A stretch of 64,000 bases of DNA from Schmidtea polychroa. Lineage: Eukaryota. The notes under the pieces are model-generated. The model had not been told where the DNA came from. It worked only from the letters and a program-made list of their open reading frames with translations, and ran no database searches. Made by a program: the position numbers and the translations under genes. This document shows, one piece after another, positions 1 to 64,000 of this stretch; positions within the stretch are counted from its first letter, which is position 1; every line of letters begins with the position of its first letter. Location: positions 18,786,001 through 18,850,000 of the forward strand of contig CM097887.1 of the NCBI GenBank assembly GCA_044892525.1. Reading direction: 5' to 3'.

Positions 1-577
1 TGACCGTCGAACTGGCAGCGATATATCCCCCAGCTGCTGAAAGTAAGCCTAAACGAAAGCGGCTTGGACGGAATATCCGGGAGAAATTGAAGAAGGCCAG
101 GTTGGCCGAGTACGAACGGTAAACAAATTCAGCGCAAGCGTCAACGACGGAACCAGTCTGCTCCGCCAGCAAGCCGATCTGAACTGTTACGAAATATTGT
201 TGTGTACATATTTGGTAGTGTCTTGTATATTACTGTAGTATTAAATTAATACATGGTTTGTAGTAGTAAATTGATACCTAACATATTTTGTGATTGCCTG
301 AGAAATGAGAGTTTGTGAGTAAGGTTGGGAAAACAATTCTGATAAGGGACCTGAGAAATCGGGGACACACCTTCTAACGGTAGTCCGTGAACCCATAGAG
401 TACTCGACAATTATAGTGCCTTGATGTGCTCACTTTTTGCGAGTACTCCTTGGTACAGTACCAACGTTGATTACTCAACGGGTACCAAGCGGAAAAATAA
501 TGTTGTATTCTGGGTTACGCTGGTAACAGCACTAACTAATAAACCTTCAACCACCAGTAACCCACCACATCCAAACA
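1..577 (+). mobile_element. 3' part of an LTR (same broad family as the 12641-14140 LTR), carrying the tail of an LTR-internal ORF at 3-122
   Basis: Relatively GC-rich block ending ...CATCCAAACA at 577. Frame 3-122 reads TVELAAIYPPAAESKPKRKRLGRNIREKLKKARLAEYER*, resembling KPKRRQLSRAERKRKQRERIA in the 12840 ORF. hAT transposase sequence resumes immediately at 578. Confidence 0.6.
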
Positions 578-1790
578 ATTTACAATTTTTTCTCAAGATC
601 GCAGGATGTTCTAACAGAAATAAATTGTACGAGCAAACTATTACAATCACAGAGCATGGATGTGAGATCAGCAGCTAGTGTGTTGAAAAAAACAACTGAA
701 TTTTTGATTTCTCGTAATTCCGAAGTTTCTTTCGCTAAATATATTTCAGAAGCTAAAGTATGCGCTATAGATGCGGATTTGACTGATGATTTTAGTCCTT
801 AGGTAGAAAATCAGATCCGAAAAAGAACGCTATTTTTTGGAGAGGAGCCAGAAGTACCCGAGTCCATTAATCCTAAAATGAAATTCAAAAGGAAATTTTT
901 CGACGTATTATTTACAATAGCAATTGCTTCAATGAAAGAACGTTTTGAATCGTTTTCAAGTGTTATGAAACCTTTTGAACTTTTGTATGATATTAAAAAA
1001 TGTGATGAAATGGAGAACAATAAACTCAACAATGTAAATTATTAGAAACAGCATTAACTTATAAAGAAAGCAAAGATCTTGACGCAAATGAACTGCAAAT
1101 TGAGCTGAAATTGTTGTCTCGAAAAATTGAAGATGATACTAACCCAGAAAACATTTTGAAATGGATTTATAACTCTTTCCAAATGCACTGATTGCATTAA
1201 GAGTGCTATTAACTTTACCCGTCTCTGTTGCTAAAGGTGAAAGAACTTTTTCTAAATTAAAAATGATTGAAAATTATCAGCAATCAACTATGGGGCAAGA
1301 AAAATTGAATGGTTCGGCAATAATCTCCATTGGATCGGACATTGCCAAATCTATAAACTTAGATATGTTGAGAAAAGATTTCACTAAAATCAAATATTTT
1401 ATACAATATTTTTTGTTGTTTTATTAATTTTCTAATTTTATTACTTGGATTATTTAATTTTTGTTTATTAATTTTTTTTTAAATAATAAAGAAAAAAGTT
1501 GTTTAATTTTTTGTCATAAATGTATTTAATTTGCCTTATAAATAATTATAATCAAAATATTATAGTTTATACACTATAACCGAATTTTAAAATAAATTGA
1601 CAATTATAAATTATCAAACATTGACAGTGACGTCGCTTTACTTTTAAACGATAATAACATAAGACCATAGAAAATAGTGACCGGTATTTGCTTATAATAT
1701 AGCTTTTTAGTAGGTACCTTATTGAAAAAAAATCAAAGGCGCCAAACATTTTTTGCACACACACAAAAAAACCACGAGCCGGGACTATAT
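578..1790 (+). pseudogene. hAT (ZMYM1-like) transposase C-terminal relic with 3' end
   Basis: Fragments DVLTEINCTSKLLQSQSMDV, KFKRKFFDVLFTIAIASMKERF and LRVLLTLPVSVAKGERTFSKLKMI (hAT dimerisation motif), broken by stops and frameshifts. Confidence 0.85.
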
Positions 1791-2643
1791 ATACATGAGT
1801 ATTTTATTATTCGATTAATAGATATTAATTATTAAACTATACTATCCAGAATCATGCTATAGGAATTTATATAATCACATCTATATTACTTTGATTAATT
1901 ATACGCGTGTGCTATTCGTCACCATAGTGAAGTAATAGGCACTGGATAATGGATCCTTGGTTAAAAGAAATTTGAATACGCTTTTGGTCGAATCAAAAGT
2001 TGGCAACCCTAATTAAGATAATTAATTAAGATAAATTCTTGCATTAAACTAAGTTTGAAGAGGATTGTTTGAAAAAGATTAAAATATCATTGAAAGGAAT
2101 TATTCTAAGTTGAAGACCTTGTAATTATTTTTTTCATAGTTAAAGGTTAAAATAGTTAAAATAATAGTTAAAATATTGAGGTTTCCTGGTAAAATTAATA
2201 ATGTTACTAAATCATAATATAAATATATAAATATAGGACAACTGCATTTATTATATGCAAGCTGGTAATGATAGCAAAAATGATAGAAAACATTTTTGGG
2301 TAATATTGCAAGCAACTTTAAAAACAAATTTGTGACCTGAAAAGGGTTCAGAGAAAATAATTATTTACTAGCTACTCATATTTGTCAAGATCGGATGTTT
2401 TGAATTGGACAAGTTGGTAAAATTCAAGATATTAATAAAAATATCTTTTGGAAATATTGCTAGCAATCAATTTAGACATTCAATTTTTTTAATTTAAAAA
2501 TATTATACGATTATCGTTGTTGGGCACTAGTAGTTTATAAGGCTTATAACTTAAAAAACAGTTGAGGAGAATGTCTAATGGATTTGAAAAAGGTTTGCCG
2601 AAATCCAGAGAAAACACACATCGATAATTACCTGAATCGTTAA

Positions 2644-3097
2644 CCCTATTAACACTAGGTTGTGACTTTGAATCACATTTTGTTTTAATTACTAGATATT
2701 ATACACAAATATATTGATGTTTCCAAATGATAACAATGTATTCACAAAAAAATCTAAAAATAATTCTACAGCAGTCATGGAGATTAGTATATTAAAATTA
2801 TTGTTTCGGTTCTTTTTCTACTGGTATATTAGTGTTTATATGAAATATTTGATTCAACTGTTATCACACTTTTTTCAAAAATATAATATTTTCAAGATAA
2901 ATAATTATATGTTTTATTCGAATGATGAGATGGCCAAAAGAATTAAATTGACTCAAGCAGAAATAATGGCAGCTTTAGACGAATTGGAAATTCAAGGTAA
3001 TGAAGATGAAACAAATGAAAATAATCTCTCAGATAGTGGAAGTGACCTATTAGAAACTACTTCCGAAAACAGTGATGAAATATTTGTAAGTAATTAG
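2644..3097 (+). mobile_element. piggyBac 5' end fragment
   Basis: TTAA (2640-2643) followed by CCCTATTAACACTAGG. Downstream is an acidic N-terminal peptide MAKRIKLTQAEIMAALDELE...SDSGSD, typical of piggyBac transposase N-termini. Confidence 0.55.
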
Positions 3098-3099
3098 TG

Positions 3100-3410
3100 A
3101 AGACGGTTTAAAAACAGCTACACTTCTTGAATTTGTGCAAGGTCCGCAAGACTTTGGATTAATTGAATCATATCCAATCATCAATATTGCTATACGATTA
3201 TTCCTCACACTGCCAGTATCAATTGCTTCGTGTGATAGAATTTTTAGCAATTTAACATTAATTAAAAACTATTTAAGATATGACAAGATAGATTATCCAA
3301 TTTTGTCATAATTCCTATTTCGTAAAGGATATTAATTATGACGATATAATTAATGAATTTGCTCAAATGAAAGCTAGAAAAGTACGATTACACGAAAATT
3401 AAATAATCTT
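3100..3410 (+). pseudogene. hAT dimerisation-domain fragment
   Basis: Reads ESYPIINIAIRLFLTLPVSIASCDRIFSNLTLIKNYLR. Confidence 0.8.
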
Positions 3411-4529
3411 ATAAACATTGTAATATATTTTTGTGAACAATAAATTTTTTATGGTATCTAATTGAAATATAATTACTTTTTTCCCAAAAAATATAGTTAC
3501 GGAACTGCTGAATTGTGCAAAGAGTTGGGCTTCGAATTTATTTGGATATCGTGATATCATCGCTATAAGGGCTTACTCTGCCTTTAAGTAAAATTTTAAA
3601 TAAAAATATAGAAAATAATGTTATCATTACTGACTTTCGAGGTTCTATAATCCAGTGAATTTTTTGGTGGGAATCTGATTCTTAGGTACACTGAAAATGT
3701 AGTTATCGGATTTTCAATAAATTCTTGAAAATAGTTTAAATGGATGGATGAGAAATAAAAAAAATAATTCAGTAAAACAATAATTTAAATCATATTTGGT
3801 CAAACTTTCATAATAGGTTAAAGTTATTAGGAGTAGAATGAACAGTTTAGGAAATTTTAAATAAAAACATTAAACTTATTTACATAATATAATAATTTAT
3901 TTAGAATAATATTTTGGAATTAATTGATTAATAAACAAATTATAATAAAATTTATAAATTAAAATTGAAAATGTTTAATTTTATTAATAAATTTTCTATA
4001 AATTTCTATTTTCACAAAATTTAACAGTCCTATTAGTTTCAATTTTTTGAAATATTTTATTTTAATATTTATTTCGTATTTAGAATTTTATTATGTTACA
4101 TTTTTAATATTGGAAATATATTATTGAAACTTGGAGAATTTATTACCAATTTTTACGTCTATAAATTTTTAACTTTTTTATAGATTTCTCTAATTTTTTC
4201 TTTTGTATTTGCGAATATGATAAATTTTATGAATTAATACTTCGGTGGACCTTCGAATATCTAAGACAATTTTAAATTTAAAAATCATTATAAATATTTT
4301 TAGAAAATTTTAAAATTGACTTTTAATATAAAAGTTACTAAACTTTTTCCCTATATGTTTTATCGTTTATAAGGTTGTTAGTTATCGAGGGTTCATTGGA
4401 AATATATTTAAATTATGAAAATCTTAGTTTTATTACTTACTATCTCGTCATTTGGCCCTTTATGCACAAAGATGTGAAAATATAGTGCATGTTTTTATGA
4501 TAATAGCCTTCAGATATTCTCATTTTGTT

Positions 4530-4956
4530 TATTTTCCATATTAATCGAGCTCGGGTTTCCTTCATCTCTCAGGTTCTTCATTGGCTCGGGTTTCCTATTA
4601 GCTCTGGTTTTCAATTAGCCAATTAATTAATTAATTGACGATTTTCTATTATCACACATTCTAGTGCTTTTTGACCCTTTCTAAACATTTTCTGATAATT
4701 TCCTAATCACCGTCTTGTTGACCATTACTTAATCTATACCTGACCGTTTTTTCGATTAAATTTAGATAAATTTACAATTTATTGATTTTTTCGGATTTGA
4801 GGATTTTTGCCTATCGTAACTGCTTTTGCTATTTCTTAATACCGTTTCCATCATAATTTCCTTTGCCATCAATTCTATGCATGACCACAATTTTATTTGT
4901 CTTTTTCATTCGACTTACATTTTATTTAAATTTATTTTAATTTACTGAACTCATCA
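4530..4956 (-). mobile_element. Partial LTR of the family seen at 24703-25618 and 50801-51839
   Basis: Reverse complement matches the 5' half of the 50801 LTR, including (TAAT)n-TGGCTAAT and the CCCGAGC repeats. The terminus is eroded (AACTCATCA vs ACCTCAACA). Confidence 0.75.
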
Positions 4957-5056
4957 TGTTTACAATATGTCTTTAAGATATAGAATTAAGCATATTACAG
5001 AATTGGCACTTTAATTCTGTAATTCATTAGGAAATTGACCAAACATCAGTCTAAAT

Positions 5057-5415
5057 CAGTGTTTCCCAACCTTCTTTATATCATACCCCACCTTAGTATT
5101 TTCAAAAGTCATATGCCCTACCGGCTCCTTTGAAGTAGCTGTCAAAATTCGATAATCAGTATTATCAGTATGCAAGAATGACGGTGAAATTGCTGTATGC
5201 ACGTTGTTATATTTNNNNNNNNNNNNNNNNNNNNNNNNNNNNNNNNNNNNNNNNNNNNNNNNNNNNNNNNNNNNNNNNNNNNNNNNNNNNNNNNNNNNNN
5301 NNNNNNNNNNNNNNNNNNNNNNNNNNNNNNNNNNNNNNNNNNNNNNNNNNNNNNNNNNNNNNNNNNNNNATGTGCCCCACCACTGAGGCGTTATGCCACA
5401 CTGTGAGAAGCACTG
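5057..5415. mobile_element. Charlie-like hAT MITE spanning an assembly gap
   Basis: TIRs CAGTGTTTCCCA / GAGAAGCACTG, flanked by 8-bp near-identical TSD GTCTAAAT/GTCTAAAC. Confidence 0.65.
5215..5369. other. Assembly gap (N run)
   Basis: Run of N. Confidence 1.
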
Positions 5416-5972
5416 GTCTAAACGGTATTTTATTTTTGTAATGTTTATGTAACGGCTTTCTTATTGAATCATCTTATAAAAAATTAATGAAGGATTTTGA
5501 TGATATGTATCTTAAATGCAAATATAAAAATAAAATGTCATTTTTTTCGCGGAACACGAGTTGAGAACCACTGAGTTAAGATATTTACTTGGATGAATTC
5601 CAAACACGTTGTACGACTTGAATTACGTACAAACATGAACCTAACTTGTTTTGTGCGCCTGCAGATCACACTAATTATCCAATATCTTTCCTCGGCTAGG
5701 AACCTCCCTTTTTCATCTCATCTTGACATCATGTGAGTTTCATTAATTTCAGCAATCTCACCTGGTCCACCGAGTAGCTCAGTTACATCAACAGTATTCA
5801 TTCATAAGAGAAATTTGTTAATAAAGTTTCATGCTCTCTTCATCGTGTTGTACTTGCGATGATATCTATGCAATTGTTTATAGCATAGTCCTTAAATATA
5901 TTATTCGTAGGCATTTGCTTAATGGCATGCCATTTCCTTCAAAAATACCATTATCAAAAAAAGATTCTGATG

Positions 5973-6780
5973 CAGTGGCGTAGCTAGAAATTTTGGGCCC
6001 CTATGCTATGAGTCATAGATGGGCCCCCTATACTGTATACACAAGTGAAACAGGTGCGGAGCACCATAGCGCAGCAGGGGAAAAGATTTTGGCCCCCTTT
6101 GGAAGCACAATTGAATTAGACCAGGGTTTCCCAAACTTTTCCTGCGACGGAACACTTAGTATCTCTCGAAATTTTGATGGAACACCTTGTTTGTTTTGTA
6201 CGGTATGAGACCAGTGGCGTAGGCCTACCCAAGATTTTTTTAAAAGGGAAGGGAGAGTGTTAATTGAAAGAAGGGTTTATAGTTACAGAAGAGATTTGCA
6301 CCGCAGGCAAAACATTTTTAGGTCCTCTTTGCAAAGACGATTTAAATAAATAATTAGAGCTCAATATACAATATAACAGTATAAATCGTTATAAAATGAT
6401 AGTCATGTATCAGGGACAAATGTGTATAGCCGACAAGCGAAACAATTTTTTCGACTTCTATATGAATGGGCGATTTACTTAGATAACTAAATTTGCTTGC
6501 TTATACAGTTTATTATTAGCGAGGGAGAGGCAGAGGGGAATGCATAAATAGGTAAAATGCAGGTAAATAATGTACTTAATGCAATAAGTAAACAAAACAG
6601 TGGAGCTTTATTACATTAAACCACAAATCGATCATTTGGAGGTTCCTGTTGACTGGTGCCGACCGTGCCGTTGTTTGACATTGTTTTCTGAAGAAAATTA
6701 AGGAAACTTGGAAAAAAGCCCCCTTGTCTTGTGGGCCCCTATGCATTGCTTACTCTTGCTAATTGGTATCTACGCCACTG
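5973..6780. mobile_element. Non-autonomous hAT element with nested MITE fragments
   Basis: TIR CAGTGGCGTAG...CTACGCCACTG and perfect 8-bp TSD TTCTGATG (5965-5972, 6781-6788). Further TIR-like starts lie inside at about 6122 and 6212. Confidence 0.9.
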
Positions 6781-7434
6781 TTCTGATGAGCGCCAACTTT
6801 TACTACTACAGCGCCATCTATTATTTATTTAAGGGATTGAAAAAATAAGAAAAATATTTGACTTTTATATGTTTTAATGTTTTCATTTTTTTCCTTCTAA
6901 AAATCTAGGTTCTTACCTTCGGAACTTCTGGTTTGAGATATTCATAATCATTTCTGAAGTTTTCAATAATTAAATTTGAACATGTTTCTCAAAATATATT
7001 TCATATATTATTAGCTTATTATGCTTTCTCGGTAGTACTCTCGGTATACTCTCGGTATATCCCACCTCCTAATCTCCTCAGGCGTCATCTCAATAACAAA
7101 GATTTAAGAATATAAATTTAAAAATTACACCATAAAATCCTAAGATATATATAAGGATAAATGAACGCATTCTTAGTTTTGCAAATTAATATTTTGGAAC
7201 CTTAATACTTTACAAAAATATTCAAAATTAAAAATAATAGTATCATTAAACTTACTAAATCGTGCGAGCAATGAGTGGTAATAGATTCTAAATAGGTCGG
7301 AAAATATGGTTAAGTTATTGGCGCTCGGGTGAATTCCCCTCCTTATCTCTTCAGTAATGTTCTTTCGTTATAACTTTCCCTGTGAATCCATCATTAAATT
7401 TTCATTATAATTTCTGAATTTTTCTTATATATAT

Positions 7435-10064
7435 TAAGGTGACCAACTATACTCATTTACTTAGTTTTGTACTCTTTTCAAATCCTGTACTCTGAAAGTA
7501 CTCATTTGTATTTCTAAAACATTTTTTTAGATTATTTTATTTCAATTTTATAAATTAAATATTTAAAATTATTTTGACAGTGATTTGATTTATCATAGTT
7601 TAATTTTCATTTTACTTAAATAATATCAGATTATAATATTTATTTAAAATCAAAATAAAAAATATATTACTAATTATTTTATAATATAATTTTTAGATTA
7701 TTAATTCAAATATGAGCGATAACAAAAGAAGGACAAATTGTTTAAACGAAAATTTAAAAAAAGTTTCCATTCATTGTAGTTAAAAATTGAAATGATGACT
7801 CCTTGATTAAATGCACAATTTGCAATAGAGAATTTTCAAATGCAATTCATTAACGTAGTGCAATTACGGCAAACATTGAAACTAAAGTACATAAAACGTC
7901 TCATGAAACAGCAGCGTCAACATCCAAACTGACAACATTTTTTAAAGGGAATGCTTTTGGAACTAGTGAAAAAATTTGGCAGTTATGAAGGGTACTTTCG
8001 CTTTTCACACAATAATCCATAATCAAAGTTTTCGCAGCATGGACTGTACTAATAAATTATTAAAAAAATTTTGTGACGAAAAATTTACTTGTGCGCGAGT
8101 CTATCGTAACCAGCGTATTTAATGAATACTGCAAGAAAATGCTATCAGAAAATCTGGATTCTGTATCTCATATATATATATATATATATACAAATTCATA
8201 CATATGTATATATCAATATAAAGATAGAAAGTTTATAAAATATTTAATTTACTTGATAAAAAAAGCAGAACTATTTGGCGCCCGCTTCTAAATCGGCGCC
8301 CTAGGCTGCTGCCGACGTCGCCTATGCCTAAAACCGGGCCTGTATATATATATATATATAATTTTCATATATATATATAACACTGAAATAAAACTTTATC
8401 CGATTTTAGTAAGGTATTACAATATTAAGAACGGTATTCAAATTAAGATTTTAAATTTGGAATCAATCGAAGAGGAAACATCAGACATTTTGTCTAATCA
8501 CTTATTTCGAGTTATAACAGACAACAATTCGAATAAGAAAATTTGGCGCTCTCGGCTGATAACACAAATACTAATTTTGGAGGACGCACCCGTAAATAAT
8601 GTGTACACAAAATTACAAGATCTTCTGAAATGAAATATTTTGGTAATTGGTTGTAATGCTCACATTATATCAAATGCCATCAATATAGCATCAAGTTCCA
8701 TGTCAATAGATGTGGAAGTAATTATTACAAATATATATTTATATTTCAATAGGTTTACAGTACGGGTAGCAAGTTTGGAAGAATTTTGTGAAAAGGCTGG
8801 TGTTCAATACAAAAAACTGCTTGGTTATTCCAAAGTCAGATGGCTTGCTTTAACTAAAGAATTTGAACGCGTTTTGCAATTATATGATCTACTACGTTCA
8901 TATTTTTTAAGCCTTGACAAATGTCCTACCATTTTGAAGAAATTCTTTCAAAACGATATGTCGGAACCTATGCTTTATTTTATTCACAGTCAGGCGTCGT
9001 TGTTTCATAAAATTACTCTACAAATTGAAGGAGATAAAATTTCAGCAGCAGAAGTTTGTATTATATGAGGAAGTTAAAAGATTCTTAAAGATTAATAAGA
9101 AATTTGGTAAAAATTTTAAAAATATTTTTATTGAAAAATATTTTAAAAAGAAGAAATTTATCAAAGAAATATTTTAAGAAAATCTGAAATTTGTTTAAAT
9201 AACAAAAATAAGAACAGACAAGTTTTTTGAGATATCTTTTATTAAATAAAATTTTATGGAATTATTTAGTGATTCAAAAACGGATGAGAATCCTAATATA
9301 TTATATTAAACGATTTCATACTGCGATGTAAATCAAGATTTAATGATGGGTTTTTACCACTAATTCTAAAGAATAAACTGACCGTTTTTGGAAGATTCCA
9401 ATCTCAGAATAAAAAATGAATTTTTAAATGAAGTTAAAAATTTAATAAAATTTGCTATGAATATATCGAAGAATGGATAGTGAACTTTAGAGCATTTAAT
9501 TGTTTTAAATGGACCCTTCTAAATAGTAAAATTGAATGGAAAGAAGTTTCTTCGGCAGTCGAATTTGTTATGAAGGAAGTAAAAGATATTGTTATTAATG
9601 ACAATTTTCTCTTTGAAGAAATTCGAAGAGTAAATTTATATTTAAATGAAGAAAAATATAAGAACTGGAACGATGAGAAAATAGAACTTGACAAAAGATG
9701 GGTAGAAATCTTAGAGTATAAGAGATCCCACATGAATATTTAAAAGTTTTAATAGAAATTTCCTTATGTTGCCCAGGCACTAATGCTGCTGTTGAAAGGG
9801 TATTTTAACTAGGAATGATTATTGGAGCTGTGAGAAGTCGCAACTTTCTGTAAAAACATTATCTGCCGTCTTAACGGTCAAATTTAATATGCAAAATGAA
9901 AGTTGTTCGGATGTGGCTACATTATCCTCATTTAGTAAAAAAATTCACTCCGAAGAAAAATGTTTTTAAAAGAAAATAAAGTTTTTATCCTTTTTTCTTT
10001 TTTTTCACCTATGAAATAATTGCAAAGTGTACTCTGTTTGAACAAAAAATAGCTGGTCACCTTA
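7435..10064 (+). mobile_element. Blackjack-type hAT element with degenerate transposase
   Basis: TIRs TAAGGTGACCA(A/G)CTAT / ATAGCTGGTCACCTTA in TA-repeat flanks. Transposase fragments include SADNTNTNFGG, GCNAHIISNA, LLGYSKVRWLAL and PGTNAAVERVF at about 7710-9960. Confidence 0.85.
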
Positions 10065-10181
10065 TATATATATTTGGTTTTTATACTAACCCAAACAAAT
10101 TCCAATCAATTTGATTGGTGCGTTTCATTTTTGTTTTAAATGCTGTTTTCTACTTTTATTTTGTATTTTTTTATTTTCCTG

Positions 10182-10760
10182 TGTTGGGCTGAATCGAAGG
10201 GTATCCAAGAAATTAGGTTAAACATAATGAAATTAAAATAAAAATGAAACAAAAAACAAATTTAAGAATAAAATAGAATAGGATATAAGAAAAATAATAA
10301 ATTAGAAAATAAGAGTTAAAACAAAAAATATAAAAATAAGGAAAATTGAAATAGGACAATAGAATGACAAAAAATAACGTAAAATGTAGTAAATAATAAA
10401 GAAATTAAAGAAAATAAATAAAAAACACAATAAAAATAAAGAAAATAGGAAAAAATAACTCAAAAACAAGAAAAATAAATTAAAGCAATAAAATTAAGCG
10501 GCACTCAATTCTGATTGGTCCGCACACATCAAAAATTAATATATAAGGAAACACAAAAATTATAAACTTACAGTTAAACAACCAACTTTACAGGTAAGAT
10601 AAATTTTAACAGTTACAGTTAAACAACCAACTTTACAGGTACACAGCAACAACGTACGAGAATCAATCTAGAAACCAGGAGATATTATCAAACAGTTAAT
10701 AATCGACGTAAATTTCGAGTAACCATTTATTCGATTCGATACCTCCCGACTCAGCCTATA
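10182..10760. mobile_element. Possible solo LTR or TIR element
   Basis: Begins TGTTGGGCTGAATCG and ends CGACTCAGCCTATA (imperfect inverted termini). It has a purine-rich interior and an internal direct repeat TTACAGTTAAACAACCAACTTTACAGGTA twice (about 10568 and 10612). Confidence 0.4.
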
Positions 10761-10929
10761 AATCTATACAAATTACTTGGTCAGGGATTTTTCGATTTAT
10801 GCTTTTATCTAAGTAATAGTAGTCATGTAATTTTATGAAATAATTATAAATTTAACTGAAAATAGTTTCCTTTTCGTTTGATTCCTAATGATAAATTTGC
10901 TAATTAGATGATTTAGTTATTCAATAAAT

Positions 10930-12266
10930 GAATTATTATGAACTTTTTATGATTGATTTTCATGCATTATTATTTAATGATTATAAATTTCCGAGAAACG
11001 TGGCGTTGAGAAACTCCATGTCATGGTATGAGGTGCCTTCGGGAGCTCGGCCGGTGGACATGGCGTTTTTCAATCACGCAGCTGATTCGGGCCGTAATGT
11101 GGGGGCTTCCTCACGGGTCCGTCGCTGAAGATGCGACTAAAATAGGTGATCAATACTGTAGAGAGATGGTAACTATCAAGCAATGGGAAGTGTAGGCATA
11201 TGAGGAAAAATCTTGTTCGAGAGTTCGCACAGTGATTGAGGGCGTCATACTATTGTCTTTATCAAATTGAAACTGGTACTATCATCTGAAGATCTATACA
11301 GGATTCTCCGTTAAATCAGTCTGGACATCATTTGTAGCATATTATCTGCGTTCATGATTCCACTCGAAATTATTCCTGAAACCTTCAGCCTAAGGATCTT
11401 CACAACTGCTACTTTCATCATCTATATCCATCACGTGCAATCAACTTTGCTGCGTCTCTCTAAAAACCTACTTGTGGTGAATTGTGACAAACAAATAGTT
11501 CTCAAAAATAATAAACCATAAAATGATAATGAATATAGTCAGGAAAAATGTATTTATAAAAACAATCAAACATGTCATTCCCTTGTATATCGAATACCAA
11601 ACGTTTGTGGCAACTGATGCAAAGTTAGGATGGGAGGTAACTGATCCGATAGACCCTCCATGGGAATAAAATCCGAGTCTTAGAGATGTCACAGAGGATG
11701 ATGGAATATCCGCATTTCGTCGAATTGTATTTCCAGCGATAGTTAATAAATTTCCAACTCGATATAGACAGTGGGCATGTTGATGATGATAAAATCCATG
11801 AGGGGAGTAGAAATTATAGCTTGAATAGTTGACCAGTTTGTCTACGAAACGGATTACATCCAGTAATAGCGGTACGCAAAAGCTACCTATGCAAAATTTC
11901 CACGAGAGATAGAAATTCAACACGGTGTAATATAACATCTGATGATTCATGCAAGCTGCCAAATAGGATAAGAGTCTCACGAAGTGAGTACCCGCACACA
12001 TGTGTAAATGCACACATTGCAAGTTCTAATAGCCAAAATCCACATGCTGGTGCTCACCAATAATAACACGGATATCACTAGCCATAATTCTAAGAGCCTA
12101 TCTTCCAGGTGATACGTTCCTTGAGATCGCATAGTCATCTAACCCGATAGTAGATAATTCACCGCGAACGGCTAACTTGAGAAAAGTCCACCGGGTGTGT
12201 CATATAAAATCTCGGCTAATTACCGAAAGCACTAGACATGAGTGATGATAACACGAGTCACCAACA
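10930..12266 (+). mobile_element. Decayed LTR-retroelement relic ending in an LTR terminus
   Basis: GC-richer block with broken reading frames, ending ...GAGTCACCAACA like the other LTR 3' ends in the window. The 5' boundary was not identified. Confidence 0.45.
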
Positions 12267-12640
12267 ACTCAATAATTAATTTTAAAATAGTAAATAAATG
12301 TGAGATTTGAAAACAAAATTATAATAAATTATAGACAATATAATCGAAAGCCTAAATAAAATACAAACAAAATGCAACTCAATTAATCCAAGTCTATTAC
12401 TGGAACTGCAAAAATTTAATATTTTTGCTTAATGATGAATTAAAACCAACTTATCTAATTATCTATAAAATCATTATAATGATTAGTTAAATTTTCACTT
12501 AGTAGTTATTTAGTTCGGGTTGAATTTTCAATGCTATTTACCCTCTTCAAGAAAAATTTCCGTCATCAATAATTCCTCTTAAACATGTAATTTTCATTTT
12601 CTTTAACAATGATGTACAACCTTCGTTAAGTAAAGCCTAA

Positions 12641-14140
12641 TGTTGTCAGTTGATTTTCTAGTGGGTAAACACCCAGAGTACGCATAGGTTGATGACATAG
12701 GAAATCCCTCTTGATAAATAATCCGTTTTTCTTTTCCTGTAAAAATGTCTAATATTGATTAACGAATGGTGGCGAAAAGTGATGATTTTCTAAATTTGAT
12801 CTACCCATTTAGTGTTATTATTCTTCTTAGCTAGCAGACATGTTACCCACTGCAAAAACCGTCCTCAGACCCTGTTTTTCTTGTTCCGACAAGAACGCGA
12901 TAATCAAGGACCTGCAGACCCAGATCGGACGGTACAAAAAGAGGATAGACGAGTTAGAGGGGACATGGTTTAGTCCCTCCCAGATGAAAGAGACCCAAAA
13001 GAAATTACACCGAAGTGAACATTGCCGGGACGCTCTAATCTCCGAGAGTCGTGCCCAAAGAAGTTTGATCAAGGAGCAGTCCGAGGCGCTGCATAAAGTG
13101 TACATCCAGGCCGCGGCAACTAGAAGGATAGTGAAAATTCCCATCGGTGAAGCCGACAATCTCTTTCCGGCCCACCATGATACTTCTGCCAAATCGTCGC
13201 TCCCTTCGAAAAAACCTTGCCGGCCGTGCGTAGAAACGCAACTCTCGCCAGAGCAACTGGAGGTGGTTTTTGTTGGAAATAGTCGGGTACTGCCTAACGT
13301 CGCCTCTACATCGGCGGTAGCCCCAAACAATTCATCGACCAACAAGCCAAAGCGTCGGCAGCTTTCAAGGGCTGAACGCAAAAGGAAACAGCGTGAGCGA
13401 ATAGCTGCGAAGCAGCCCAAGCAACTGCCGGACCTCGGGAGTAATGTCAATAACGTCCCTGCTGTAATTGACCTAACAGCAAGAACACCTGGGCGGATCA
13501 TATCTGCCGCTGGGGTGACGTGGGAGGAAAACGCCTCCGAATTCTTCAATTTGGACGAGTTACTCGCCGACTCCGAGTGGGAAAAATGAGGATTTTCCCG
13601 TGAGATGACCTCATCCGTCGGAGAGTCCTGAATCAACTAACATCGTTTCCTGTCCTTGTGTTTTCTCTTATTCTAATTCTAATGTATAAAGTACGACGCG
13701 CCTGTATTGCAATGTTTGAAATAAACAATTTTTGTCTGTATACGGGTTTTGATTTTCGTTCATAAGGGATTTAACATTGAGTGGTAAATAGCATTGAGGT
13801 TTTTGAGATTCGAGGAGTACTGTTCAATTTGCAATCCAAACCAAGGGTACGGCGACAGGGTGACAGAATGTGTAGACGTAAGTCCTTCTATCGGCAGTCA
13901 GGGTTAGGAAGTCGGGGTCTCAGTGAGGAGTAGTCCGAAGGTGGCTCACCTGCTCACTGGCACCTCGCCATCATAGCACAGTTCCAACGTGAAGCAATTC
14001 ACGGGTGCTATGTTGGAGTATAGGTTATGTACGGGCCCTGCTCGGGGTGACACAGTAATGACAGGTATAATCGTAACGGGCGTTCATCCCCTAGGCTAGA
14101 AAGTTGAACTAAGGGTGGTCAACCGTGTAGTGCCCCAACA
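12641..14140 (+). mobile_element. 5' LTR (1500 bp)
   Basis: TGTTG...CAACA termini, TATAAA at 13685 and AATAAA at 13720. It is followed after 7 nt by the PBS. Confidence 0.85.
12840..13589 (+). CDS. Intact 249-aa ORF inside LTR U3 (CxxC, coiled coil, basic NLS-like tract, VIDLT SIM-like motif, acidic/aromatic C-terminus)
   Basis: ATG-initiated open frame upstream of the LTR TATA box. Related peptide tails occur in LTRs at 3-122 and about 29360-29517. Confidence 0.7.
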   Translation: MLPTAKTVLRPCFSCSDKNAIIKDLQTQIGRYKKRIDELEGTWFSPSQMKETQKKLHRSEHCRDALISESRAQRSLIKEQSEALHKVYIQAAATRRIVKIPIGEADNLFPAHHDTSAKSSLPSKKPCRPCVETQLSPEQLEVVFVGNSRVLPNVASTSAVAPNNSSTNKPKRRQLSRAERKRKQRERIAAKQPKQLPDLGSNVNNVPAVIDLTARTPGRIISAAGVTWEENASEFFNLDELLADSEWEK

Positions 14141-14147
14141 TAATTTT

Positions 14148-14165
14148 TGGGGGCTCAGCCGGGAT
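14148..14165 (+). promoter_or_regulatory. Primer-binding site complementary to the tRNA-Pro 3' end
   Basis: TGGGGGCTCAGCCGGGAT matches the classical tRNA-Pro PBS TGGGGGCTCGTCCGGGAT at 16 of 18 positions. Confidence 0.85.
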
Positions 14166-14471
14166 CTAGATTGAAATTTCCATTGACTAGTGCGAACTTG
14201 ACTGGGATTTATTATTGAAATTTTGTCGAATAGTGTGAATTCACCGGGATTAGTGATTTTAATTAACTGGCGAATGCAAATTGACTAATGCTTATCGAAT
14301 CTTATTAGAAAATCACGATTAGAAAATAATAAAATTAAAGATATAAATAAAGTAACTTTAATAATGGAGAAATAAGATAAAAGTAAGATAAAGTATAACG
14401 ATTTAAAAGGAAAATGTTTGATGAAACAACCACTAATTAGTTATGTATGACTAAAACATTTTTTTATAGAC

Positions 14472-14957
14472 ATGAAGGAATTCGTGGACCAGATACAACA
14501 ACTAATCAACTTCATAAACATCGAGAATGACTCCTTTAAAACGCTGACACAAAAGAGAGAAAGAATTAACATCATACTACTCCAAGCAATCGGGCAAACA
14601 CCAGTCGTCCCCAACCACATGTTATTAGCCGCAGGACTAAGTCACCCAGATGGGAAGATAAACCCTGAAACCGTGTATCAATGGTATCAAGAGAGATTGA
14701 ACCACCCAGCATTAAATCTTGATTATCAACGTATAAAAGATCCATTAAGTACCATATCAGATACAATCGAGCGAAAAATACAAGAAAAACTGACCCTACT
14801 ACGAACTTGTCTTGCTTGTAAACTTCGTCCTATTCGCGTACTGTTCTTGCCGTGTGGACACCTCAGTCACTGCGAAGAATGTGTGAACAACTTAAAACGA
14901 TGCCCGATATGTAAGCATGAGATAAAAGAAACTCATATGGTTTATTATGGTGAATGA
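14472..14957 (+). CDS. 161-aa protein with C-terminal IAP/MDM2-type C3HC4 RING finger (putative E3 ligase)
   Basis: CLACKLRPIRVLFLPCGHLSHCEECVNNLKRCPICKHEI at the C-terminus. A splice-acceptor-like TTTTTTTATAG lies just before the ATG. No BIR repeat is visible. Confidence 0.9.
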   Translation: MKEFVDQIQQLINFINIENDSFKTLTQKRERINIILLQAIGQTPVVPNHMLLAAGLSHPDGKINPETVYQWYQERLNHPALNLDYQRIKDPLSTISDTIERKIQEKLTLLRTCLACKLRPIRVLFLPCGHLSHCEECVNNLKRCPICKHEIKETHMVYYGE

Positions 14958-15519
14958 ATAGTTAAAGATACAATAACATTTATGAACATTGAATTAATAC
15001 GGGCGATTGAATGAGAATAAGTGTAATTGATGTGTGAAATTTTATTAAAGCTTCAATTTTATTTTTATGACGAATAAAATTTTGTTACGAACTGAGTAAT
15101 TTATGGCTTTTAATTCTATTTTATAATTTTTTTTGAATCAAACGAAAAGAAAATCAAACTAATGTGGAATTAGTCCCAATATAGGCTGTAAGGGTACAAA
15201 CCGAGCCACCTTCGGGCGGTACGTTCTATCATACGAAAAAAACCAATTGGGAGGGGATAACCGATCAATCTAAGTAAGAAGCGTAGGGCGGGGTACCATC
15301 GCAAATGATGAAAAGTTTCTGCGGTGTGACTGATCACCATGCCAATGTGGAAATGGATCATCGCGATCGTCGTGCGTTTTGAGCAAGGGGGGAAAGGGGA
15401 AACACTCTCAAGCGGTAAAGATCAGGTCGAAAAATTAAAAGTAGAGACAGAGAAAATGATAATTCAGGGTAAAAGAGGAAAAGAGAAGTAGAAGCATGCA
15501 GAGTGAGGAATATTAAAGC

Positions 15520-15967
15520 CGAGCTGTTGAATAGTCCAGCCGGTCAAGGAAAATGAAAACTGAGCTGTGAAAAGTCCAGCCAGTTCGGAGAGATTAAGAT
15601 CGAGTTGTTGAATAGTCCAACCGATCAGAAGGAAGAAGATTGAGCTGTTGAATAGTGCCAGCCAGTCGTAAGATCGAGTTGTTGAATAGTCCAACCGATC
15701 AGAAGGAAGAAGATTGAGCTGTTGAATAGTGCCAGCCAGTCGTAAGATCGAGTTGTTGAATAGTCCAACCGATCAGAAGGAAGAAGATTGAGCTGTTGAA
15801 TAGTGCCAGCCAGTCGTAAGATCGAGTTGTTGAATAGTCCAACCGATCAGAAGGAAGAAGATTGAGCTGTTGAATAGTGCCAGCCAGTCGTAAGATCGGG
15901 TTGTTGAATAGTCCAACCGATCAGAAGGAAGAAGATTGAGCTGTTGAATAGTGCCAGCCAGTCGTAA
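15520..15967. repeat. Tandem array of five 74-bp units (40+34-bp dimer) plus diverged leading subunits
   Basis: Units start at 15601, 15675, 15749, 15823 and 15897 and are almost identical. Both subunits share the core GAG(T/C)TGTTGAATAGT(G)CCA(A/G)CC. Confidence 0.95.
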
Positions 15968-17292
15968 AGGCCTAGAAAACCAAGAGATAGCAGTTAAGCT
16001 AAAATGAGATAATATTTAAATTAATAGTGAAATGGAATATTAAAGCTAGCTAGAAACAAATTGAATGTAATTACGAAAATTTGAGTTTAGAGAGGAAATA
16101 AACGAGCTCGTGGAAAAGATGATAGGATTATAATGAAAAAAGAAGGGGAAGAAGGAAATGAATTAAAGAGATAATGGATAATAAAGAATAGGTGAAATGA
16201 TGATAATGAGTAGAAGAGGAAAGTAACTAACTAATTAAAGGGATCCCAGTGAAGTAGAGAAACTCTACGGAATAATTTTTTTGGGTAAACCGGAAAAATG
16301 CATTTTTATTGGTTCCAGAGTAGAACCGAGTGGGATAATAGTAAATATGAAAAGTAAAATAGCGGCAACAGCGCAAAAGGAATAAGAAAACGAAGGGGGG
16401 TAATAAGCAGAGACCGACAACGACCTATTTATATTATAATTGATAGCGAATAGATAATTATTACGACTTTATAGATAATTGTTACTACCCCATATAGATA
16501 ATTTAAAATCGACGAAAAATACGGGCTGATGGGAAATTATAACCCGCGGAAAGGATTTCACAAAAGATAGGGGAAGCACAAACAGAAACCTAAAAGGTGT
16601 CTGTGTTTGAATGTTGCAGAAAGAATGATGAAGTCGTGTAAGCAGATGCAACACGAGATCATTTTTTCATTTTAGATATCAAATCAAGCCAGCCAATCAA
16701 GCCAATCCAGAACCTGCACAAAAGGAATTCGAGGAAATCGACAATCGACCAAGAATAAATCCATTCAGAACCCGCACCAAGAAACCCAGCAACCGGAAGA
16801 CTCCAGAACGGAAGAAGATACAGATAGCGACATCTCCAACTTCGAACAAATCACCGATATATTCAGCCTCATAGTATTAGCAGCCATCTGCCAAGGACTA
16901 GCAAATCTCCTCAGAATCTCAGTAGCAGATTCATACAGAATACTTTTCGAAGGAAACGCAATCAGATCCGAACTCGTCCGGTTCAGTAGCCGCTAATTAC
17001 AAAGAAGCGTAAGAAAGGAATCACGGATAAACCCAATCTTAGATCGTCAAGTAAGACAAGAGACGTATTATTTTCAGGAGACGAATTACAACAACTCAAA
17101 AGAGGACGATCTATTAAACATCAAAGAGGAATATCACAAGGAGCAAGAAGAACCAACCAAACAACCGTATTTGACCAAGAAAATCTCGAATACACCCCTA
17201 GTCGATCTCAAAGCAGAGAAAGTCTGTCCGACATCACTAATAGTTTAGCAACGTCAACCGAAGAACTATCAGCCCAAAGTTTAGTCACATCA

Positions 17293-18657
17293 TTGGATAA
17301 GTTAAAAGAAACAGACGAATCTAGAACACCAATCATGACGAATGTCGTAAAAACCGACGAGTATAAAGAAAAGTTCCGAGGAGAACCGTTCAATGGAAAT
17401 GCAAACAAGTTAGCAACGTTTATAACTAATTTTGAAGTTTATATCACGGTGTGTGGATGGATACCCGAAGCAATTAGCAAAAGGATGCCGTTGTTTTTGT
17501 GCGATAGCGCATTAGAAGTATATTTAGAAGCTAAAGAGAGAGATACGAAATTAGAGAAGTGGGAAGATATCAAAACATTCTTGAAGAAAACCTTCGGAGC
17601 CAGTAAGCCAATCAACCAGGCGTTGGGCGAACTAGCAAATAGGAAACAAAGAGCGAACGAATCGATAACATTATATGCCAGTGAATTAAGAAGATTGGCG
17701 AAGAAAGCAATGAATGGGAAATTACCCGAGGAAAATCTGATTGGCTATTTCATAGAGGGATTACGCCGAGAGGAGGTAAGAGCCTCAGTAGGTTGTCAAA
17801 TGTGCAAAACGTTAGAGGAAGCCATAGACTGGGCTACAAGATGCGAGCTCCACCTTCCAGCTCAAATGAATATTATGCAAGAGGATGGGAGGATAGCGAC
17901 AGCAATAGCGAAAGCGGATAACGGAGATAACAACAATCAGGAACCGAAAATGAATCAATTTATACCAGGAGCGCATCAAATTTTCAAACCACCACAAGGA
18001 CGATCAAATGGGAATAATGGTAATCGTAACAACTTGAATAATGAGAACAATTTTAATAATCGACGAAATATGAACGATAACAAGCAGTGCCGAACATGTG
18101 GTAAACCAGGACACTGGGACAGAGATTGTTATAGAAACGCAAATTGTAATCGTTGCGGACGGCGTGGACATACGGAAAATAGATGCCAGTTGAGAGGTTG
18201 TTTTAACTGTGGTCAGCCAGGTCACATCTCCAGAGACTGCCGAGAAAGGGACCAACCACAACGACCACCACAACGAAATACTAATTACATGTCGAATCCG
18301 CAACGACAAAGCAACCCTAGTGAAGGAAAACAAATGAACGTTATGCAGGAAATCTCACAAATGAAACAGATGATGCAACAGATGATGAGACCAAGACAAG
18401 AACCAGCACCACAACAAACCCAGAATATACGTATGATGAGGAGTACCGAAAATCTCAATAGTTATGAAGTACATCAACATGTACAAGAATGGCAAAGACT
18501 ACAGGCCGAGGAAGAGAGGATAAAACAAGAACGCAACCAACAACGACAAGAACAACCATTGCGAATAAATATGATGAAGTTAGTAAATGACATGAAAAGC
18601 CAGTACTGCTACAATTACGGGAAAAACCTAAGGGTAGTACCCATGACTGAACCATAG
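17293..18657 (+). CDS. gag: Gag: retrotransposon capsid domain plus three CCHC zinc knuckles
   Basis: PFNG...FITNFE...W...L.DSALEVY...WEDIKTFLKKTF, QRANESITLYASEL and FIEGL capsid motifs. Knuckles are CRTCGKPGHWDRDC, CNRCGRRGHTENRC and CFNCGQPGHISRDC. Confidence 0.95.
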   Translation: MDKLKETDESRTPIMTNVVKTDEYKEKFRGEPFNGNANKLATFITNFEVYITVCGWIPEAISKRMPLFLCDSALEVYLEAKERDTKLEKWEDIKTFLKKTFGASKPINQALGELANRKQRANESITLYASELRRLAKKAMNGKLPEENLIGYFIEGLRREEVRASVGCQMCKTLEEAIDWATRCELHLPAQMNIMQEDGRIATAIAKADNGDNNNQEPKMNQFIPGAHQIFKPPQGRSNGNNGNRNNLNNENNFNNRRNMNDNKQCRTCGKPGHWDRDCYRNANCNRCGRRGHTENRCQLRGCFNCGQPGHISRDCRERDQPQRPPQRNTNYMSNPQRQSNPSEGKQMNVMQEISQMKQMMQQMMRPRQEPAPQQTQNIRMMRSTENLNSYEVHQHVQEWQRLQAEEERIKQERNQQRQEQPLRINMMKLVNDMKSQYCYNYGKNLRVVPMTEP

Positions 18658-19290
18658 AAGGTAAAAGAAACGACAACGGAAATGAAAACAGAGAATTCAA
18701 CCACGATCTTAAACGGGAACCAGAGAATTCAGAAAATATTCTGGAAAAAGATAAAAGATAAAATCGAAAAAGAATATAATAAAGCGAAAACCGAGACAGA
18801 AGAGGAAAATAACAAGAGCAAGGAACAAGCCAGTCAACCAAACCGCCAAATGCTACAGGAACGGGAATCTGAGGAAACAACGATATTCGAAAATAGAAAA
18901 CTAAAGAGGGTACCTAGGATGAGAAATTTGCGAATCAACATGATGAAAAGGACAAAAGGTACGTCGTCCTCAGACGAAGACTATGTGAGCAGTTTGGGTG
19001 GAGAAATACTCGAAATCGAAGAGGAAGAAGGCGAAAGCGAAATAACCAGCGGAAGTGAAGACGAGGATATAGAAATAAAGTTGAGAAAAGAGAGGGAGGA
19101 AGCGATAAAACAAGTAGCTGAAATACTCCCAGTAGTAGTGAGGAACCAAGAGTTCATCGATATAATACCATTCAGACGATTCGTGCAAAAAGTGATGAAA
19201 TTGGGAAGAAACGAGAAAGATTTAATACCAAACGAGGAAAAATCAATTATAAAAAATTATATGGAAAAAATGAAGCAGGCCGATACCACG

Positions 19291-19512
19291 CGGTATGTAA
19301 TAAAAATCGGAACGAGTAGAGGACTTGAAAGAATGTGGATTAAAAATACAGTCACCGACGAACTTTTCGATTGGATACGAGAACATTTGGGAAGTTCGAG
19401 AAAGAAAGAATATCTGTATCAATACCAAGGAGAACAGATCAAACCAGATATGCACTTAGTGGATGCACTAATATGGCCAGGAGAAACGCAAATACTGAAG
19501 TTGCACAAAGAA
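19291..19512 (+). other. Ubiquitin/SUMO-like domain 1 in polyprotein
   Basis: RYVIKIGTSRGLERMWIKNTVTDELFDWIREHLG...YLYQYQGEQIKPDMHLVDALIWPGETQILKLH follows the beta-grasp pattern. Confidence 0.5.
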
Positions 19513-19808
19513 AAACAACCAGCAAACCTGTACGATTGGGCTAAAGATGCCAAGGCGAATATGATTTTAATATCAAATTGAAGTTAGAACAAATAAAGCA
19601 ATGTACTCTGAGACGAAACCTGGACAAGCTGATCAAACAAATTCAAGAACAAGTGGAAGACAACTGGGATTTACTCATCACCAGACGAGCCCCAGCCATG
19701 TACGAACTAATGAGCCGGTTGCGAGATACAGAATTGCTCCGAATGAGTGATTGGAGAACCATAAATTTGATCCACAAATATGGAAGGTTAAAAGAAACCC
19801 AGCCGCAG

Positions 19809-20063
19809 AGGTTGGAAATAACCATATGGTTACCGAACGAAGAGAAACGACGAATAAAAATGAGCAATCAGAGTACAGTGGATGATTTGGTATCAAAGAT
19901 AAACCAAGAAATAACGGAAAAGGTACGTAGCGAAAGTAGTGATGGTATGGTGGATGATGTAGTCATGATGTACGATAAAATAATATTACGAGCGGAAGAC
20001 GACACCTCGTTGAGCGAAATGGGTATGTGGGACGATCATCAGATAATCAGGATAGTACCAATG
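19809..20063 (+). other. Ubiquitin-like domain 2 in polyprotein
   Basis: LEITIWLPNEEKRRIKMSNQSTVDDLVSKINQEI...VVMMYDKIILRAEDDTSLSEMGMWDDHQIIRIV parallels the ubiquitin pattern TIxxVKxKI...LIFxGKxLxDxxTLxDxxI. Confidence 0.65.
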
Positions 20064-20756
20064 GATGAATTTCGAACAAGAGACGTAACGTATCAAAAAG
20101 AAATACGAGACCGGATGAAAACGTTATATCAAAAATCTACAGAAATAATTGAAATTCACCAACGATGGTTAAAAGAAAAGGAACTACGAGGAAAAATCAC
20201 GAAACTAAGCACCAGATCCTGCAGACGAACCCCGTGGGAAAGAGTGTGGGATATAGAAAATAAGGAATGGGAAATCCGGAAAGGAATCTTCGTAGAAACA
20301 GACATTGGGGAGACAGAAAGTGAATCGGAGGAAGAAGAAGAGGAACCCCCAGAATATGAAGAGGAAGCAAGGGGACAGATCTCAGATGACGAAAGCGAGA
20401 CGGATGTCACGTCAGAAAGCGAAAATGAAGCGAGACATATTCATGCAATGCGGAAAAAGGAACGTGAATATGCCGATATGGACGGCGAGGAAGCGACAGA
20501 AGCAAGAGAACGAGAAGAGAAAGAAAGATATAAACAATTAGGCGATATCTTAGCAATGGGAGCGAAAAATCAAAAACGTCAGGTAGTAGCATTGGCTAAT
20601 ATCATCTTAAAGACATCAGAAAATATCCACAATCTGAGAGAAATGGCGAAAGTAATAGAGGAATACCGGCAATATAATGAATGGTATCCAGAACAGCTAG
20701 AACAAATTATTCGAAAATGGAGAAATCAAGAGTGGGCACAAGACACCCAGGAGAGG

Positions 20757-20960
20757 TATCACATCCGAATCAAGTATCCGGACAAGAGCATTGAAGAACT
20801 AGAAGTACATCCAACAACGAAAATTAGAGAATTAAAAAAGAAATTAGCATATGAAACTCCATTCCATCTGCAACTATTCGGAAAATCACTAGACGATAAT
20901 GTAGACGTCGGAATAACACCCATGAGATTAGAAGAGACTACTGTGCTAACAGTGGCGGAA
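20757..20960 (+). other. Ubiquitin-like domain 3 in polyprotein
   Basis: YHIRIKYPDKSIEELEVHPTTKIRELKKKL...LQLFGKSLDDN aligns with ubiquitin LEVEPSDTIENVKAKI...LIFAGKQLEDG. Confidence 0.7.
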
Positions 20961-21587
20961 ACGTTGGGAAAACCGTTGAAAAGGAAAAGCAAAATTAATA
21001 AACCAACAAAAGGTAGTTTGAGTACTCCAAGTCCAAACCAAGCCCCAAGTAAATCTAATGAAACTGAAGAAGTTGAAGAGATTATCCTCGAAGATAGTGA
21101 CGACGAACCAGGAGAAAGATCACCGCTATTAGTGAGATGGCCAACAGGAGCCGAAATATGGACCAACAACCAACCATCAACAAGTTATCAACAACCAACG
21201 AAACTGAACATCAAGGAAATCGTCGACAATACTACAGAAACCGAAACGGATGAACGATTCCAGAAGCAAAGAGAACCAACAAAAATAACACCGGAAGGTC
21301 AAACTGATAAAATAATAGATGAGTGGAATGAGTGGCTGAGAAATAACGATAGCTCATTACCCAGAACAGATAACGAAAGAAATCCGAATTACGAAAATAC
21401 CAGAGAAGCTGGAACGATGATGGAAAAACGGGCAAAAGGAAGACCTAAGAAACAAAGAGAGAAATCTGAGTTCAAAACCAAGGAACAAGTAAAACAAGAA
21501 CAAGGACAAGTTCGATTGGAAAAGTTAGATAAAATAGTATGGGATCTAAAAGAAGCTCAACCAACGATCGAAAGAGGAGAAAAATGA

Positions 21588-21975
21588 ATACGAGAATTGA
21601 TCAAAGATATGTTAATAATAACAAATCCACAACTTAGACGCTTGTGGCAACGGAAAGTAGCCAGTGTAGAAGCTAGACAATTATGGCACATCGTATCGGG
21701 GATAATCCCAAAGCTAATCAAAGAAAAAACGAAAACTACCAAAACGGATTGGGATGAAACCAAGAGAGTGATTGAACAGCTCACGACAAATGCAAATGAT
21801 GACGAACATCATCTAGTAGTAATCACTTAATTGATGTATAATTTGATGGGATTAGCTGCAAGGAAAATACCTAATAAACAGTTCGCAAATCACGTAGAAA
21901 TGACCGTGTCAATCATAGAAAACACTATTGAACCCCATATTATCCGTGCCGGAGGATGGAAAAGACTTATACAAA
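21588..21975 (+). other. Bcl-2-like domain (one in-frame stop)
   Basis: BH2-like IEPHIIRAGGWKRL (cf. Bcl-xL LEPWIQENGGWDTF). Helix spacing from RVIEQL to GGW is within one residue of Bcl-xL QVVNEL...GGW. The NWGR of BH1 is not conserved. Confidence 0.65.
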
Positions 21976-22081
21976 CGCCACGAAAAAATGAGCAAGAAAG
22001 GTCGATGCAAGTTAGATTGAAAAAGCTGTTAAATGAACTAGAATGGGAACTACCGATGAAAGATCCAGCAAGCAGAAAAGC

Positions 22082-22298
22082 ATCAATAAATTCGTTAGTG
22101 ATGACTATGATGATATGGATGTTGTGCACAAGTGGAGCAACGGGTTTTACCATCTACGATTGTGATAATATGATAATGAGAGATAAATACTCATTGAGAG
22201 ATATAGAAGAATGCAGACAAGCATCACCCAACAAATTGGACATAGTAAAAACAAAAGTTACCTACCATGTATATCAAGAATCAGATTTCATCACCTGA
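22082..22298 (+). other. Signal-like hydrophobic segment and start of env-like glycoprotein
   Basis: SINSLVMTMMIWMLCTSGATG followed by FTIYDCDNMIMRDKYSLRDIEEC. This YDC...SL.D..EC pattern opens env-like ORFs of several invertebrate gypsy elements. Confidence 0.55.
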
Positions 22299-23286
22299 TT
22301 GATTTAGATATTTTCTTTTTTCGGTGATACTTTTGTTTTTTCTGTATTAAAATATTTCTTTTGCAACTGCTTGTGCGTAACAATTTATTATTTTGTTTTA
22401 TTTATGTTTAATTGGTGTTTTTATGTTGAGCGGCTTCGCATTAGCCTATTATTTATAATTACTATAAATGTAATTTTAATCAATATTTTACTCGGGTTCC
22501 CCTCGCAAGATGTCGTTCATTAGTTACATAATTCAACCCAACATATGCTTTTCAAATAATCCGTGAAGGATGGACACCGAGAGACTTATGGAGCATCATT
22601 TATCAACACTCATAAAGCTTGTTTTATGACAGATCCAATCACAAAATTTTATTCTATACTAAAAAATCTCAAAAATATTATCACATCTCTTAATTTCAAA
22701 ATACCCACAATAAAGGTTTAATTTGTTTCTAGGTCACCCCAAATTAACTCATTTAAATTGTAATAACACACTTAGTGTGACACTACAAAAACATCCATCT
22801 AAAATCGCACTAATTTCCGTATATTGTATTGTCCATTTAACATTTCTGAATCATTAAACAAATATTACAATGCCACATTGTAGTGGTTAGAAATTTGCTT
22901 GCCAAACATATTTATGATGGAAAATTTCACCACAAATGTTTTCTTATAATGATCTGATTTCAACACATTAACATTTCAATATAGGCTAAGCATTTGATAA
23001 TTTAAAAAAAATCTTTAATTGGAATGTTAAAACAAAGTCGAAATAAATGAAATTAACTACGTAATGACATTAATAAATATTTAATATTTCTATTTTTAAA
23101 ATAATGCAATTTGTAAATTTAAAATTGTATTTACCAAAACTGTTTGCTACATAAACCGCCAAAAATTTTAAATAATTTTTAAACAAATTTTGATTTCATT
23201 GTTAACAGTATAATTAATCATCCAAATAAAATTTAAAATAGCACCATAAAATAAAACTTTATTTTATTAAATAACACATTTTATCA

Positions 23287-23849
23287 TTACTCCTTAAGCG
23301 TAAGCTTATCATATAAGTAGGTTCCAACTCCTGGTCCGTTTCGACGAATATTTGTTAGATGATCAGCTATTTCTTTCATTGAATCTACTTGTTCTTCCAA
23401 AAAGTCTTCCAGGTAATCAGTCATTTGTGGATCATTGTGTGTCTCAGCTATTTTGTGCAAATTAAGCAATGACTAATACAAATTGCTCATTAAGTAAAAA
23501 ACTATAAGTGATTTTGAAGTCATACTTGATTAACTTCTTTTTCAAGAGTTAGCGCAGTCTCAAAAGCTGTTTCCGGAGTCCATTCAACAATTGAAGGTTT
23601 GGCAATATCTTTAAAAACAATTCTACCACCTCGTTTATTTTGGTATTTCATCAAATTTTCAGCATGTTCTCTTTCTTCTAGTGATTGTTTGTGAAAAAAA
23701 TGACTAAAACCTTGAAGAGCCACATCATCTCGATTAAAATAAAAACTCATAGCTTGGTACACATAACTTGCATGAAGTTCTTTGTTAATTTGTTCATTAA
23801 TACCTAGTTCAGATTCAGAGTGAAAATTCTGTCGCACTTGAGAATTCAT
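23287..23849 (-). CDS. FTH: Cytosolic H-type ferritin, 169 aa, two exons (23526-23849, 23287-23472)
   Basis: Ferroxidase residues are present (KELHASY, EEREH, LEKEVNQ, LEEQ). A 53-nt GT..AG intron at 23473-23525 joins NQ|SLLNLH in frame. No signal peptide. Confidence 0.97.
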
Positions 23850-24702
23850 GATTTATGAAATTACTTAAATTTCAACTTACAGTTGCTTAAATACTTTGTG
23901 TGTGTGTCTAAGTACTGTATGTGTGCAATGAATGTGATTGCATAATTTTCTCACACACACTTACAAAAAATCACATTGCACGTATGTAACTTAAATTTAT
24001 AAATTCTATTTGTAAAATTTAAATTTTAAGATTTTGTATTTTATTTATTTGAATTTTTTAATATCCAAATTAATGTTAACATTTTTCTAATTTATTTGAG
24101 AGAATTTGACTTAAGTAAAGCTGAAGTTGCAAAATATTAAAAATATCAAAAATATTTTATATCGGCCGAAATTATAAAAAAAATAGTCGTGAATAAATGA
24201 AAATTTATATAGCAATTATGTAATTTAAACAATACAATTTTGAAAATATTTAATATTTTTTGATTAATTTTTATAATTAGAATTTCATTATTTAATTTTG
24301 TAAGTCGTTTTTACAAATTGTAGTTGTTATGTTTACGAGAATAATCCTAGCAGTTATTTCTTTGTATACTTCAGGTCGTCCTTCGGGTATCATTCTGAAC
24401 TCTAGTTATCCTATATCACACACTATGGTAATTTATGAAACCTTATCAAGTGGTTCAATAATGTATGTGTTACTTTTCGAATGCACATCTGAACTCCATT
24501 TCAAATTTGTATGAGATTTGACCGTGTCAATTTTTCGAATAAAAGTCATTTACAAAAAGAGTTACTGTGCAATTTGTCTAGAATTCGAAATGGAAAATAA
24601 GTCAATTAAGAAAGTATTGCGTGTCTAAAAGTGTCAGAAACAGAAAAATTAGAAATATTTTGCTTTTCAATAAAATTAATTTTAAATTCTTATAAATACA
24701 TT

Positions 24703-25618
24703 TGTTGAGGTTTTGAAATTGAATGGCGGTCAAGCAGGGAAGCAATGGCAAAGAAAGATATGATAAAAACATAACTATAAAAGGGTACAATCAGACATGA
24801 AATGGAAAAATGCTCAAACCTGAGGAAGTGGAATAAAATGAAAAGTTATCGAAATTGAAGCTGGAAAATGGGAGAGGGGTAGATTAGTGTATGGTGAAGA
24901 AGACAGTGATCAAGAAATTGCTAGAAAATGTTTAGAAGGGGTCGTAAAACAGGCAGATAAAAAACCCAAAATATTAATTAATTAATTAATTGGCTAATGG
25001 AAAACCCGAGCTAATGGGAAGCCCGAGCCAATGGAAAAGCCGAGCGCGGCAATTTGGGAGGATAAACAAATGGGGAAGTCAGAGAGCAATTATCCAAACA
25101 GCCGGATAAACGAGGGTAAACAAAAGAAGGGGAATCAGGAAGAGGGTCAACAGAAATAGCTAATTAGGGAATGATAACTAAGGAAGTCAAAACCAATTAG
25201 GTCAAAAATAGGGCAATTACAACGATTATGGGAATATATAAGGAAACTCCAAATTCACATAATTGGCAATAGCCTTAGGTAGGGAAGAAGAAACCGACAT
25301 TAGAAGTTAAAGGAATAGAATAAAAGAAGAAAAAGAATTATAGGAAAAACTGAAGAGTTAGACAAGGAGCGTTAAAAAAGATTGGATCAGAGAGTGGAAC
25401 TAAATCAAAAAGTGAAACTTAATTTTTTAATCGTACAAGGTTGAGACCTTCCAGAGCAGAGTCCGATCTGAAATTGTGTGAGAATCAGCTGTGTAATTAA
25501 TTGTGAGAGTTAAAAATTTTTATAAAACAAATATACGTTGGGAGTTTGTGTTTATTGATTTTGGAACACGTGGAGTCAGAGTAACCAACGGTTGATTTTG
25601 ATATCATAAAACCCAACA
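24703..25618 (+). mobile_element. Solo LTR (916 bp)
   Basis: TGTTGAGG...ACCCAACA termini and perfect 4-bp TSD CATT. Homologous to 50801-51839. Confidence 0.92.
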
Positions 25619-25923
25619 CATTTATTTTCCATCGAACAAAAGCATAAAATACATTTACGATTTTGGAAGAAAACAAAGAAGATCAGAAACTGAGGTAACA
25701 ATCATGGAGAGCACTAACAAACGCCTGCTACGGTATAAGAATAAGAATCACCGAGTTTGGGAATCGATTATGAAGTTGACTTCCCTTGATTTTTATTTAT
25801 TTTATAATTTCCGAAAACAGAGTTGTATACTTGAGTTCTCTAACTTGTATAAGAAACACGAAAGATGATACTTTGATTCAGAAATGTGTTGAAGTTACTC
25901 CACAAAATTAAGATGATTATTGG

Positions 25924-26309
25924 CAGTGGTGAGCTATGCATGTCCCGCGGGGGCTTGGCAGAGCCCCTTGTTAACTTTTTAAAAATTTTGCGAGCCCCTT
26001 ATTGTTCTTTCAACTGTGATTTTGCGCTTCACTTCAAATTAAAGTTTCTATTGTTTTAGTAGGAAAGCATAAAATATAGAACTTTTTTTTTCTAAAATCA
26101 AAATATAGAAACTTTTTTTAATATAAATAATTTTAAAGATTATTTAAAATTTTCGATTTTTTACGATATGTGATATCATTTTTATGGTTGCTGATTTTGC
26201 AGAGGTGTTTGGAAATTATTCGACGTAAATAATGTTTTCGGCAGAGCCCTTTGTTAACTTTTTAAAAATTTTGCGAGCCCTTTGTTGTTTTCTTCAAAAC
26301 TTACCACTG
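25924..26309. mobile_element. hAT MITE with an internal ~42-bp direct repeat
   Basis: TIR CAGTGGT(G/A)AG / CTTACCACTG and perfect 8-bp TSD ATTATTGG. GGCAGAGCCC.TTGTTAACTTTTTAAAAATTTTGCGAGCCC occurs twice. Confidence 0.9.
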
Positions 26310-26622
26310 ATTATTGGTCGAATTTCCATGCAAAGAAGTTATGAAAAAATGCAACAATTTAAGAGAAAGAATCAGAAAGAATACTTATATAATGATAAGG
26401 AAAGAATTTCCTTAAAATGACTTAAGGATTAGCGAAAGAAAAAGAAAATAAAGTTAATAAGTAGTCTGATTGTTTTAATCAATTAATAGAATGTGTGAAA
26501 CTATTAGTGCACTGAGTGACAAATTATAAGTTTATGTGTCTACAAATAAAATAATTTTTAAAAAAATAAATAAATTTAATTTATCTAAAATAAAATGATA
26601 CATGGAATTGTCCGAATATTGT

Positions 26623-26809
26623 TCAAATGTTATTAAGATTTGTTGAGTCGATCTTGATGTCTCGTGGTTCGGGATCAACTGGTGACTTTAATTTGTTGTT
26701 CTCTGCGAAGATGTTGAATCGAAATTTCCCAGGCTCCGTCTTATAATATTTGGTCAGGACGAATGTTTCGATGGGTCTACCCTCATCGTCCAACACAAGA
26801 TCAATATTT
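26623..26809 (-). CDS. Candidate terminal coding exon of an unidentified gene
   Basis: A polypyrimidine tract and AG precede an open frame NIDLVLDDEGRPIETFVLTKYYKTEPGKFRFNIFAENNKLKSPVDPEPRDIKIDSTNLNNI*. Upstream exons were not identified. Confidence 0.4.
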
Positions 26810-26988
26810 CTTTGAAGAGAGTAAAAACGAAAAAATGTATTAAAACAAGAAATTATGAATTAATTAATTAGGAAAAGAGATTTCCTATAAATCCTATATA
26901 TACTAATAAAACCCATAATATAGACATTTATTGAGTTTTTGTAAATTTTTATTTCTGTACTTTTCACATTTAATTATTCACTTTTCTG

Positions 26989-27060
<72 letters not shown>
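26989..27060. repeat. (TA)n microsatellite
   Basis: Direct reading. Confidence 0.95.
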
Positions 27061-27063
<3 letters not shown>

Positions 27064-29134
27064 GTTATTAATTCTGTCTTTGATAACATTTGATATATTT
27101 TTTATAGTTGTTACAAAAATACATTTATCCTTTCGATGTTTAGATAAGTTTATGTAGGATAAATGTAATAGTGACTGATAAAAATGTTGGATTTACTGTT
27201 GGTTCTACCAGAGTGACCACAAGTTCATGAGAATTAAAAATGAAAACGATAAAAACTTTTACTATAACTATCTCACAAAAATGAATATCTGAATTTGTAA
27301 AGCCATTATTGAGCAACATTTAGTTTGCCAAATAGATAATAAATACCTCAATTTGAAAGTAAGAGATATCATATTGGAATTTATAAATAGATATTAATTT
27401 TATTGTTTTTATTTGGTCATACTTTATATCAACTAAAAGTGTATTTAAGCGTTTTTGGAAAATAATTTGCCGAAATAAATGTTAAAAATCTTTTATCGGT
27501 TTTAACGAGCCCTCGTTAAGTTCAAGTTTAGCAGTCATTGAAACACTGATCACCCTTGCTTAATTACCCAAGACGTGTGGCTCCAGACAAATGTAGGTCT
27601 GAAATGGGTGCCTCATACCTAGAATAGTAGTTTATGTAAGTGAGTAGGTATATGAATGTGTTAAGTTATTAACAGCTCAAATTCAGGAGCTAAAACGAAG
27701 TAATGAAACATAGTTGCAAAAATTCATCTATATGTTGCATAAAGGTCAATTTGAAAACTCATCTATAATAGACAAATATCTTCGAAAAGGAATAGATTTC
27801 GTATGAAAATTTGATTAAGATAAACCATCAATCTTTTGACAATCAGTGGACCACTGTTGAACATTTTATATTCAAGGAATGATTTTCGAATGATAACCAG
27901 AGTATTCAATGATTATTGTGATTGAACATTTTTTATGATAATTTTTGGAAAAGGATGATCTAATAAACTTTCATCATTAAATAATTTGTATTACTTGATA
28001 TATTATCAGGGGTTTGTAGTTCAATTTGGTGGGTTTGCATGTGTATATTTTCATGATGCAATAAAATTAATTGAAAAACTCTGGCTCAACTATAAGTACA
28101 AACTATTAGTAACATTTGAAATATCAAGAATTAATTCAAGGTTTTGATAAATTTACTTGAAAATATTTCCACAGTAATTTGGTTAAAAATTTTATAAGTT
28201 CTTATTTTTTATGGAAAGTAAATTTTATTAATTATATTATTTGTGTTGAAATAAGCTAAAAATTATTTGTTGTTTAATAGTAATATTTAAAACAATTAAT
28301 TTGAAAAATAATTTAAAATGGCGTTGTTCTTGTGTTTAACAGTTCTGTGAGATTATGTTTATTTTCAAAAACATTTTGACTTCATGTTTGTCCTTAGAAG
28401 ATCAAAGCAAGTTGATTAGATTTTCTAATGTAAGTTTTTATTATTTATTTACGTAAGTGATTGCTTATGGTACTGAAATTAGAACCATTTAAACTGAATT
28501 ACATAAATTGTTGAACTTGAAAGGGGTCTTTATAAATGAAATTTTAAACTGTTTTCATCTATTGAATAAATTATTAATATTTTGTTATATATAACATTTT
28601 AATATTTATTTTATTTATTTGATTCATTCTTTGAATATAAATTATTCTTTATCTTGTTTTAAATATAGCATTGATATTGCTTAATATTCTCTGAGTATGC
28701 TATATATTAAATATTAGTGGTGCATATGCTTGGTATCCGACTTAACAATGGCATTTCGTTTTCCGTTGAAAGGCTAATTATAAAACATGGATTTGTATAG
28801 TCCATCTTAACTCTTGAGAATTCTCCAAAGCCAGATAAATATACACCAAACTTACTAATGAAAAATATTTATTATACATTCAAACATTCATAATAATCAT
28901 TATTTCAATGCACTTAAACTTCATTTCAAAAATAATGTTTGATGCTTTTAATACTCGGTATAATGTAAGGCGGTAATAGGGCTGGTAGTTCCGTTATGTA
29001 CAATTTATGGGGAGATGAGCTTTTCTCACATGATCAACTTCATTATATAACAGTCAGTGATGAGAATATTAATTAAAATTATAAATAAATTAATTGAGGA
29101 TAAAACGTCAAAGAGGGACATTTTTAATGTCAAT

Positions 29135-29898
29135 TGTTAATTAAAAAAAGAAATTTTTTTTGTTTAAAAATTGAGAAAAATTTCGTTGAGTTTTGAAGGA
29201 CTTTCATTTGAATGAACACATTTGAACACGTGCACACGTTGATTGACTGATGTGGAAGAGGAAGTTACAGAATCTTTCTTATATGGGGTGGACAAATGCT
29301 CTCGAAGCTGATCATTAATATCTGCACACATCTTTAATTCGGCTTGAAATTGTATCTGCTGAGAAGGAAATCAATTTCATATGTGCAACGGTTGAGCACA
29401 TGCTGAGTGAAATGTCAGACGGCTGGCCGAATCATCTCACTCTGAGCAACCTCTCGGGCCACCCCAAAGATTTCGATGTGGACGCTCTATTAGCCGAAGT
29501 CGAGAGGTACGGGTGGTGACAATCTCGGTCTCTCTGAGGAGATTTTGTTCTTTGATCTTTGCGAACTTTTCTAATGCAGCTTCGTGTGTAAATATCGAAA
29601 TTAAAATGTTCTTGTGTTGTTGTTTTCTTCTAGAATCAGGTTTTCATTAGAATATAGCCAACGTAAATCAATACTCACCCAACAGTAGTAGATAAATACG
29701 ACGTAAGACCTATGGGACGCCTAGAACCCGTCAGAAATATTATGTTGGAGTAGTGTTAAGATAGGCGATTACCTGTCCTGTTATTTTTCACCGACGTTGA
29801 GCAGTACAAACCTGATCATGGCCAGGGGCTCTCTGTATAAGTCATGTGCGCCTACAGACTGAGACCATTGGTCAATTTTTACAATCCAAGCGCCAACA
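29135..29898 (+). mobile_element. Solo LTR (764 bp) with ORF remnant
   Basis: TGTT...AACA termini and perfect 4-bp TSD CAAT. The internal frame ends ...KDFDVDALLAEVERYGW* (TGA about 29516-29518). Confidence 0.8.
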
Positions 29899-32687
29899 CA
29901 ATAAAAACTAAGAAGCTTGGAATTAGCCAGTTAAAATTTTTGAACCCATTTGGAATAAGTATCATCACCTTAAGTTATATATATATAATGGAACTTGGTT
30001 AATTGAAAATATACTTAATAAAGGTTATAGAGCTACAGTTAGTCGTATAAACACCTCATTTATAAATTCAATTATAAATTCAAATCCAATATAATCAACC
30101 TGCTCATAATAATGCCGCAAAATCTGCAAATGAGACTCCATTATAACTTACAGGTAATGTTACAATGGGGATTGTAAGGATTATTATAACCATCTCAACT
30201 CAACCCTAAGAATATGTCACCAATATCATAGGAAGTGACGAAATAAAGGTTAACTCGCCAGGCAGTCAGTGGGTAACGAATTGGGCTTTAGTTCGCATTA
30301 TAATCCAATAGCCGGGTATATTATCGTCCCTGAAAATAAGTTGAGGTGGCACAGAACGAATCCTTATCGATTTAATTGATGATAAAAACGTGTTGATCAA
30401 CATAGTATGATATGCAATGATAAAATTGCCAAATGATCCGTGAGGATTGAACCATTTCAACCGACCTTGACCAGTGGGACTAGTTGGAACCTACGCTGTA
30501 AAGCCGGGAGCTACCAACTAGCCGTCACAGTCAAGATCGTTTCTGACGGTATTATAGAATCACATTTCCTAAAAATACCTAAAACTTAGTAAAAAGATGA
30601 TTAAATTAATAAATCTTATCCATTATGTGGATGAAGATGGAAACATAATATAATATAAAATATAAATATAAATAGCACCTACTAATAAATGAGTCAATTT
30701 AAACAATTATGAAATAAAATAAAATCATAAAATAGTTAAATAGTTCCAATAAAATAGTTAATTATAAGTAGTATAGCGTTTAAAAACTCGGTTTCGGTAG
30801 AAAACAAATTTGAAAATAATTTGTAAAATTAAAAAAAAATGATTAATCGGAAACTTTCCTTAAAAACTGATAGGCAGGGTGAATAGAATGGGGATGTTGA
30901 ATTAACTTAGATGTGAAAATAAATGACAATATGACAATACCTGATCAAATGAATGTAACTTGCAATAGATAGATAACGTAAAGTAAATATGGAGCTAGTG
31001 CATCAAACGAATCGATCAAAAGGCAAGTAGCAATGCGAGTGTGTATGTGAATGTTTGGTAAGCAAGGATATTTGGAGACCGTCACACACTAGCAAAAATT
31101 CGTCCATAAATTAGATGACTAACAACTGGCTCACGCTATCGCACACCGATTTAAAATACGGTACCTAAATTATCATCGATTTTCATTAAGCCAAAAAATG
31201 TCGATTCGCAAACAATGACATGAAGATTCAGGAGTCGGACAATCTTCTGCGAGTCGTTATTGAGCAGCCCAGATCGAGAGGGAAGAGGCTCAAACTCCAG
31301 CGAGCCCATTCCAAAGCGCTAGTGGCTATGGACCCGAATTCAAGCTTGGATTGACGGGTTCCGGATCAAACCCGACCGACAATCCAGAACGACTATGTAA
31401 TCCAGAGTGCCAGAAGACGATGAACATCCCATGATCGTTCTCAAGAGGGATTCTACCACGAATCCAGTCAGGATAGCACGGATCCAGTATTTTTGTTATT
31501 ATTTTTAAAACAATTTATTAAAAGATTTAATAAAAATAAATAAATATTGATTCATTTCTATTAATTATTAATTGTCACCATGTTTATAAATATGTCCATA
31601 TTTGTTTAGCTTTGGAGTCGGAGTCGTACTCTGAAAATTTCAACTTTTTTACGATTCCACACTCCTGATTTGTAACTATTTTCAATATTTTATAGTTATA
31701 GATTCAAATTTTATAATGATAATGTATATTTTTATAATTATTATAACACTAATAGCTTAATAATGATTTTATAATGATAATATTTAATGACCGTGCATCT
31801 GTTTTCATCAATTTTTTTATGAAAGTAATGAATAGTTATTTCATTATATATATATCATGTATCAATTTTTTTCCAATGACACGATCAAACTCCATTTTAA
31901 AAAACATCAAAAATCTTCCTCGTACACCAAATTCTATTCTTCCAGAAACATAAATCAATTCAAATTTCTCGCGTCTGTCTGCGCACATCCATATTACCAT
32001 AATTCTGCACACTAAAACCACGCCAAATCGGCGGAAACGTACACCCACACACAATAATAAATGCAAAATAAATGCATTTATAAATGCCTCATTTTATTAA
32101 TAATGATATTTTAAAATTATTGTGCTTCATCAATAGGCCACATTCATCAATGACATAATGATTACTAAATATTGTCGTCATAATTTTAATGTCCTAAATG
32201 CAAAACCTACCAAAAAGTTGAATATTAAAAAAAACATCAAAATCCATTTAAATCAATATAAAAAATAAAATAAAAAAGGTAAAAAATAATAATATTTAAT
32301 ATGAATAATAAAAATATAACAAAAAATATTAAAAAAAATAATAGAAAACCTGATTTTAATTTAAATAATATATAAAATAAAATTATTAAATTAGAATTGA
32401 AATAAGTGATGATGACTGTGTGGATATTGGAAATAAATCAGATTGGTTGATCTTTAGAGAACAAACAATTTATAGAATTTGATTTAAATTGCGCTATTAA
32501 ATCTATAATATCGATTGCAATTTAGTTAAAAATATATTTTTATTCTAAAACAAATAAAAAAATAATTTATTTAGAAAACATTTAATAAATTACACTGAAG
32601 AAATAACATTTGTATTATTTTCACAACATCTTTAGTTGGTTACTCGGTTATTGCGTACAGGATTTAATTTATGAATTGATTACTTAA

Positions 32688-32992
32688 TCCTTTCGCCATG
32701 GGAACCGTACGAAGCCGTAAAATAATTTTGTGTCTCACATACGAGAGCCGGATAAATACGCAAGCAGAATTTTAGTATTTGCTACTGGAACCAAACGAAT
32801 CCGATGTATTCTAATTATGATACAGACTAATAAAATTGCTATAAACATGTCAAATATTGATTTACGAGTAGTTATTATTTTTGTCTAAGACTACGGAAAA
32901 CGTACCGATCCGCTGGCATGTTTCATCTTATTCATCAACGTTTATGCCGTACTGAGACACAAATTATGCAAAAGCGGCCCGTAGCGAAAGGA
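32688..32992. mobile_element. piggyBac-type MITE (305 bp)
   Basis: TTAA on both sides, TIR TCCTTTCGC(C/T)A.GGG, and subterminal inverted ATAATTT(T)GTGTCTCA. Confidence 0.85.
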
Positions 32993-33029
32993 TTAATGAA
33001 TATTAATTGTAACTCAATTTATATCGAAG

Positions 33030-36000
33030 AAATTGTTCATATGCATTACGAAACAAATAAATGGGAAAGTGAAATCACGGTTAACTAATAACAAGAGAGA
33101 TATTGATTCTAGTTCGAGTAATGGAAGTGGATATGGGGATAATGACAATGACAAACCAAAAGTACCTCCCATGTATTATTATAAAAATAATAAAACGAAA
33201 AATGATATAAAGCAAAAATCTAAATCTGAGTTTATTACATACAGCACCACAGACAAGTGGAACAGACAATTTCAGTCGATTATGTATTCCAAAGACTTTC
33301 CTTCCAACAGCACCAATATATCCAGTGGAAAAACTAAAGGAAATGAGACCAATTGAGAATTTTGAATTAGCAAATGAGTAAATTGTACCAACGAGTGCAG
33401 AAATTGAAAGGAGAAACATGCTGGGATTACCAGGAAATTATGCGTTAATGACAAAGGCAGGCAACCAAGAATATGGGTACAAGTAAATAAACATAGAGTT
33501 GAAGCATTATTAGATTCAGGTTCAAGTAATACGATATTATCAGACGAAGGGTTGAATTCAGATGAGAAAGCACAAATGAGAAGTACAGAAAGTGGTACGA
33601 TCAATGACGAAAAACAAACTAAATATTATTAGGCAGATTAGAGTCAAGTTCAATATTGGAAATCAGGAAATTGCTCATGATGCTCTAATAATGCAAAATT
33701 ATCCAGTGGAATGTTTAGTGGGTATGATGTTTTGGCACAACTAGGAGTTTGTCTTGATTTAAAAACCGGAAATTTGATTATGGGAGAAACGGGAAAAGCC
33801 ATCCATGAAACAGGAGATGTGTTTCTAAACCAAACATTAAGAGTTCCACCTCAAAGTGAAGTTATTTGTTATGTAAATACAATAGGAGTTCCAGACGATG
33901 AATTTATGTTTCAACCAAGTGAGAAAAGATACATATCCAATTCTTCAGGAAATGTTCGACAAAATGGGAGAAGCGCAATATTTTACTGTTATTGATCTAA
34001 ATAAAGGTTATAATCAATTCAAAGTTAAAGAATCAGATAAAGGAAAAACTGCATTCTCAGATGGAAAATGTTTGTATGAATTTAATGTTTTACCATTTGG
34101 TTTAACAGGTGCGCCAGCAACATTTTAAAGACGAATGAATTTTGTACTGAGAGATATTCCACGCGCCTTAGTGTACATAGATGATATTATAATATTTTCA
34201 AGTGATTTCGAGGAGCATATGAGAGATGTGGAAACAGTGTTTAAACGGCTCAGAGAAGAAAATCTAAAAATCAAACCATCAAAATGTGAATGGGGGTAAG
34301 TCAGAAGTAGTGAATGTCAGACATATTATTTCACGGAGAGGTATACAACCGAATCCAGACAATGTTAAGAATATCAAAGATTATCCTATTCCAAAAAGTG
34401 TTGAGGATGTCAGACAGTTTCTCGGATTAGCAAGCTATTATAGAAAATTTATTAGAAACTTTGCACATGTTGCTCAACCATTAACAATGTTATTAAAGAA
34501 AACTATTAAATTTATGTGGAATAAAGCTCAGCAAGATGCTTTTGATATTCTCAAACAAAAATTGTTAAGTAATTCAATATTGCGATACCCAGATTTTACA
34601 AAGATGTTCATATTAATGACAGATGCAAGTGGTTTTGCATTAGGAGCTAAAAGTGGAAGAAGAAAAAGATCATGTCATTGCATATGCTAGCCGATCACTG
34701 AGATCCCATGAGAAAAGTTACTCAACAATCGAAAAGAAATTTGAGCTTTAGTATATGGGATAACAACATTTCGACAATATCTAGTAGGTCGAAAATTCAT
34801 TGTTTACACACACCATAATCCGTTACAATGGTTGATGAAACATCGAGATGCAGCAAGCAAGTTGATAAGGTGGTAAAATATCGAACAGGAAAATCAAATG
34901 GTAATGCAGATGCATTGTCAAGGATTTCAAATGAGGAAATTAATGTTGACCAGGAAGAAATAAATTTGAGAGATACGGTATTTGCAGTAATTAAAGGAAA
35001 TGGATGATAAGCTAAAACAAATAATCAAACATACCGTAATAATAAAAAGGGACAGTGAATTAAAACAATTAATTGAGGAAAAGCATAAATATGTCATATA
35101 CAAAGGCATATTAAAGTATATTAAAGGCTATGAATTATCAATAGTGGTTCCAACTAAACATCGAAATACGTTATTGTTACAATATCATGATGGAGCATTG
35201 GGTGGACATTTATCAGCAAGAAAAACAATGTCACGATTAAAACTGAAGTATTTTTGGAATACAATGGACCAGGATGTAAAGAATTGATGTAATACGTGCA
35301 AAATTTGTTTAACTCGAAAGAATACGGGAAAGAAAATAAAGGTACCATTGAAACTAATGCCAATACCAGCAGCGCCAATGGAATGTTCAGTAATGGATAT
35401 TATCGGGCCTTTACCCGAAACTACAAATGGAAATAAAAATATATTGTTGTATTTTGTGATTATTTAACAAAATGGCCAGAGAGGTACGCAATGCCAAATC
35501 AGAAAGCAGAAACAGCTGCTCAAATATTTGTCGAAAAGATTATATTTAGATATGGTCCTCCAAGGAAATTGTTAACAGATCAAGGAACAAATTTTCAAAG
35601 TGATTTATTTAAATCTATTACCGAATTATTTGGTATTTATAAATTAAATACATCACCATATCACCCGCAGACAAATGGGCTAGTAGAAAGATTTAATGGT
35701 ACTCTAATCAATATGATCTCATCGTATGGAAACAAAAGGATTAGGACTTATTTATCAAACCATGTCTGTTTGCCTATCGACATGCAGTTAACGAGAGCAC
35801 TGGCGAAACATCTTTTTATTTAATGTATTTGAGACGAAACAACATGCCAATTGATTTAGAACTTCAACCCCCAACTTCATAATACTTAGACGTTCCAAAC
35901 TACAAGGTGATAATGCAAGAACGATTGCAGTCTGCATGGACTCCTGCGGGGTTAAAAAGTAAAGTATCGTCAAGAACAATATAAAGAAAGCTATGACAAA

Positions 36001-36150
36001 AAAGCGCATGAGCACGGAATAAAAATCGGAGACTCAATATATTTGAATAGACCGGAACCAGTAAAAGGCCTATCAACAAAATTACAAAGACCATTTAAGG
36101 GTCCATACACAGTGTGTGATGTTACAGCAACTAATTAAAAGTTACGTCCA
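33030..36150 (+). pseudogene. pol: Degenerate Ty3/gypsy pol (PR-RT-RH-IN) with gag tail
   Basis: Protease ALLDSGSS; RT VIDLNKGY, LPFGLTGAPATF, YIDDII; RNase H TDAS, AYASRSL; integrase H..LGGH..CxxC, MDIIGP, TDQG.NF, SPYHPQTNGLVERFN; GPY motif. There are many stops and frameshifts, and the RT N-terminus is deleted. No LTRs were found. Confidence 0.95.
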
Positions 36151-37109
36151 ATGAATAAGAAAAGAGCTGAAACAATTATAGTTCATGCCAATCGATGTAA
36201 AAAAGTATCTGAAATGGAATATCAATTACGATCAAAACAAAAGAAACTTAATGATGAAACAATCATTCAACAAAAATTTCAAAAAACCCTACGCCATTAG
36301 GATATATAAACAAAGTTTTATTTATAACTACAGTCTTAATAAATATCATAGCAAATGCAAGTGGAATGACTATGAATCTACCATATGCAGTAGAAAAAGT
36401 ACCCTATTGGATAAAATGTATATATATTCAACATTTACCAGTATTGTGTGGACATATCATTGTGAAATATCAGAACAAATAGAAGTTAGTAATCTATTGA
36501 ACCCTTTCGAACCATTTCTTATGTTGAATCATGAGAAAAGCGTATATGTAGCTCGTCGATTGACAACAAATTATAAATATACTATTTAATTTATTACTAT
36601 TATTATTATTATTATTCGTAAAAATTTCTTGCATTCAAATTTGCATAAAAATCTATCTTTGAAAATTATTACAATAAAATTTGCTGCAAAATTTACTTTG
36701 AAAAATATTTCATTAAAATTTACATTAAAAATCATCTTTGTAAATTATGGCATTAAAAATTGCATTATTTTTTAAAATTTCTCAGAAGACGTTAATTCTT
36801 AAATATATCTTACATAATTAATTATTACTTTACTTAATTTTAATTTCTCAGAAGACGTCGATTCTTTAAAATATCTTATCATAAATTCCTATTCAAAAAT
36901 CCTGAGATCAAAATAACCCTTCACTGTAGTGTTTCACATTGACATTGCTTCAAATTGACATAGAGGTGTATCTGATGGTTTTGTTGCGGTATCCGAATAC
37001 CTTTTTTGCTTCACATTGACATGCTTTAGATTGATATAAATCCATTTATAACACTGCACCCTAGTTTATTTTTGAACTCAAATTGTTTCCAGAATTAAAT
37101 ACCCCTAAC

Positions 37110-37480
37110 TATATGGGTTTGCATTGACATGCTTCGGATGGTCTTGATGCAGTGCCTGAATATCTACCTACTAATTCGCAATTCTTATTAGATTTGAAAA
37201 TGAAAGTCAGAGCAATAAAAATGTTTAATAATAAGGCTGAGGTATTTACAGATGACTTATTGCTTGAATGAATTAACAAGCTAATTGAAAAAATATCAAA
37301 CATCGAGGTAGTGGGTGACGGAGTAATGAATAAAGTGGAAATATACTTTATTTTAATTTAATTTACTCCACTTAGGCGAATTTTCGGCCATACACCCTCT
37401 ATTAAAAGCTAAAAAGGCTTTTATAAACGTGGAAAATGACGATCACATGTGTCTTTTGTATGGCATTAAGAGAGTTACTA
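37110..37480 (+). pseudogene. Maverick/Polinton-type pPolB N-terminal region relic
   Basis: IEKISNIEVVGDG...FTPLR.....LKAKKAFINVENDDHMCLLYGI matches the PLRGSSYI.LP..I..KKAIINVKN.DN.CF.W pattern of invertebrate Maverick/adintovirus polymerases. Confidence 0.65.
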
Positions 37481-38344
37481 ATTATACACCATTTTAATTA
37501 AAGTTGTACGCCCATACCGACTATTGATAGTAATTTTCATAATTTGAACATGAATTATTTAATATTTGTTTCATGTACATGAATGCTATAATTATACGTC
37601 ATGTTTTCATTGGAAAATGAGTAAACTACGTATTTTAATGCATGTTTCTAGGGAAATGTCGTGTTTTGATTGAAAATTCACGAGAAGTCGATTGAATTCA
37701 ATTTGATCTCAGCTGCAGGTACTAATATATTTAAACTAGATGTGATGTCATCATTGGAAATCAGACCATTGATGATAATCATATTTACAAAATTTATACA
37801 AATTTTAACCCATAATGACATTACTCATACAATCTGTATGATTAACTTCCTTGCTTATTCTGATTTTAATAATTAAAATTTTTAACCGCACTATGAATCT
37901 CTATTCAAATTTTATGTATGAGTAATTTTAGCTGCGCAATAATTAACTCACACAAACCCGCTTATTAAAAATATGCCTTTAGATTTTCAATTTATCTGTA
38001 CCACGGTAGCAGAACCCATTCTGTGATGGTTCTATCTATATAAGCCTTATACCCTAATACTCGAAAACTCTAAATCATAAATTAAACTCTTAAATTAAAG
38101 TATTCTGGATTAAAAACTAAATTATGAATCTAAATTTCAATTTATAAAATAATTATAAAACTTAATTTTAAAGTTACATAAAAATTAAATTCTAAATTTA
38201 AAATCAAAATCTAAATTATAACGACATTAATTTATTTTTTGACCTTAATTCGACTTTGACATACTTAAATTTTTTAGCTTAATAATTTTTCTAATGAAGG
38301 TTGAACTAATACTAGTGCTACCTACTAGTGCTTCCCGCCAAAAG

Positions 38345-38620
38345 TTGAAGTGAGTTGACCGATGCACTATTGAGATAATCCACGTCGAAAGTCGTAGTAA
38401 ATCATTCACCAAAAAATCTCACGAGTTAGTTCCATTTTTTGATAGATGAAATTTTCAACTCACTGTAAACAACATAAATAGTGTCGGTATGACAAAACGT
38501 TCTCATTACGAATACCGTCAAAATTCTCAAACTCAACCATGAATATGTCAAATGGTGTAAACCAACACTAGTGATGCCAGTTCCCTATACATACATAGCA
38601 ACTCTCATTAACCAACATTG
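38345..38620 (-). pseudogene. Maverick/Polinton-type pPolB central relic
   Basis: DIFMVEFENF...HY...*...KMELTREIF..MIYYDFRRGLSQ resembles DVLLLADVFENF...HY..L.W...K.ELL.D.DM...E..IRGGISQ. Confidence 0.45.
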
Positions 38621-41600
38621 AATAAAATGTATTTAAGGAAATTTTGTAGGATATGTCTAAATCGAACTCCACATTTTATTGATAGGAATAATAACTCACC
38701 ACAATTTTTACCACAAATTACAATCGTTCAAATTTTCATCGATACAATTAATTATTTGTCTGATAATAGAGACGGGAAAACCGCCTCATGCAAAATTGGT
38801 TTGGTTAGCGTTTGAGCTTTTTATATGACTCTCGTCACTTAATTTAAATTCAATTATTGATAAATGAAGAGTCGGAAAGATTTGTTTAATTTAATTGTTT
38901 TTATTTTAGCTTGACAGGCTGACATTTTGTTTGTCTAGCTCGGGGATTTCGTTCCTAATTAAATTTATTTGTTTTTTAATTAATTAATTAATTAGTTTGC
39001 ATTTTCTTAATAACTTTGATCAGGACCCTGAATCGATCCTATTACTATTTTCTTATTCATATCATCATTTATTGCCTATTCATCTGTTTTACCGAAGACT
39101 AATTTTTAAAATTTTAAAATTATTCTTTACACTTTATTTTGTGTTAAATTTTATATTTTGATTGTATAAAGATTCTGACTCGAATAATAATAAAAATTAA
39201 AATAAATTGATTCTCTGTTTTTTGTTCGATATGTTTTCCACCATTGTCCGGCTTATCATTATTTTCATCATTAATTTTACATAGTGTTATTGGTGATGTC
39301 TTTATTAACCTGATTATCAATGATAACAACTGCAATTTGTTGTCCAATAAGCGACCAAGTTTTTTCTTTTCTATAATCTGAGAAACACGAACATGTCGAA
39401 TCAGAACTGACAAAAGATAACTTAAAATATAAACATGACAATTCAGAACAAGTTATAAAAACATTTAATTTTATTGTATCTATACCATATATATTTATTA
39501 AATAAGAAATTTAAGAAATAAATATAAAAAACATGGTGAGAAACGGCATAAATTAATGTTTTATTTTTAACTTGTTCTGTTTTGTCATAGTTGCCGAAAT
39601 TTTTATATCTTAGGTTAAGTGCTGTTGCGATCTTGAATATTTCATAACTCGTCATTCTTGTTATTCCAGTTATCAATAATATGACCAGTATTACCATGGT
39701 GAATTAATTTTCAAGAGAGTTCCAAAAATCAGTAGTTATTACAATTGCCGTCACTCCTTTAACATTTTCACTTTTGCTGTCATACATATTAGTCAACAAT
39801 TTATCAGTACTATTGATATTATTCTTTCACCACTCGCTATCCAGACTGACAACAAAACTTAGATTTTTCCGCTTTGAAGTAAATGATGACGCCGATGTAA
39901 ACCTTCTAAATAAAGTTGACTTTGAAAGCTAAGTTTGTGATACCGTATCGAGTATTTGTTTTGAAGGTGATAATTAAGTGACTTATCCATGAATGCGAAA
40001 GATTTATTGAAGTGATTGAAATTAACAGCATCTTTGATATTTCTATCAACCTAAAATTGAAATCCAAAATGTTCATGTAATCGACCTGATATAATATTAT
40101 AATTATTAACTCAATTACTCTTCATCGCCATATCACGTTGACTGTAATTAATGCTTCCAGACTTCCAGTACTTTTATTAGTTATGAGTGGATAAAGATTA
40201 ATTTTTTAATAAAAATACTATCGTTAATATGAAATAACAATTAATTAGGTTAAAATTAATCTTGGATTTCTTCAGTCCTAATGTCATAAGAAATTTATAA
40301 AATTTTACATTTTTAACTAATAACTAATATAGAGAGTTTATTGATTTGAAAAATATTGTTTTATTTATTTTATTGCCTTTATTATTATGTTATATTATTA
40401 TATATCTATATAAATGCACAGAGGTTCCCTTCCAATCGACATAAGAATTTGATTCCAAATGTTTGAATTTCGGTTCCATAAATACAAGTGCTTGACAGGA
40501 AAGTATAATTTTAAATAAAATTTCACTACCATTTATTTTTCAAAGAAACTTATTGGTTAATTGTCATCGCAGACTCCGATCTATCATTGCCAGTTATCCT
40601 CTTTTCCTTTTATCTTTCTTTACTTTTAAATTACCTATGAAAGTTCTACTCAAGTTCGACCACGTACCAGTCTTCTCCAAGAAGAAAACGTTGTAACTCT
40701 GAAAAAATCAACTTTCTTTGACGTTGTTGTCGATTCCTTAACTTCGCAAAACATAGCTAATTTTTTCTCTTGGTTTCATTTTCAAAAACCACGACATAAC
40801 TCCTTTTAAAACTTCAGCTCAAAATACAAATATAAATCAAATCAAAATTCCAAAACCAATTCGACAATTAAATTCCAACAACTCGCATTAACCAATTGCC
40901 CGCGTCTTTATGCGCACACAAAATAAAAGCCAATTTCAGAGAACAAAACACACAGACGCGACACTTAAACTCAGGATTGACCACTTATAATATCTTATAA
41001 CACTTTCAAAACCAACGCGCACACAGACGCGATAATTAACATCAGGATTTACCAAATCACTTATTGATAATATTGTGACAATCAGCTATTTTATTGATTC
41101 TTCCTAATATTATGAAGAATTACTCAATTTTAAAATTTCTGGAGTTAAATTTTATATTTAATAAAAAATACATCTAAAAATTAACAAGGATATTTTGAAT
41201 ATTTCATATTTAAATTAACTAAATAATTATAAATATAAGCTGTATAAATGATAGAAAGTTTGATTCCATTTTTATTGACTTACAGTTTGAGCCTCTGTCA
41301 CATCTTGTTTTTGAAAGGATAAATTAACCGAAGTTTTATTATTCTATATTTTATAAATGAAATGAAAATAAAAAAGTTTATCACTACCATTATTAATGTA
41401 ATGAATAATATTTAAATTCACAACATCTATTTATTTCACAATATTACAACAAATTAATTTCCATTACGAGTTCCTTAGATTCTTCAGGATCTCATACTTT
41501 TGATTTTGATTCATTTCTGCAAAATTTTTTATTTTGAAATTTCTAGAATCGTTTTTTTAGAGAAATTGTTTTGAGAATTGCGAGAATATCTGAAATTTTT

Positions 41601-42278
41601 CACTTATTTATATATTATATTCGATTAATAAAATAATTAAGAAGCTATATAACTATCTATAGCAATCTTTTTACAAAAATCGCTGTATGCCTTAATTTTA
41701 AAATAATATTACAATAAATATTACAATAATATTACAATAAATATTCTTTAGTAAGGAAATATGAAAATAATTTAAACACTGGGGATTTGTAATTTTAAAA
41801 ACTACAAGTAGAATGTGAAAATTTCAATCAGAATATTTATAAAAATGATGAAAATAAAGTTAAAAGAGAATAATTGCAGAATTTTTTTATAATTTAAGAA
41901 TAAGTTCATAAATTATTACTTGGGATATAATCACATTGAATTAAAGTGTTTTTTTAATTTATAATTTTAAAAATTATGAATAAATTAAAAAACGTCTCAA
42001 AATATAGAATGTTTGTTTTAATAATACTGAATTAAAAGCTCTGTGTTTTTTGGATTGTTTGGAAATAAAAATTTATTATTGGTTTAGTCCTTACGGATAC
42101 AGAAAATTTAAATATAATAAAAACTAGTACATTCCATATTTAAAATCACTTAATCTAAATAAAAAAATTGAATAAGATTCTTTCTGATTCTTAAAATTTA
42201 TAATTCTGAATAAGTTTACAAAAGTATCATTGGGCTAAATATTATAAATATTCTAATGTACATCTCGATATTATATAG

Positions 42279-42680
42279 CAAAGAGTAGATATGAACAAAT
42301 AATGAAATGGCGTGACAAAGATTTAGACGGAGTTATGATTTCCAATGAATGTTTTGGACGTACTAATATTTTAATTTCGTCGGACCAGGAAAGGTTGCTG
42401 AACCTGCTGGCCGTAAAGGAAGAATGGTTGATGTAGATGGAAAGGTTAGGTATGAGTCAAGAAGAGAAATATAAATTAGCCCCGATCAAATAATTTTGAT
42501 TGAAAAAGACCATTTTAATAAATGGGAAAAACTGATTATATGAGACGCTGCCAGTACTGGTATTTCTTTACACTCCGACAAAAGATTTGAAAATAAACGA
42601 CATAAATTTCACAATACTCTCGAATCGCCCTGGTCAACTGGTAAAACTTTACAGGCATCGAAGTCAAATAGAACTAATAT
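42279..42680 (+). pseudogene. SBNO: Decayed strawberry notch (SBNO) helicase copy
   Basis: KSRYEQIMKWRDKDLDGVMISNEC (cf. RLxQLLxWCGxDFDGVIVFDECH), GPGKVAEPAGRKGRMV...YESR and AASTGISLHSDKR...TLESPWS (cf. AASSGISLQADRR...TLELPWS). Contains in-frame stops. Confidence 0.85.
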
Positions 42681-43469
42681 AAGATATGTTATGAATGAAA
42701 TATACAACATATTTATCGATGACGCAGATGGAGCCCAGAAATTAGGATAACATAAGCATCCACAAAGTCACTAATATCATCACCGGAATTCCTTGGGAAT
42801 TGTCTAAAGAAGAGTTTGATCAAAAATCATTACCAAACCGTAAAGAATCTAAAGAAATATCGAATACTTTTTTTATTAATATTGTAGAGAATTAAATTTC
42901 ATCTATACATTGTTACATTAAAAACTCAATAAAATTATTTTAACTATATGAAAAATGCAAACTTTACAAAAGACGTGCGTGTAGCGCAAACAACACATAA
43001 TTTTTGCTATTACGAATTCTTAGAGAATTACATTTAATCTATGCATTGTTACAGTGAAAACTCAATAAACTTATTTCAACTCGGCGAACAATTAAAAATA
43101 TACAACAAAAAGATATACATAGTTATACTAAAAACGAGATCAAACCTTTTCAATTGACTGAAAAATTCCTTTAAATAAAGAAGTATGGTAGAATACAGTG
43201 TCTGGTCACATACTCCCAAATCTAGATATAAGTATGCAGATAAAAATTAAAAAATTTATAATATATGACGTGATCGGTGATTAAAAAAATATAATTTGAT
43301 CTTATTGGCCTTGAAAAGTTCGAGCAAATTGGACAACTGAGTTTAACAAAGCGTCAATTTAATCAATAAGTTTACCTAAAAATTAATTATTTCAACCCGC
43401 TTGGTAGATTATGCTCCAAACATTTCACAATTTCACTTTTAAATTTTCTGACTGTATGAAAGAAGAACT

Positions 43470-44150
43470 CAGCGGCGTCGCTAGGCGGGTGCGGAACGCA
43501 CCGGGTTACACCAAATGAAAATTTGCAATGTGGGGGAATAGCGGGGGAAAACTGAGAGACGCTGGACCCTCTCTGCGAGAAGAAAACAGTAGGGAGATGC
43601 TGTAATGTATTGATCATTTTCATTCTGAACTCCAGATGAGATCAAAATAGCAGATATGTTTGCGGTTGTTTATCTCAAGAGTCTACTGTCGGCAAGTCAA
43701 GAAGAGTTACTGATATCCGTTCCAAAATTAACCTATTTCTATGACGAGTTATTAGAAGATGAGATTGACTTCCTTATTCAATTATTTCTCACAATTTGTG
43801 TGTATGTGGCATAATGTGATCGGAGTTTTTCAAAACTAAAGCTGATAAAGAATTATTTACGATCCATCATGGGACAGTCAAGCCTTTCTGATCTGGCTCT
43901 ATTAACAATTGAAAGTGAGACCGTGAAGGACATAGACTTTGATGAAGTGATTGAGAGGGTTGCAGGTCTGAAGACCAGGAAAGGAAAATTTTATAGAATA
44001 TATTAATATCTATAACTTAACGTTGTTACAGTTTTCTAATACTTGTGCACGCTGACCTTCAGTTAACTTGTTTTTGATAGTGTTGATTTATTAAATGCTG
44101 AATAAATAAGAATGTGGTCGAAATCTGGAGGGGTGATACCAACCCTAGAG
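43470..44150 (+). mobile_element. Internally deleted hAT element with dimerisation-domain remnant
   Basis: Starts CAGCGGCGTCGCTAGG. Peptide NYLRSIMGQSSLSDLALLTIESETVKDIDFDEVIERVAGLKTRKGKF. The right TIR is eroded. Confidence 0.7.
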
Positions 44151-44592
44151 ACACAACTACAAGAATTTACTTTTCAGTTGACCACAACTGTCAACCTTTA
44201 CTAAGTGTAAAATTCAATAAAGGTCCCACACCCTGATTCACAAATTAGGAAATTCATATTTCAAATGGAAATTATTTTAATTTATTAATTAGTTTTTGAT
44301 TTTGTAATTACATTTTCTAATGATCTCTCATCAATTTTAAATTATTATATCCATCTTTATTTTTTCTAAATTTAATTTTTACATTTTATCATACTTTAAT
44401 TACATTTTTATTAATCCTTTTCTTTGTTTTTGTTATCCATTATAAAAGTACTATGCTTTAGTCTTTATTTACTAACATGCTCATATCATAAAAATTTGTA
44501 AAAATGGGTTAAATATTATTTTAATATGAAGATATATTATGAAGTGATTGACAAGTTAGCAACTCTGAAGACCAAAAAAGGAAAATTTTAAA

Positions 44593-44595
<3 letters not shown>

Positions 44596-44640
<45 letters not shown>
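44596..44640. repeat. (TA)n microsatellite
   Basis: Direct reading. Confidence 0.95.
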
Positions 44641-44645
<5 letters not shown>

Positions 44646-46249
44646 GAAAACACCAAATCCAATGTATAGTGGCATAATATTTTTCAGGGATATAGTTTCT
44701 TAATGGTGGCAAATCTGCTTGATTATTTGTCCCTATATGTTCATAAAAATCTACATCTTCAGGTTCTGCAGAATTTCAGAATACATTTTGTAAGGATTTG
44801 TTCATTTAAACAAAGTTAATAATGGATTTTAGGCTGTTTTGAAAATTCGCGTTAAATAAATAAAAATATTGATATGAAATGAAAATTAAGGATTTTGATA
44901 AATTAGTTTTGTAGTTAAATTAAAATATTAACAGTTATAGTTTTATGGTTTTTATAATGCAAATTAGTAAATTTCTTAAGAATAACAACTTTAAAAATAT
45001 TATTTATTAATTCAAAAAATTGAAAAATAATTATTTTCCTATAAATTTTAAATTTATAAAGAATTTTTGAATTAAAAAATAATATCTCAAAAATTCAAGT
45101 TATGGTAATAAATTAATTTAAAAGTGATATTTAGGAACTTATTGGCGTTCAGGTTTTTCCCCCTGAAGTCCATATATATTATATACTCATTACTTGGGTC
45201 CTTGAAAAATTCATAGAAAATAAAACTAATAAAATCGATAAAAAATATTTTTAAAACGAATTCAAATTTAAAGTGTAAAAAAACAACCTAGGGAAAAAAA
45301 CAATCCTATTCAGTGGGAATCTATTCAACAAACATTAACAATAGGCATGTTCAAATCCCAGGTAAAACTATTTTTTTATAAACGAATTTCAATGTTTCTG
45401 TTTTAATATAACAACAATTTTATAATTTTTTTCTCCTCATCATCAAATTTGAAATAAGCACCCATGTTGATATATATCTCCCTATTAAAACAACCACAAG
45501 AATTCATATATCTATTCGAAAATCTCTAATAATTCTTAAAGAAAGAACGTTGTCGGGCTTCTGTGTGCCCACACATACTATATACTATTTTAACAACAAC
45601 GTGCACACAGAAGTGATAAAAATGACTAAACAAATCCGTCCGTGTCTGTATGCATACACACACCAGAAACTATTACAAGAAAAACGCGCGCACAGACGCG
45701 AGGCCGAAATTGCCTGAAACAAATAATGTTTGTATTTTGTGTGTATTAGTATTTTTTTAAATTAACTTACAAAATAATTTATTGAACCCGGGATCTATCC
45801 CTGAATTGTTTGAATTTCTTTCGAACATCTTTCGAAATTGTTTATTATTTTTAATTATATAAATGAATAAACGTCTACAATATTATTGTTAATTTTGTAA
45901 TAAAACCCTTCACAAACTCACAAAGTAAAACATGAAAAAATTAAAATACATCAAACAAAAATAGGTAGTTCTAAACTCCCAAAACACCAATCGACTCAGG
46001 ATCGATCCCTGAATTATTTGAATTTCTTTCTGTCTTTCGGTGTTTCGATGTTTCAGTAATGGGTTTATATCACCACTGAAATCAACTTCGTGAGTGAGAA
46101 GTGATGATAAACGCATTACAGAGTTAAAAAAATACCTGAATAAAAAAACTGCTCAAAAGACAGCCGTGTAAAAAAATAAAAAAAACAAAAACAATATTTT
46201 TTTGGATTTTGTTATAAAAATATTTCCAAAGCTCATAAAGAACAACATG

Positions 46250-46335
46250 AGAAAGTTCATCAAACAAAAATCGGTAGTGACCTACAACAAGCAAGTTCTA
46301 AATTTCCTGAAGTTCCATGGGCTAAATACAAAGGG
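46250..46335 (+). pseudogene. Possible N-terminal fragment of a Maverick-type PLA2 ORF
   Basis: GSDLQQASSKFPEVPWAKYKGEHNL resembles the segment preceding the LPGY..GPG motif in Maverick PLA2 proteins. The match is short. Confidence 0.3.
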
Positions 46336-47008
46336 GAACATAATCTTCTAACTTGATAATAAACCTGCATTAATTAAAATGCCACAAATTAGAGATTCCA
46401 AATTGTATTTTAATAATTATGGGAATTTATTAAAATCTTTCAGTGTTAAATTTAAAACCAAATCTAATAGAGGAATATCAAAATATTTTAATAAAAAATT
46501 ATTTGGAATAATTGTTTATGATAATATTATGATAAAGAATCCAAAATTCCATTACTAGAATAACTTGAAATTTTTTTAATTTCTATTAAATAATTTTATA
46601 AATTTCCATTGGTTCAATAAATATTATCAGCATATTTAGTTTATATTTTAAAAGTAATTACTCCGATTGGATTGAATCTCGAGAAATATTTTATAAAGAT
46701 TATCTGGATAAATAAATTTTCAACCATAATTTATATTTCAAAATACTAATTATTGGTTGAAAGATAGAACCGAACAATAGGAAAATTTTATTAAGACTAC
46801 CGAATAAAAAGTGAGCCTCTTCCAAATATATCTTATTTATATTTGTACGAATTTATACATTTGTTTGAATTTATCTATTGTTTTAAACTAGTTTCACAAA
46901 TAATAATTGTTCTGTATTATTAAAAAATTATTATAAGTTCAAAACACTGAAACATAAAAAGTATAATAATTTAATATTTAAAATTAGAAGATATATTCAC
47001 GATTAATA

Positions 47009-47174
47009 NNNNNNNNNNNNNNNNNNNNNNNNNNNNNNNNNNNNNNNNNNNNNNNNNNNNNNNNNNNNNNNNNNNNNNNNNNNNNNNNNNNNNNNNNNNN
47101 NNNNNNNNNNNNNNNNNNNNNNNNNNNNNNNNNNNNNNNNNNNNNNNNNNNNNNNNNNNNNNNNNNNNNNNNNN
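47009..47174. other. Assembly gap (N run)
   Basis: Run of N. Confidence 1.
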
Positions 47175-47332
47175 AGAATAACAATTTTATTGGCATCTAC
47201 AGGGCCACGTGGATCAGTTTCGAATAATAACAGTTTGTCCATTGTAATATCATGAAATAATGCCATCCTTGAACGAAATTGAATGAAATCAGGATATGGA
47301 ATATAATTTTTATTGTTATATGATAGCGCTAT

Positions 47333-47556
47333 NNNNNNNNNNNNNNNNNNNNNNNNNNNNNNNNNNNNNNNNNNNNNNNNNNNNNNNNNNNNNNNNNNNN
47401 NNNNNNNNNNNNNNNNNNNNNNNNNNNNNNNNNNNNNNNNNNNNNNNNNNNNNNNNNNNNNNNNNNNNNNNNNNNNNNNNNNNNNNNNNNNNNNNNNNNN
47501 NNNNNNNNNNNNNNNNNNNNNNNNNNNNNNNNNNNNNNNNNNNNNNNNNNNNNNNN
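47333..47556. other. Assembly gap (N run)
   Basis: Run of N. Confidence 1.
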
Positions 47557-49246
47557 TTGTCAATTATTATCCCTAGCGTATTGCCCGTTGAACAATCAAT
47601 CGATCATCTATAGCTGTGTAAATATACCAATATCACTCACTCCACTAAAACAGACTCCAAAGTTTATGTGCTTTTCAATTTCAATAAAATTAATATATAT
47701 GTAATTATAATTATACGCTGTTCTTACGATTTCATACAAGAAGTTTATGATTTCATCAGTGAATTTAAACTTATTAATTCAAATTGAGATTAATTGGTAT
47801 ATTCAATGAAAAATAATACAATTACAAAAAAAGTACAAGAATTTATGTTGGATTATTAATAATTTTAAGTTTTGCCATCTGGTTTGAAAAAGCAGTTCTC
47901 AAAAATATTGTCTTTTTCAATACAAATCTTTTTATTGCTCTTGAAAAGTTTACTGGTTCTTTTGATTATTCTCCGGCAAATCATAGAAAAAAACATTTAT
48001 AAGTTTCAATAATTAATAATAATTACATTTTATGCCAGTATATTTTCATGTTAAATAAACTGATTAATTTTATTCTTTAAAATATTTTTTATTTATTACA
48101 AATCAATGAAACAAATAAATAAAAACAAATTATTTGTTCTTTAAAAACAATAAATTCGAGGGATTGTGAGAATAGTGCTAAAATATTGCTTCATTAAAAA
48201 CAACCTAATACTATAAATATTATTACATTCATAAGCGAACCGCATCAAAATTAACCCAACCAGTTCTTAAAAGAAGTGAAAGAAAATCGTGCTTTGTTGT
48301 ATTTGAATTAAACATGTTCATATGAAATTTTATAATTTTATACATGATAACTATTCTTGAATTTTCTTATATTTTATAGATTATAAGTAATGTAATTATT
48401 TTTTATTCGTCTTTATCTAAAACCCACATTTAAAGAATACTAGTTAAAATGGAATAAGTGATTCATCAGAAATTGTCTAGCAATCGATGAGATATTAAAA
48501 AAAAACATTTAACGAACTGTTAGTAGCTGCTTTCTACTTTGTTGAAGAGATATAACCTAAATAGAAATTTAATTTAATTTTGTGTTTTAATGAAGCAATT
48601 AGATAACAATTTTAATTTTGTTTAAATTAACGCCCACGTTTTAAATTTAGTTTTGCATAATTTAATCATTAATATTCATTTAGTATTGACTTCCGTGTTC
48701 TTTTCTTTTTGCCAAACTGCAATTGATATTATCTGTTTCTGTTATTTTGATCATTTCCTTAGAACTTTCCTCATGCTTTCATTCTGTTAACATAATTTTG
48801 TTTTTAACCGTGATATCGTACTTCTTAATTGCTTCCCTTGATAAGAGAACTTTCACAAATCCACCTTTGAAGTCATACAATATCGACATTATTTCGAATC
48901 AACGTTCCCTCTAATTTTTTAGATATCTGAGCGGGAAATGTGCGGCGTGAGCAGTAAATTTACAGAACAAGATTTAGTGAGCGGAAAATTTGCATGAAAA
49001 TTAATTAAAACAAAAATTAAAAAATTAAATATTTAATTTATTATATATGTAATTCATTTTTTCGTATATAATTCATATTTATAGCTAAAGCTACATATTG
49101 ACTTAGTAATTAATGCATATTAATACTTCATTTATTTATGCAATTTGCATTTCATAATGTATATACTTATCTTATAATATTCTTTTTAAATTTAATTATT
49201 TGGATTTATAAAAGAAAATATATAATATTAAACGACGGAATGTCCA

Positions 49247-52204
49247 CTACGGCATTTTTTCACGTCTATCTTTTTCATTGGCCCAATATTGATAAACTTC
49301 ATCTAAATCTATATTTTTTTGAGACATTAAATGTGATTTTATTCGCATCAAGCATTCCAAATGATTAATTTCAATTCTATTTCTAGATTTAGTTTTTATA
49401 GAATTCATTAAACTTAATCCACGTTCACAATCGCAACTGGATGCTAGAAATGTTGAGCTAATGTCTAGTAAAAATTTCAGTTCATTGAATTGGTCATCTT
49501 TTAAAACGAAATTCACCAAGTCCGTGAATGTTTGAATTGAACCAGCTTGTATTTTTCGGCCACAATAAATTTTAATGTGGTATATTGCTGGCATATCGTC
49601 TCTGCTGCAGTGTTATTAAAATTGGGAATAAACAGAATATTTTCGTACTAACTTTAGAACACTTTCTTTCCCAAATTCAAAGTTAGTAGTGTTTGCTATT
49701 TGCACCAGGATCGAATGCATACCACTCTATAAAATCTTCTTCATGGAACCTACTCTCCGAGTGTTTACATAAAAGTTCAATTAATCGAATAATTGCAGAT
49801 GTATCAACGTCATTGTTTGATAGAGCTAAAAATTTCTTGACATCATCACTCCAACATACTACATCACTCAAATACTGACTTTTCAGTTTATTTATAGTTC
49901 CTTTTGCAAACCGAAGAGCTTCCAATGATGTTAAACCACTTCTTTGAAATAATTTGGTTAGTGCAGCAAGGTCGCATAAAACTTCATTTAAAATTACTAT
50001 TGCAACATGGTGTTGTGGATTTTTAAGCATTTTCAAACAATATTTGCTAATAGGATCATTAAAATTTTGGACCTTTTCGGTGCAGTAGTCAATTAGGGTA
50101 TCATAATTTCGAATTAAAGCTTTCACGGCAAAGTGTCTAGAAAGCCATCTTACTTCATTGAGTGGTCGAAACGCTAGTGCATCACATTCTGTTAAATTAG
50201 CCTTTTCTTGAAATTGTTCTTTCCTTATAGACGATCGGTGAAACATAGTGTAAACTGTCCTCAAAAGTGTTTCGATATCCTGCATGATCGAGACCTGTCT
50301 GCAAGCATCATCTATGGCAAGATCTTCTTTGTGGGCTACGCAATGTTGTTCAGATAAATGCTTAATTTCATGTCGAAGTCGTGCTGCTACACCATTATTT
50401 TTTCCTAACATAACTGAAGCTCCATCAGAAGTAAAGAGTACCATTTTTTGTAAATTTAGATTATTGTCAGCATAAAATGCTTTAATTGCTTCTACAATAG
50501 AAATGCTGTCGCAACCGGTCATTTTTAAAATACCACAAAATTCAGTTCTGTATACAAATTCACATTCTGGTCGATATTTCATGTATACTATTAATATTTT
50601 CTGTACAGAAATATCTGTACTTTCATCCATTGTCAGTGTATGGAAACTCGATTTACGTAATTCATCAATGAATTTTTGTTTTATTATGAAATTTATACAT
50701 TCGACAAATTCATATGCATAATTTTTACTACGCCATGAATGAGGAATTGATACATATTTAGCCATATGTTCATGTATTGCTTGCATCGAAAGCATAGATG
50801 TGTTGAGGTCTGTAAATTAAAATTAAAAATTTAAATAAAATTCAGGATAATAATTTAAATAGATAGTAAGCGAAGAAAGAAGACAAATAAAAGCGGGATC
50901 GCGCACAGAATCAATAGTAAAGGAAAGTGTGATGGAAACAGTATTAGAAAATGCCAAAAGCAATTACGAAAGACAAGAATCCGGAAATCCGAGAAAAATC
51001 AATAAATGGAAAAATCATCGAAATCGAATGGGAAAAACGGGACAGGTATAGATTAGCTAATGGTCAACAAGATGATGGTTAGGGATTTATCAGAAAATGG
51101 TTAGGAAGGGTCGAAAAACATTCAAATGTATGAAAACAGAAAACGTTAATTAATTAATTAATTGGCTAATGGAAAACCCGAGCTAATGGGAAACCCGAGC
51201 CAATGGAGAACCCGAGAGATAAAGGAAACCCGAGCTGGGTAAACAAGAAGAAAAGCCCATTAGCTTGACATAATGATTAATGGGAAAAGAGTAAGGAGAA
51301 GATAACGCGCGTAGGAAGACCGGTAGGGCCATTAATTATCTGGATTCCTTGGACCATTATGGGTGACAGCCGAAGCAAACACGTAGGAGCAAATGTCAAA
51401 CGAAAGATTGGCTCGGCAATAACCATTTGTCATCCTGATTTCGAGGAGTATATAAGCAAAGGGGAAATCAGAGAAAATCGGCATTTTGCCTCAGCTATGG
51501 TTCGAAGAATCAGACTGTAGGAAAAGTTGGTAGACGAATTAGGGAAAGTAGGGAAAAGAAGAAATAGAATTAAGAATACGGAAAGGTGAAAAGAAATCAA
51601 ACCAAACAGAAACCGAGGAAAACGTGAATCGATAGAATCTAAAGGACTAAAAGGTGAATATTATTTGTTTGCAAAGCATGAACGTCGAGCGTAGAATCGT
51701 ATAAAACTTTGATTGGTAATTGTAGCGTGATAATAAATTGTGAACCTGTTGTTTCAATATACGTTGGGTCGTTCATTGTTTTGATTTAAAGAACACATGA
51801 GTCAGAGAGAACCGACTTGAAATAATCCAAAACCCAACAGATGTATTTATTTGGATTCCAAGTATCACATTATCAATAAGAATTTTTACCATATTCCGAT
51901 CAGATCGCTTGCGTTCAGCCAAATCGGCTCTGTTCTTAGAAGTTTCTGGCGTTTCGTTTAAAAGACGTAAAATTCCACCTCCCATTCGATTCCTTAAGGT
52001 AAATACAGAATCAGTATGAACCTTTTGTTTTAAATGTCTTTTTAAATAATCTAATTTCCAGTCACTCCATTTTTTTCCACTAGAAAATTCTCCTGGAGCA
52101 CTTACTTCTGAACAAAATTTACACGTAACTTCATCTTTTTCAATACAGTAAATGAAAATTTCTCCAATTTTAACTTTTATGGTTTTATTAGATGAAGTTG
52201 GCAT
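49247..52204 (-). pseudogene. hAT transposase (TTF zinc finger, DDE core, dimerisation domain)
   Basis: CKFC...YLKRH; TMDESTDIS; FTSDGASVM; HCVAH; EVRWLSRH; SCDCERGLSLMNSIKTKSRNR. Removing the LTR and one TSD restores QINTS-MLSMQ in frame. Confidence 0.92.
50801..51839 (+). mobile_element. Solo LTR (1039 bp) inserted in the hAT transposase
   Basis: TGTTGAGG...ACCCAACA termini and perfect 4-bp TSD GATG. Confidence 0.95.
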
Positions 52205-54100
52205 TTGTGTTTCAACCAGCTCATCTAGCCACTCTTTTTTGAAAATTTAATTTATAATATAGTATTATTATAAATTAAATATAACTTAGAAATAATTCTT
52301 TTTGAATATAAAATAATTTATAATTATAAAATTGATATGATAATTTTATTTAGCAGATTGTTTGAATTTTTGTTCAGGATTTATTTTTTTTGTCCTAGAA
52401 ATTTGAAATTTATTAACTTATTTTCATTATTGCAAATACTTTAAATTTTACCACAATCTCCAGTTATAATTAGTTTTTTTAAAGTTGAACAAACACGAAT
52501 TTACTTAGTTGCACAGTTACAGAGATACTAATAAAATATTATAACTAACAAAAGCATAAAATAAATTGCCATGAAATTTAAGAATGCAAAAATAAAAAAC
52601 GACCGTTGCTATGGTAAATATGAAAGAAAGCCGGTAGTTTGATGAAAGTAACTAACTTTTTTTTCTTGGGGTTTTATTTTCAAAATTTTGAATGTATTTC
52701 AAATTTTTTTTTTAAATATGTTGTATATACTTTGTATAGGAATATAAATAATTTTGTAACAATATTTCTAAAAATTAAAAAAAAAACAAGTGCGCGGATT
52801 TAGAAAAACAGTGCGCGAATGATTTTTAGCAGCTGCGCAGCTTAGAGGGAACATTGTGTCGAATATATTTAGAAAAATTTTAATTAATTACGTGTCAAAA
52901 TTCAGATTACATCCACCATGGTGGGTGGCACAATTTCAACTGACAGCGGGCATCCTACGCACTAAATGTTTTAAATGTTTTTGAACAAAAAAATAATGGA
53001 GTTACCCCGCTGGGGCCTCTTGAGGCCCGAAAATGAGTAAAATTTGCTGCATGTGCCGTAACGAATTTTGTGTTTTGGTGAAATTACATCTTCTCTGTTG
53101 TTAAATGAATCTGAACACGAAAATATTCAAAATAGCGATGAAAATATATTAATATGGCATTGCAAACCAAACCTTATGTCAAAAGTAAATTGGAGAGAGG
53201 TTTATAAAATGAATTTTTAGGAACTGAAACATTAAAATCTTATTTAAAATATTTATCAAATTCAAGATGAATTTGTTCTCAATTCACTAATATTAATTGA
53301 AGAAGATTTTGAAAACAGTTCAAAATGTAATTGGTCAATCAGTTTATAAGTTCAAAAATATCCAGTAAAACCGCGATGATTCTGTAGAGCTAATATACGA
53401 AAGGGGAAATGTCACATAACAAACAGTTATACGATAATCTGCATAAATTTCAAGAAACGAGACTTTTGTTGGTTTGGCTTCTGCCACCAATTTTAGAATT
53501 AATATAAAATTCAAGTAGGTAAAATTATTAAGATTTATTATATTTGAAATTGATTTTCGTTGCATTTTATTCCTCAAGTCCTCATGAATTTAATTATATT
53601 AATAGTGAATCGAATTTTTTATTACGTATGCAAACCCTATTGAAAAATTAGCGTCAATCTCAACACAAATTGTGGGAACACCTGAAACATCGATCGAATC
53701 CCTATTATTTATTTATTTTTACAAATTGATTTTGTTCCAAAACAATAATTAACATTGAACTTTTTGATGCAAAATCAAAATTTGAAATAATTAATTTTTT
53801 CATGAGAGATTAAAATCTAACCTAAAAAATTTTCTGCATGCATCGAAAAATCTTAAATTATCCATTTAAACTTTTTCGAATTTAATTTTACATTATTTAC
53901 ATGCAATTAATACTTTGAAATATATGCCTTGTGTTTTTTTCGAAATGATGTTCCCATTATTTTGGTTTTCTTGAAAATTTTTCTAATTTGACCACTGAGA
54001 TTACCTTTTACAGCAATTTAAAAGAAATTTGTCATGGGTTATTATATTTCAAATCTATATAAAATAAATATTTTTATTTTTATACTTAGATATAATTTAA

Positions 54101-54655
54101 CCACTTAACTCTTTAAAAATGAAAATTTGTGGTAAAAAAAACTATAATTTTTATATTGCATTTTCTGATAGATTATGATGCATATAGATGGAATATTTCC
54201 CAAAGTGAAAAAACATGTTTATTTGAAAAATTATAACATATTTAATTTTTTTTAAAAATCATCAGAGAATAGACGTAAATATACGCAACTCTCTGCATTA
54301 CTGCTGTCATAATCACTACCTAACTCGTCAAAATGCATTTCATCTTCTGAACTAGATTGAAACACTTATTCATCATTCATCATCGTAAAATATTTAAAAA
54401 ATATTAGTCAAATTTAGATGAGAGATTTCATTCATATATAAACCGACAACCAATCCTTTTCTTCCACTAACTTTGATTGGTTGACGCACGATAATTAACG
54501 CCCACAACGTAAAACTACGTCAATTCGTTTATTAGACCCGCAGAGTTACGGTATTCCCCATAGACTCAATGGTATAAAGTGCGTAAAATTACGTCACAAA
54601 TTCTATTTCAACCACATTTTTTTGACGTTAATTTACGTCGATTCTCGTTAAGTGG
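54101..54655 (-). mobile_element. Internally deleted piggyBac-like element
   Basis: TTAA-CCACTTAAC ... GTTAAGTGG-CTAA termini. Acidic N-terminal remnant SSSEDEMHFDELGSDYDSS on the minus strand. Confidence 0.6.
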
Positions 54656-54974
54656 CTAATATTTACATTATATTTCGATACCAATATTTTATTACAAGCT
54701 GCTATCTATATTCTAATTTTTACATTATTCCCAAATTGTTAATAAATATAAATATTTAGGTCTCAAAATTAATTGATAACTCAACCTCCACTGATGAGGT
54801 GATTGGTCTACCCTCATCATCCAACATAAATATAATTATTTTATAAAAATTGTGCTATTCAAATTGTTTCAGTAGAACAATAGCTAGTAATCTAACTAGA
54901 CATGTAATACATATTCAAATTACAAAGACCCAAAACAAAATGTTTATTTGTCAACACAATGATCATACGTATTA

Positions 54975-55135
54975 AATTGTCTAAATAGCAATGCTTATGA
55001 TTTATAATACAATCTAAATTATTTAAAATACTGATAACCCGATGACAGGCCGCATCTAAATCACTGATACGACTATTATCTGGTGTAATAATCCCAACAA
55101 CAATATTCATTCTTATAATCGGACCTAATTAAACT
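54975..55135 (-). pseudogene. Parvovirus/Maverick-type phospholipase A2 relic
   Basis: LGPIIRMNIVVGIITPDNSRISDLDAACHR has the LGP...(20 aa)...LDAAC..H spacing of viral-type PLA2. Confidence 0.45.
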
Positions 55136-56109
55136 GACTCAGTTATTCTTCGATCATCAAGGTGGCTTTTTTAAAATTTATTGCTCCTTAACTTTTTCAA
55201 TCTCTTTTAAAATCTAATTACTAGGCCACGAAAATCCTAAAACTGAAATATAAAAATTAAGTAGTTTATAATTTCTCAAAATCTTTAACTAGAGAATCTA
55301 TCTATTTGACATTATTATATTCGTTTTATCTTTTCATTTGCTACCTGCTAATACCCATTTCGCCGAAAATATTAATTTTCAATTTTTATATTTAATTTAA
55401 CACAATTCTCTATCGATTTTACATTAATTTATATAACTAAATTATTTCCTCTCAAATCTACTGTTTTATTTTTAATTTTGGTATTTCTTGTTGAACTTTC
55501 TATTGTTGTTGATGAGGTATCACATTTTATCCTGGATAATATCAATAATAGTTTGATATATTTATCACCATCCAAGCTCTTTTGAAATACAATAAACTAT
55601 ATTTATAAAATTAAGATCCGATATAAAAATAAAATTATTCACAATAGTAATTTGGGAAAATTCTTCCTACTGCATAAAATTGATAAGTAGTTTATTTTTA
55701 TTTTTTAAAATTTCTAATATGAACATCGCTTGGCATATTTCTATTGTTGTATTAAAAATGAATATAAATGGGTATTAAATTTACCTAGTTCATTTAATAT
55801 TTCTAACTCTACATACACACTTTTAACACTTTCGCTGTGTTTAGTTTTTATATACGTCACGCGTGATGAAATTTTTTTGTTACAAAACAAGTAAATAACA
55901 TGTAAAAACAACTTGGAAATAGTGTTTTTTATTTCTTCACATTTCTTCATGAATAATTTTCATTAGTTATTGTTGGAAAATTGCGCCAAATAAAAAAAAT
56001 CGAAAAAACGGAATAAAACGAAAAAAAACAATTTATTATAATAAATTTTCTAAAGTAGTAATTTCCGTTATTTCTGTCTATCTCTGCTTTCATTATGTAT
56101 CACGTTCTC

Positions 56110-56600
56110 TGGTATGAATCAATGCTTTCCAAACATGTTGAAACTACAAATATGTTTTATGAGCTCCTGAGCAGATTTGTACAAAACTAATGCATTCAAT
56201 ATGCAGACCTGAATCAGATGTATTGCCAATTTGCGATACCATTTCTGGTTGGTGAATAAGGTTGTAGTAACTTATTCATTTTGTCCACTAATCCGATGAT
56301 TATGTTCGAATTCAAGACAGAATTCGACTTTAGAATTGTCGTTCTATAAAGCTATCGAACACGTACTTCAGTTGTGCCATGTTTGTGGAGAGAAGACAAG
56401 ATATAAACATCTTTCTTGTCAATAAACTTGGTGCATTGTAATTCACCACACTGAAATGGGCGTGAATCTCCTTAGTTCTATTTTCATTTCCTGATCGGTT
56501 CGGGTACTCTATTGCTTCTCATTGTTTCACAAGCATTTGTGTAATGTCCATGAAGATATCGGAAGAGCTAGCAGGAAGTATAACAATTGTCTAAATAAGG
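56110..56600 (-). pseudogene. piggyBac transposase catalytic-region fragment
   Basis: DNCYTS, KFIDKKDVYILSSLH, (G)VDKMNKLLQPY and KWYRKLAIHLIQVCILNALVLYK. Confidence 0.8.
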
Positions 56601-56714
56601 TTTATGTCCCTTATCCAACAAGGAAGCATAATGAGGAATTTTGACCTTTCTGTCTTATTCATGTCTACTTGTCATCAGTCAATACGTCTTGTCAATTGTG
56701 TCCAAAATTTTCAG

Positions 56715-56856
56715 CACGAACGCGAATCAGTTGTATGAGAAACTTCAAGAAATTTGGTTTGAGATTCCTGTTAGGATTTGTGAGCGCCTTGTGAACTCAA
56801 TGACACTCCGTTGTCAGGCAGTTTTAGATGCTGGTGGAAATCCTACAAAATATTAA
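56715..56856 (+). pseudogene. Tc1-like transposase C-terminal fragment
   Basis: QLYEKLQEIWFEIPVRICERLVNSMTLRCQAVLDAGGNPTKY*. Confidence 0.85.
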
Positions 56857-57819
56857 TTATTACCTTGGTGTAAAGTCTTGTTGACATTGTCGTTCACTCA
56901 GCATTTATTCAGTACAACAGAAAATAACAAAAATGTTAGCATACTTATTTGATTCAAAATTGGGAATTTTTTAAAACAAATTAGAGAAAGGGTGTCAAAA
57001 TTTCCTCCCATTGTTTCGCTGATTGCACATTTAGAAAGACCATATAAAACTGCACCAAGAAGCACTAACGAGAAAATTCATGGTATTCGCAGAGTAAAAT
57101 GATAAAAGAAGAAACAAATTTCTAACTCATAACCTGCATTTTGACAAAGATTCTATACAATTATTCCGAATCACTTGTGCTTTGCTGGCAAGTACTGCTT
57201 GAATAGAACGCGAGCTTTAAATAGAATAAGTGATTCGTCCAGTGCAACATTTTGGCCAGGATTATATGAAAACTTTCAAAAATTCAACACCGACATGACA
57301 TATTTCCGGCGGCTAAGATATAGTAAAAGAACCTATCTAGCACATAATATTTTTTTGTATATCTATTGTTATTGTACTACTCGATAATGTCTAATACACT
57401 ACACCACGCATCATTAAAACACAACGTAACTCGGTAGTAGCCATGATGAGACCTACTCGTCATACTGAAGGAAAGGGTTAATTAAGGCAACTTATTATTT
57501 AAATAAATTTTTAAATTTAACCTTAAAACAAATTTATAAATAAACATACATATAAATTAAGGTAAGTCACGTGAGTGTGAATTATAATTTTTCTGCCTAT
57601 AGCAGACTAAAATTAGAAATGGTGCAATTTTAATCATTTTCAACGACCTCTTATGATCTAATTCAGTGTTATCCAAATATTTTCGAGCCAAGGCACACCT
57701 GGTAAAATTAAAAAATTTTACGGCATACAAATTTTTTAAAATAACTGCATTTAAAATGCTTCCACGTGTTCTGATAATAATAATAAGAAAATGTAATATT
57801 AAGAAGTTCATATAAAAAT

Positions 57820-58633
57820 ATCTAATGGAAAGATTGAGATTGGTGTTTTGAACAAATAAGTTTCTACTGAGTTTGAATCTTCGACAAACTTAATTCGCTT
57901 CCTTGATTTGATTGTTGGAACAGAAAATCCTAGTTTAGAAAGGTATGAAGAACCAAATGGAAGCAATTTTTCGATAGACTCAAATTTAGATTACACAAGA
58001 AACTTTGATTGTATCGATATCTGGGAAATATTGGTTTAAAGCTGCTGAGATTTTTTAGTGTTGCAATGACGTGAGAGATGATTTAAAATTTTTCTTTTGA
58101 TGAATCGAGACCAAGGAGCAGTCAAACTGCTTGTTAACAGCTTTCGCAGTCCAGGGTTTTAGTTTTCCTTGAAATGATTTTAAATTGCAAGATATTGTCA
58201 AAATATTTTCGCTTGATGCTTCAATACTGACATTGAGTATATTCAGGTTTTCAAAAACGCCATTGAAAAAAATTACTTCTAACCACCATATATCTTTCTT
58301 AAGAACTTCAAATGTCGTTTTATGAGAGCTTAAGTTAAAATTTCTTTTCTTAATGTGATGAATCTTGCAAGAACTTTCCCTTTAGATAGCGAGCGAACTT
58401 TTGTATGCTAAAAAGGCATTTAAAGTCTGAGTTCATGGAATCACACAAACTTTCAAATATTCTCAATCGCAGAGCACTTGATTTAATGTAATTCAACATT
58501 TCCAGGTGTATCATGCAATGATTGACTGCGATAGCTGGATTTTGCTCAAGAATATAAGCTGCAAATCCTTTTTTATTACCTTGCATCGAGCGTGCACCAT
58601 CCATGCAAATACTAATGGAAGAATCCCATAACG

Positions 58634-58715
<82 letters not shown>

Positions 58716-59909
58716 CAAATTTTTGAATTACTAATTCAAAAATGTCTTTCCATAATTGTCTGCTTTAAGTCATCACAAAAATGTATTTCTCATTTATTAT
58801 TTATCTTTTATGCTTCTCAAAAAAGTGAGTGGCTGGGACTTATTGCTAATGTCTGTATTGTCATTAATTAATACTGCCCATATTTTATCATTATTTTCTG
58901 AAATTTCTAAAAAAAGATTTTTGAGCTGCTCATGAATCGCTGCAGACATATCACTGACTCTACGAGATATTGTTTGATGCGAGAATTCTTTTTAACTTTT
59001 CTACCGATTCAAGATTTAATATAATATCAGCAGCTAATGTTAATGCAAGAAGAATAATTGATTCAACTCAAAGGTCTGGTTTTTTCTTTTTAACAAGCAT
59101 TTCTGGGATTTTGCAGTTGGCCATTTAAACTTTATCGGGCATTGTTGTGAATGCTTTAAATTTCTAGGCCTAGTTCAAAAAATAATCTTTCAATCTCGTA
59201 AAATAGATTTTTGGTTTATCTTTTAACTGTAGATGTTTTTGTTGAAGATGTCGTTCAAGTTTGCTCGGAACCATGGAGTCATCAGCAATAGTGGCGGAGC
59301 ACATCATACACATATGGATTGAATAATCTTTTTCTGATGTTATAAAGCCAAATTTGACATAATCTTCGTCGTATCTACGCTTCCTTCGTACTTCTTGCGT
59401 CTTTACTTGTTTAGATTTGGAATTTCTTCATCAAAATAACAAAAATATTTTTATTTTATATTTTTATATTTTTAAAAAAAATATTTTCGATTATAAGATT
59501 GAAAAGGACTATCAAATCGAGGATAAAGTTTATCAGAGCGAAATGCAACTGCTTGCCAGCTTTTTGGCTGAGGGCCTACTGGGGATGCTCCAGTGCACCG
59601 ACCCTCGCCTCAAGATCAGCAAGCCTTTCATTTATTTCTGCAAATGCAGGTGCCATATTTGCTGCAATAACAGCAAATATAAAATAACTTAAATATAAAA
59701 TAAAAGGATCTATAAATAATTTACACAAGACAAAATCTGTGTACAATAAATAAAATTTTATTTTAACTATTGACAAATTTATTCGTTTAAATTTGAAATG
59801 ACCGTTTAATTATAATATATATAAAATTTATCTTTATCTGCGAGTACAAAAAACAGTATTGTTTAGCATTTTATAAAATTTTTCACGGTACACTGGTTGG
59901 ACAACACTG
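57820..59909 (-). mobile_element. Degenerate Charlie/Buster-type hAT (ZBED5/SCAND3-like)
   Basis: RRYDEDYVKFGF, SMVPSKLERHL, CMDGARSMQG, NHCMIH, NYIKSSALRLRIFESLC and LPFGSSYL. TIR-like CAGTGTTGTCCAACC at 59895-59909. Confidence 0.85.
58636..58713. repeat. (TA)n microsatellite
   Basis: Direct reading. Confidence 0.95.
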
Positions 59910-60470
59910 CTCTAATTTATTTGAAAATGGGGGTAAAAAACTCAACAATCCTCACAGAGAAAAGGAAATATCTTTTAGGATTGGTTGCAATAATTTGCTT
60001 CGATATTTATTTCATGTTTACTTAATATGGGTAACAGCCATTTTAGAAATGTTTTGTAGAAAAATTTGCGTTGTATGGTTATGTGGGGTTTTTAATATTC
60101 AATATCATAATTTTTTTTATGCGTGGGAGTGAATGTTATGGTTAAGGTTTAATTGACCTTGCAAATAATCACGAAAATTATATTTCTTGTCTCGAGATAT
60201 ATGCGTGATATATCCTTCAATTATATTGTTTTTCCTCGTACTGCTCTTTTTCTCTAATAATTTTCATATAATTTATTTGCTCTTATAATCTTCATTTTTC
60301 TTTAAGAACACAATTTTTCAAGTCAAAGCGAGAGCGACTTTGCCATGAATTAAACAAGAACTATTGATTATTATATTACTTTATCTAAAGTAGTAAATCG
60401 ATTTTATTTCTGTTATCTCTGTTTTCATTCTTATAATCTTGTCTAGCAAAATGACTTAATCGAATTGACT

Positions 60471-60634
60471 AATCGATCAATTCCCGGAGATGACCAATTA
60501 TAGATCGGATATGCCCTACAAACAAAGTCTTGAGTTACTTTTATATGGTTAGCTAGGATATTCGATAATCTTACTCCACATGCACTTGATCAAAGAAATG
60601 ACTCAACATAAGTAACTTTTATTGATATTACACC
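60471..60634 (+). repeat. Dispersed direct repeat, copy 1 (copy 2 at 63396-63559)
   Basis: AATCGATCAATTCCCGGAGATGA...GATCAAAGAAATGACTCAACA.AAGTAACTTTT.ATTGATATTACACC is shared, with scattered substitutions. Confidence 0.9.
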
Positions 60635-62029
60635 TAAAAGTTTCTGAAATTGTATCATAAAATAACTTTTAAACATGACAATTAAATAATAAACAACATA
60701 TATAAATTAACAATAAAAGAAAGTTATATTCGATTATCAATGAATTATCTTCGTAAGATTGAGCCTCTCGTGATACTCTGGAATGATTATCTTTCAAAAC
60801 GTCTCGTCATCTAATTTTTTCCTCTAGACTTTGTTTAAGAGATTGAACATTTTTCCATCAGTGATTGGTATCTTGCCACTCCTGATTAGATTCGTTCTAG
60901 GGGCCAATAGGTGTGTGGGCATCATGTACGGCCTGAACCTACGCGTGTCGCGCTGGTTTTATCGTCGGTTCTCGTTTGAGAATGATGGCAGAACGCCTGT
61001 CTGATATTTCAGCTGATAGGCTTCCAAACTATTTGACACTTTGTTTCCAATATTTGATTTGAAAACGCGCCCAAGCTCGACGCTCCAACTGCATTTCGTT
61101 GATCATGGGTGCCTGCGTCGTGCTGGTTGTTATAATTATTCCCACAACAGTCGCTAGTATTAAGATTAAAGCCAGTAAGCAGAAAGACATTGGAGCTACG
61201 TAGAGAATATTTTGTGCTTAGTCATCAAAGACTCATAACAAAGAACAGTATGCCATTATGTAGGTCAAGAAGGCGTCATAGTCAGAATAATACAAACGCT
61301 TAATAGAGTCTCATAATTTGTTTAGGCATTTAAAATTGTTCTACTCCTTATGTCTTTGTTTTATTGGGATATTAATAATTTGTCGACAGGAATTAGGTCT
61401 CAATCTGGCTCTACCTATTTAAATAAGTAAATAAAACTCGAATCCTAACAAAATAACTTTATACACTTCACAATTTGACTATTTGGTCTCCATATTAATT
61501 CAAATTTTCTCGCAGTTATTTTTGTAATTAATCCCGCATTGTTCGAATTACCACTCATAGATTATCGGCCAGAAATATTTATTGTCCTATTAGGCTGATC
61601 GGAGATGCCTTCCTAATACAAAATTTATTTTCCCCATTTTTTTATTTATTGAGGTTTGCTTTATGAGGTTGCTTTATAATAAATTATTTAATAAATTAGT
61701 TTTTGGTTGCTGACCCCCATCGATTTAAAATTATTTTATACGTCTTCAAAGTTTTATTTGTCACCTTCATCTCTGAAAAATATTGATTTTAACTTTTTTC
61801 GAATTTTTAATTATTGATTTTTTATAATTAATTTAATGATAATTATAATTATTATTATTGATTTTTAATTATTATTCAAAGAATAATATAATACAATTTT
61901 AAATTTAAAATATAACTTCATATTGTTGAAAAATAAAATTTGATGCACACATATTCCATCTTTGAATTTTTGATGAAGAAAATATAATAATCAAAAAAAT
62001 TTTATAACTTAACTTCATTTTCACTAAGC

Positions 62030-62330
62030 TAAATAAAAACCTTTTCCTGGCGGCCAGACATATACAGCAACATCTGTCTGAATCGTGCTTTTCTCTGAGT
62101 TCTCAATGTTTTCAACATTATCGTCAACATGCTTTGAAATAGGTGGTTGATAGTTACCATATTCTGATTTTGAAGAATTGGAGTTTGCATGTTCAGCTTC
62201 TTCTTGAGTTTCTTTAAAAAACTAGCAAGTAATAAACTAGTAACTAGATTTTTTTTATGCTATTTCGGCTTCTCGTTTTCTTTTGTGACCGAGCTGCACT
62301 TCTTTTTCTTCCGGACATGGCTGAATGTAT
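62030..62330 (-). pseudogene. hAT transposase N-terminal fragment
   Basis: MSGRKRS...KRKREAEIA...(TSFF-like)...DVAVYVWP, typical of ZMYM1-like hAT N-termini. Confidence 0.5.
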
Positions 62331-63395
62331 AAATATATTATTATAGTTTAATAGCAATTCGCATACAGATTGGAAAATAAAAACATTGATAAAATCATAA
62401 TTGAAATAATATTCATATTTATCAAAATAGTTTTATTGTAGATTATCATTGTTGATTTATTTCCATTGTTCGCTTATTATGATTTGACGTCCATGCCTCA
62501 TTTTTGCGTCACTGTACCTTTGCGCCCGGGGACATATGTCCCCTACTGCCCCCTCCATCCTAGCTATGCCTCAGCTTACCCACAAAAACAAGCACCCATG
62601 CAAGGTAGTAAAATGAATTATGACATTCAGACAAACCGGGCAGTTTATCTGTCATATGCCGTTAATTTCATGAACTCCTATGGACGAAGGCTTCGTGGTA
62701 GGTGGAACATCCGGAATGTCTATTGTTGGTTGATCCTCATGCTACACTATCACACTCGCAACAGAAAAGTCGAGGAACTACGGATCACCACTGGCAAGAT
62801 AAATTATATAATACAACATGTATGAATCGCGACAAACTTTTAGCTTGGTTGTGAAATCATCGAATCTTATTCTAGCACACTAGAATCAGACTTGCCGGAG
62901 TTCAATGAGAAAAGCAAGATGGTCATAAATTTAGTAGACGACTAAACACGATTTGTGAATGTTAAAAGATTTAATCACTTCCTCTCGATTTAATGATTTA
63001 ATCATTAAAGGTTTTACTTTAGGAATCTTTCAACTTAACGACTATCATCAAATGATAGCACATTTTACAAACAAAGACCTGGAGAATCTTTCGTGCTATT
63101 AAATGTAGAAAGTCTCAAGTAAGCAGAGCAATCGTTTCTCAAAAGCTAAATCGTCATGCTGGAAAATTGTTTGATTAACGGACTTTGTATTTGTAATAGA
63201 TTTCAGTAGATATCTTTAGGATTTTTTATACAATAGGGAAGCAGGTCGTGCAGTACGAGAAATATATTTGTAGACTTCGTACAAACAGTGCTTCGTTTTA
63301 CAAGTCACTATATGAATGATCTCCCATCAGCACTTATAAGTTAAGAAACGAATATTATTTCGAGCAAACCAGCACATTAATTTAATCACCCCTAT

Positions 63396-63559
63396 AATCG
63401 ATCAATTCCCGGAGATGATCAATTATGGACAGGATATGCCAGTCAAACAAATTCTTGAGTTAATTTTATATGGTTAAGTATGATATTTGATAATATTACT
63501 CTACATGATCTTGATCAAAGAAATGACTCAACACAAGTAACTTTTATTGATATTACACC
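63396..63559 (+). repeat. Dispersed direct repeat, copy 2
   Basis: See 60471-60634. Confidence 0.9.
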
Positions 63560-64000
63560 AATGAATTTCTGAAATTTCTTCAATACAGTTTCAATAAATT
63601 TATTTGACAACACTATGTCAAACCGCCAAAGTTAGTTTACTAAATGAATCGGATATTACTCCATGAAAACTTCTTTTCGGTTTTGTTTTTAATTTCTTCA
63701 CTTCTCTTACTTTATTTTTGTCTTTGACCAGAATGGCAATTTGCTTGTGGCGAGAGCTCCTTTTATAGAAAACTCTAGTCTGATCAATTTCCCCAATAAA
63801 TTATCTACTTACAAGCAATCAGAACCAATATTTGTTTATAATTTATTTGGCTTTATGGTTGACATCGTGTTAAGCTTAGGGTTTTCAATTAAATTTATAT
63901 TTTTACACTTAATTAATTAATTAGTTTGTATACCTTTAAATCACTTTGTCTAAGAACTCTTAATTAATTTTAAATTTCTAAAAAATTAGTAATAAAAACA

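Follow-up and report, generated by a model that had tools for sequence, protein, structure and literature searches.

A decayed copy of a young, giant Ty3/gypsy family related to Burro in Schmidtea polychroa, with putative ubiquitin and cell-death cargo

This locus of Schmidtea polychroa (contig CM097887.1) raises the question of whether a giant retroelement carrying ubiquitin- and apoptosis-related modules behaves as a virus that manipulates host ubiquitin and cell-death pathways, as a preliminary description had proposed, and whether such an element is new. In the window (the whole 64,000-nucleotide stretch analysed, to which all coordinates refer), we found the front part of a virus-like element of about 30 kb, on the + strand like all features given below, decayed and 3'-truncated. 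We consider it likely, from sequence, that this is a copy of a young Ty3/gypsy family, sister to a Burro1-like family, and that in its other copies an IAP-type RING ligase, ubiquitin-like (Ubl) domains, a Bcl-2-like domain and a TRAF protein would restrain cell death and signalling in the host while enveloped particles are made. The element type, the module identities and the idea of a selected, host-manipulating cargo appear to hold, and the novelty does not.

The 5' LTR (10182..14140; 3,959 nt, TGTTGGG...CCCAACA) begins 2.46 kb upstream of position 12641, where an LTR-initiated unit with a primer binding site (PBS) had been thought to start; the strand, the LTR and the PBS had been correctly recognised. 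Both LTRs of other copies can be aligned with it over its whole length (92-98%), and on a first look a 1.2-kb part of it had 1,056 candidate matches in the genome. The PBS (14148..14165) is complementary to tRNA-Pro(TGG) of the host. A search for its complement with a T-loop in front matched 2,164 genomic sites, and at one such locus 4 of the 4 called genes are tRNA-Pro(tgg). The previously described polyprotein of about 1700 codons is not intact here: it is interrupted in its Gag-to-Env frame by stops at 18655, 21585 and 21828, is shifted in frame near 19551-19557, and loses its likeness to other copies at 22293, early in Env. Neither RT nor integrase nor a second LTR of the family was found between 22294 and 34000 or in the 9.9 kb past the window, and the 40 scored LTR matches include no partner on that stretch of the contig. 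The window copy could express no more than the LTR ORF and the RING ORF described below. Gypsy fragments at 33681-36589 were rejected as part of the element, as they belong to a different one (66% DNA identity). A ferritin-like gene lies 1.2 kb from the window copy.

Other copies of the family of the window copy (family A) show the layout of an undamaged element. Two other copies measure 29,301 and 30,827 nt, the second with an insertion of ~1 kb; the full-length copies have 4-bp target duplications (ATTC and TATC), and their LTR pairs are 99.7-99.8% identical in two copies; in a third, identity over 885 nt is 99.4%. Family A is a young, multi-copy, roughly 30-kb Ty3/gypsy family, with TG...CA LTRs, PBS, target duplication and PR-RT-RH-IN (Pol, second LTR and duplication being taken from other copies). 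In two of the three copies followed downstream, a single frame of 4,732 codons, stop to stop (from coordinates), runs in the order Gag-Ubl1-Ubl2-Ubl3-Bcl2-Env-PR-RT-RH-IN-ankyrin-tail, with the PF24664 Env and then the PF00077 protease in one frame and ankyrin repeats (PF12796) after the integrase. Other copies also have four 3' ORFs, including a full TRAF ORF, which bears MATH. A 120-aa piece between PR and RT, where a dUTPase-like segment was sought, gave no Pfam match. Contigs of guessed RNA runs cover the element, with no GT-AG joint among the 15 listed of 68.

All modules occur together in 32 of 40 RING-anchored copies, Gag and the three Ubl segments in 36, and in 12 of 40 the frame stays open from Gag past BH2 as far as the analysed stretch reaches. 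Purifying selection acts on every module (dN/dS 0.03-0.12; TRAF 0.10, RT 0.01, the 3' ORFs 0.05-0.26 in 4-6 copies). That the locus arose as a chance chimera, or is a domesticated host gene, is extremely improbable. The truncation of the window copy and its proximity to the ferritin-like gene might suggest so, but the same module order recurs in 32 of 40 copies, the window copy carries three stops and a frameshift, and its internal region is 96-99% identical to that of other copies; the copy survey refutes this explanation.

The leader holds the intact IAP-type RING ORF that had been noticed at the outset (14472..14957; 161 aa, RING C-terminal, no BIR; PF13920 E 1e-12). Its best PDB matches are the cIAP2/cIAP1 RING (E 6.5e-12), with the XIAP RING also matched; of 150 scored genomic matches, 145 are free of stops, and dN/dS is 0.12 in the N part and 0.08 in the RING. 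With the cellular and baculoviral IAP RINGs (cIAP1/2, XIAP) it shares a C-terminal C3HC4 RING of IAP spacing, but it has no detected BIR, UBA or CARD, its N part being a 110-aa segment. As the BIR is missing, the protein could not bind caspases in IAP fashion; more likely, it would dimerise through its RING with IAPs of the host or the sister family, or act on substrates that its helical N part binds. No longer relative was found among 384 candidates, which indicates only that the libraries searched are without such proteins. Further downstream are 74-nt tandem repeats (15521..16041; repeat family D2) and a short, weakly constrained, ATG-less open stretch with a shared stop at its end (16820..16996; dN/dS 0.52, 31 copies), upstream of which a splice-acceptor-like TTTTCATTTTAG near 16677 is conserved in the copies displayed.

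A second coding ORF lies within the LTR itself (12840..13589; ~250 aa, N half coiled-coil-like, C half basic), with a dN/dS of 0.08 in the N part (20 copies, stops in 0) and 0.17 in the C part (23 copies, stops in 2), and a homologue in the LTR of family C, introduced below (24-34% identity). Two antisense LTR frames were rejected as genes, one of 269 aa (stops in 14 of 21 copies) and one of 185 aa (dN/dS 0.68, stops in 3 of 7).

The polyprotein frame opens with a conserved, ATG-less 5' extension of Gag (17023..17334; dN/dS 0.19, 38 copies) that starts at an ACG codon in all 39 copies compared (with an offset of one codon in one of them) and whose first 100 codons contain no in-frame ATG in any of the 39. 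The invariance of this ACG is weak evidence, because it is also seen in 3 of 14 conserved fourfold columns, and family C lacks an ACG at the corresponding position. Gag itself (17335..18270), as had been reported, is present, with a Retrotrans_gag capsid (PF03732 E 2e-10) and three CCHC knuckles (PF00098 E 1e-10), and dN/dS of 0.03 and 0.09.

Of the three beta-grasp-like segments proposed after Gag, the second and third have modest support as Ubl folds and the first weak. Segment 2 (19800..20066; dN/dS 0.05) has sub-threshold Pfam Ubl/UBX/RBD matches, and beta-grasp chains dominate its VIA list (best Z 5.9, rmsd 4.5, 74 aligned). Segment 3 (20748..20969; dN/dS 0.05) matches PF00240 (E 0.003) and, by PDB profile, ubiquitin variants (E 0.026). 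Segment 1 (19279..19521; dN/dS 0.03) gave no Ubl match by Pfam or PDB profile, and its model, with a beta-beta-alpha...beta order, is of low confidence (pLDDT about 35-45 there). In a leave-one-out profile, segment 1 of family C came top among untrained windows (11.5 versus 8.6 bits) and that of family A fell outside the top 12. PDB profile searches with Ubl1 alone and Ubl2 alone found no Ubl, and the pooled Ubl profile matched single Ubl domains (E 1e-7 to 1e-5).

The next module (21420..22010; dN/dS 0.03, two stops in the window copy) joins an AT-hook-like GRP motif to a Bcl-2-like helical domain, in which the BH2-like GGW motif is indeed present. Support for a Bcl-2 fold is modest. A three-family profile found only Bcl-xL/Bcl-2 among the 60 rows listed (best E 0.005), and the homologue in a third family, B, matches PF00452 (E 2e-5 to 9e-5); family A alone is sub-threshold in Pfam (E 0.046). 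Foldseek ranked BAK top with the Bcl-2-like model (prob 0.85, E 0.22), the top ranks being of the Bcl-2 family, and neither model had a match at E 0.001. The family A model (pLDDT 58) reached a VIA Z of 5.9, tied with unrelated helical proteins, and hhalign of families A and B gave a probability of 5.7%, uninformative with such shallow alignments. The segment alone found nothing in the PDB by phmmer (0 matches) and unnamed clusters at 0.75 in an atlas search; the Ubl-Bcl2 region had 0 homologues at E 0.001 among 1.84 billion public representatives, which says only that this library is without such proteins. Bcl-2 proteins carry an NWGR motif in BH1. As this motif is absent from the family A domain, and the evidence for family A is sub-threshold, anti-apoptotic activity may be lost or changed.

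The polyprotein of the window copy ends in a signal peptide and the first ~55 residues of a class III (gB/chuvirus-like) Env (22071..22293, where the truncation falls); the signal peptide/YDC glycoprotein start described earlier is real, and PF24664 matches both this stub (E 0.0045) and the Env of longer copies (E 1e-68 to 1e-72). We infer a mechanism in which the polyprotein, translated as one chain, would weave through the ER membrane. Bcl-2 proteins are tail-anchored, and the Env signal peptide, once cleaved, would stay on the Gag-Ubl-Bcl2 part as its tail anchor. At the Env transmembrane segment the chain would cross back, placing PR-RT-IN in the cytosol, and a further signal peptide with its own transmembrane segment would set free another surface protein. 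We mapped hydrophobic segments along the polyprotein, and since the Env signal peptide falls below the 1.6 hydrophobicity cut, the tail-anchor idea comes from reading the sequence.

The same modules might instead be structural or assembly parts (spacers, a membrane tether, ESCRT/ubiquitin budding adaptors) that do not modulate apoptosis, an explanation we regard as rather unlikely. They lie in frame within the Gag precursor, at 1:1 with the capsid; the linkers between them are about as constrained as the domains (dN/dS 0.06 versus 0.03-0.05); the Bcl-2 likeness is confined to the BH1-BH2 region; and family A has no BIR-RING, the carrier of the function reported for Burro1. However, the leader RING, TRAF and the Bcl-2-like domain all belong to death/TNF signalling, Bcl-2 is kept ahead of Env in three families 47-88% apart in RT, and the BIR-RING (IAP) of Burro1 is said, second-hand from a 2026 paper, to protect stem cells.

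The sister family C of the same genome (35.8 kb, with 5.2-kb LTRs) is termed Burro1-like by domain layout. Family C resembles A in its leader RING ORF, identical PBS-Pro, LTR ORF, ATG-less Gag extension, Ubl1-3, Bcl-2-like domain, Env, Pol, ankyrin, tail membrane protein and 3' TRAF, but differs in a MATH between Ubl2 and Ubl3, inside ORF1, and in a 392-393-aa BIR-RING ORF after TRAF. Identity between the two is 86-88% in RT, 59% in Env, 40-46% in Ubl1-3, 35% in Bcl-2 and 27% in the leader RING; a quick RT tree, built without named Burro, Osvaldo or Mag references, places A as sister to C (SH-aLRT 100). In family A, MATH was found only in the 3' TRAF ORF and not inside the polyprotein, Pfam scans gave no BIR, and the BIR-bearing 300 aa of the family C IAP had no match at E 0.1 in 20 family A stretches. 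As family C shares the modules of A and adds the MATH and BIR-RING of Burro1, family A appears to be a reduced Burro1 relative.

A bolder reading, which we hold to be improbable, is that Burro-type elements are endogenous enveloped viruses in which a single non-AUG-initiated polyprotein would yield Gag, three ubiquitin-like domains, a tail-anchored Bcl-2, a fusogen, Pol and a second surface protein, and in which the LTR would harbour a protein gene; they would have split into BIR-bearing (host-protective) and BIR-less lineages, family A free-riding on or antagonising its sister's IAP through a RING-only protein swapped between subfamilies. The general phenomenon is already published, and what the locus offers is a comparison: a sister family that thrives with neither MATH in the polyprotein nor BIR-RING is a natural control for telling host-benefiting from element-serving Burro cargo. 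Testable details are added, namely three Ubl-like segments, a RING-only leader ORF, an LTR ORF, an ATG-less Gag start, a tail membrane protein and tRNA-Pro priming.

Among known systems, Smed_errantivirus_1-6 share the GAG-ENV-POL order and an HSV/gB-type Env with family A, whose PBS-Pro is shown here, whereas the available part of that report (PMC13524379) lists no tRNA primer for these six; its main text, as available, does not use the words 'ubiquitin', 'accessory' or 'Burro'. In a count by eye on the sequences available there, the family A Env is nearest to Smed_errantivirus_5 among three counted (82/157 residues, 52%; 68/157 with number 6). It is an almost evenly balanced possibility that family A is the orthologue of a named S. 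mediterranea element (Burro2-4 or Smed_errantivirus_5), with its layout wholly known; this nearest match agrees with it, as do the similar motifs ascribed to Burro2-4 in the available part of a 2019 review (PMC6431247). Against it, by the same count, families B and C match published counterparts much better (132/155 with number 3 and 112/157 with number 6). Since 52% is well below these, a separate lineage is suggested for family A.

That planarian Burro elements bear accessory domains including a Bcl-2-like one, as stated in the preliminary description, is confirmed by the same review. As far as its available part goes, Burro has a Gag with three knuckles, a Ubi2/SUMO-like domain, BCL2 and an in-frame Env before PR, together with ankyrin, BIR and MATH and, from HHpred, a dUTPase-like segment between PR and RT; interference with apoptosis and ubiquitination had already been proposed. 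Burro-like giants measure ~30 kb or more, with an internal region of up to 25 kb and a single ~4,900-aa ORF from Gag to integrase (PMC6431247). The review names one Ubl, whereas families A and C show three segments. The Ubl triplet with a leader RING ORF, thought undescribed, is not peculiar to family A, being also in family C; we found no description of the triplet, the LTR-borne ORF, the ATG-less Gag extension or the tail membrane protein in the literature covered, to which Grohme 2018 and Lee 2026 did not belong, and these may already describe the RING ORF, the Ubl number and the LTR ORF. Family A differs from Burro1, as published in the part available, in having no MATH in the polyprotein and no BIR (20 family A stretches). 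With Burro1/GYPSM1 and Burro2-4 of Schmidtea mediterranea, as far as described there (PMC6431247), it shares a length of ~30 kb, one polyprotein of ~4,700-4,900 aa, a three-CCHC-knuckle Gag, a Ubl just before the Bcl-2-like domain, an in-frame Env between Bcl-2 and PR, ankyrin and tandem repeats, accessory ORFs and TRAF/MATH cargo. Because the published Burro layout is so closely followed, the cargo arrangement is not novel, and family A is a further member of the Burro family, not a new phenomenon.

The copy in the window belongs to a Ty3/gypsy family of giant retroelements (family A) and is real, striking and of a selected kind, yet it is a dead fragment. Comparison with other family A copies places its LTR at 10182-14140 (+), rather than starting at 12641 as the preliminary description had it. 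Other features read there from the sequence were recovered: the PBS (14148-14165, +, complementary to tRNA-Pro(TGG)), the RING ORF (14472-14957, +; PF13920 at E 1e-12, by ORF listing and Pfam), a Gag frame that encodes the capsid and three CCHC knuckles (ORF listing, Pfam), and the env-like start, a stub of the PF24664 fusion glycoprotein at the 3' end (Pfam). The polyprotein is not the single open frame proposed: relative to a natural copy it has stops at 18655, 21585 and 21828, one of them, with a frameshift, before 19557 and two after. Family A homology ends at 22293, with no further family A sequence from there to 34000, nor in 9.9 kb beyond the window. A ferritin-like host gene exon (23520-23852, -; PF00210, E 4e-25) lies 1.2 kb beyond the truncation point. 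The window also holds decayed fragments of another gypsy element (33681-36589, +; RT/integrase pieces, 66% DNA identity to family A), hAT-like transposase ORFs recognised by reading the sequence (49683-52246), and copies of a repeat (4520-4943, 24832-25044, 50801-51839) that is inserted in another family A copy.

Genome-wide, family A is a mobile, selected, multi-gene element. A 1.2-kb LTR query gave 1,056 candidates (40 scored) and the RING ORF 3,605 (150 scored, 145 stop-free, one block of identical copies among them). Two elements delimited by LTR pairs (29,301 and 30,827 nt) have 4-bp target duplications and LTR identities of 99.7-99.8%, and their insertion is therefore recent. The leader, between PBS and Gag, carries the RING ORF; the polyprotein follows with Gag, three candidate ubiquitin-like segments (Ubl1 to Ubl3), a Bcl-2-like segment and Env (matched at E 1e-68 to 1e-72 in the LTR-paired elements), then PR, RT, RNase H, integrase and ankyrin repeats. 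The tail that ends it has its own signal-peptide-like segment, the second in the polyprotein, and a transmembrane segment. Downstream lie four ORFs, namely a full TRAF (RING, zinc fingers, MATH) and three that match nothing significantly in Pfam. Among 40 copies chosen by RING match across the identity range (9.9 kb fetched each), 36 have Gag and three Ubl segments, 32 have all modules, so that the accessory modules are not peculiar to the window, and 12 are open from Gag through BH2; the remaining 8 lacking the full set are deleted, interrupted or extend past the fetched stretch. A single 4,732-codon frame is kept in two of three copies followed further downstream. The primer is tRNA-Pro(TGG), with 2,164 pattern matches genome-wide; tRNA-Pro(TGG) genes form a tandem array with 475-nt spacing (L131-L133, G000:C1 near 130.9 Mb).

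The dN/dS comparison suggested earlier revealed purifying selection on the accessory modules (0.03-0.12; Nei-Gojobori means over distinct copies, pairs being non-independent and saturated pairs dropped): the two halves of the RING ORF give 0.12 and 0.08, Ubl1/2/3 0.03/0.05/0.05, the Bcl-2 segment 0.03 and the Env start 0.06, alongside capsid (0.03) and linkers (0.06). For these, all bootstrap intervals for distant pairs lie below 0.36. TRAF (0.10), the 3' ORFs (0.05-0.26, 4-6 copies) and an ORF within the LTR (12840-13589, + in the window; 0.08, 0.17) are also constrained; given its location, the LTR ORF occurs in both LTRs of each element as well as in solo LTRs. As one copy pair has a dS of about 0.9-1.1 in the RING ORF vs 0.05-0.13 in the polyprotein, the sequences point to leader recombination between subfamilies. 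The Gag frame is conserved for ~105 codons upstream of its first ATG (dN/dS 0.19), and in 39/39 copies it opens with an ACG whose context is good; we prefer, at somewhat under an even chance, a non-AUG start, the rival being splicing into the Gag frame.

The leader RING matches cIAP and XIAP RINGs. Of the three Ubl domains proposed, Ubl3 matches ubiquitin, and for Ubl2 a low-pLDDT model can be superposed on beta-grasp chains with Z up to 5.9; in a leave-one-out profile test both rank first among untrained windows, as Ubl1 does only in family C, a related family; the pooled profile, which presupposes its alignment, matches ubiquitin, ISG15 and ubiquilin. The proposed Bcl-2-like domain is sub-threshold alone. 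For its model (pLDDT 58) the top Foldseek hits are BAK and Bcl-xL, without significance, and in VIA it ties with unrelated helical proteins (Z 5.9), but a three-family profile reaches Bcl-xL (E 0.005), and all of the 60 rows listed for it are Bcl-2 family chains. We infer that the single polyprotein is threaded through the membrane, the Env signal peptide being the tail anchor of the Bcl-2 part, that the RING-only protein would act by dimerisation or on its own substrates, and that such ubiquitin and death-pathway cargo would help infected cells survive.

Family B, from the Bcl-2 search, has one Ubl, Bcl-2, Env and Pol in about 3,050 codons; at L084-L095 and L103, after Gag-Ubl-Bcl2-Env-Pol comes an ORF of 530-720 codons that overlaps it in a different frame. 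Polinton-like elements that have an A32-like ATPase, a TBP-like ORF (PF00352, E 3e-16) and an integrase also carry multi-copy Bcl-2-like ORFs (PF00452, reaching 33 bits; L096, L097, L099-L102, e.g. L100 4706-5161, +), of which no description was found in the literature searched. The genome's best Bcl-2 scorers are seven clustered, near-identical exons (L072-L078, G000:C4 near 90 Mb). A BIR search led to family C (35.8 kb; Gag-Ubl1-Ubl2-MATH-Ubl3-Bcl2-Env-Pol-ankyrin, then TRAF and BIR-RING), whose BIR-RING ORF of 392-393 aa is present in at least 150 copies and which shares leader RING ORF, PBS and LTR ORF with family A. Family C, represented by L114, L122 and L126-L129, thus has two RING genes (leader RING-only, 3' BIR-RING) and two MATH domains. 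A quick RT tree made family C sister to family A (86-88% identity), with family B at 46-47%.

Burro, the published giant gypsy elements of S. mediterranea, exceeds 30 kb, with a 4,873-aa ORF1, three knuckles, MATH, a Ubi2/SUMO-like domain between MATH and BCL-2, Env in frame ahead of PR, BIR and ankyrin (PMC6431247, section 7, which already suggests interference with apoptosis and ubiquitination). Because family C fits this layout we call it Burro1-like, on layout grounds. A passage of PMC13465017, citing Lee et al. 2026, states that Burro1 BIR-RING protects stem cells; parts of PMC8532177 and PMC11410931 treat BURRO1 expression and piRNA control. PMC13524379 lists six S. mediterranea GAG-ENV-POL elements; by eye count, Env is nearest number 5 for family A (52%, among the three counted), number 6 for family C (71%) and number 3 for family B (85%). 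Family A is new, but of a kind that Burro had already brought into print.

Follow-up and report, generated by a model that had tools for sequence, protein, structure and literature searches.

The question raised by this locus is whether an LTR retrotransposon can carry a whole accessory gene inside its long end repeat, an arrangement known from a few true retroviruses, and what the product of such a gene might do for the element. In the 64-kb stretch of DNA analyzed here (hereafter the window), a 249-aa open reading frame, P0001, sits upstream of the promoter signals of a gypsy-type element, and in this article I will argue from sequence comparison and structural models that the frame is a genuine protein-coding gene with a conserved product, that it very probably lies inside the LTR and spreads with solo LTRs, and that it represents an unnamed family which may well help to switch on the RNA of its own element.

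The reading frame and the limits of the repeat

The frame runs uninterrupted from ATG to TGA, as the initial annotation had described it, and at the local composition 249 open codons would arise by chance with p=2.5e-6 (approximately 0.001 such frames expected per 4 kb over six frames). Its intactness in this single copy carries little weight, because the polyprotein downstream has suffered 4 breaks in approximately 5 kb, and at that rate of decay a 750-nt stretch would, by estimate, stay open about half the time by chance. The TATAAA and AATAAA assigned to the LTR by the same annotation are present at 13685 and 13720 as the sole such sites from the ORF start to 14140, and are likely to represent the main promoter and poly(A) signal, with a very short R. 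All features discussed below are collected in Table 1.

Table 1. Features of the element in window coordinates, with strand and basis of each assignment.
Feature	Position	Strand	Basis
Inferred 5' LTR, TGTTGGG...CCCAACA, ~3.96 kb	10182..14140	+	inverted repeat, PBS, skew
Candidate upstream promoter: CCAAT-type box 10514, TATA 10540, donor CAG/GTAAGA 10594	10514..10599	+	motifs
Antisense 185-codon open frame, hydrophobic C-terminus, inside inferred LTR	11468..12025	-	ORF reading
Pyrimidine tract and AG acceptors directly before ATG (AG/AC ATG)	12810..12837	+	pyrimidine score
P0001 ORF, 249 aa	12840..13589	+	open frame; 19 relatives
Conserved core, residues 15-113	12882..13178	+	alignment, model
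Arg/Lys-rich helix, residues 171-190	13350..13409	+	composition, model
SIM-like VIDLT, residues 209-213	13464..13478	+	pattern match
Trp-acidic-hydrophobic tail, residues 228-249	13521..13586	+	composition, spacing
TATAAA 13685 and AATAAA 13720	13685..13725	+	sequence motifs
Putative splice donor, consensus GTAAGT, inferred U5/leader	13878..13883	+	motif
PBS-like 18-mer starting TGG, 7 nt past LTR end	14148..14165	+	motif
Second accessory ORF, 161 aa, C-terminal RING	14472..14957	+	Pfam zf-C3HC4_3 E=1.3e-12
74-bp tandem repeat array in leader	15512..15967	+	repeat finder
gag, three CCHC knuckles	17336..18657	+	Pfam Retrotrans_gag 2.2e-10, zf-CCHC 1.3e-10; knuckles read directly
Broken continuation of long ORF	18658..22298	+	weak Pfam matches; stops

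The further claim, that the ORF lies within the LTR, holds in so far as the frame falls inside the inferred 5' LTR, but the confirmation is indirect, since neither the repeat finder nor self-BLAST recovered a second LTR copy in the 64-kb window and the LTR status is therefore assigned from a single copy of a 3'-truncated element. The limits are placed at 10182 and 14140 because of the inverted repeat, the PBS-like 18-mer, the switch in skew, the style of the termini and the lack of a purine tract before other candidate starts. Among the 129 TGT sites in 5000-13800, the longest terminal inverted repeat is the 7-nt match at 10182/14140, followed by 6 nt at 13271; an inverted match of 7 nt in 10064-12840 has an estimated probability of ~8% by chance, which makes it of modest significance alone. 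At 10182 the AT skew changes sign, from -0.51 to +0.48, and the end of a separate TIR-bounded element lies near 10064. The window also contains two homologous repeats, at 24703-25618 and 50801-51839 (73% identity over 309 nt), which possess TGTTG...CCCAACA ends and 4-bp TSDs and thus share the terminus style of the main LTR; this homologous pair alone was relied on from the 21 candidates returned by a permissive solo-LTR scan of the window. The sites at 13271, 12641 and 11778 were considered as other possible starts of the LTR and discarded for their shorter inverted repeats and missing purine tract. Indeed, no candidate start is preceded by a polypurine tract (purine fraction 0.2-0.6), a finding that makes a tandem element with a shared short LTR less likely.

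It could be countered that the gene is real and lies outside the LTR, either as the 3'-internal ORF of an upstream tandem element or as a separate insertion before a short LTR. The single LTR in the window, the start candidate at 13271 and the chance expectation of the 7-nt match all leave room for this, and additional ORFs are mostly found between pol and the 3' LTR, as described in the available portion of PMC7264820. However, the purine fractions and the skew switch speak against it, no integrase or env remains are found upstream of the ORF, and none of the 19 relatives introduced below occurs in a retroelement fusion, so that I regard an origin outside the LTR as quite improbable. Returning to the placement inside the LTR, U3 is the most likely position: if the TATA at 13685 is the genomic-RNA promoter, then the ORF is in U3, whereas use of the TATA at 10540 instead would put it in a long R. 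The inferred LTR also holds the antisense frame listed in Table 1, which is separated by a single stop from an upstream ATG at 12085 and has no Pfam family or atlas match.

Relatives, constraint and dispersal

A phmmer search of 1.84 billion representative proteins with P0001 as the query gave 11 matches, nine of which are true relatives (E 5e-8 to 1e-3); the other two, P0002 and P0003, are TPR-repeat proteins matching the low-complexity part and were dropped from all counts as artefacts. Two follow-up searches, the last scoring the best 8000 candidates, added at least 10 more relatives for a total of at least 19. When a profile was built from the nine relatives without P0001, it recovered P0001 at E=1.6e-22 from among 1912 six-frame pieces and detected no second copy in the 64-kb window. 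The relatives share 17-38% core identity with P0001 (17/19 aligned; P0018 and P0019 lack the anchor) and split into two broad groups, with P0001 forming a third lineage. Spacing between a Trp/Pro hinge and a Pro-His motif is 66 residues in P0001 and in 11/19 relatives (two are shorter and six have no match), and those with the exact spacing of P0001 show 23-35% core identity. Mismatches are also more conservative than neutral, with a mean BLOSUM score of -0.08 to -0.56 in four pairs versus -0.82 to -0.97 (sd ~0.21) for a neutral baseline simulated on random DNA, while three-way identity shows no excess over the uniform-rate expectation (22 vs 20.8; 19 vs 17.7). Constraint on the family thus appears to be supported at the protein level, which is distinct from dN/dS, in relatives that are predicted gene models and hence a sample favoring open frames. 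The existence of 19 relatives bears out the earlier proposal of an intact protein-coding gene.

Could the ORF still be a chance open frame or a functionless relic? No named family claims it, the three-way test is neutral and this copy of the element has decayed; but with the low chance expectation given above, together with the indel-free spacing and conservative changes among relatives, such an explanation is scarcely credible and is largely refuted for the family, even if the present copy may still be silent. Regarding names, the word-index search with P0001 yielded 0/817 candidates, an exact look-up gave no match, Pfam and NCBIfam returned only sub-threshold coiled-coil matches, PDB sequences gave 0 matches to the family profile, Foldseek against viral and PDB structures gave none at E<=0.001, and tblastn against phages gave no match. 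The best score in the atlas search was 0.81, which is treated as a lead only, and a match in prokaryotic genomes (L001) does not pass the family profile (best E 0.89) and was set aside as chance. Two LTR-like relics in the window were also examined as possible paralogues. Of 1894 pieces compared with the basic segment, the relic at 3-119 scores highest (50, with 42 for the runner-up; shuffle p=0.001), with no match to the tracts of four relatives (p 0.15-0.72) or to the family profile; the relic at 29319-29516 scored 30 versus 29 for the next piece, which is not significant, and neither shows DNA similarity to the 3' part of the main LTR.

At thresholds of 0.01 and 0.001, 17/19 relatives are gene models fused to a cellular domain, each a different one (subtilase, SNF transporter, glycine cleavage P, actin, CRAL-TRIO, tyrosine phosphatase, L21, DAD, ABC, Sybindin, MCM, ferrochelatase, ankyrin, peptidase M1, LSM14, Sec62 and ion channel), the remaining two have no domain, and 0/19 are fused to gag, RT, integrase or env. 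In P0004, P0009 and P0015, the unrelated upstream sequence joins at the same point, four residues before the Met. Because of these varied cellular fusions without any retroelement partner, the shared junction before the Met and the strong acceptors described below, the simplest reading of the sequences is that the relatives are small intronic units with a good acceptor, in other words solo LTRs, that have been predicted as exons. One caveat is that the partner of P0018 is an ankyrin protein, and Burro elements carry ankyrin repeats as well. The suggestion in the initial annotation that every solo LTR would scatter a copy of the gene is indirectly supported by this pattern, and if it is true, gene predictors have been absorbing the ORF as a false exon. 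Solo LTRs are usually regarded as non-coding promoter relics; if the LTR holds a whole regulatory gene, every one of them becomes a potential expression cassette acting in trans.

Motifs, splicing and the proposed role

What would such a cassette express? The structural model of P0001 contains confident helices at residues 15-40 and 46-98 (pLDDT 81-98) and a further helix at 177-190 over the basic tract, and is of low confidence outside of these, including around the SIM-like motif. In the core, the Trp/Pro hinge joins the two long helices and the Pro-His motif lies at the end; judging from the model, the core is a probable coiled coil, and a fold search (VIA-align) returned generic coiled-coil matches only (Z<=5.9). 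Net charge is +9 over residues 171-192 and -7 over 227-249. The Arg/Lys-rich helix is a putative NLS and/or nucleic-acid-binding motif, and an Arg-rich tract is found in both groups of relatives, 97-131 residues past the hinge, its position shifting by up to 34 residues between groups. The strict PIAS-type SIM pattern occurs in 3/10 tested sequences, always 164-168 residues past the hinge (shuffle p 0.002-0.008 for each). A looser SIM-like pattern, set after viewing the data, occurs in 6/10; the motif is absent from the other four (P0009, P0015, P0017 and P0018), some of them cut short or running into host sequence. As a sequence feature, then, a PIAS-type SIM-like core is kept in place, in the sequences that have it, within a predicted disordered region. 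A tail Trp followed by acidic residues lies 187 residues past the hinge in P0001, P0007 and P0016, and is kept in the one group of relatives with a visible natural C-terminus. Several relatives preserve the order of Arg-rich tract, SIM-like motif and Trp-acidic tail, although the patterns for all of these motifs were set with the sequences already in view.

The feature list of the initial annotation therefore survives in large part, since the coiled coil, basic tract, VIDLT and acidic tail are all present and the latter three are conserved in several relatives. Its CxxC is there as well, at residues 12-15 with a second at 127-130, but neither is kept in the nine aligned relatives, nor are zinc-finger Cys ligands conserved, and the motif is, on this alignment, lineage-specific. 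No DNA-binding domain was recognized in P0001 using Pfam, NCBIfam or PDB sequences searched by profile, and no transmembrane segment or signal peptide is evident.

A basic-plus-acidic layout is typical of nuclear regulators, and the reading that I favor, with a confidence that stays short of even, is that P0001 is an accessory gene carried in the LTR and encodes a nuclear protein that acts positively on the element, as a transactivator or anti-silencer, the two roles suggested in the initial annotation. The protein would oligomerize through its coiled coil and enter the nucleus, where the Arg-rich helix would bind element DNA or nascent RNA and the SIM-like motif and acidic-aromatic tail would recruit activators or counter SUMO-linked silencing, creating positive feedback of the kind provided by foamy-virus Tas or lentiviral Tat. 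Translation would probably take place from a spliced mRNA that is joined at the acceptor immediately ahead of the ATG and ends at the LTR poly(A) signal. The three YAG sites in that tract rank 1, 2 and 7 of 224 in 10182-17400 on a crude pyrimidine score, and the RING ORF shares the same AG/AC ATG context with an acceptor of rank 38. One route to this mRNA could start at the main promoter and join the donor at 13878 to the acceptor in the 3' LTR copy, and another could start inside the LTR from the TATA at 10540 through the donor at 10594; that TATA is one of nine TATA-like sites in 10182-17400 and is weak taken alone. The 18-mer just past the LTR may be a tRNA-Pro-type PBS, and no tRNA gene was found in the 64-kb window.

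The same protein in the same place might act after transcription instead, as a factor of the Rev, Rem or CERV kind that would multimerize on element RNA through its Arg-rich helix so that the very long genomic RNA, with its introns and poly(A) signal, escapes splicing, early 3' ends or nuclear retention. In favor of such a factor, the leader donor at 13878, the candidate leader acceptors at 14469 and 16675 and the internal AATAAA at 15073 are all signals that the genomic RNA must bypass, and the model supplies both the Arg-rich helix and helices of the oligomer type. The tract of P0004, the only one among nine relatives scanned, weakly matches Pfam REV (E=0.0013, below cut-off), but this is probably compositional. 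Also, the pattern of a leucine-rich nuclear export signal appears in 3/6 sequences at differing offsets and in 0/3 of group B, and no structured-RNA signal was detected in 13710-14170, the sole stretch folded (z=0.45), nor any Rfam match of note in 10100-17400. A precedent within a gypsy-type element does exist in CERV of Cer1 (PMC10309623, in the part available). Since the SIM-like and acidic-aromatic motifs are conserved and the export signal is not, and since these motifs fit chromatin or transcription better, a positive regulator is favored, and export, a role not named in the initial annotation, is left as the main rival, somewhat unlikely but with a real chance of being correct.

The direction of an effect cannot be read from short motifs, and P0001 could also be imagined as a real LTR-borne protein with another job: a particle component, a negative regulator that limits copy number, or a manipulator of the host, working alongside the RING and Bcl-2-like products in, for example, survival or SUMO/ubiquitin turnover. 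The neighboring RING ORF and the apoptosis and ubiquitin cargo of Burro elements, as presented in the accessible text of PMC6431247, are in keeping with this idea. However, neither a transmembrane segment nor a signal peptide is apparent and the overall charge layout is that of a nuclear regulator, which makes another job unlikely.

The nuclear positive regulator can also be taken one step further. Each LTR, including each solo LTR, could be a self-contained gene composed of the TATA at 10540, an intron of 10594-12837, the ORF and the poly(A) signal at 13720; the many solo LTRs within host introns would then go on producing a nuclear protein that reads SUMO even once their parents had decayed, this protein would relieve the SUMO/PIWI-linked silencing of its own family, and it might even form a split SUMO-targeted ligase together with the neighboring RING protein, supplying the part that targets the substrate. 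Taken jointly, these proposals are rather improbable, but if the self-contained reading were true, it would describe a system by which an animal LTR retrotransposon counters silencing and which its solo LTRs disperse.

Known systems and the Burro-like element

Foamy Tas, HTLV Tax/HBZ and HIV Tat/Rev are familiar small nuclear proteins that combine an Arg-rich motif with an effector tail of acidic or hydrophobic character, and their genes are located mostly outside the LTR. The possible two-promoter layout of the LTR containing P0001 recalls Tas, and no homology to any of these proteins was detected with Pfam, PDB sequences or viral and PDB Foldseek. By position, the closest analogy is MMTV sag, which overlaps U3, lengthens the LTR and is expressed from alternative transcripts according to the available text of PMC9147501. 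Both are whole accessory genes in an unusually long LTR, in our case with a probable U3 position and a predicted spliced mRNA; however, sag encodes a type II membrane superantigen of a vertebrate retrovirus with an LTR of 1.3 kb compared to ~4 kb here, as far as that source goes, and the two proteins have no sequence or fold link. By likely role, P0001 would instead be compared with Tas, Tat, Rev and CERV. The last of these, from Cer1 of C. elegans, is a nuclear LTR-retrotransposon accessory protein made from a spliced mRNA and possesses coiled-coil helices and a basic NLS, as predicted for P0001, but it is 517 aa long, shares exons with gag and contains globular M and G domains, and nothing in the portion available describes it as encoded in an LTR (PMC10309623); the likeness is drawn from these descriptions.

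Additional ORFs of plant and rotifer elements (Grande gene23, Retand and the bdelloid ORF3s) are family-wide accessory genes like P0001, some of them nuclear and with their own promoter, but sit internally, in most cases between pol and the 3' LTR (PMC7264820; PMC5408684; available portions of both). VANC is likewise a transposon accessory gene, an element-specific anti-silencer, but belongs to DNA transposons (PMC6719617, in the part available). Full-text searches for LTR-embedded ORFs in retrotransposons or Burro listed no report of this gene, and neither did the accessible part of PMC11410931; the ORF may already be drawn in Repbase, in the 2018 genome paper naming Burro or in Burro figures.

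The remainder of the element, on sequence grounds, is that of a decayed, 3'-truncated, Burro-like gypsy element. The RING ORF has its own candidate acceptor and the AATAAA at 15073, and the gag-headed long ORF continues through three in-frame stops and one frame change, with a ubiquitin-like stretch after gag (Pfam ubiquitin E=0.041, below cut-off) and, in the expected place, approximately 65 remaining residues from the start of an env-like fusion protein (Pfam Monjiviricetes_fusion E=0.0045, below cut-off), before the element is cut off near 22295 with pol and the 3' LTR absent. A helical stretch in the broken continuation looks Bcl-2-like by eye; it has no Pfam or PDB sequence match, and its single-sequence model (pLDDT 44.7) made the fold search uninformative. 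The Burro/GYPSM1 elements are giant gypsy-like LTR elements of dugesiid planarians that carry env between gag and pol in the same frame, preceded by domains resembling ubiquitin and BCL2, and whose accessory domains focus on ubiquitin/SUMO and apoptosis (PMC6431247, available text). Both they and the present element have a gag with three CCHC knuckles heading a long ORF, a gag-fused frame reaching an env-like mononegaviral fusion protein (a weak match here), a ubiquitin-like stretch that is likewise weak here, an upstream accessory ORF, tandem repeats and a multi-kb LTR. They differ in that pol and the 3' LTR are lost here and Bcl-2 is unconfirmed, and the comparison was made by description rather than by sequence; the available text of the Burro description mentions no gene in the LTR (PMC6431247).

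Burro1 is under PIWI-linked silencing and is derepressed on loss of nuclear PIWI, according to the accessible part of PMC8532177. P0001 provides a testable candidate for the self-activation, or the export of the very long RNA, of a giant env-bearing retroelement in PIWI-guarded cells, and would extend complex-retrovirus-style genome organization to gypsy elements.

Accessory frames and short repeats in the Burro-like element

The RING ORF, which is the second accessory frame of the Burro-like element and lies in its leader, occupies window positions 14472-15078 (+) together with its own AG|AC ATG acceptor and an AATAAA 3' of the frame, still within the leader, and this cassette layout of acceptor, ORF and AATAAA is common to the RING ORF and the ORF carried by the LTR. 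The acceptors of both ORFs may serve SL trans-splicing as an alternative to cis-splicing. Downstream of gag, at 18541-18960 (+), the short motif LRINMM occurs at least twice with variants close by, and these repeats may represent polyprotein cleavage sites.

Antisense frames within the LTR

Overlapping the ORF for P0001 (the putative accessory protein of the LTR) is an antisense frame at 12827-13636 (-) that is open over 269 codons with 0 stops, a stop-free state that arises in 0.95% of codon-order shuffles; a Pfam search with this frame gave no match, and the open frame could be due to chance or could be an antisense gene. The other antisense frame (see table) matched nothing in either Pfam or atlas searches, and is possibly a second gene carried by the LTR.

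LTR-like relics, solo LTRs and neighboring features in the window

The relic at the window edge retains the ORF end at 3-122, with a basic tract resembling that of P0001, and its ATTAAA lies at 240, ahead of the tail. Inside the 764-bp candidate solo LTR is a decayed ORF with an acidic-hydrophobic tail at its end; this tail shows no significant similarity to the P0001 tail, and the ORF is followed by an ATTAAA at 29600. One member of the solo LTR family, the copy at 50.8 kb, splits a minus-strand transposase-like sequence. The ferritin gene, about 1 kb past the truncation point of the Burro-like element, apparently has one intron, and in the decayed pol we recognized protease, RT, RNase H and integrase motifs.

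Other features of the window
Feature	Position	Strand	Remarks
LTR-like relic, cut by window edge	1-about 577	+	ORF end, ATTAAA, tail ending ACA
Terminal-inverted-repeat element	about 7434-10064		decayed transposase-like frames; adjoins LTR on left
Antisense frame in LTR	11468-12085	-	Cys/His clusters, hydrophobic C-terminus, one internal stop
Host ferritin gene	about 23250-23852	-	Pfam Ferritin, E=3.5e-25
Solo LTR family, roughly 1 kb	24703-25618; 50801-51839; about 4548-4932	+; +; -	4-bp TSDs
Candidate solo LTR, 764 bp	29135-29898	+	4-bp TSD
Gypsy-type pol, heavily decayed, separate from Burro-like element	about 33300-36300	+	motifs by eye

The ORF in public protein predictions

Among public predicted proteins, the ORF is present as a spurious exon in P0004-P0022, the relatives of P0001, many of which are models of housekeeping genes, and this annotation artefact deserves flagging.

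Follow-up and report, generated by a model that had tools for sequence, protein, structure and literature searches.

A RING gene in the leader of Burro-type retroelements is kept under purifying selection

The leader of Burro-type LTR retroelements contains, between the primer-binding site (PBS) and gag, a gene for a small RING protein without a BIR domain, and this gene is under long-term purifying selection. Its product may be a catalytically weak RING that works through a partner.

A leader RING gene in a truncated Burro element

The gene lies in a 64,000-nt stretch of Schmidtea polychroa DNA (contig CM097887.1 of assembly GCA_044892525.1, positions 18,786,001 to 18,850,000 of the forward strand), referred to here as the window; coordinates are those of the window and features are on its plus strand unless noted. 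Judged from its sequence, the element in the window is a truncated Burro-type Ty3/gypsy LTR retroelement, so assigned because its domain layout equals the planarian Burro layout given in PMC6431247. Its 5' LTR (10182..14140; 3959 bp with TG...CA ends) is 95% identical to both LTRs of one full-length relative, which are 99.8% identical to each other; the LTR-to-LTR length in a relative is about 26.9 kb, with an LTR of 3.96 kb. Seven nucleotides past the LTR end lies a tRNA-Pro-like PBS (14148..14165), which we take to be matched to tRNA-Pro and which recurs in relatives and in other Burro families; no tRNA gene was found within the 64-kb window. The 7-nt gap (14140-14148) is preserved in relatives and exceeds the 0-3 nt that usually separate LTR and PBS.

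The leader RING ORF (14472..14957; 161 aa plus stop) starts 324 nt past the start of the PBS (14148) and 2.9 kb upstream of the gag core. Between it and gag is a 74-nt tandem repeat of variable copy number (15521..16041). Gag forms the start of the giant polyprotein (16990..18657; Retrotrans_gag with three CCHC knuckles) and is followed by a broken polyprotein remnant (18658..22293) with a ubiquitin-like part and the start of env, both from weak Pfam matches (ubiquitin, E 0.04; Monjiviricetes_fusion, E 0.0045). The window polyprotein has three in-frame stops and one frame change, and the element is truncated at 22293, where homology ends. In the full-length relative, env, PR, RT, RH, IN, ankyrin (behind the integrase) and a TRAF-type ORF were recognised in pieces. 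A frame of at least 4700 codons was open in 63 of 150 copies found by gag, and frames of 4732 codons were present. Near 21930, the window polyprotein has a stretch that resembles a BH2 motif; searches of the broken polyprotein piece against Pfam and PDB gave no Bcl-2 match.

Conservation and selection

Copies were searched by gag, not by RING, and the best-scoring 150 were taken, which biases the set to young copies. The RING ORF was listed upstream of gag in 127 of them. The other 23 were inspected individually: the ORF was present in 16, one had lost it cleanly downstream of an intact PBS, and in six the entire 5' end was missing within 5.2 kb. The possibility raised in the initial sequence-only reading, that other copies lack the RING, can be set aside, the ORF being carried by 143 of the 150 gag-found copies. 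RING and gag were 2541-3188 nt apart in 126 of 127 pairs.

The same reading had made much of the ORF being intact beside a lesioned polyprotein. The ORF is open and the polyprotein is lesioned as described, but at four lesions per 1655 codons, a frame of 161 codons would stay open with a P of about 0.68. Among the copies, the RING ORF was broken by a stop or frameshift in 8 of 143, against 4.4-13 expected from polyprotein lesions. Since openness is at chance level, it is no evidence for selection, and the argument from intactness was dropped for the window copy; the evidence is provided by dN/dS. In all 21 pairs among seven subfamily representatives, with dS up to 1.7, dN/dS was 0.07-0.22 and the upper bootstrap limits did not exceed 0.58. 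The N-terminal module (0.05-0.19) and the RING half were equally constrained. Parsimony on 50 copies counted 285 amino-acid and 387 silent changes, replacement sites being about 3.5 times as many. Leader genes of two other Burro families (families 2 and 3, see below) gave values of 0.17-0.22. Gag is under stronger constraint than the RING ORF (0.02-0.05 where computable).

The LTR-leader-RING cassette is 66-83% identical among subfamilies A, B and C1, whose gag sequences are 96-100% identical, and in 52 of 1035 pairs gag was at least 99% yet RING at most 82% identical. Such figures suggest that the LTR-leader-RING block has recombined onto a shared backbone. L087, L104 and L112 combine deeply diverged LTR-leader-RING alleles with near-identical gag backbones, which likewise suggests that cassettes are exchanged.

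Structure of the leader RING protein

The protein is predicted to consist of an N-terminal helical module (residues 1-108; 14472..14795) of five helices, the last of which enters the RING, and a C3HC4 RING (C113-C147) with a 14-residue tail that includes Y158 (14808..14954). Residues 111-153 match Pfam zf-C3HC4_3 (E 1.3e-12), and the best solved relatives are the RINGs of cIAP2, cIAP1, BIRC7, XIAP and MYLIP/IDOL. Pfam scans of the leader proteins P0001, L118 and L147 gave no BIR match; the B-IAP control scored E 8.9e-17. Pfam and solved structures thus agree with the initial proposal of an IAP-type RING at the C-terminus of a protein without a BIR. The protein shares with the IAP family a C-terminal C3HC4 RING with IAP spacing and an aromatic tail residue; because it has no BIR, its sequence does not qualify it as an IAP (BIRC) family member.

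AlphaFold gave a pLDDT of 83 for the whole protein and 90 for the N-terminal part alone. In the predicted structure, the RING and preceding helix overlay IDOL (Z 9.0, rmsd 1.2, 63 aligned) and BIRC7 (Z 8.8, rmsd 1.1, 57 aligned), so that in this model IDOL fits the fold as well as the IAPs do. The best fold match of the N-terminal module had Z 5.1 and rmsd 3.4 over 82 aligned residues; no match of this module alone rose above common helical bundles. A UBA domain, hinted at by a BLAST extension, was not supported for this module: HHalign against 34 pre-RING regions gave probabilities of 0.1-0.3%, and UBA was absent among the fold matches. A homodimer complex prediction scored 0.01, with the alignment not used and the fold uncertain, and bears on dimerisation in neither direction. 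Searches for relatives of the whole protein gave none in IMG/VR and none by a word-index protein search; exact look-up found one of six proteins, and P0002, of the family 2 type, was the sole full-length match among 1.84 billion proteins.

Residues of the RING compared with cIAP1

Positions were numbered after cIAP1 by counting on the alignment, and 73 copies of the window family were scored. A proline at the P603 position is important in RINGs. According to PMC6349121, cIAP1 docks its E2 on a core around V573 and M575 and uses R606 as linchpin (R606A is defective), and F616, in the tail of the partner subunit, works in trans, contacting the donor ubiquitin in IAP-type dimers.

All eight zinc ligands are conserved (72-73 of 73 at each position), and the I604-like and H588-like positions are mostly preserved. 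The F616 position, Y158 in the window copy, is tyrosine in 73/73 copies and in all 19 rows of alignment A2, other families included; the emphasis that had been placed on a C-terminal aromatic is borne out in the window family and two more. The E2-contact positions behave otherwise. At the V573 position there is Ala in 43 copies, Ser in 28 and another residue in two; at M575, Lys, Asn, His or Arg; at P603, Thr in 61, Ala in 11 and Pro in one, the window copy being alone in having this proline (residue 145); at R606, Lys in 54, Arg in 16 and Thr in three. The hydrophobic E2-binding core of an active cIAP1-type RING (V573 and M575 positions) is missing from the window family. Of 138 library RINGs, counted approximately by regular-expression parsing, 116 have I, V, M or L at the V573 position and 108 have Pro at the P603 position; lysine at the linchpin is common (30/138). 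Families 2 and 3 are without the P603-position proline and the R606-position arginine (Asp or Thr at the latter), and have preserved the tyrosine at the F616 position and an isoleucine at the V573 position. B-IAP and the host RINGs L154-L156 and L160 have kept the hydrophobic residue, the proline and the arginine. The E2-docking surface of the leader RING looks worn down.

Candidate expression signals

An AG acceptor had been proposed ahead of the ATG, and a splice-acceptor signature was present in 77/77 copies. The candidate 3' splice acceptor (14459..14469) consists of a T-run and a YAG (TAG here) two bases before the ATG. The YAG at -5..-3 and a T at -12 are invariant in 77/77 copies, in contrast to the dinucleotide separating AG from ATG, which varies; the tract is 81% pyrimidine versus 38% for the leader, and the next upstream AG is at least 18 nt away. 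Other Burro accessory ORFs often also show an AG just before the ATG.

A candidate 5' splice donor, GTAAGT (13878..13883), lies towards the 3' end of the LTR. Of the 46 family copies with enough upstream DNA, 45 have it 510 to 607 nt before the ATG, the commonest subfamily having a one-base variant, and it is also present in L126 and L147 of the third lineage; the same motifs found no donor in the B-IAP family (family 2). A short motif behind the candidate donor (13884-13900; about 5590-5610 in L118) is common to the window family (family 1) and family 2. It is conserved although family 2 has no GT there, and may be an RNA cis element. A candidate polyadenylation signal, AATAAA (15073..15078), occurs 118 nt past the stop and at +105 to +135 in 74/77 copies, which is weak support because the region is AT-rich and no shuffle control was made. 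Since the copies are related, these counts are not independent; their weight lies in conservation against flanks of 66-83% identity.

The leader contains seven upstream ATGs in the window copy and 4-9 in relatives. On these signals, the leader gene is likely to be translated from its own spliced RNA. An upstream ATG in the donor exon as an in-frame start was considered and rejected: it was in frame in 31 copies, out of frame in 25, absent in three and unscorable in 18 (n=77). No GT..AG joint ended at the acceptor among the joints listed for contigs of runs X1, X6, X7 and X8 (15/30) and of runs X1, X2, X4 and X6 (6/6); the run types were guessed, and this result has no bearing on expression.

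Leader genes in other Burro families

Family 2 was found via its BIR domain and has a TRAF ORF followed by a 392-393 aa BIR-RING ORF. In 3/3 copies inspected, a 160-aa ORF lies between the same PBS and gag. It is 26% identical to the window ORF without internal gaps, with an AG directly before its ATG and an in-frame stop upstream, and it exists in at least 150 copies. A third lineage was represented by L147, whose leader ORF is 45% identical to the window's, and by L126, where the ORF is broken. These came from a survey of one PBS variant covering 30 loci of 77 matches, four of which had a leader gene (two in family 2, two in the third lineage); none was present within 1.5 kb in the other 26. 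Across families, the leader proteins (159-161 aa) align nearly without gaps and are encoded at the same genomic position, which speaks for an old accessory gene. Leader genes occur in three Burro families and B-IAP in one; it was absent from the 3' accessory region in 4/4 window-family copies examined. The window family and family 2 both encode a TRAF-type ORF.

The phylogeny that had been suggested for the RING sets the leader RINGs apart as one clade (100/100), with B-IAP grouping with the host RINGs L154-L156. On its 63 columns it does not place this clade; with 34 of 157 rows used, an AU test of the leader clade together with B-IAP and host L154-L156 gave p 0.135. A BLAST alignment extended weakly from the leader protein into the region ahead of the B-IAP RING. 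The idea of the leader gene as a truncated B-IAP was set aside, although the AU test does not reject it: family 2 carries both, and the leader RING is for this reason a separate gene. The word RING in Burro covers three separate genes, those of the leader RING, the TRAF RING and the IAP RING. The RINGs of L154-L156, three host exons, group with the B-IAP RING at 97 SH-aLRT and are candidate sources of it.

Possible modes of action

The explanation to which we lean, tentatively, is that a spliced RNA encodes a catalytically weak RING that would partner or dampen another ligase via its conserved tail, with the helical module selecting the target. It is favoured because the dimer tail, and not the E2 surface, has been conserved over the longest time. 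In an RNA from the 5' LTR, splicing would join the donor at 13878 with the acceptor at 14469 and so remove the PBS and the seven upstream ATGs; the RNA may end near 15075, yielding a short, unpackaged mRNA. The tail tyrosine would then serve in trans a partner RING that holds the E2. MDMX acts this way for MDM2, as its weak RING partner. The benefit to the element, in cis lineages, might be control of host defence or cell survival. Because B-IAP was missing from all four window-family copies examined, an IAP encoded by the same element cannot be a required partner. Several observations count against a weak partner: the isoleucine that families 2 and 3 have in place of V573, the commonness of a linchpin lysine in library RINGs together with the 16/73 copies that have arginine, the Pro145 of the window copy, and the lack of a donor in the B-IAP family. 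The equal constraint on the RING and N-terminal halves would fit an enzyme too.

A stand-alone homodimeric E3 is plausible but less likely. Its helical module would bind a host restriction or death factor and its RING ubiquitinate it, perhaps with a non-UBE2D E2. The zinc ligands (72-73 of 73), the mostly kept I604- and H588-like positions, the invariant tail tyrosine, a fold and pre-RING helix like those of IDOL and BIRC7, and the V573-position Ile of families 2 and 3 all suit such an enzyme, and the fast turnover of leader cassettes on near-identical gag (52/1035 pairs) could reflect changing host substrates. It is at odds with Ala or Ser at the V573 position in 71/73 window-family copies, with a P603-position proline missing in 72/73 and in the other two families, and with a linchpin arginine in only 16/73, given that R606A is defective in cIAP1 (PMC6349121). 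Two E2-contact positions are thus atypical, and the decoy idea, one of two roles originally proposed, is therefore preferred to a stand-alone ligase.

A more specific combination is unlikely: a pseudo-ligase RING subunit, kept since before the families split, would insert into host RING dimers and so redirect or block them, and the gene would be swapped together with its LTR-leader, as an allelic cassette, between near-identical gag-pol backbones. If insertion into host RINGs does occur, the element would practise counter-defence as a borrowed ligase subunit and not as a Vif-like substrate adaptor.

A role outside the ubiquitin system is doubtful. Here the RING would be a zinc-stabilised dimerisation module, and the protein would target the RNA, Gag or TRAF product of the element itself, in assembly, trafficking or expression control. 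The degenerate E2 surface, an N-terminal module without a match among IAP UBAs (below 1% probability in HHalign), the position at the head of the genome preserved across families, and the TRAF-type ORF encoded by both families are compatible with it. No RNA-binding motif was seen in the leader protein, however, and the most conserved tail residue is the donor-ubiquitin contact of IAP-type dimers, although it is also at the dimer interface. Finally, the gene could be what is left of a captured IAP that has lost its BIR and is decaying, open by chance. This reading would agree with the chance-level intactness of the window copy and of young copies, with the weak BLAST extension before the B-IAP RING and with a common origin not rejected by the AU test (p 0.135), but is very improbable, being largely refuted by dN/dS far below 1 in three families and opposed by the conservation of length, start, acceptor and tail at 26% identity and by the intact B-IAP that co-exists in family 2.

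Relation to known systems

MDM2 and MDMX RINGs have C2H2C4 spacing, and the leader RING matches them only at an E of about 1e-3; the likeness to MDMX (MDM4) favoured above is one of proposed principle, a tail aromatic supplied to a partner RING, and is an analogy, not membership. The trans-acting tail of RING dimers is described in PMC6349121. With the cIAP1, cIAP2, XIAP, BIRC7 and IDOL proteins (PMC6349121), the leader protein shares RING spacing, the pre-RING helix, a tail length within one residue and the aromatic at the F616 position; unlike them, it has no BIR, CARD or FERM domain and no recognised UBA, and differs at the V573, M575, P603 and mostly the R606 positions. Baculovirus, iridovirus and giant-virus RING/IAP proteins are likewise small, have the same fold and in many cases have no BIR annotation, whereas their matches to the leader protein are confined to the RING (TMq at most 0.40).

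Like the elements studied here, Burro/GYPSM1 measures about 30 kb, with long LTRs, a giant gag-Ubl-env-PR-RT-RH-IN-ankyrin frame and accessory ORFs; its reported polyprotein is 4873 aa, against 4732 codons here (PMC6431247). The cargo named there comprises BIR, MATH, BCL2, Ubl, ankyrin, Smc and AIR1; TRAF/MATH and BIR cargo is common to both, BIR here being in family 2 and not in the four window-family copies examined, and the section on these elements, by contrast, lists no BIR-less RING as a gene of its own in the interval from PBS to gag (PMC6431247). Burro1 B-IAP (Lee et al. 2026, cited in PMC13465017) is a BIR and RING protein reported to protect planarian stem cells. It resembles the leader gene in being an element-encoded IAP-type RING, and the 392-393 aa ORF of family 2 matches its description as given there. 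It differs in lying 3' of pol behind TRAF, in having a BIR and in its canonical E2-contact residues; the leader gene forms a separate clade, has no BIR and persists in a family that lacks B-IAP. Apoptosis and ubiquitin cargo (IAP, TRAF, Bcl-2) in Burro is already published and a role of B-IAP reported. A description of the leader RING gene was not found in the literature searched; Grohme 2018, Jurka 2007 and Lee 2026 may annotate it. A term search of PMC13524379 found no mention of RING, Burro, accessory genes or splicing.

As B-IAP is reported to protect stem cells, every other Burro accessory gene is a candidate host modulator, and the leader gene is more widely kept than B-IAP, in three families versus one here. 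A decoy or partner RING, if real, would add a mode of ubiquitin-pathway control that, to our knowledge, has not been described in LTR retroelements. RNAi designs and annotations should distinguish the leader RING, TRAF RING and IAP RING of Burro.

Other observations

In the window family, a 351-aa ORF without a clear Pfam match takes the place of B-IAP at L178:1123-2175. The 26 PBS-variant loci without a leader gene (within L123-L152) represent a shorter LTR family with the same PBS and no RING ORF within 1.5 kb; L131-L135 are tandem copies about 13.55 kb apart. Just before the window LTR, broken frames (8292-9743) presumably derive from a hAT-type transposase, which they resemble. A 249-aa ORF inside the LTR (12840-13589) begins with a coiled coil and has a basic stretch; it is preceded by a pyrimidine tract and AG and has a distant homologue in the family 2 LTR. 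One kilobase beyond the truncation point, on the minus strand (about 23300-23852), is a host gene for ferritin, interrupted by a short intron.

What the first reader, a model, noticed from the sequence alone, without database searches (positions are those of the whole stretch)
19291..20960. Three ubiquitin/SUMO-like domains embedded in a Gag polyprotein, with acidic tracts and a SIM-like motif
Three 70-85 aa segments follow the beta-grasp hydrophobic pattern, and none ends in di-Gly, so they are integral (type II) Ubls. They are interleaved with very acidic tracts, and EEIILEDSDDE (about 21070-21105) resembles a SUMO-interacting motif. Ubls in RNA virus polyproteins are known (coronavirus nsp3, pestivirus insertions). 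A triplet in a retrotransposon is not something I recognise.
Basis: partly seen in the sequence, partly recalled or inferred. Interest (0 to 1): 0.8.

Follow-up and report, generated by a model that had tools for sequence, protein, structure and literature searches.

The report
Repeated ubiquitin-like modules in giant retrotransposon
A broken copy of a giant, virus-like jumping gene of the known planarian "Burro" kind carries three ubiquitin-like domains (one well supported, two likely), each behind a helical domain and likely used as docking sites for host proteins; such a domain in Burro is already published, and the addition here is that the unit repeats one to three times across related elements.

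Summary
The segments lie in a truncated, frame-broken copy of a Burro-type gypsy retrotransposon. Other copies hold one 4,732-aa Gag-Env-Pol frame. They sit between Gag and a Bcl-2-like domain, not inside Gag.
The SIM-like motif lacks the canonical core.
A Ubi/SUMO-like motif before BCL-2 in Burro was published in 2019 (PMC6431247), and this scan noted related elements on other DNA before. I found no account of the triplet or repeat unit, but could not read two key papers. Verdict: variant of a known element, interest 0.35.

The parts
10156..14140 (+). 5' LTR of the element (approximate bounds)
   Evidence: 72-82% identical in five pieces to the LTR of another copy, whose own two LTRs are 99.8-100% identical
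12831..13589 (+). 252-aa ORF inside the LTR, with a VIDLT motif (SIMb pattern, recalled) at 13464
   Evidence: no Pfam match above cut-off
14148..14165 (+). Primer-binding-site-like sequence; resemblance to a tRNA-Pro site is recalled, not tested
   Evidence: sequence
14451..14957 (+). Accessory ORF with C-terminal RING finger, no BIR match
   Evidence: PF13920 E 1.4e-12
15595..15967 (.). 74-bp tandem repeat, 5 copies, in the leader
16990..18657 (+). Gag: capsid and three CCHC knuckles; ends at a premature stop in this copy
   Evidence: PF03732 E 2.2e-10, PF00098 E 1.3e-10; frame continues in other copies
18970..19095 (+). Acidic tract 1
   Evidence: 50% D+E in 30 aa
19096..19287 (+). Helical domain H1
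   Evidence: three helices, pLDDT 68-80; homology to other helical domains not shown (318 of 1000 shuffles)
19288..19515 (+). Ubl U1 (likely)
   Evidence: Atlas ubiquitin clusters at 0.88-0.89, lead only; beta-grasp order, low confidence; dN/dS 0.05
19519..19805 (+). Helical domain H2, broken by a frameshift near 19555 in this copy
   Evidence: the family-B counterpart scored 12.2 bits, 0 of 1000 shuffles, on the helical profile, weaker on the larger profile (16 of 1000)
19806..20069 (+). Ubl U2 (likely), with a lengthened helix
   Evidence: weak Pfam hits to several beta-grasp families; dN/dS 0.02
20290..20500 (+). Acidic tract 2; the 4,791-aa family has a MATH domain at this place
   Evidence: 57% D+E in 30 aa
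20523..20750 (+). Helical domain H3, four helices, family unknown
   Evidence: pLDDT 73-84; 12.0 bits, 0 of 1000 shuffles, on the helical profile of other families
20751..20963 (+). Ubl U3 (beta-grasp)
21075..21107 (+). Acidic SIM-like stretch EEIILEDSDDE, non-canonical
21435..21446 (+). KGRP, AT-hook-like motif (label recalled)
   Evidence: [RK]GRP present in 7 of 11 proteins checked
21567..21974 (+). Bcl-2-like domain, two premature stops in this copy (21585, 21828)
   Evidence: PF00452 E 0.017 in another copy, 2e-5 to 5e-5 in related families
22050..22293 (+). Signal-like segment and start of Env; the copy breaks off here
   Evidence: PF24664 E 0.0045 here, 2.3e-70 in another copy; match ends at 22293

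Best explanation
This is the accessory region of a Burro-type gypsy retrotransposon polyprotein, holding three helical+ubiquitin-like units that lack di-Gly ends and likely act as non-conjugated docking modules for host ubiquitin-signalling or cell-death proteins. Shown: position in a single Gag-Env-Pol frame, the fold of U3, purifying selection, and unit numbers of 1-3 across families. Inferred: U1 and U2 share the fold; the three units arose by duplication of one captured unit; the element's protease would release the region from Gag and Env; together with the Bcl-2-like, RING, TRAF/MATH and ankyrin cargo it would bind host regulators and favour survival of the expressing cell or of the element's proteins. 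The window's own copy is broken and cannot make the whole region.
Against: No binding partner was tested. The position of ubiquitin Ile44 is Gln in U3 (read by eye), so plain mimicry of the ubiquitin patch is unlikely. U1 and U2 gave no ubiquitin-family PDB hit alone, weak profile-profile scores (P 0.019 and 0.048) and low-confidence models. H1 and H2 of the window do not beat shuffles on the helical profile (318 and 120 of 1000). Synonymous sites are near saturation, so dN/dS values are rough. Expression was not examined. The link to cell death rests on neighbouring cargo only.
Confidence: 0.45

Rival explanations
1. The units and acidic tracts serve particle assembly: they would bind the element's own basic nucleocapsid or RNA, as coronavirus nsp3 Ubl1 and its acidic region bind N protein (recalled).
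For: The region follows the Zn knuckles directly in every family examined; acidic tracts flank the units; all seven families keep at least one unit.
Against: Unit number varies 1-3 and a MATH domain is inserted among them in one family, which suits accessory host-binding cargo more than a core assembly part. Ordinary gypsy elements assemble without such domains (established knowledge).
Confidence: 0.2
2. The region is a nuclear targeting module: the helical domain would be a TFIIS-N-like fold binding transcription factors, with the AT-hook-like motif binding DNA, guiding integration or transcription.
For: By-eye likeness of the helical domain to host TFIIS-N domains; H3 scored 8.1 bits, 0 of 500 shuffles, on a profile of 11 host TFIIS-N domains; [RK]GRP in 7 of 11 proteins.
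Against: Only 2 of 19 helical domains (both H3 of close subfamilies) beat all shuffles; reversed sequences scored as well in the reciprocal test; no PDB or Pfam match of note; the Pfam Med26 search listed no long element frame.
Confidence: 0.15
3. The Ubls are processing signals cut by host deubiquitinases or SUMO proteases, as with ubiquitin inserts in pestivirus polyproteins (recalled).
For: They sit between Gag and Env, where cleavage is needed; the family-B U2 is followed by a GG a few residues on.
Against: 25 of 26 Ubls have no GG in their tail, including all three here; the element encodes its own protease.
Confidence: 0.06
4. Only U3 is a Ubl; U1 and U2 are other alpha/beta domains or decayed remnants.
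For: Searches gave nothing significant; the second half of U2 did not fold; the structural search rows covered only residues 551-626.
Against: Two separate profiles place U1 and U2 above shuffles in two families about 42% identical; the generic profile lands only on U1, U2 and U3 in a 3,333-aa stretch; both are strongly constrained.
Confidence: 0.12

Closest known systems
Burro1/GYPSM1 and Burro-like giant gypsy elements of planarians (PMC6431247, section 7 read in full; figure not held)
   Same: Single giant ORF; Gag with three CCHC knuckles; Ubi2/SUMO-like motif before a BCL-2-like motif; Env in frame between Gag and Pol; ankyrin repeats; long LTRs; tandem repeats; MATH/TRAF cargo.
   Different: The text names one Ubi2/SUMO-like motif, whereas three are found here, each behind a helical domain. 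This family has no MATH in ORF1 (it is in a 3' RING+MATH ORF), no BIR match in the stretches read, and a RING-only ORF 5' of Gag. No dUTPase match in Pfam. The 4,791-aa family in the same genome is closer to Burro1's layout.
Smed_errantivirus_1-6, GAG-ENV-POL elements with gB-type Env (PMC13524379; passages and supplement rows seen)
   Same: GAG-ENV-POL order in flatworms; the Env of this family is nearest to number 5, about half identical over some 60 residues by eye.
   Different: The words ubiquitin, SUMO and Bcl occur neither in the main text nor in the 7 supplements held.
Integral Ubls of coronavirus nsp3 (recalled) and ubiquitin inserts of pestiviruses (BVDV hits)
   Same: Ubl folds inside a viral polyprotein, next to acidic tracts in nsp3.
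   Different: Different virus group; pestivirus inserts are cleavable ubiquitin, these lack di-Gly; no homology beyond the fold was shown.

Membership tests
Ubiquitin-like (beta-grasp) domain: U3 | Beta-grasp fold | tested here: met
Ubiquitin-like (beta-grasp) domain: U1 | Beta-grasp fold | tested here: inconclusive
   Right order of elements at pLDDT 36-60 from 4 rows; profile support; not in the structural rows
Ubiquitin-like (beta-grasp) domain: U2 | Beta-grasp fold | tested here: inconclusive
   Hairpin and helix modelled, second half not; profile support 0 of 1000 in two tests
Type I (conjugatable) Ubl | C-terminal di-Gly after the last strand | tested here: not met
   0 of 3 window Ubls; 1 of 26 overall
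SUMO-interacting motif | Four-residue hydrophobic core with acidic flank (pattern recalled) | tested here: not met
   Acidic flank present, core is three residues; no pattern match
SUMO-interacting motif | Binds SUMO | not testable with these tools
   needs a binding assay
Burro-like gypsy element | Single ORF above 4,000 aa with Gag, Env and Pol in frame | tested here: met
   4,732-aa frames in other copies of the family; the window's copy is broken
Burro-like gypsy element | BCL2-like motif before Env and ankyrin repeats after integrase | tested here: met
   (Bcl-2 match is below Pfam's cut-off)
Burro-like gypsy element | Long LTRs, total length near 30 kb | tested here: met
   LTR about 3.9 kb, element about 30 kb in another copy
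Burro1 proper | MATH inside ORF1 and a BIR domain | tested here: not met
   No MATH in ORF1 and no BIR in 8 ORFs scanned; both are in the 4,791-aa family
Burro-2, -3, -4 | Sequence identity to the published families | not testable with these tools
   Grohme et al. 2018 not held under the id tried
TFIIS N-terminal domain (helical part) | Profile or fold match | tested here: inconclusive
   the domain was not folded alone

The most novel reading that the evidence does not exclude
Burro-type elements carry an undescribed two-domain unit, a TFIIS-N-like helical bundle fused to an integral Ubl, that was captured once and amplified one- to threefold; it tethers the element's proteins to host transcription or ubiquitin machinery and has no counterpart among the host proteins searched.
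Probability: 0.15. Interest if true: 0.6.

Novelty: new variant of a known kind. Interest (0 to 1): 0.35.

Why it matters
Burro elements are abundant in planarians, and one is reported to help stem cells survive. A conserved, duplicated helical+Ubl unit is a defined, small target for asking which host proteins these elements engage. It refines a published annotation rather than revealing a new system.

Tried and rejected
A fourth Ubl at about 19560-19775: guessed by eye, rejected because the family-B counterpart and both models are helical; it scored 11 and 38 of 1000 on Ubl profiles. Single-sequence fold of U1-U2: unusable, pLDDT 39. Three word-index protein searches found nothing. PDB sequence searches with U1 or U2 alone: no Ubl; with U3 alone only E 0.84. 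Helical domain against PDB and Pfam: nothing convincing; it was absent from the structural rows, which U3 filled, so no fold is assigned or excluded. Alignments A8 and A9 were dropped as misaligned. Literature searches gave no account of the triplet or repeat unit. Grohme et al. 2018 and Lee et al. 2026 (Dev Cell) were not held, so they or their supplements, and Fig. 2A of PMC6431247, may already show it. Expression was left untested. No complex prediction was sent, as no specific pair is claimed.

Full report
Setting. The finding lies in an A-rich coding stretch. Its ORFs are 16990-18657, 18658-19581, 19545-21587, 21588-21830 and 21831-22298. Pfam finds retrotransposon Gag and CCHC knuckles in the first, the start of a Monjiviricetes-type fusion protein in the last, and a RING ORF upstream. 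A search of the genome with U3 gave 608 candidates; the 150 scored were 90-100% identical, and 59 of them by my count lie in a 4,732-aa open frame. In one natural copy, read in separate stretches, the order is Gag, CCHC, the region in question, Bcl-2-like, Env, protease, RT, RNase H, integrase, ankyrin repeats, then a RING+MATH ORF. Its LTRs are about 3.9 kb and 99.8-100% identical, so the family moved recently. The window's copy is 93% identical in the coding part, has three premature stops and one frameshift, and ends at 22293.

What is known. This layout is that of planarian Burro elements. PMC13465017 (passages) reports second-hand that Burro1's IAP protects stem cells. PMC11410931 and PMC8532177 (passages) added nothing on the domains. 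Two key papers were not held. That the host is a planarian is inferred from this relatedness.

Are the segments Ubls? Alone they are faint: Pfam ubiquitin E 0.0019 for U3, several beta-grasp families at E 0.04-0.1 for U2, none for U1. Word-index protein searches found no relative. I therefore collected other families from the genome through BIR, MATH, Bcl-2, Env and module searches. All seven carry, at the same place, one or more Ubl-like segments. A profile of 15 element units matched 390 PDB sequences at E up to 10; the 60 shown were ubiquitin, its variants, ISG15, ubiquilin and similar, at E 3e-34 to 1e-3. In 1.84 billion proteins it gave 850 hits; most of the best 150 matched only the Ubl half, and six checked by Pfam or sequence were poly-Ubl proteins. 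Four matched the whole unit: P0014, P0037, P0074 and P0093, the last two with Gag features. Leaving out the window's family and its nearest relative, a profile of 14 Ubls scored U1 7.5, U2 9.3 and U3 27.2 bits, each above all 1000 shuffles; the smaller profile of 9 had given 7, 0 and 0 of 1000. A generic profile of 1,289 ubiquitin-family domains gave 3, 0 and 0 of 1000, and in a 3,333-aa stretch it landed only on U1, U2 and U3; its source proteins were found with the element profile, a mild circularity. Against this: U1 and U2 alone gave no Ubl in the PDB and weak profile-profile scores, whereas U3 gave E 2.4e-5. Atlas neighbours included ubiquitin clusters at 0.90 for U3 and 0.88-0.89 for U1, a lead only.

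The repeat unit. Each Ubl follows a helical domain of 64-98 residues. Unit numbers are three in the window's family, its sister subfamily and the 4,791-aa family, two in three families and one in the other two; two families not used to build the profile were found at E 1e-28 or better. Homology of H3 to the others is supported (0 of 1000); that of H1 and H2 in the window is not (318 and 120 of 1000), though whole units 1 and 2 gave 4 and 2 of 1000. The helical domain looks like a TFIIS N-terminal domain by eye, but tests were inconclusive.

Other claims. No GG follows the window's Ubls; 1 of 26 checked has one. Acidic tracts are real but flank the units rather than separating each Ubl. The SIM-like stretch is kept in 18 of 20 close copies, lacks the four-residue core, and is not kept in the 4,791-aa family. 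Between two subfamilies dN/dS is 0.05, 0.02 and 0.04 for U1-U3, like Gag and Env; synonymous sites are near saturation.

Mechanism. The domains cannot be conjugated and are kept by selection, so they are likely binding modules. Their company (Bcl-2-like, RING, TRAF/MATH, ankyrin, and BIR in a sister family) points to host ubiquitin signalling and cell death; I put this at 0.45. Gln at the Ile44 position of U3 argues against simple ubiquitin mimicry. Rivals are an assembly role (0.2), nuclear targeting (0.15), only one true Ubl (0.12) and host-protease processing (0.06). No partner and no expression were tested.

Verdict. A Ubl at this place in Burro is published, and this scan has noted related elements on other DNA. 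The triplet and the 1-3 repeat unit were not found in eight literature searches, with the gaps named above. New variant of a known kind, interest 0.35.

Noticed in passing
L029:3674-7858, L030:2467-6513, L031:4046-7579, L032:2550-6008, L035:2722-5721: A separate group of elements with DUF1759 (BEL/Pao-type Gag) carries one or two near-canonical ubiquitins ahead of Gag (PF00240 E 1e-22 to 1e-57), with an intact LRLRGG junction in L030 and L031, and further captured host domains (dual-specificity phosphatase; EAP30 and proteasome subunit). It may be a host-cleavable ubiquitin fusion; two searches listed no paper on it by title.
   Followed up: partly
L038:1716-2000: In the 4,791-aa family U2 is followed by a GG a few residues after its last strand, the only case in 26.
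   Followed up: no
window 13464-13478 and P0074 residue 803: VIDLT and VVDLT motifs matching the SIMb pattern (recalled) occur in the LTR ORF and after the Ubl of a metagenomic relative; better SIM candidates than the one flagged.
   Followed up: no
L022:4653-8942: Four accessory ORFs 3' of Pol: a RING+MATH (TRAF-like) ORF and three without a Pfam match.
   Followed up: partly
window 10156-14140: The window's LTR is only 72-82% identical to another copy's LTR while the coding region is 93% identical, suggesting LTR subtypes or recombination.
   Followed up: no
L080-L090: Many near-identical copies of an IWS1-like TFIIS-N gene cluster on one chromosome (the IWS1 label is recalled).
   Followed up: no
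window 49683-52246: Minus-strand ORFs with DUF4371 and a zinc-finger match, probably a DNA transposon remnant.
   Followed up: no
window 4532-4753, 24865-25044, 51032-51252: A dispersed repeat with a 17-bp subunit occurs three times.
   Followed up: no

Follow-up and report, generated by a model that had tools for sequence, protein, structure and literature searches.

The closest described relatives of the locus analysed here are the Burro elements (GYPSM1, Burro1 to Burro4). According to the available part of PMC6431247, they encode a single polyprotein of ~5,000 aa, whose Gag has two or three CCHC knuckles and in which a Ubi2/SUMO-like domain precedes a BCL-2 domain; the env, which matches mononegavirus fusion glycoproteins, lies between BCL2 and the protease. 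Upstream accessory ORFs, tandem repeats (in a figure legend) and decayed copies are also described there, as are domains that vary among Burro elements, namely BIR, ankyrin and MATH_TRAF_C, the last being in ORF1 in the Schmidtea Burro1 and in an accessory ORF in Dugesia tigrina. The BCL2-like motif, attributed by that source to Grohme 2018, is therefore already published for Burro at its place between the Ubl and an in-frame env. A second set of relatives is formed by six Schmidtea GAG-ENV-POL elements, whose gB-type env is bordered by a signal peptide or a membrane segment (PMC13524379, available part); neither Bcl nor Burro is mentioned in the main text of that paper. As to cell death, flatworms are described as retaining BAK, a few BCL-2 and APAF-1 (PMC11463336, in part), and a Burro1 protein with BIR and RING is stated to protect stem cells from apoptosis (PMC13465017, in part, citing Lee et al. 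2026 Dev Cell). In the literature searched, whose coverage excludes Grohme 2018 and Lee 2026, there was no functional test of the Burro Bcl-2-like domain or of an anchor shared with Env.

The window, i.e. the whole stretch of 64,000 nucleotides of Schmidtea polychroa DNA that was analysed (GCA_044892525.1, contig CM097887.1, 18,786,001 to 18,850,000), is AT-rich eukaryotic DNA with TE remnants, and Rfam and tRNA scans of it were empty. An element occupies 10.2 to 22.3 kb of its plus strand (Table 1). With high confidence, we assign the stretch at 21588 to the Bcl-2-like domain of a dead copy of a Burro-type giant Ty3/gypsy LTR retrotransposon (GAG-ENV-POL endogenous retrovirus), because the order Gag (three CCHC), Ubl, BCL2 and Env, in one reading order, is that published for Burro ORF1.

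Table 1. Parts of the element, its breaks and its cut end (positions in the window).
Feature	Position	Strand	Basis
Putative 5' LTR, 3,959 bp, TGTTGGG to CCCAACA	10182..14140	+	terminal 7-mers inverted; the PBS-like site follows the right one
PBS-like site, tRNA-Pro type	14148..14165	+	16 of 18 nt as in the MLV PBS (PMC4587795, available part)
Intact 161-aa accessory ORF, C-terminal IAP-type RING finger	14472..14957	+	Pfam zf-C3HC4_3, E 1.4e-12
Tandem repeat of a 74-nt unit in five copies, lying between accessory ORF and gag	15595..15967	+	
Gag: capsid domain ~17488-17769, three CCHC knuckles ~18085-18243	17074..18654	+	Pfam, translation
Break 1, in-frame stop	18655..18657	+	inside the P0003 ORF
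Break 2, frameshift	19545..19554	+	P0003 residues 972-973 contiguous, window switches frame
Possible ubiquitin-like domain 1, weak	19806..20060	+	UN_NPL4 E 0.093, UCH_UBL1 E 0.15
Ubiquitin-like domain 2	20745..20960	+	Pfam ubiquitin E 0.0019, below cut-off
Break 3, in-frame stop TGA directly before the Bcl-2-like domain	21585..21587	+	inside the P0003 ORF
Bcl-2-like helical domain, 129 codons	21588..21974	+	Pfam Bcl-2, identity to P0003, low-confidence all-helical model
Break 4, in-frame stop TAA inside the Bcl-2-like domain	21828..21830	+	inside the P0003 ORF
BH2-like motif IEPHIIRAGGW	21927..21959	+	aligned to the end of the Pfam Bcl-2 profile
Charged linker, 44 residues	21960..22091	+	between GGW and hydrophobic core
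Signal-peptide-like stretch with a basic RK, a hydrophobic core and A-x-G ahead of a likely cleavage site	22074..22145	+	sequence, hydropathy
gB-type (chuvirus-like) envelope ectodomain, first 50 residues, then cut	22146..22295	+	PF24664, Schmidtea gB starts
Junction: unrelated T-rich DNA in place of remaining env, pol and 3' LTR	22296..22543	.	base switch

The surviving part was compared with the Burro layout of PMC6431247. The N-terminal Gag gave Retrotrans_gag (E 2.2e-10) and zf-CCHC (E 1.3e-10), with three CX2CX4HX4C in the translation; a ubiquitin-like domain lies upstream of the Bcl-2-like one, which itself was found, weakly (E 0.036 to 0.049), at the expected place before an in-frame, mononegavirus/gB-like env. 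The upstream accessory ORF, the tandem repeats, the AT-rich host and the decay by stops and frameshifts are likewise shared. Instead of a pair of long LTRs in an element of ~30 kb or more, one putative 3.96-kb LTR with a PBS-like site is present. The comparison ends in env, as PR, dUTPase, RT, IN, the 3' LTR and the total length are lost from this copy, and it shows a likeness to the Burro group in domain order rather than to one named family in sequence. Pfam found no MATH_TRAF_C, BIR or ankyrin in the ORFs scanned or in the relative P0003 (see below). Given that these domains vary among Burro elements, their absence argues against Burro1 itself, not against the Burro group. Two Burro1 primers (PMC8532177, available part) had no match in the window, which says little.

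The bounds of the putative LTR are tentative, because no second LTR was found in the window and the terminal 7-mers are present 9 times there. The PBS-like site occurs once in the window, and the PBS table of PMC13524379 holds no matching tRNA end. Inside the putative LTR lies a coiled-coil-like ORF of 248 aa (12843-13589, plus strand), for which no family was found and Atlas gave only leads below 0.9; it is accompanied by a 269-codon antisense frame and by 11468-12025 on the minus strand. Ubiquitin-like domain 1 is outscored by two unrelated families. Domain 2 matched designed ubiquitin variants at E 0.19 to 0.35, and its region is largely gapped against P0003.

The RING of the accessory ORF is of IAP type, since the best 10 of 20 PDB matches were RINGs of cIAP1/2, XIAP or BIRC7 (top E 6.5e-12). 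Pfam detected no BIR in this 161-aa ORF, whose N-terminal 100 residues have no family assignment; this is a difference from the B-IAP of Burro1 as described in the available part of PMC13465017, with which it shares the IAP-type RING in an accessory ORF. This ORF has remained intact, against four breaks in the polyprotein.

A single relative was found by search, P0003, 1 of 1,210 candidates of 414 to 2,000 aa. There was none among 135 candidates of 129 to 413 aa, none among 1,234 candidates of 2,621 to 5,000 aa (a weak negative), and none among 1.84 billion representatives. P0003 is one unbroken ORF of 1,497 aa, colinear with 17074-21833, from gag into the Bcl-2-like domain. All four breaks of the window copy, three stops and a frameshift, lie inside this open frame, and are therefore read as damage to the window copy. 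This agrees with the earlier note, which had taken the TAA for a probable post-insertion mutation, by a narrow reach in the case of this stop, P0003 ending one residue past it and before BH2/GGW. Residue 1497 is probably a fragment end; a recurrent break at this position is possible. An Atlas search with residues 1408-1497 of P0003 yielded no usable match. With its three stops, its frameshift and a cut ~50 residues into env, the window copy is dead.

The Bcl-2-like stretch lacks its own start, being part of the polyprotein. The TGA before it ends a 680-codon ORF (19545-21587) in the same frame, and the frame that follows (21588-22295, 236 codons) is interrupted by the TAA alone. The earlier note let the domain begin at 21588; this position is no gene start, and the second stop had been overlooked.

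Identity to P0003, measured in 80-residue windows, amounts to 57-62% in the capsid core and falls to 30-36% in the region preceding the domain (20151-21584). Where the Bcl-2-like stretch begins, it is 61% (over 82 residues). As this is far above the upstream region and similar to the capsid core, the domain appears from the sequences to be kept under selection.

We next consider whether the domain is a Bcl-2 homologue, as the earlier note had proposed. When the 129-aa stretch was used as Pfam query, with the stop read through as X, Bcl-2 (PF00452) was the only family at E<=0.1 (E 0.049, 14.6 bits), aligned over profile positions 29-100 of 100. With a 105-aa version it ranked first of three (E 0.036, 15.0 bits), and with the unbroken C-terminal 50 aa, which hold BH2, it came second of two (profile 71-100, E 0.22, 12.5 bits). 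Every one of these scores is below the curated cut-off of 31.4 bits. The N-terminal 30 residues (21588-21677) and 80 residues (21588-21827) gave no match alone, and the sole match of a 236-aa version was Ribosomal_L17 (E 0.022). No other protein of the same scan (18 proteins) matched Bcl-2. The chance of the match is P ~1.5-2e-6 for a named family (E divided by the 24,736 models), and ~0.002 over the whole window, allowing ~1,000-1,200 stretches of such size.

Structure searches were uninformative, because both single-sequence AlphaFold models, all-helical, were of low confidence (pLDDT 50 for the first and 45 for the second). No Foldseek match reached E<=0.001. Bcl-xL or Mcl-1 made up 15 of the 48 rows listed for the first model, all of them at E>=1.1, with rmsd 7.7-13 A and from a redundant library; this count leaves out two chains of Bak-binder entries. 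For the second model it was 1 of 47. PDB sequence searches returned chance rows only, and no Bcl-2 chain.

Alternatively, the polyprotein could have here a helical domain that is unrelated to Bcl-2, with a GGW likeness due to chance. The sub-threshold scores speak in this direction, as do Ribosomal_L17 and RuvB_C, which score about equally on overlapping pieces, and the low-confidence model searches with VIA-align (0 of 50 listed rows Bcl-2, generic helical proteins only) and against the viral library BFVD (no named Bcl-2 among 50 listed rows). We nevertheless find this improbable: the Pfam match covers 72 of the 100 profile positions, Bcl-xL chains (ranks 3-5) are the best natural proteins among the Foldseek matches listed for the first model (pLDDT 50), and a BCL2-like motif was independently reported at the equivalent place in Burro-2, -3 and -4 (PMC6431247, available part). 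A true Bcl-2 homologue is thus what we consider probable, and the earlier note was probably right on this point: the sub-cut-off match, the local conservation and the published Burro order favour it, while the fold models leave it undecided. What the stretch has in common with the Bcl-2 family, cellular (Bcl-xL/Mcl-1) or viral, is a domain of ~130 residues modelled as all-helical, a GGW at the BH2 position and a hydrophobic stretch downstream; unlike family members, it scores below the cut-off, has neither NWGR nor a clear BH3, and sits inside a polyprotein.

Two observations of the earlier note on motifs held. The BH2-like IEPHIIRAGGW is present, in a window that contains GGW only twice in 127,996 six-frame residues; a longer BH2-like pattern, composed after the site had been seen, occurs once. 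The BH1 signature, NWGR, is indeed replaced, being nowhere in the window. The BH3 signature L-x-x-x-x-D was not clearly found in the Bcl-2-like stretch either, and because both signatures are missing the BH3-binding groove may be lost. The start REL-x-x-D-x-L, common to the stretch and P0003, presumably resembles BH4, and P0003 has at the BH1 position an R-L-V-A-L that we take to be BH1-like.

These losses bear on function. A Bcl-2 fold without a role in apoptosis through the BH3 groove, acting as an innate-signalling interaction module, as some poxviral Bcl-2-fold proteins do, or as a membrane scaffold for Gag-Env, would account for the missing BH1 and BH3 signatures and for the place of the domain, which a structural polyprotein holds between its Gag and its Env. 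That viral Bcl-2 proteins can lose BH motifs and can have non-apoptotic roles independent of the groove is described in the available part of PMC7022251. Such a reading, the main rival, is possible, though we regard it as rather doubtful, as Pfam Bcl-2 is matched best by the BH2 end, P0003 retains its presumably BH1-like R-L-V-A-L, and the IAP-type RING in the same element points to an apoptosis theme.

Downstream of the domain, a hydrophobic stretch lies in frame at ~22083-22154. The earlier note had let this anchor follow the domain directly, which proved wrong, 44 residues separating GGW from the hydrophobic core. Its other proposal, a signal for a following glycoprotein, was supported by hydropathy and by alignment with PF24664 (Monjiviricetes_fusion, E 7.7e-4, profile 4-68 of 653), which also places the start of a glycoprotein behind the hydrophobic stretch, in the same frame as the Bcl-2-like stretch. 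The region 22074-22145 aligns with the first positions of this profile. Its likely cleavage site was placed by the (-3,-1) rule for signal peptidase. Because the alignment includes the very start of the profile of a stand-alone fusion protein, the hydrophobic stretch is first of all, and very probably, judging from its sequence, the env signal peptide.

The identity of the env start is also visible in its last residues, YHVYQESDFI, which match the starts of 6 of 6 Schmidtea errantivirus gB sequences, with 10 of 12 positions for Smed_5 (PMC13524379 supplements). VYQESD occurs twice in the 1.75 million characters of these supplements, both times in Schmidtea GAG-ENV-POL elements. The window copy thus has the GAG-ENV order of these elements, and its last env residues correspond to the start of the listed gB (available part of PMC13524379); only ~13 residues overlap, and none of the six is identical. 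Bcl-2-like, gag and signal-region motifs were absent from the supplements, which hold a 309-column part of env only.

At ~22295, a strong A bias gives way to T-rich DNA. A 3' LTR at 22296-22543 was considered and rejected, its alignment score (35) being below the maximum of shuffled sequences (43). The DNA replacing env closes with a 13-mer (22531-22543, minus strand) that matches 12 of 13 positions of the putative LTR start, reversed, and that may mark the border of another LTR element in inverted orientation; beyond it similarity did not exceed that of shuffled sequences, and a target-site duplication was not found. No pol domain was detected among the ORFs scanned from the junction to 33 kb. 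Further on, at ~33400-35820 (plus strand), lies a separate decayed gypsy pol (PR-RT-RH-IN) with many stops and frameshifts. It was rejected as the missing pol: its protease comes directly before RT, no env or dUTPase was seen, and 11 kb and a ferritin gene separate it from the element. This two-exon animal ferritin gene (~23290-23850, minus strand), with a short AT-rich intron, lies ~1 kb past the truncation. Other contents of the window are a fragment of a strawberry notch homologue (42544-42747, plus strand, E 2.8e-11) with stops nearby, remnants of hAT-type transposases (1173-1424, 3090-3308 and 49683-52246; Dimer_Tnp_hAT, DUF4371, zf-C17orf113), and diverged copies of a MITE-like repeat of 300-390 bp with a 17-nt internal unit (4548-4932, 24716-25044 and 50852-51236).

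A cut only 50 residues past the hydrophobic stretch, and an upstream ORF (19545-21587) open over 680 codons, might suggest that the host co-opted the truncated copy as a tail-anchored Bcl-2-like protein. This is extremely improbable, given one stop immediately in front of the domain and one midway through it, added to the upstream stop and frameshift, none of which P0003 has; that the two stop codons differ speaks against programmed read-through.

The function of the domain is best considered in intact copies, with the Env signal peptide as the preferred reading of the hydrophobic stretch. One polyprotein would be made, whose internal signal peptide (22074-22145) would target the gB-type Env to the ER. 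Once signal peptidase had cut behind this peptide, the upstream part would stay on the cytosolic side of the membrane, its end formed by the Bcl-2-like domain followed by the linker and the spent peptide; the protease of the element may release this upstream part. Flavivirus capsid anchors are a comparable case of anchoring by a spent signal. The dual role suggested by the earlier note would be coherent, because cleavage would leave the Bcl-2-like domain cytosolic and joined to the spent peptide, in the orientation of a tail anchor. That the signal peptide doubles as a lasting anchor is unlikely all the same, and we keep its odds low because of the weak hydropathy (best 19-residue Kyte-Doolittle mean only 1.39, at 22098-22154), the 44-residue linker and the possible protease cut. 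The stretch also differs from the anchors of the Bcl-2 family in its distance from the domain, and in that it leads into an ectodomain instead of ending the protein. Most anti-apoptotic viral Bcl-2 proteins have membrane anchors (PMC5691641, available part).

The domain may be a captured pro-survival Bcl-2 fold, damping mitochondrial apoptosis in the cells that express the element, beside the IAP-type accessory ORF. We arrive at this best guess because the same element has an IAP-type RING and flatworms have BAK and APAF-1; the chances that the domain is anti-apoptotic in intact copies seem about evenly balanced. As the best explanation of the whole locus, a dead Burro-type copy with an Env signal peptide and a captured pro-survival Bcl-2 fold appears likely. 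A further proposal, quite unlikely in our view, is that in intact Burro elements the Env signal peptide, once cleaved by signal peptidase, is reused as a tail anchor of the upstream Bcl-2-like domain, each round of Gag-Env-Pol synthesis obligatorily yielding a membrane-tethered viral Bcl-2 that would block mitochondrial apoptosis of planarian stem cells.

The Burro BCL2-like motif and its place before env being in print, and the copy dead, we attach little weight to the locus as a discovery. Two points are added here: between two diverged relatives, conservation of the Bcl-2-like domain equals that of the capsid, and the env signal peptide is the best reading of the hydrophobic stretch. Were the reuse of this peptide true, Bcl-2 would join the IAP accessory protein as a second arm, hard-wired to envelope production. 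Should the domain be pro-survival, such elements would carry two captured brakes on cell death.
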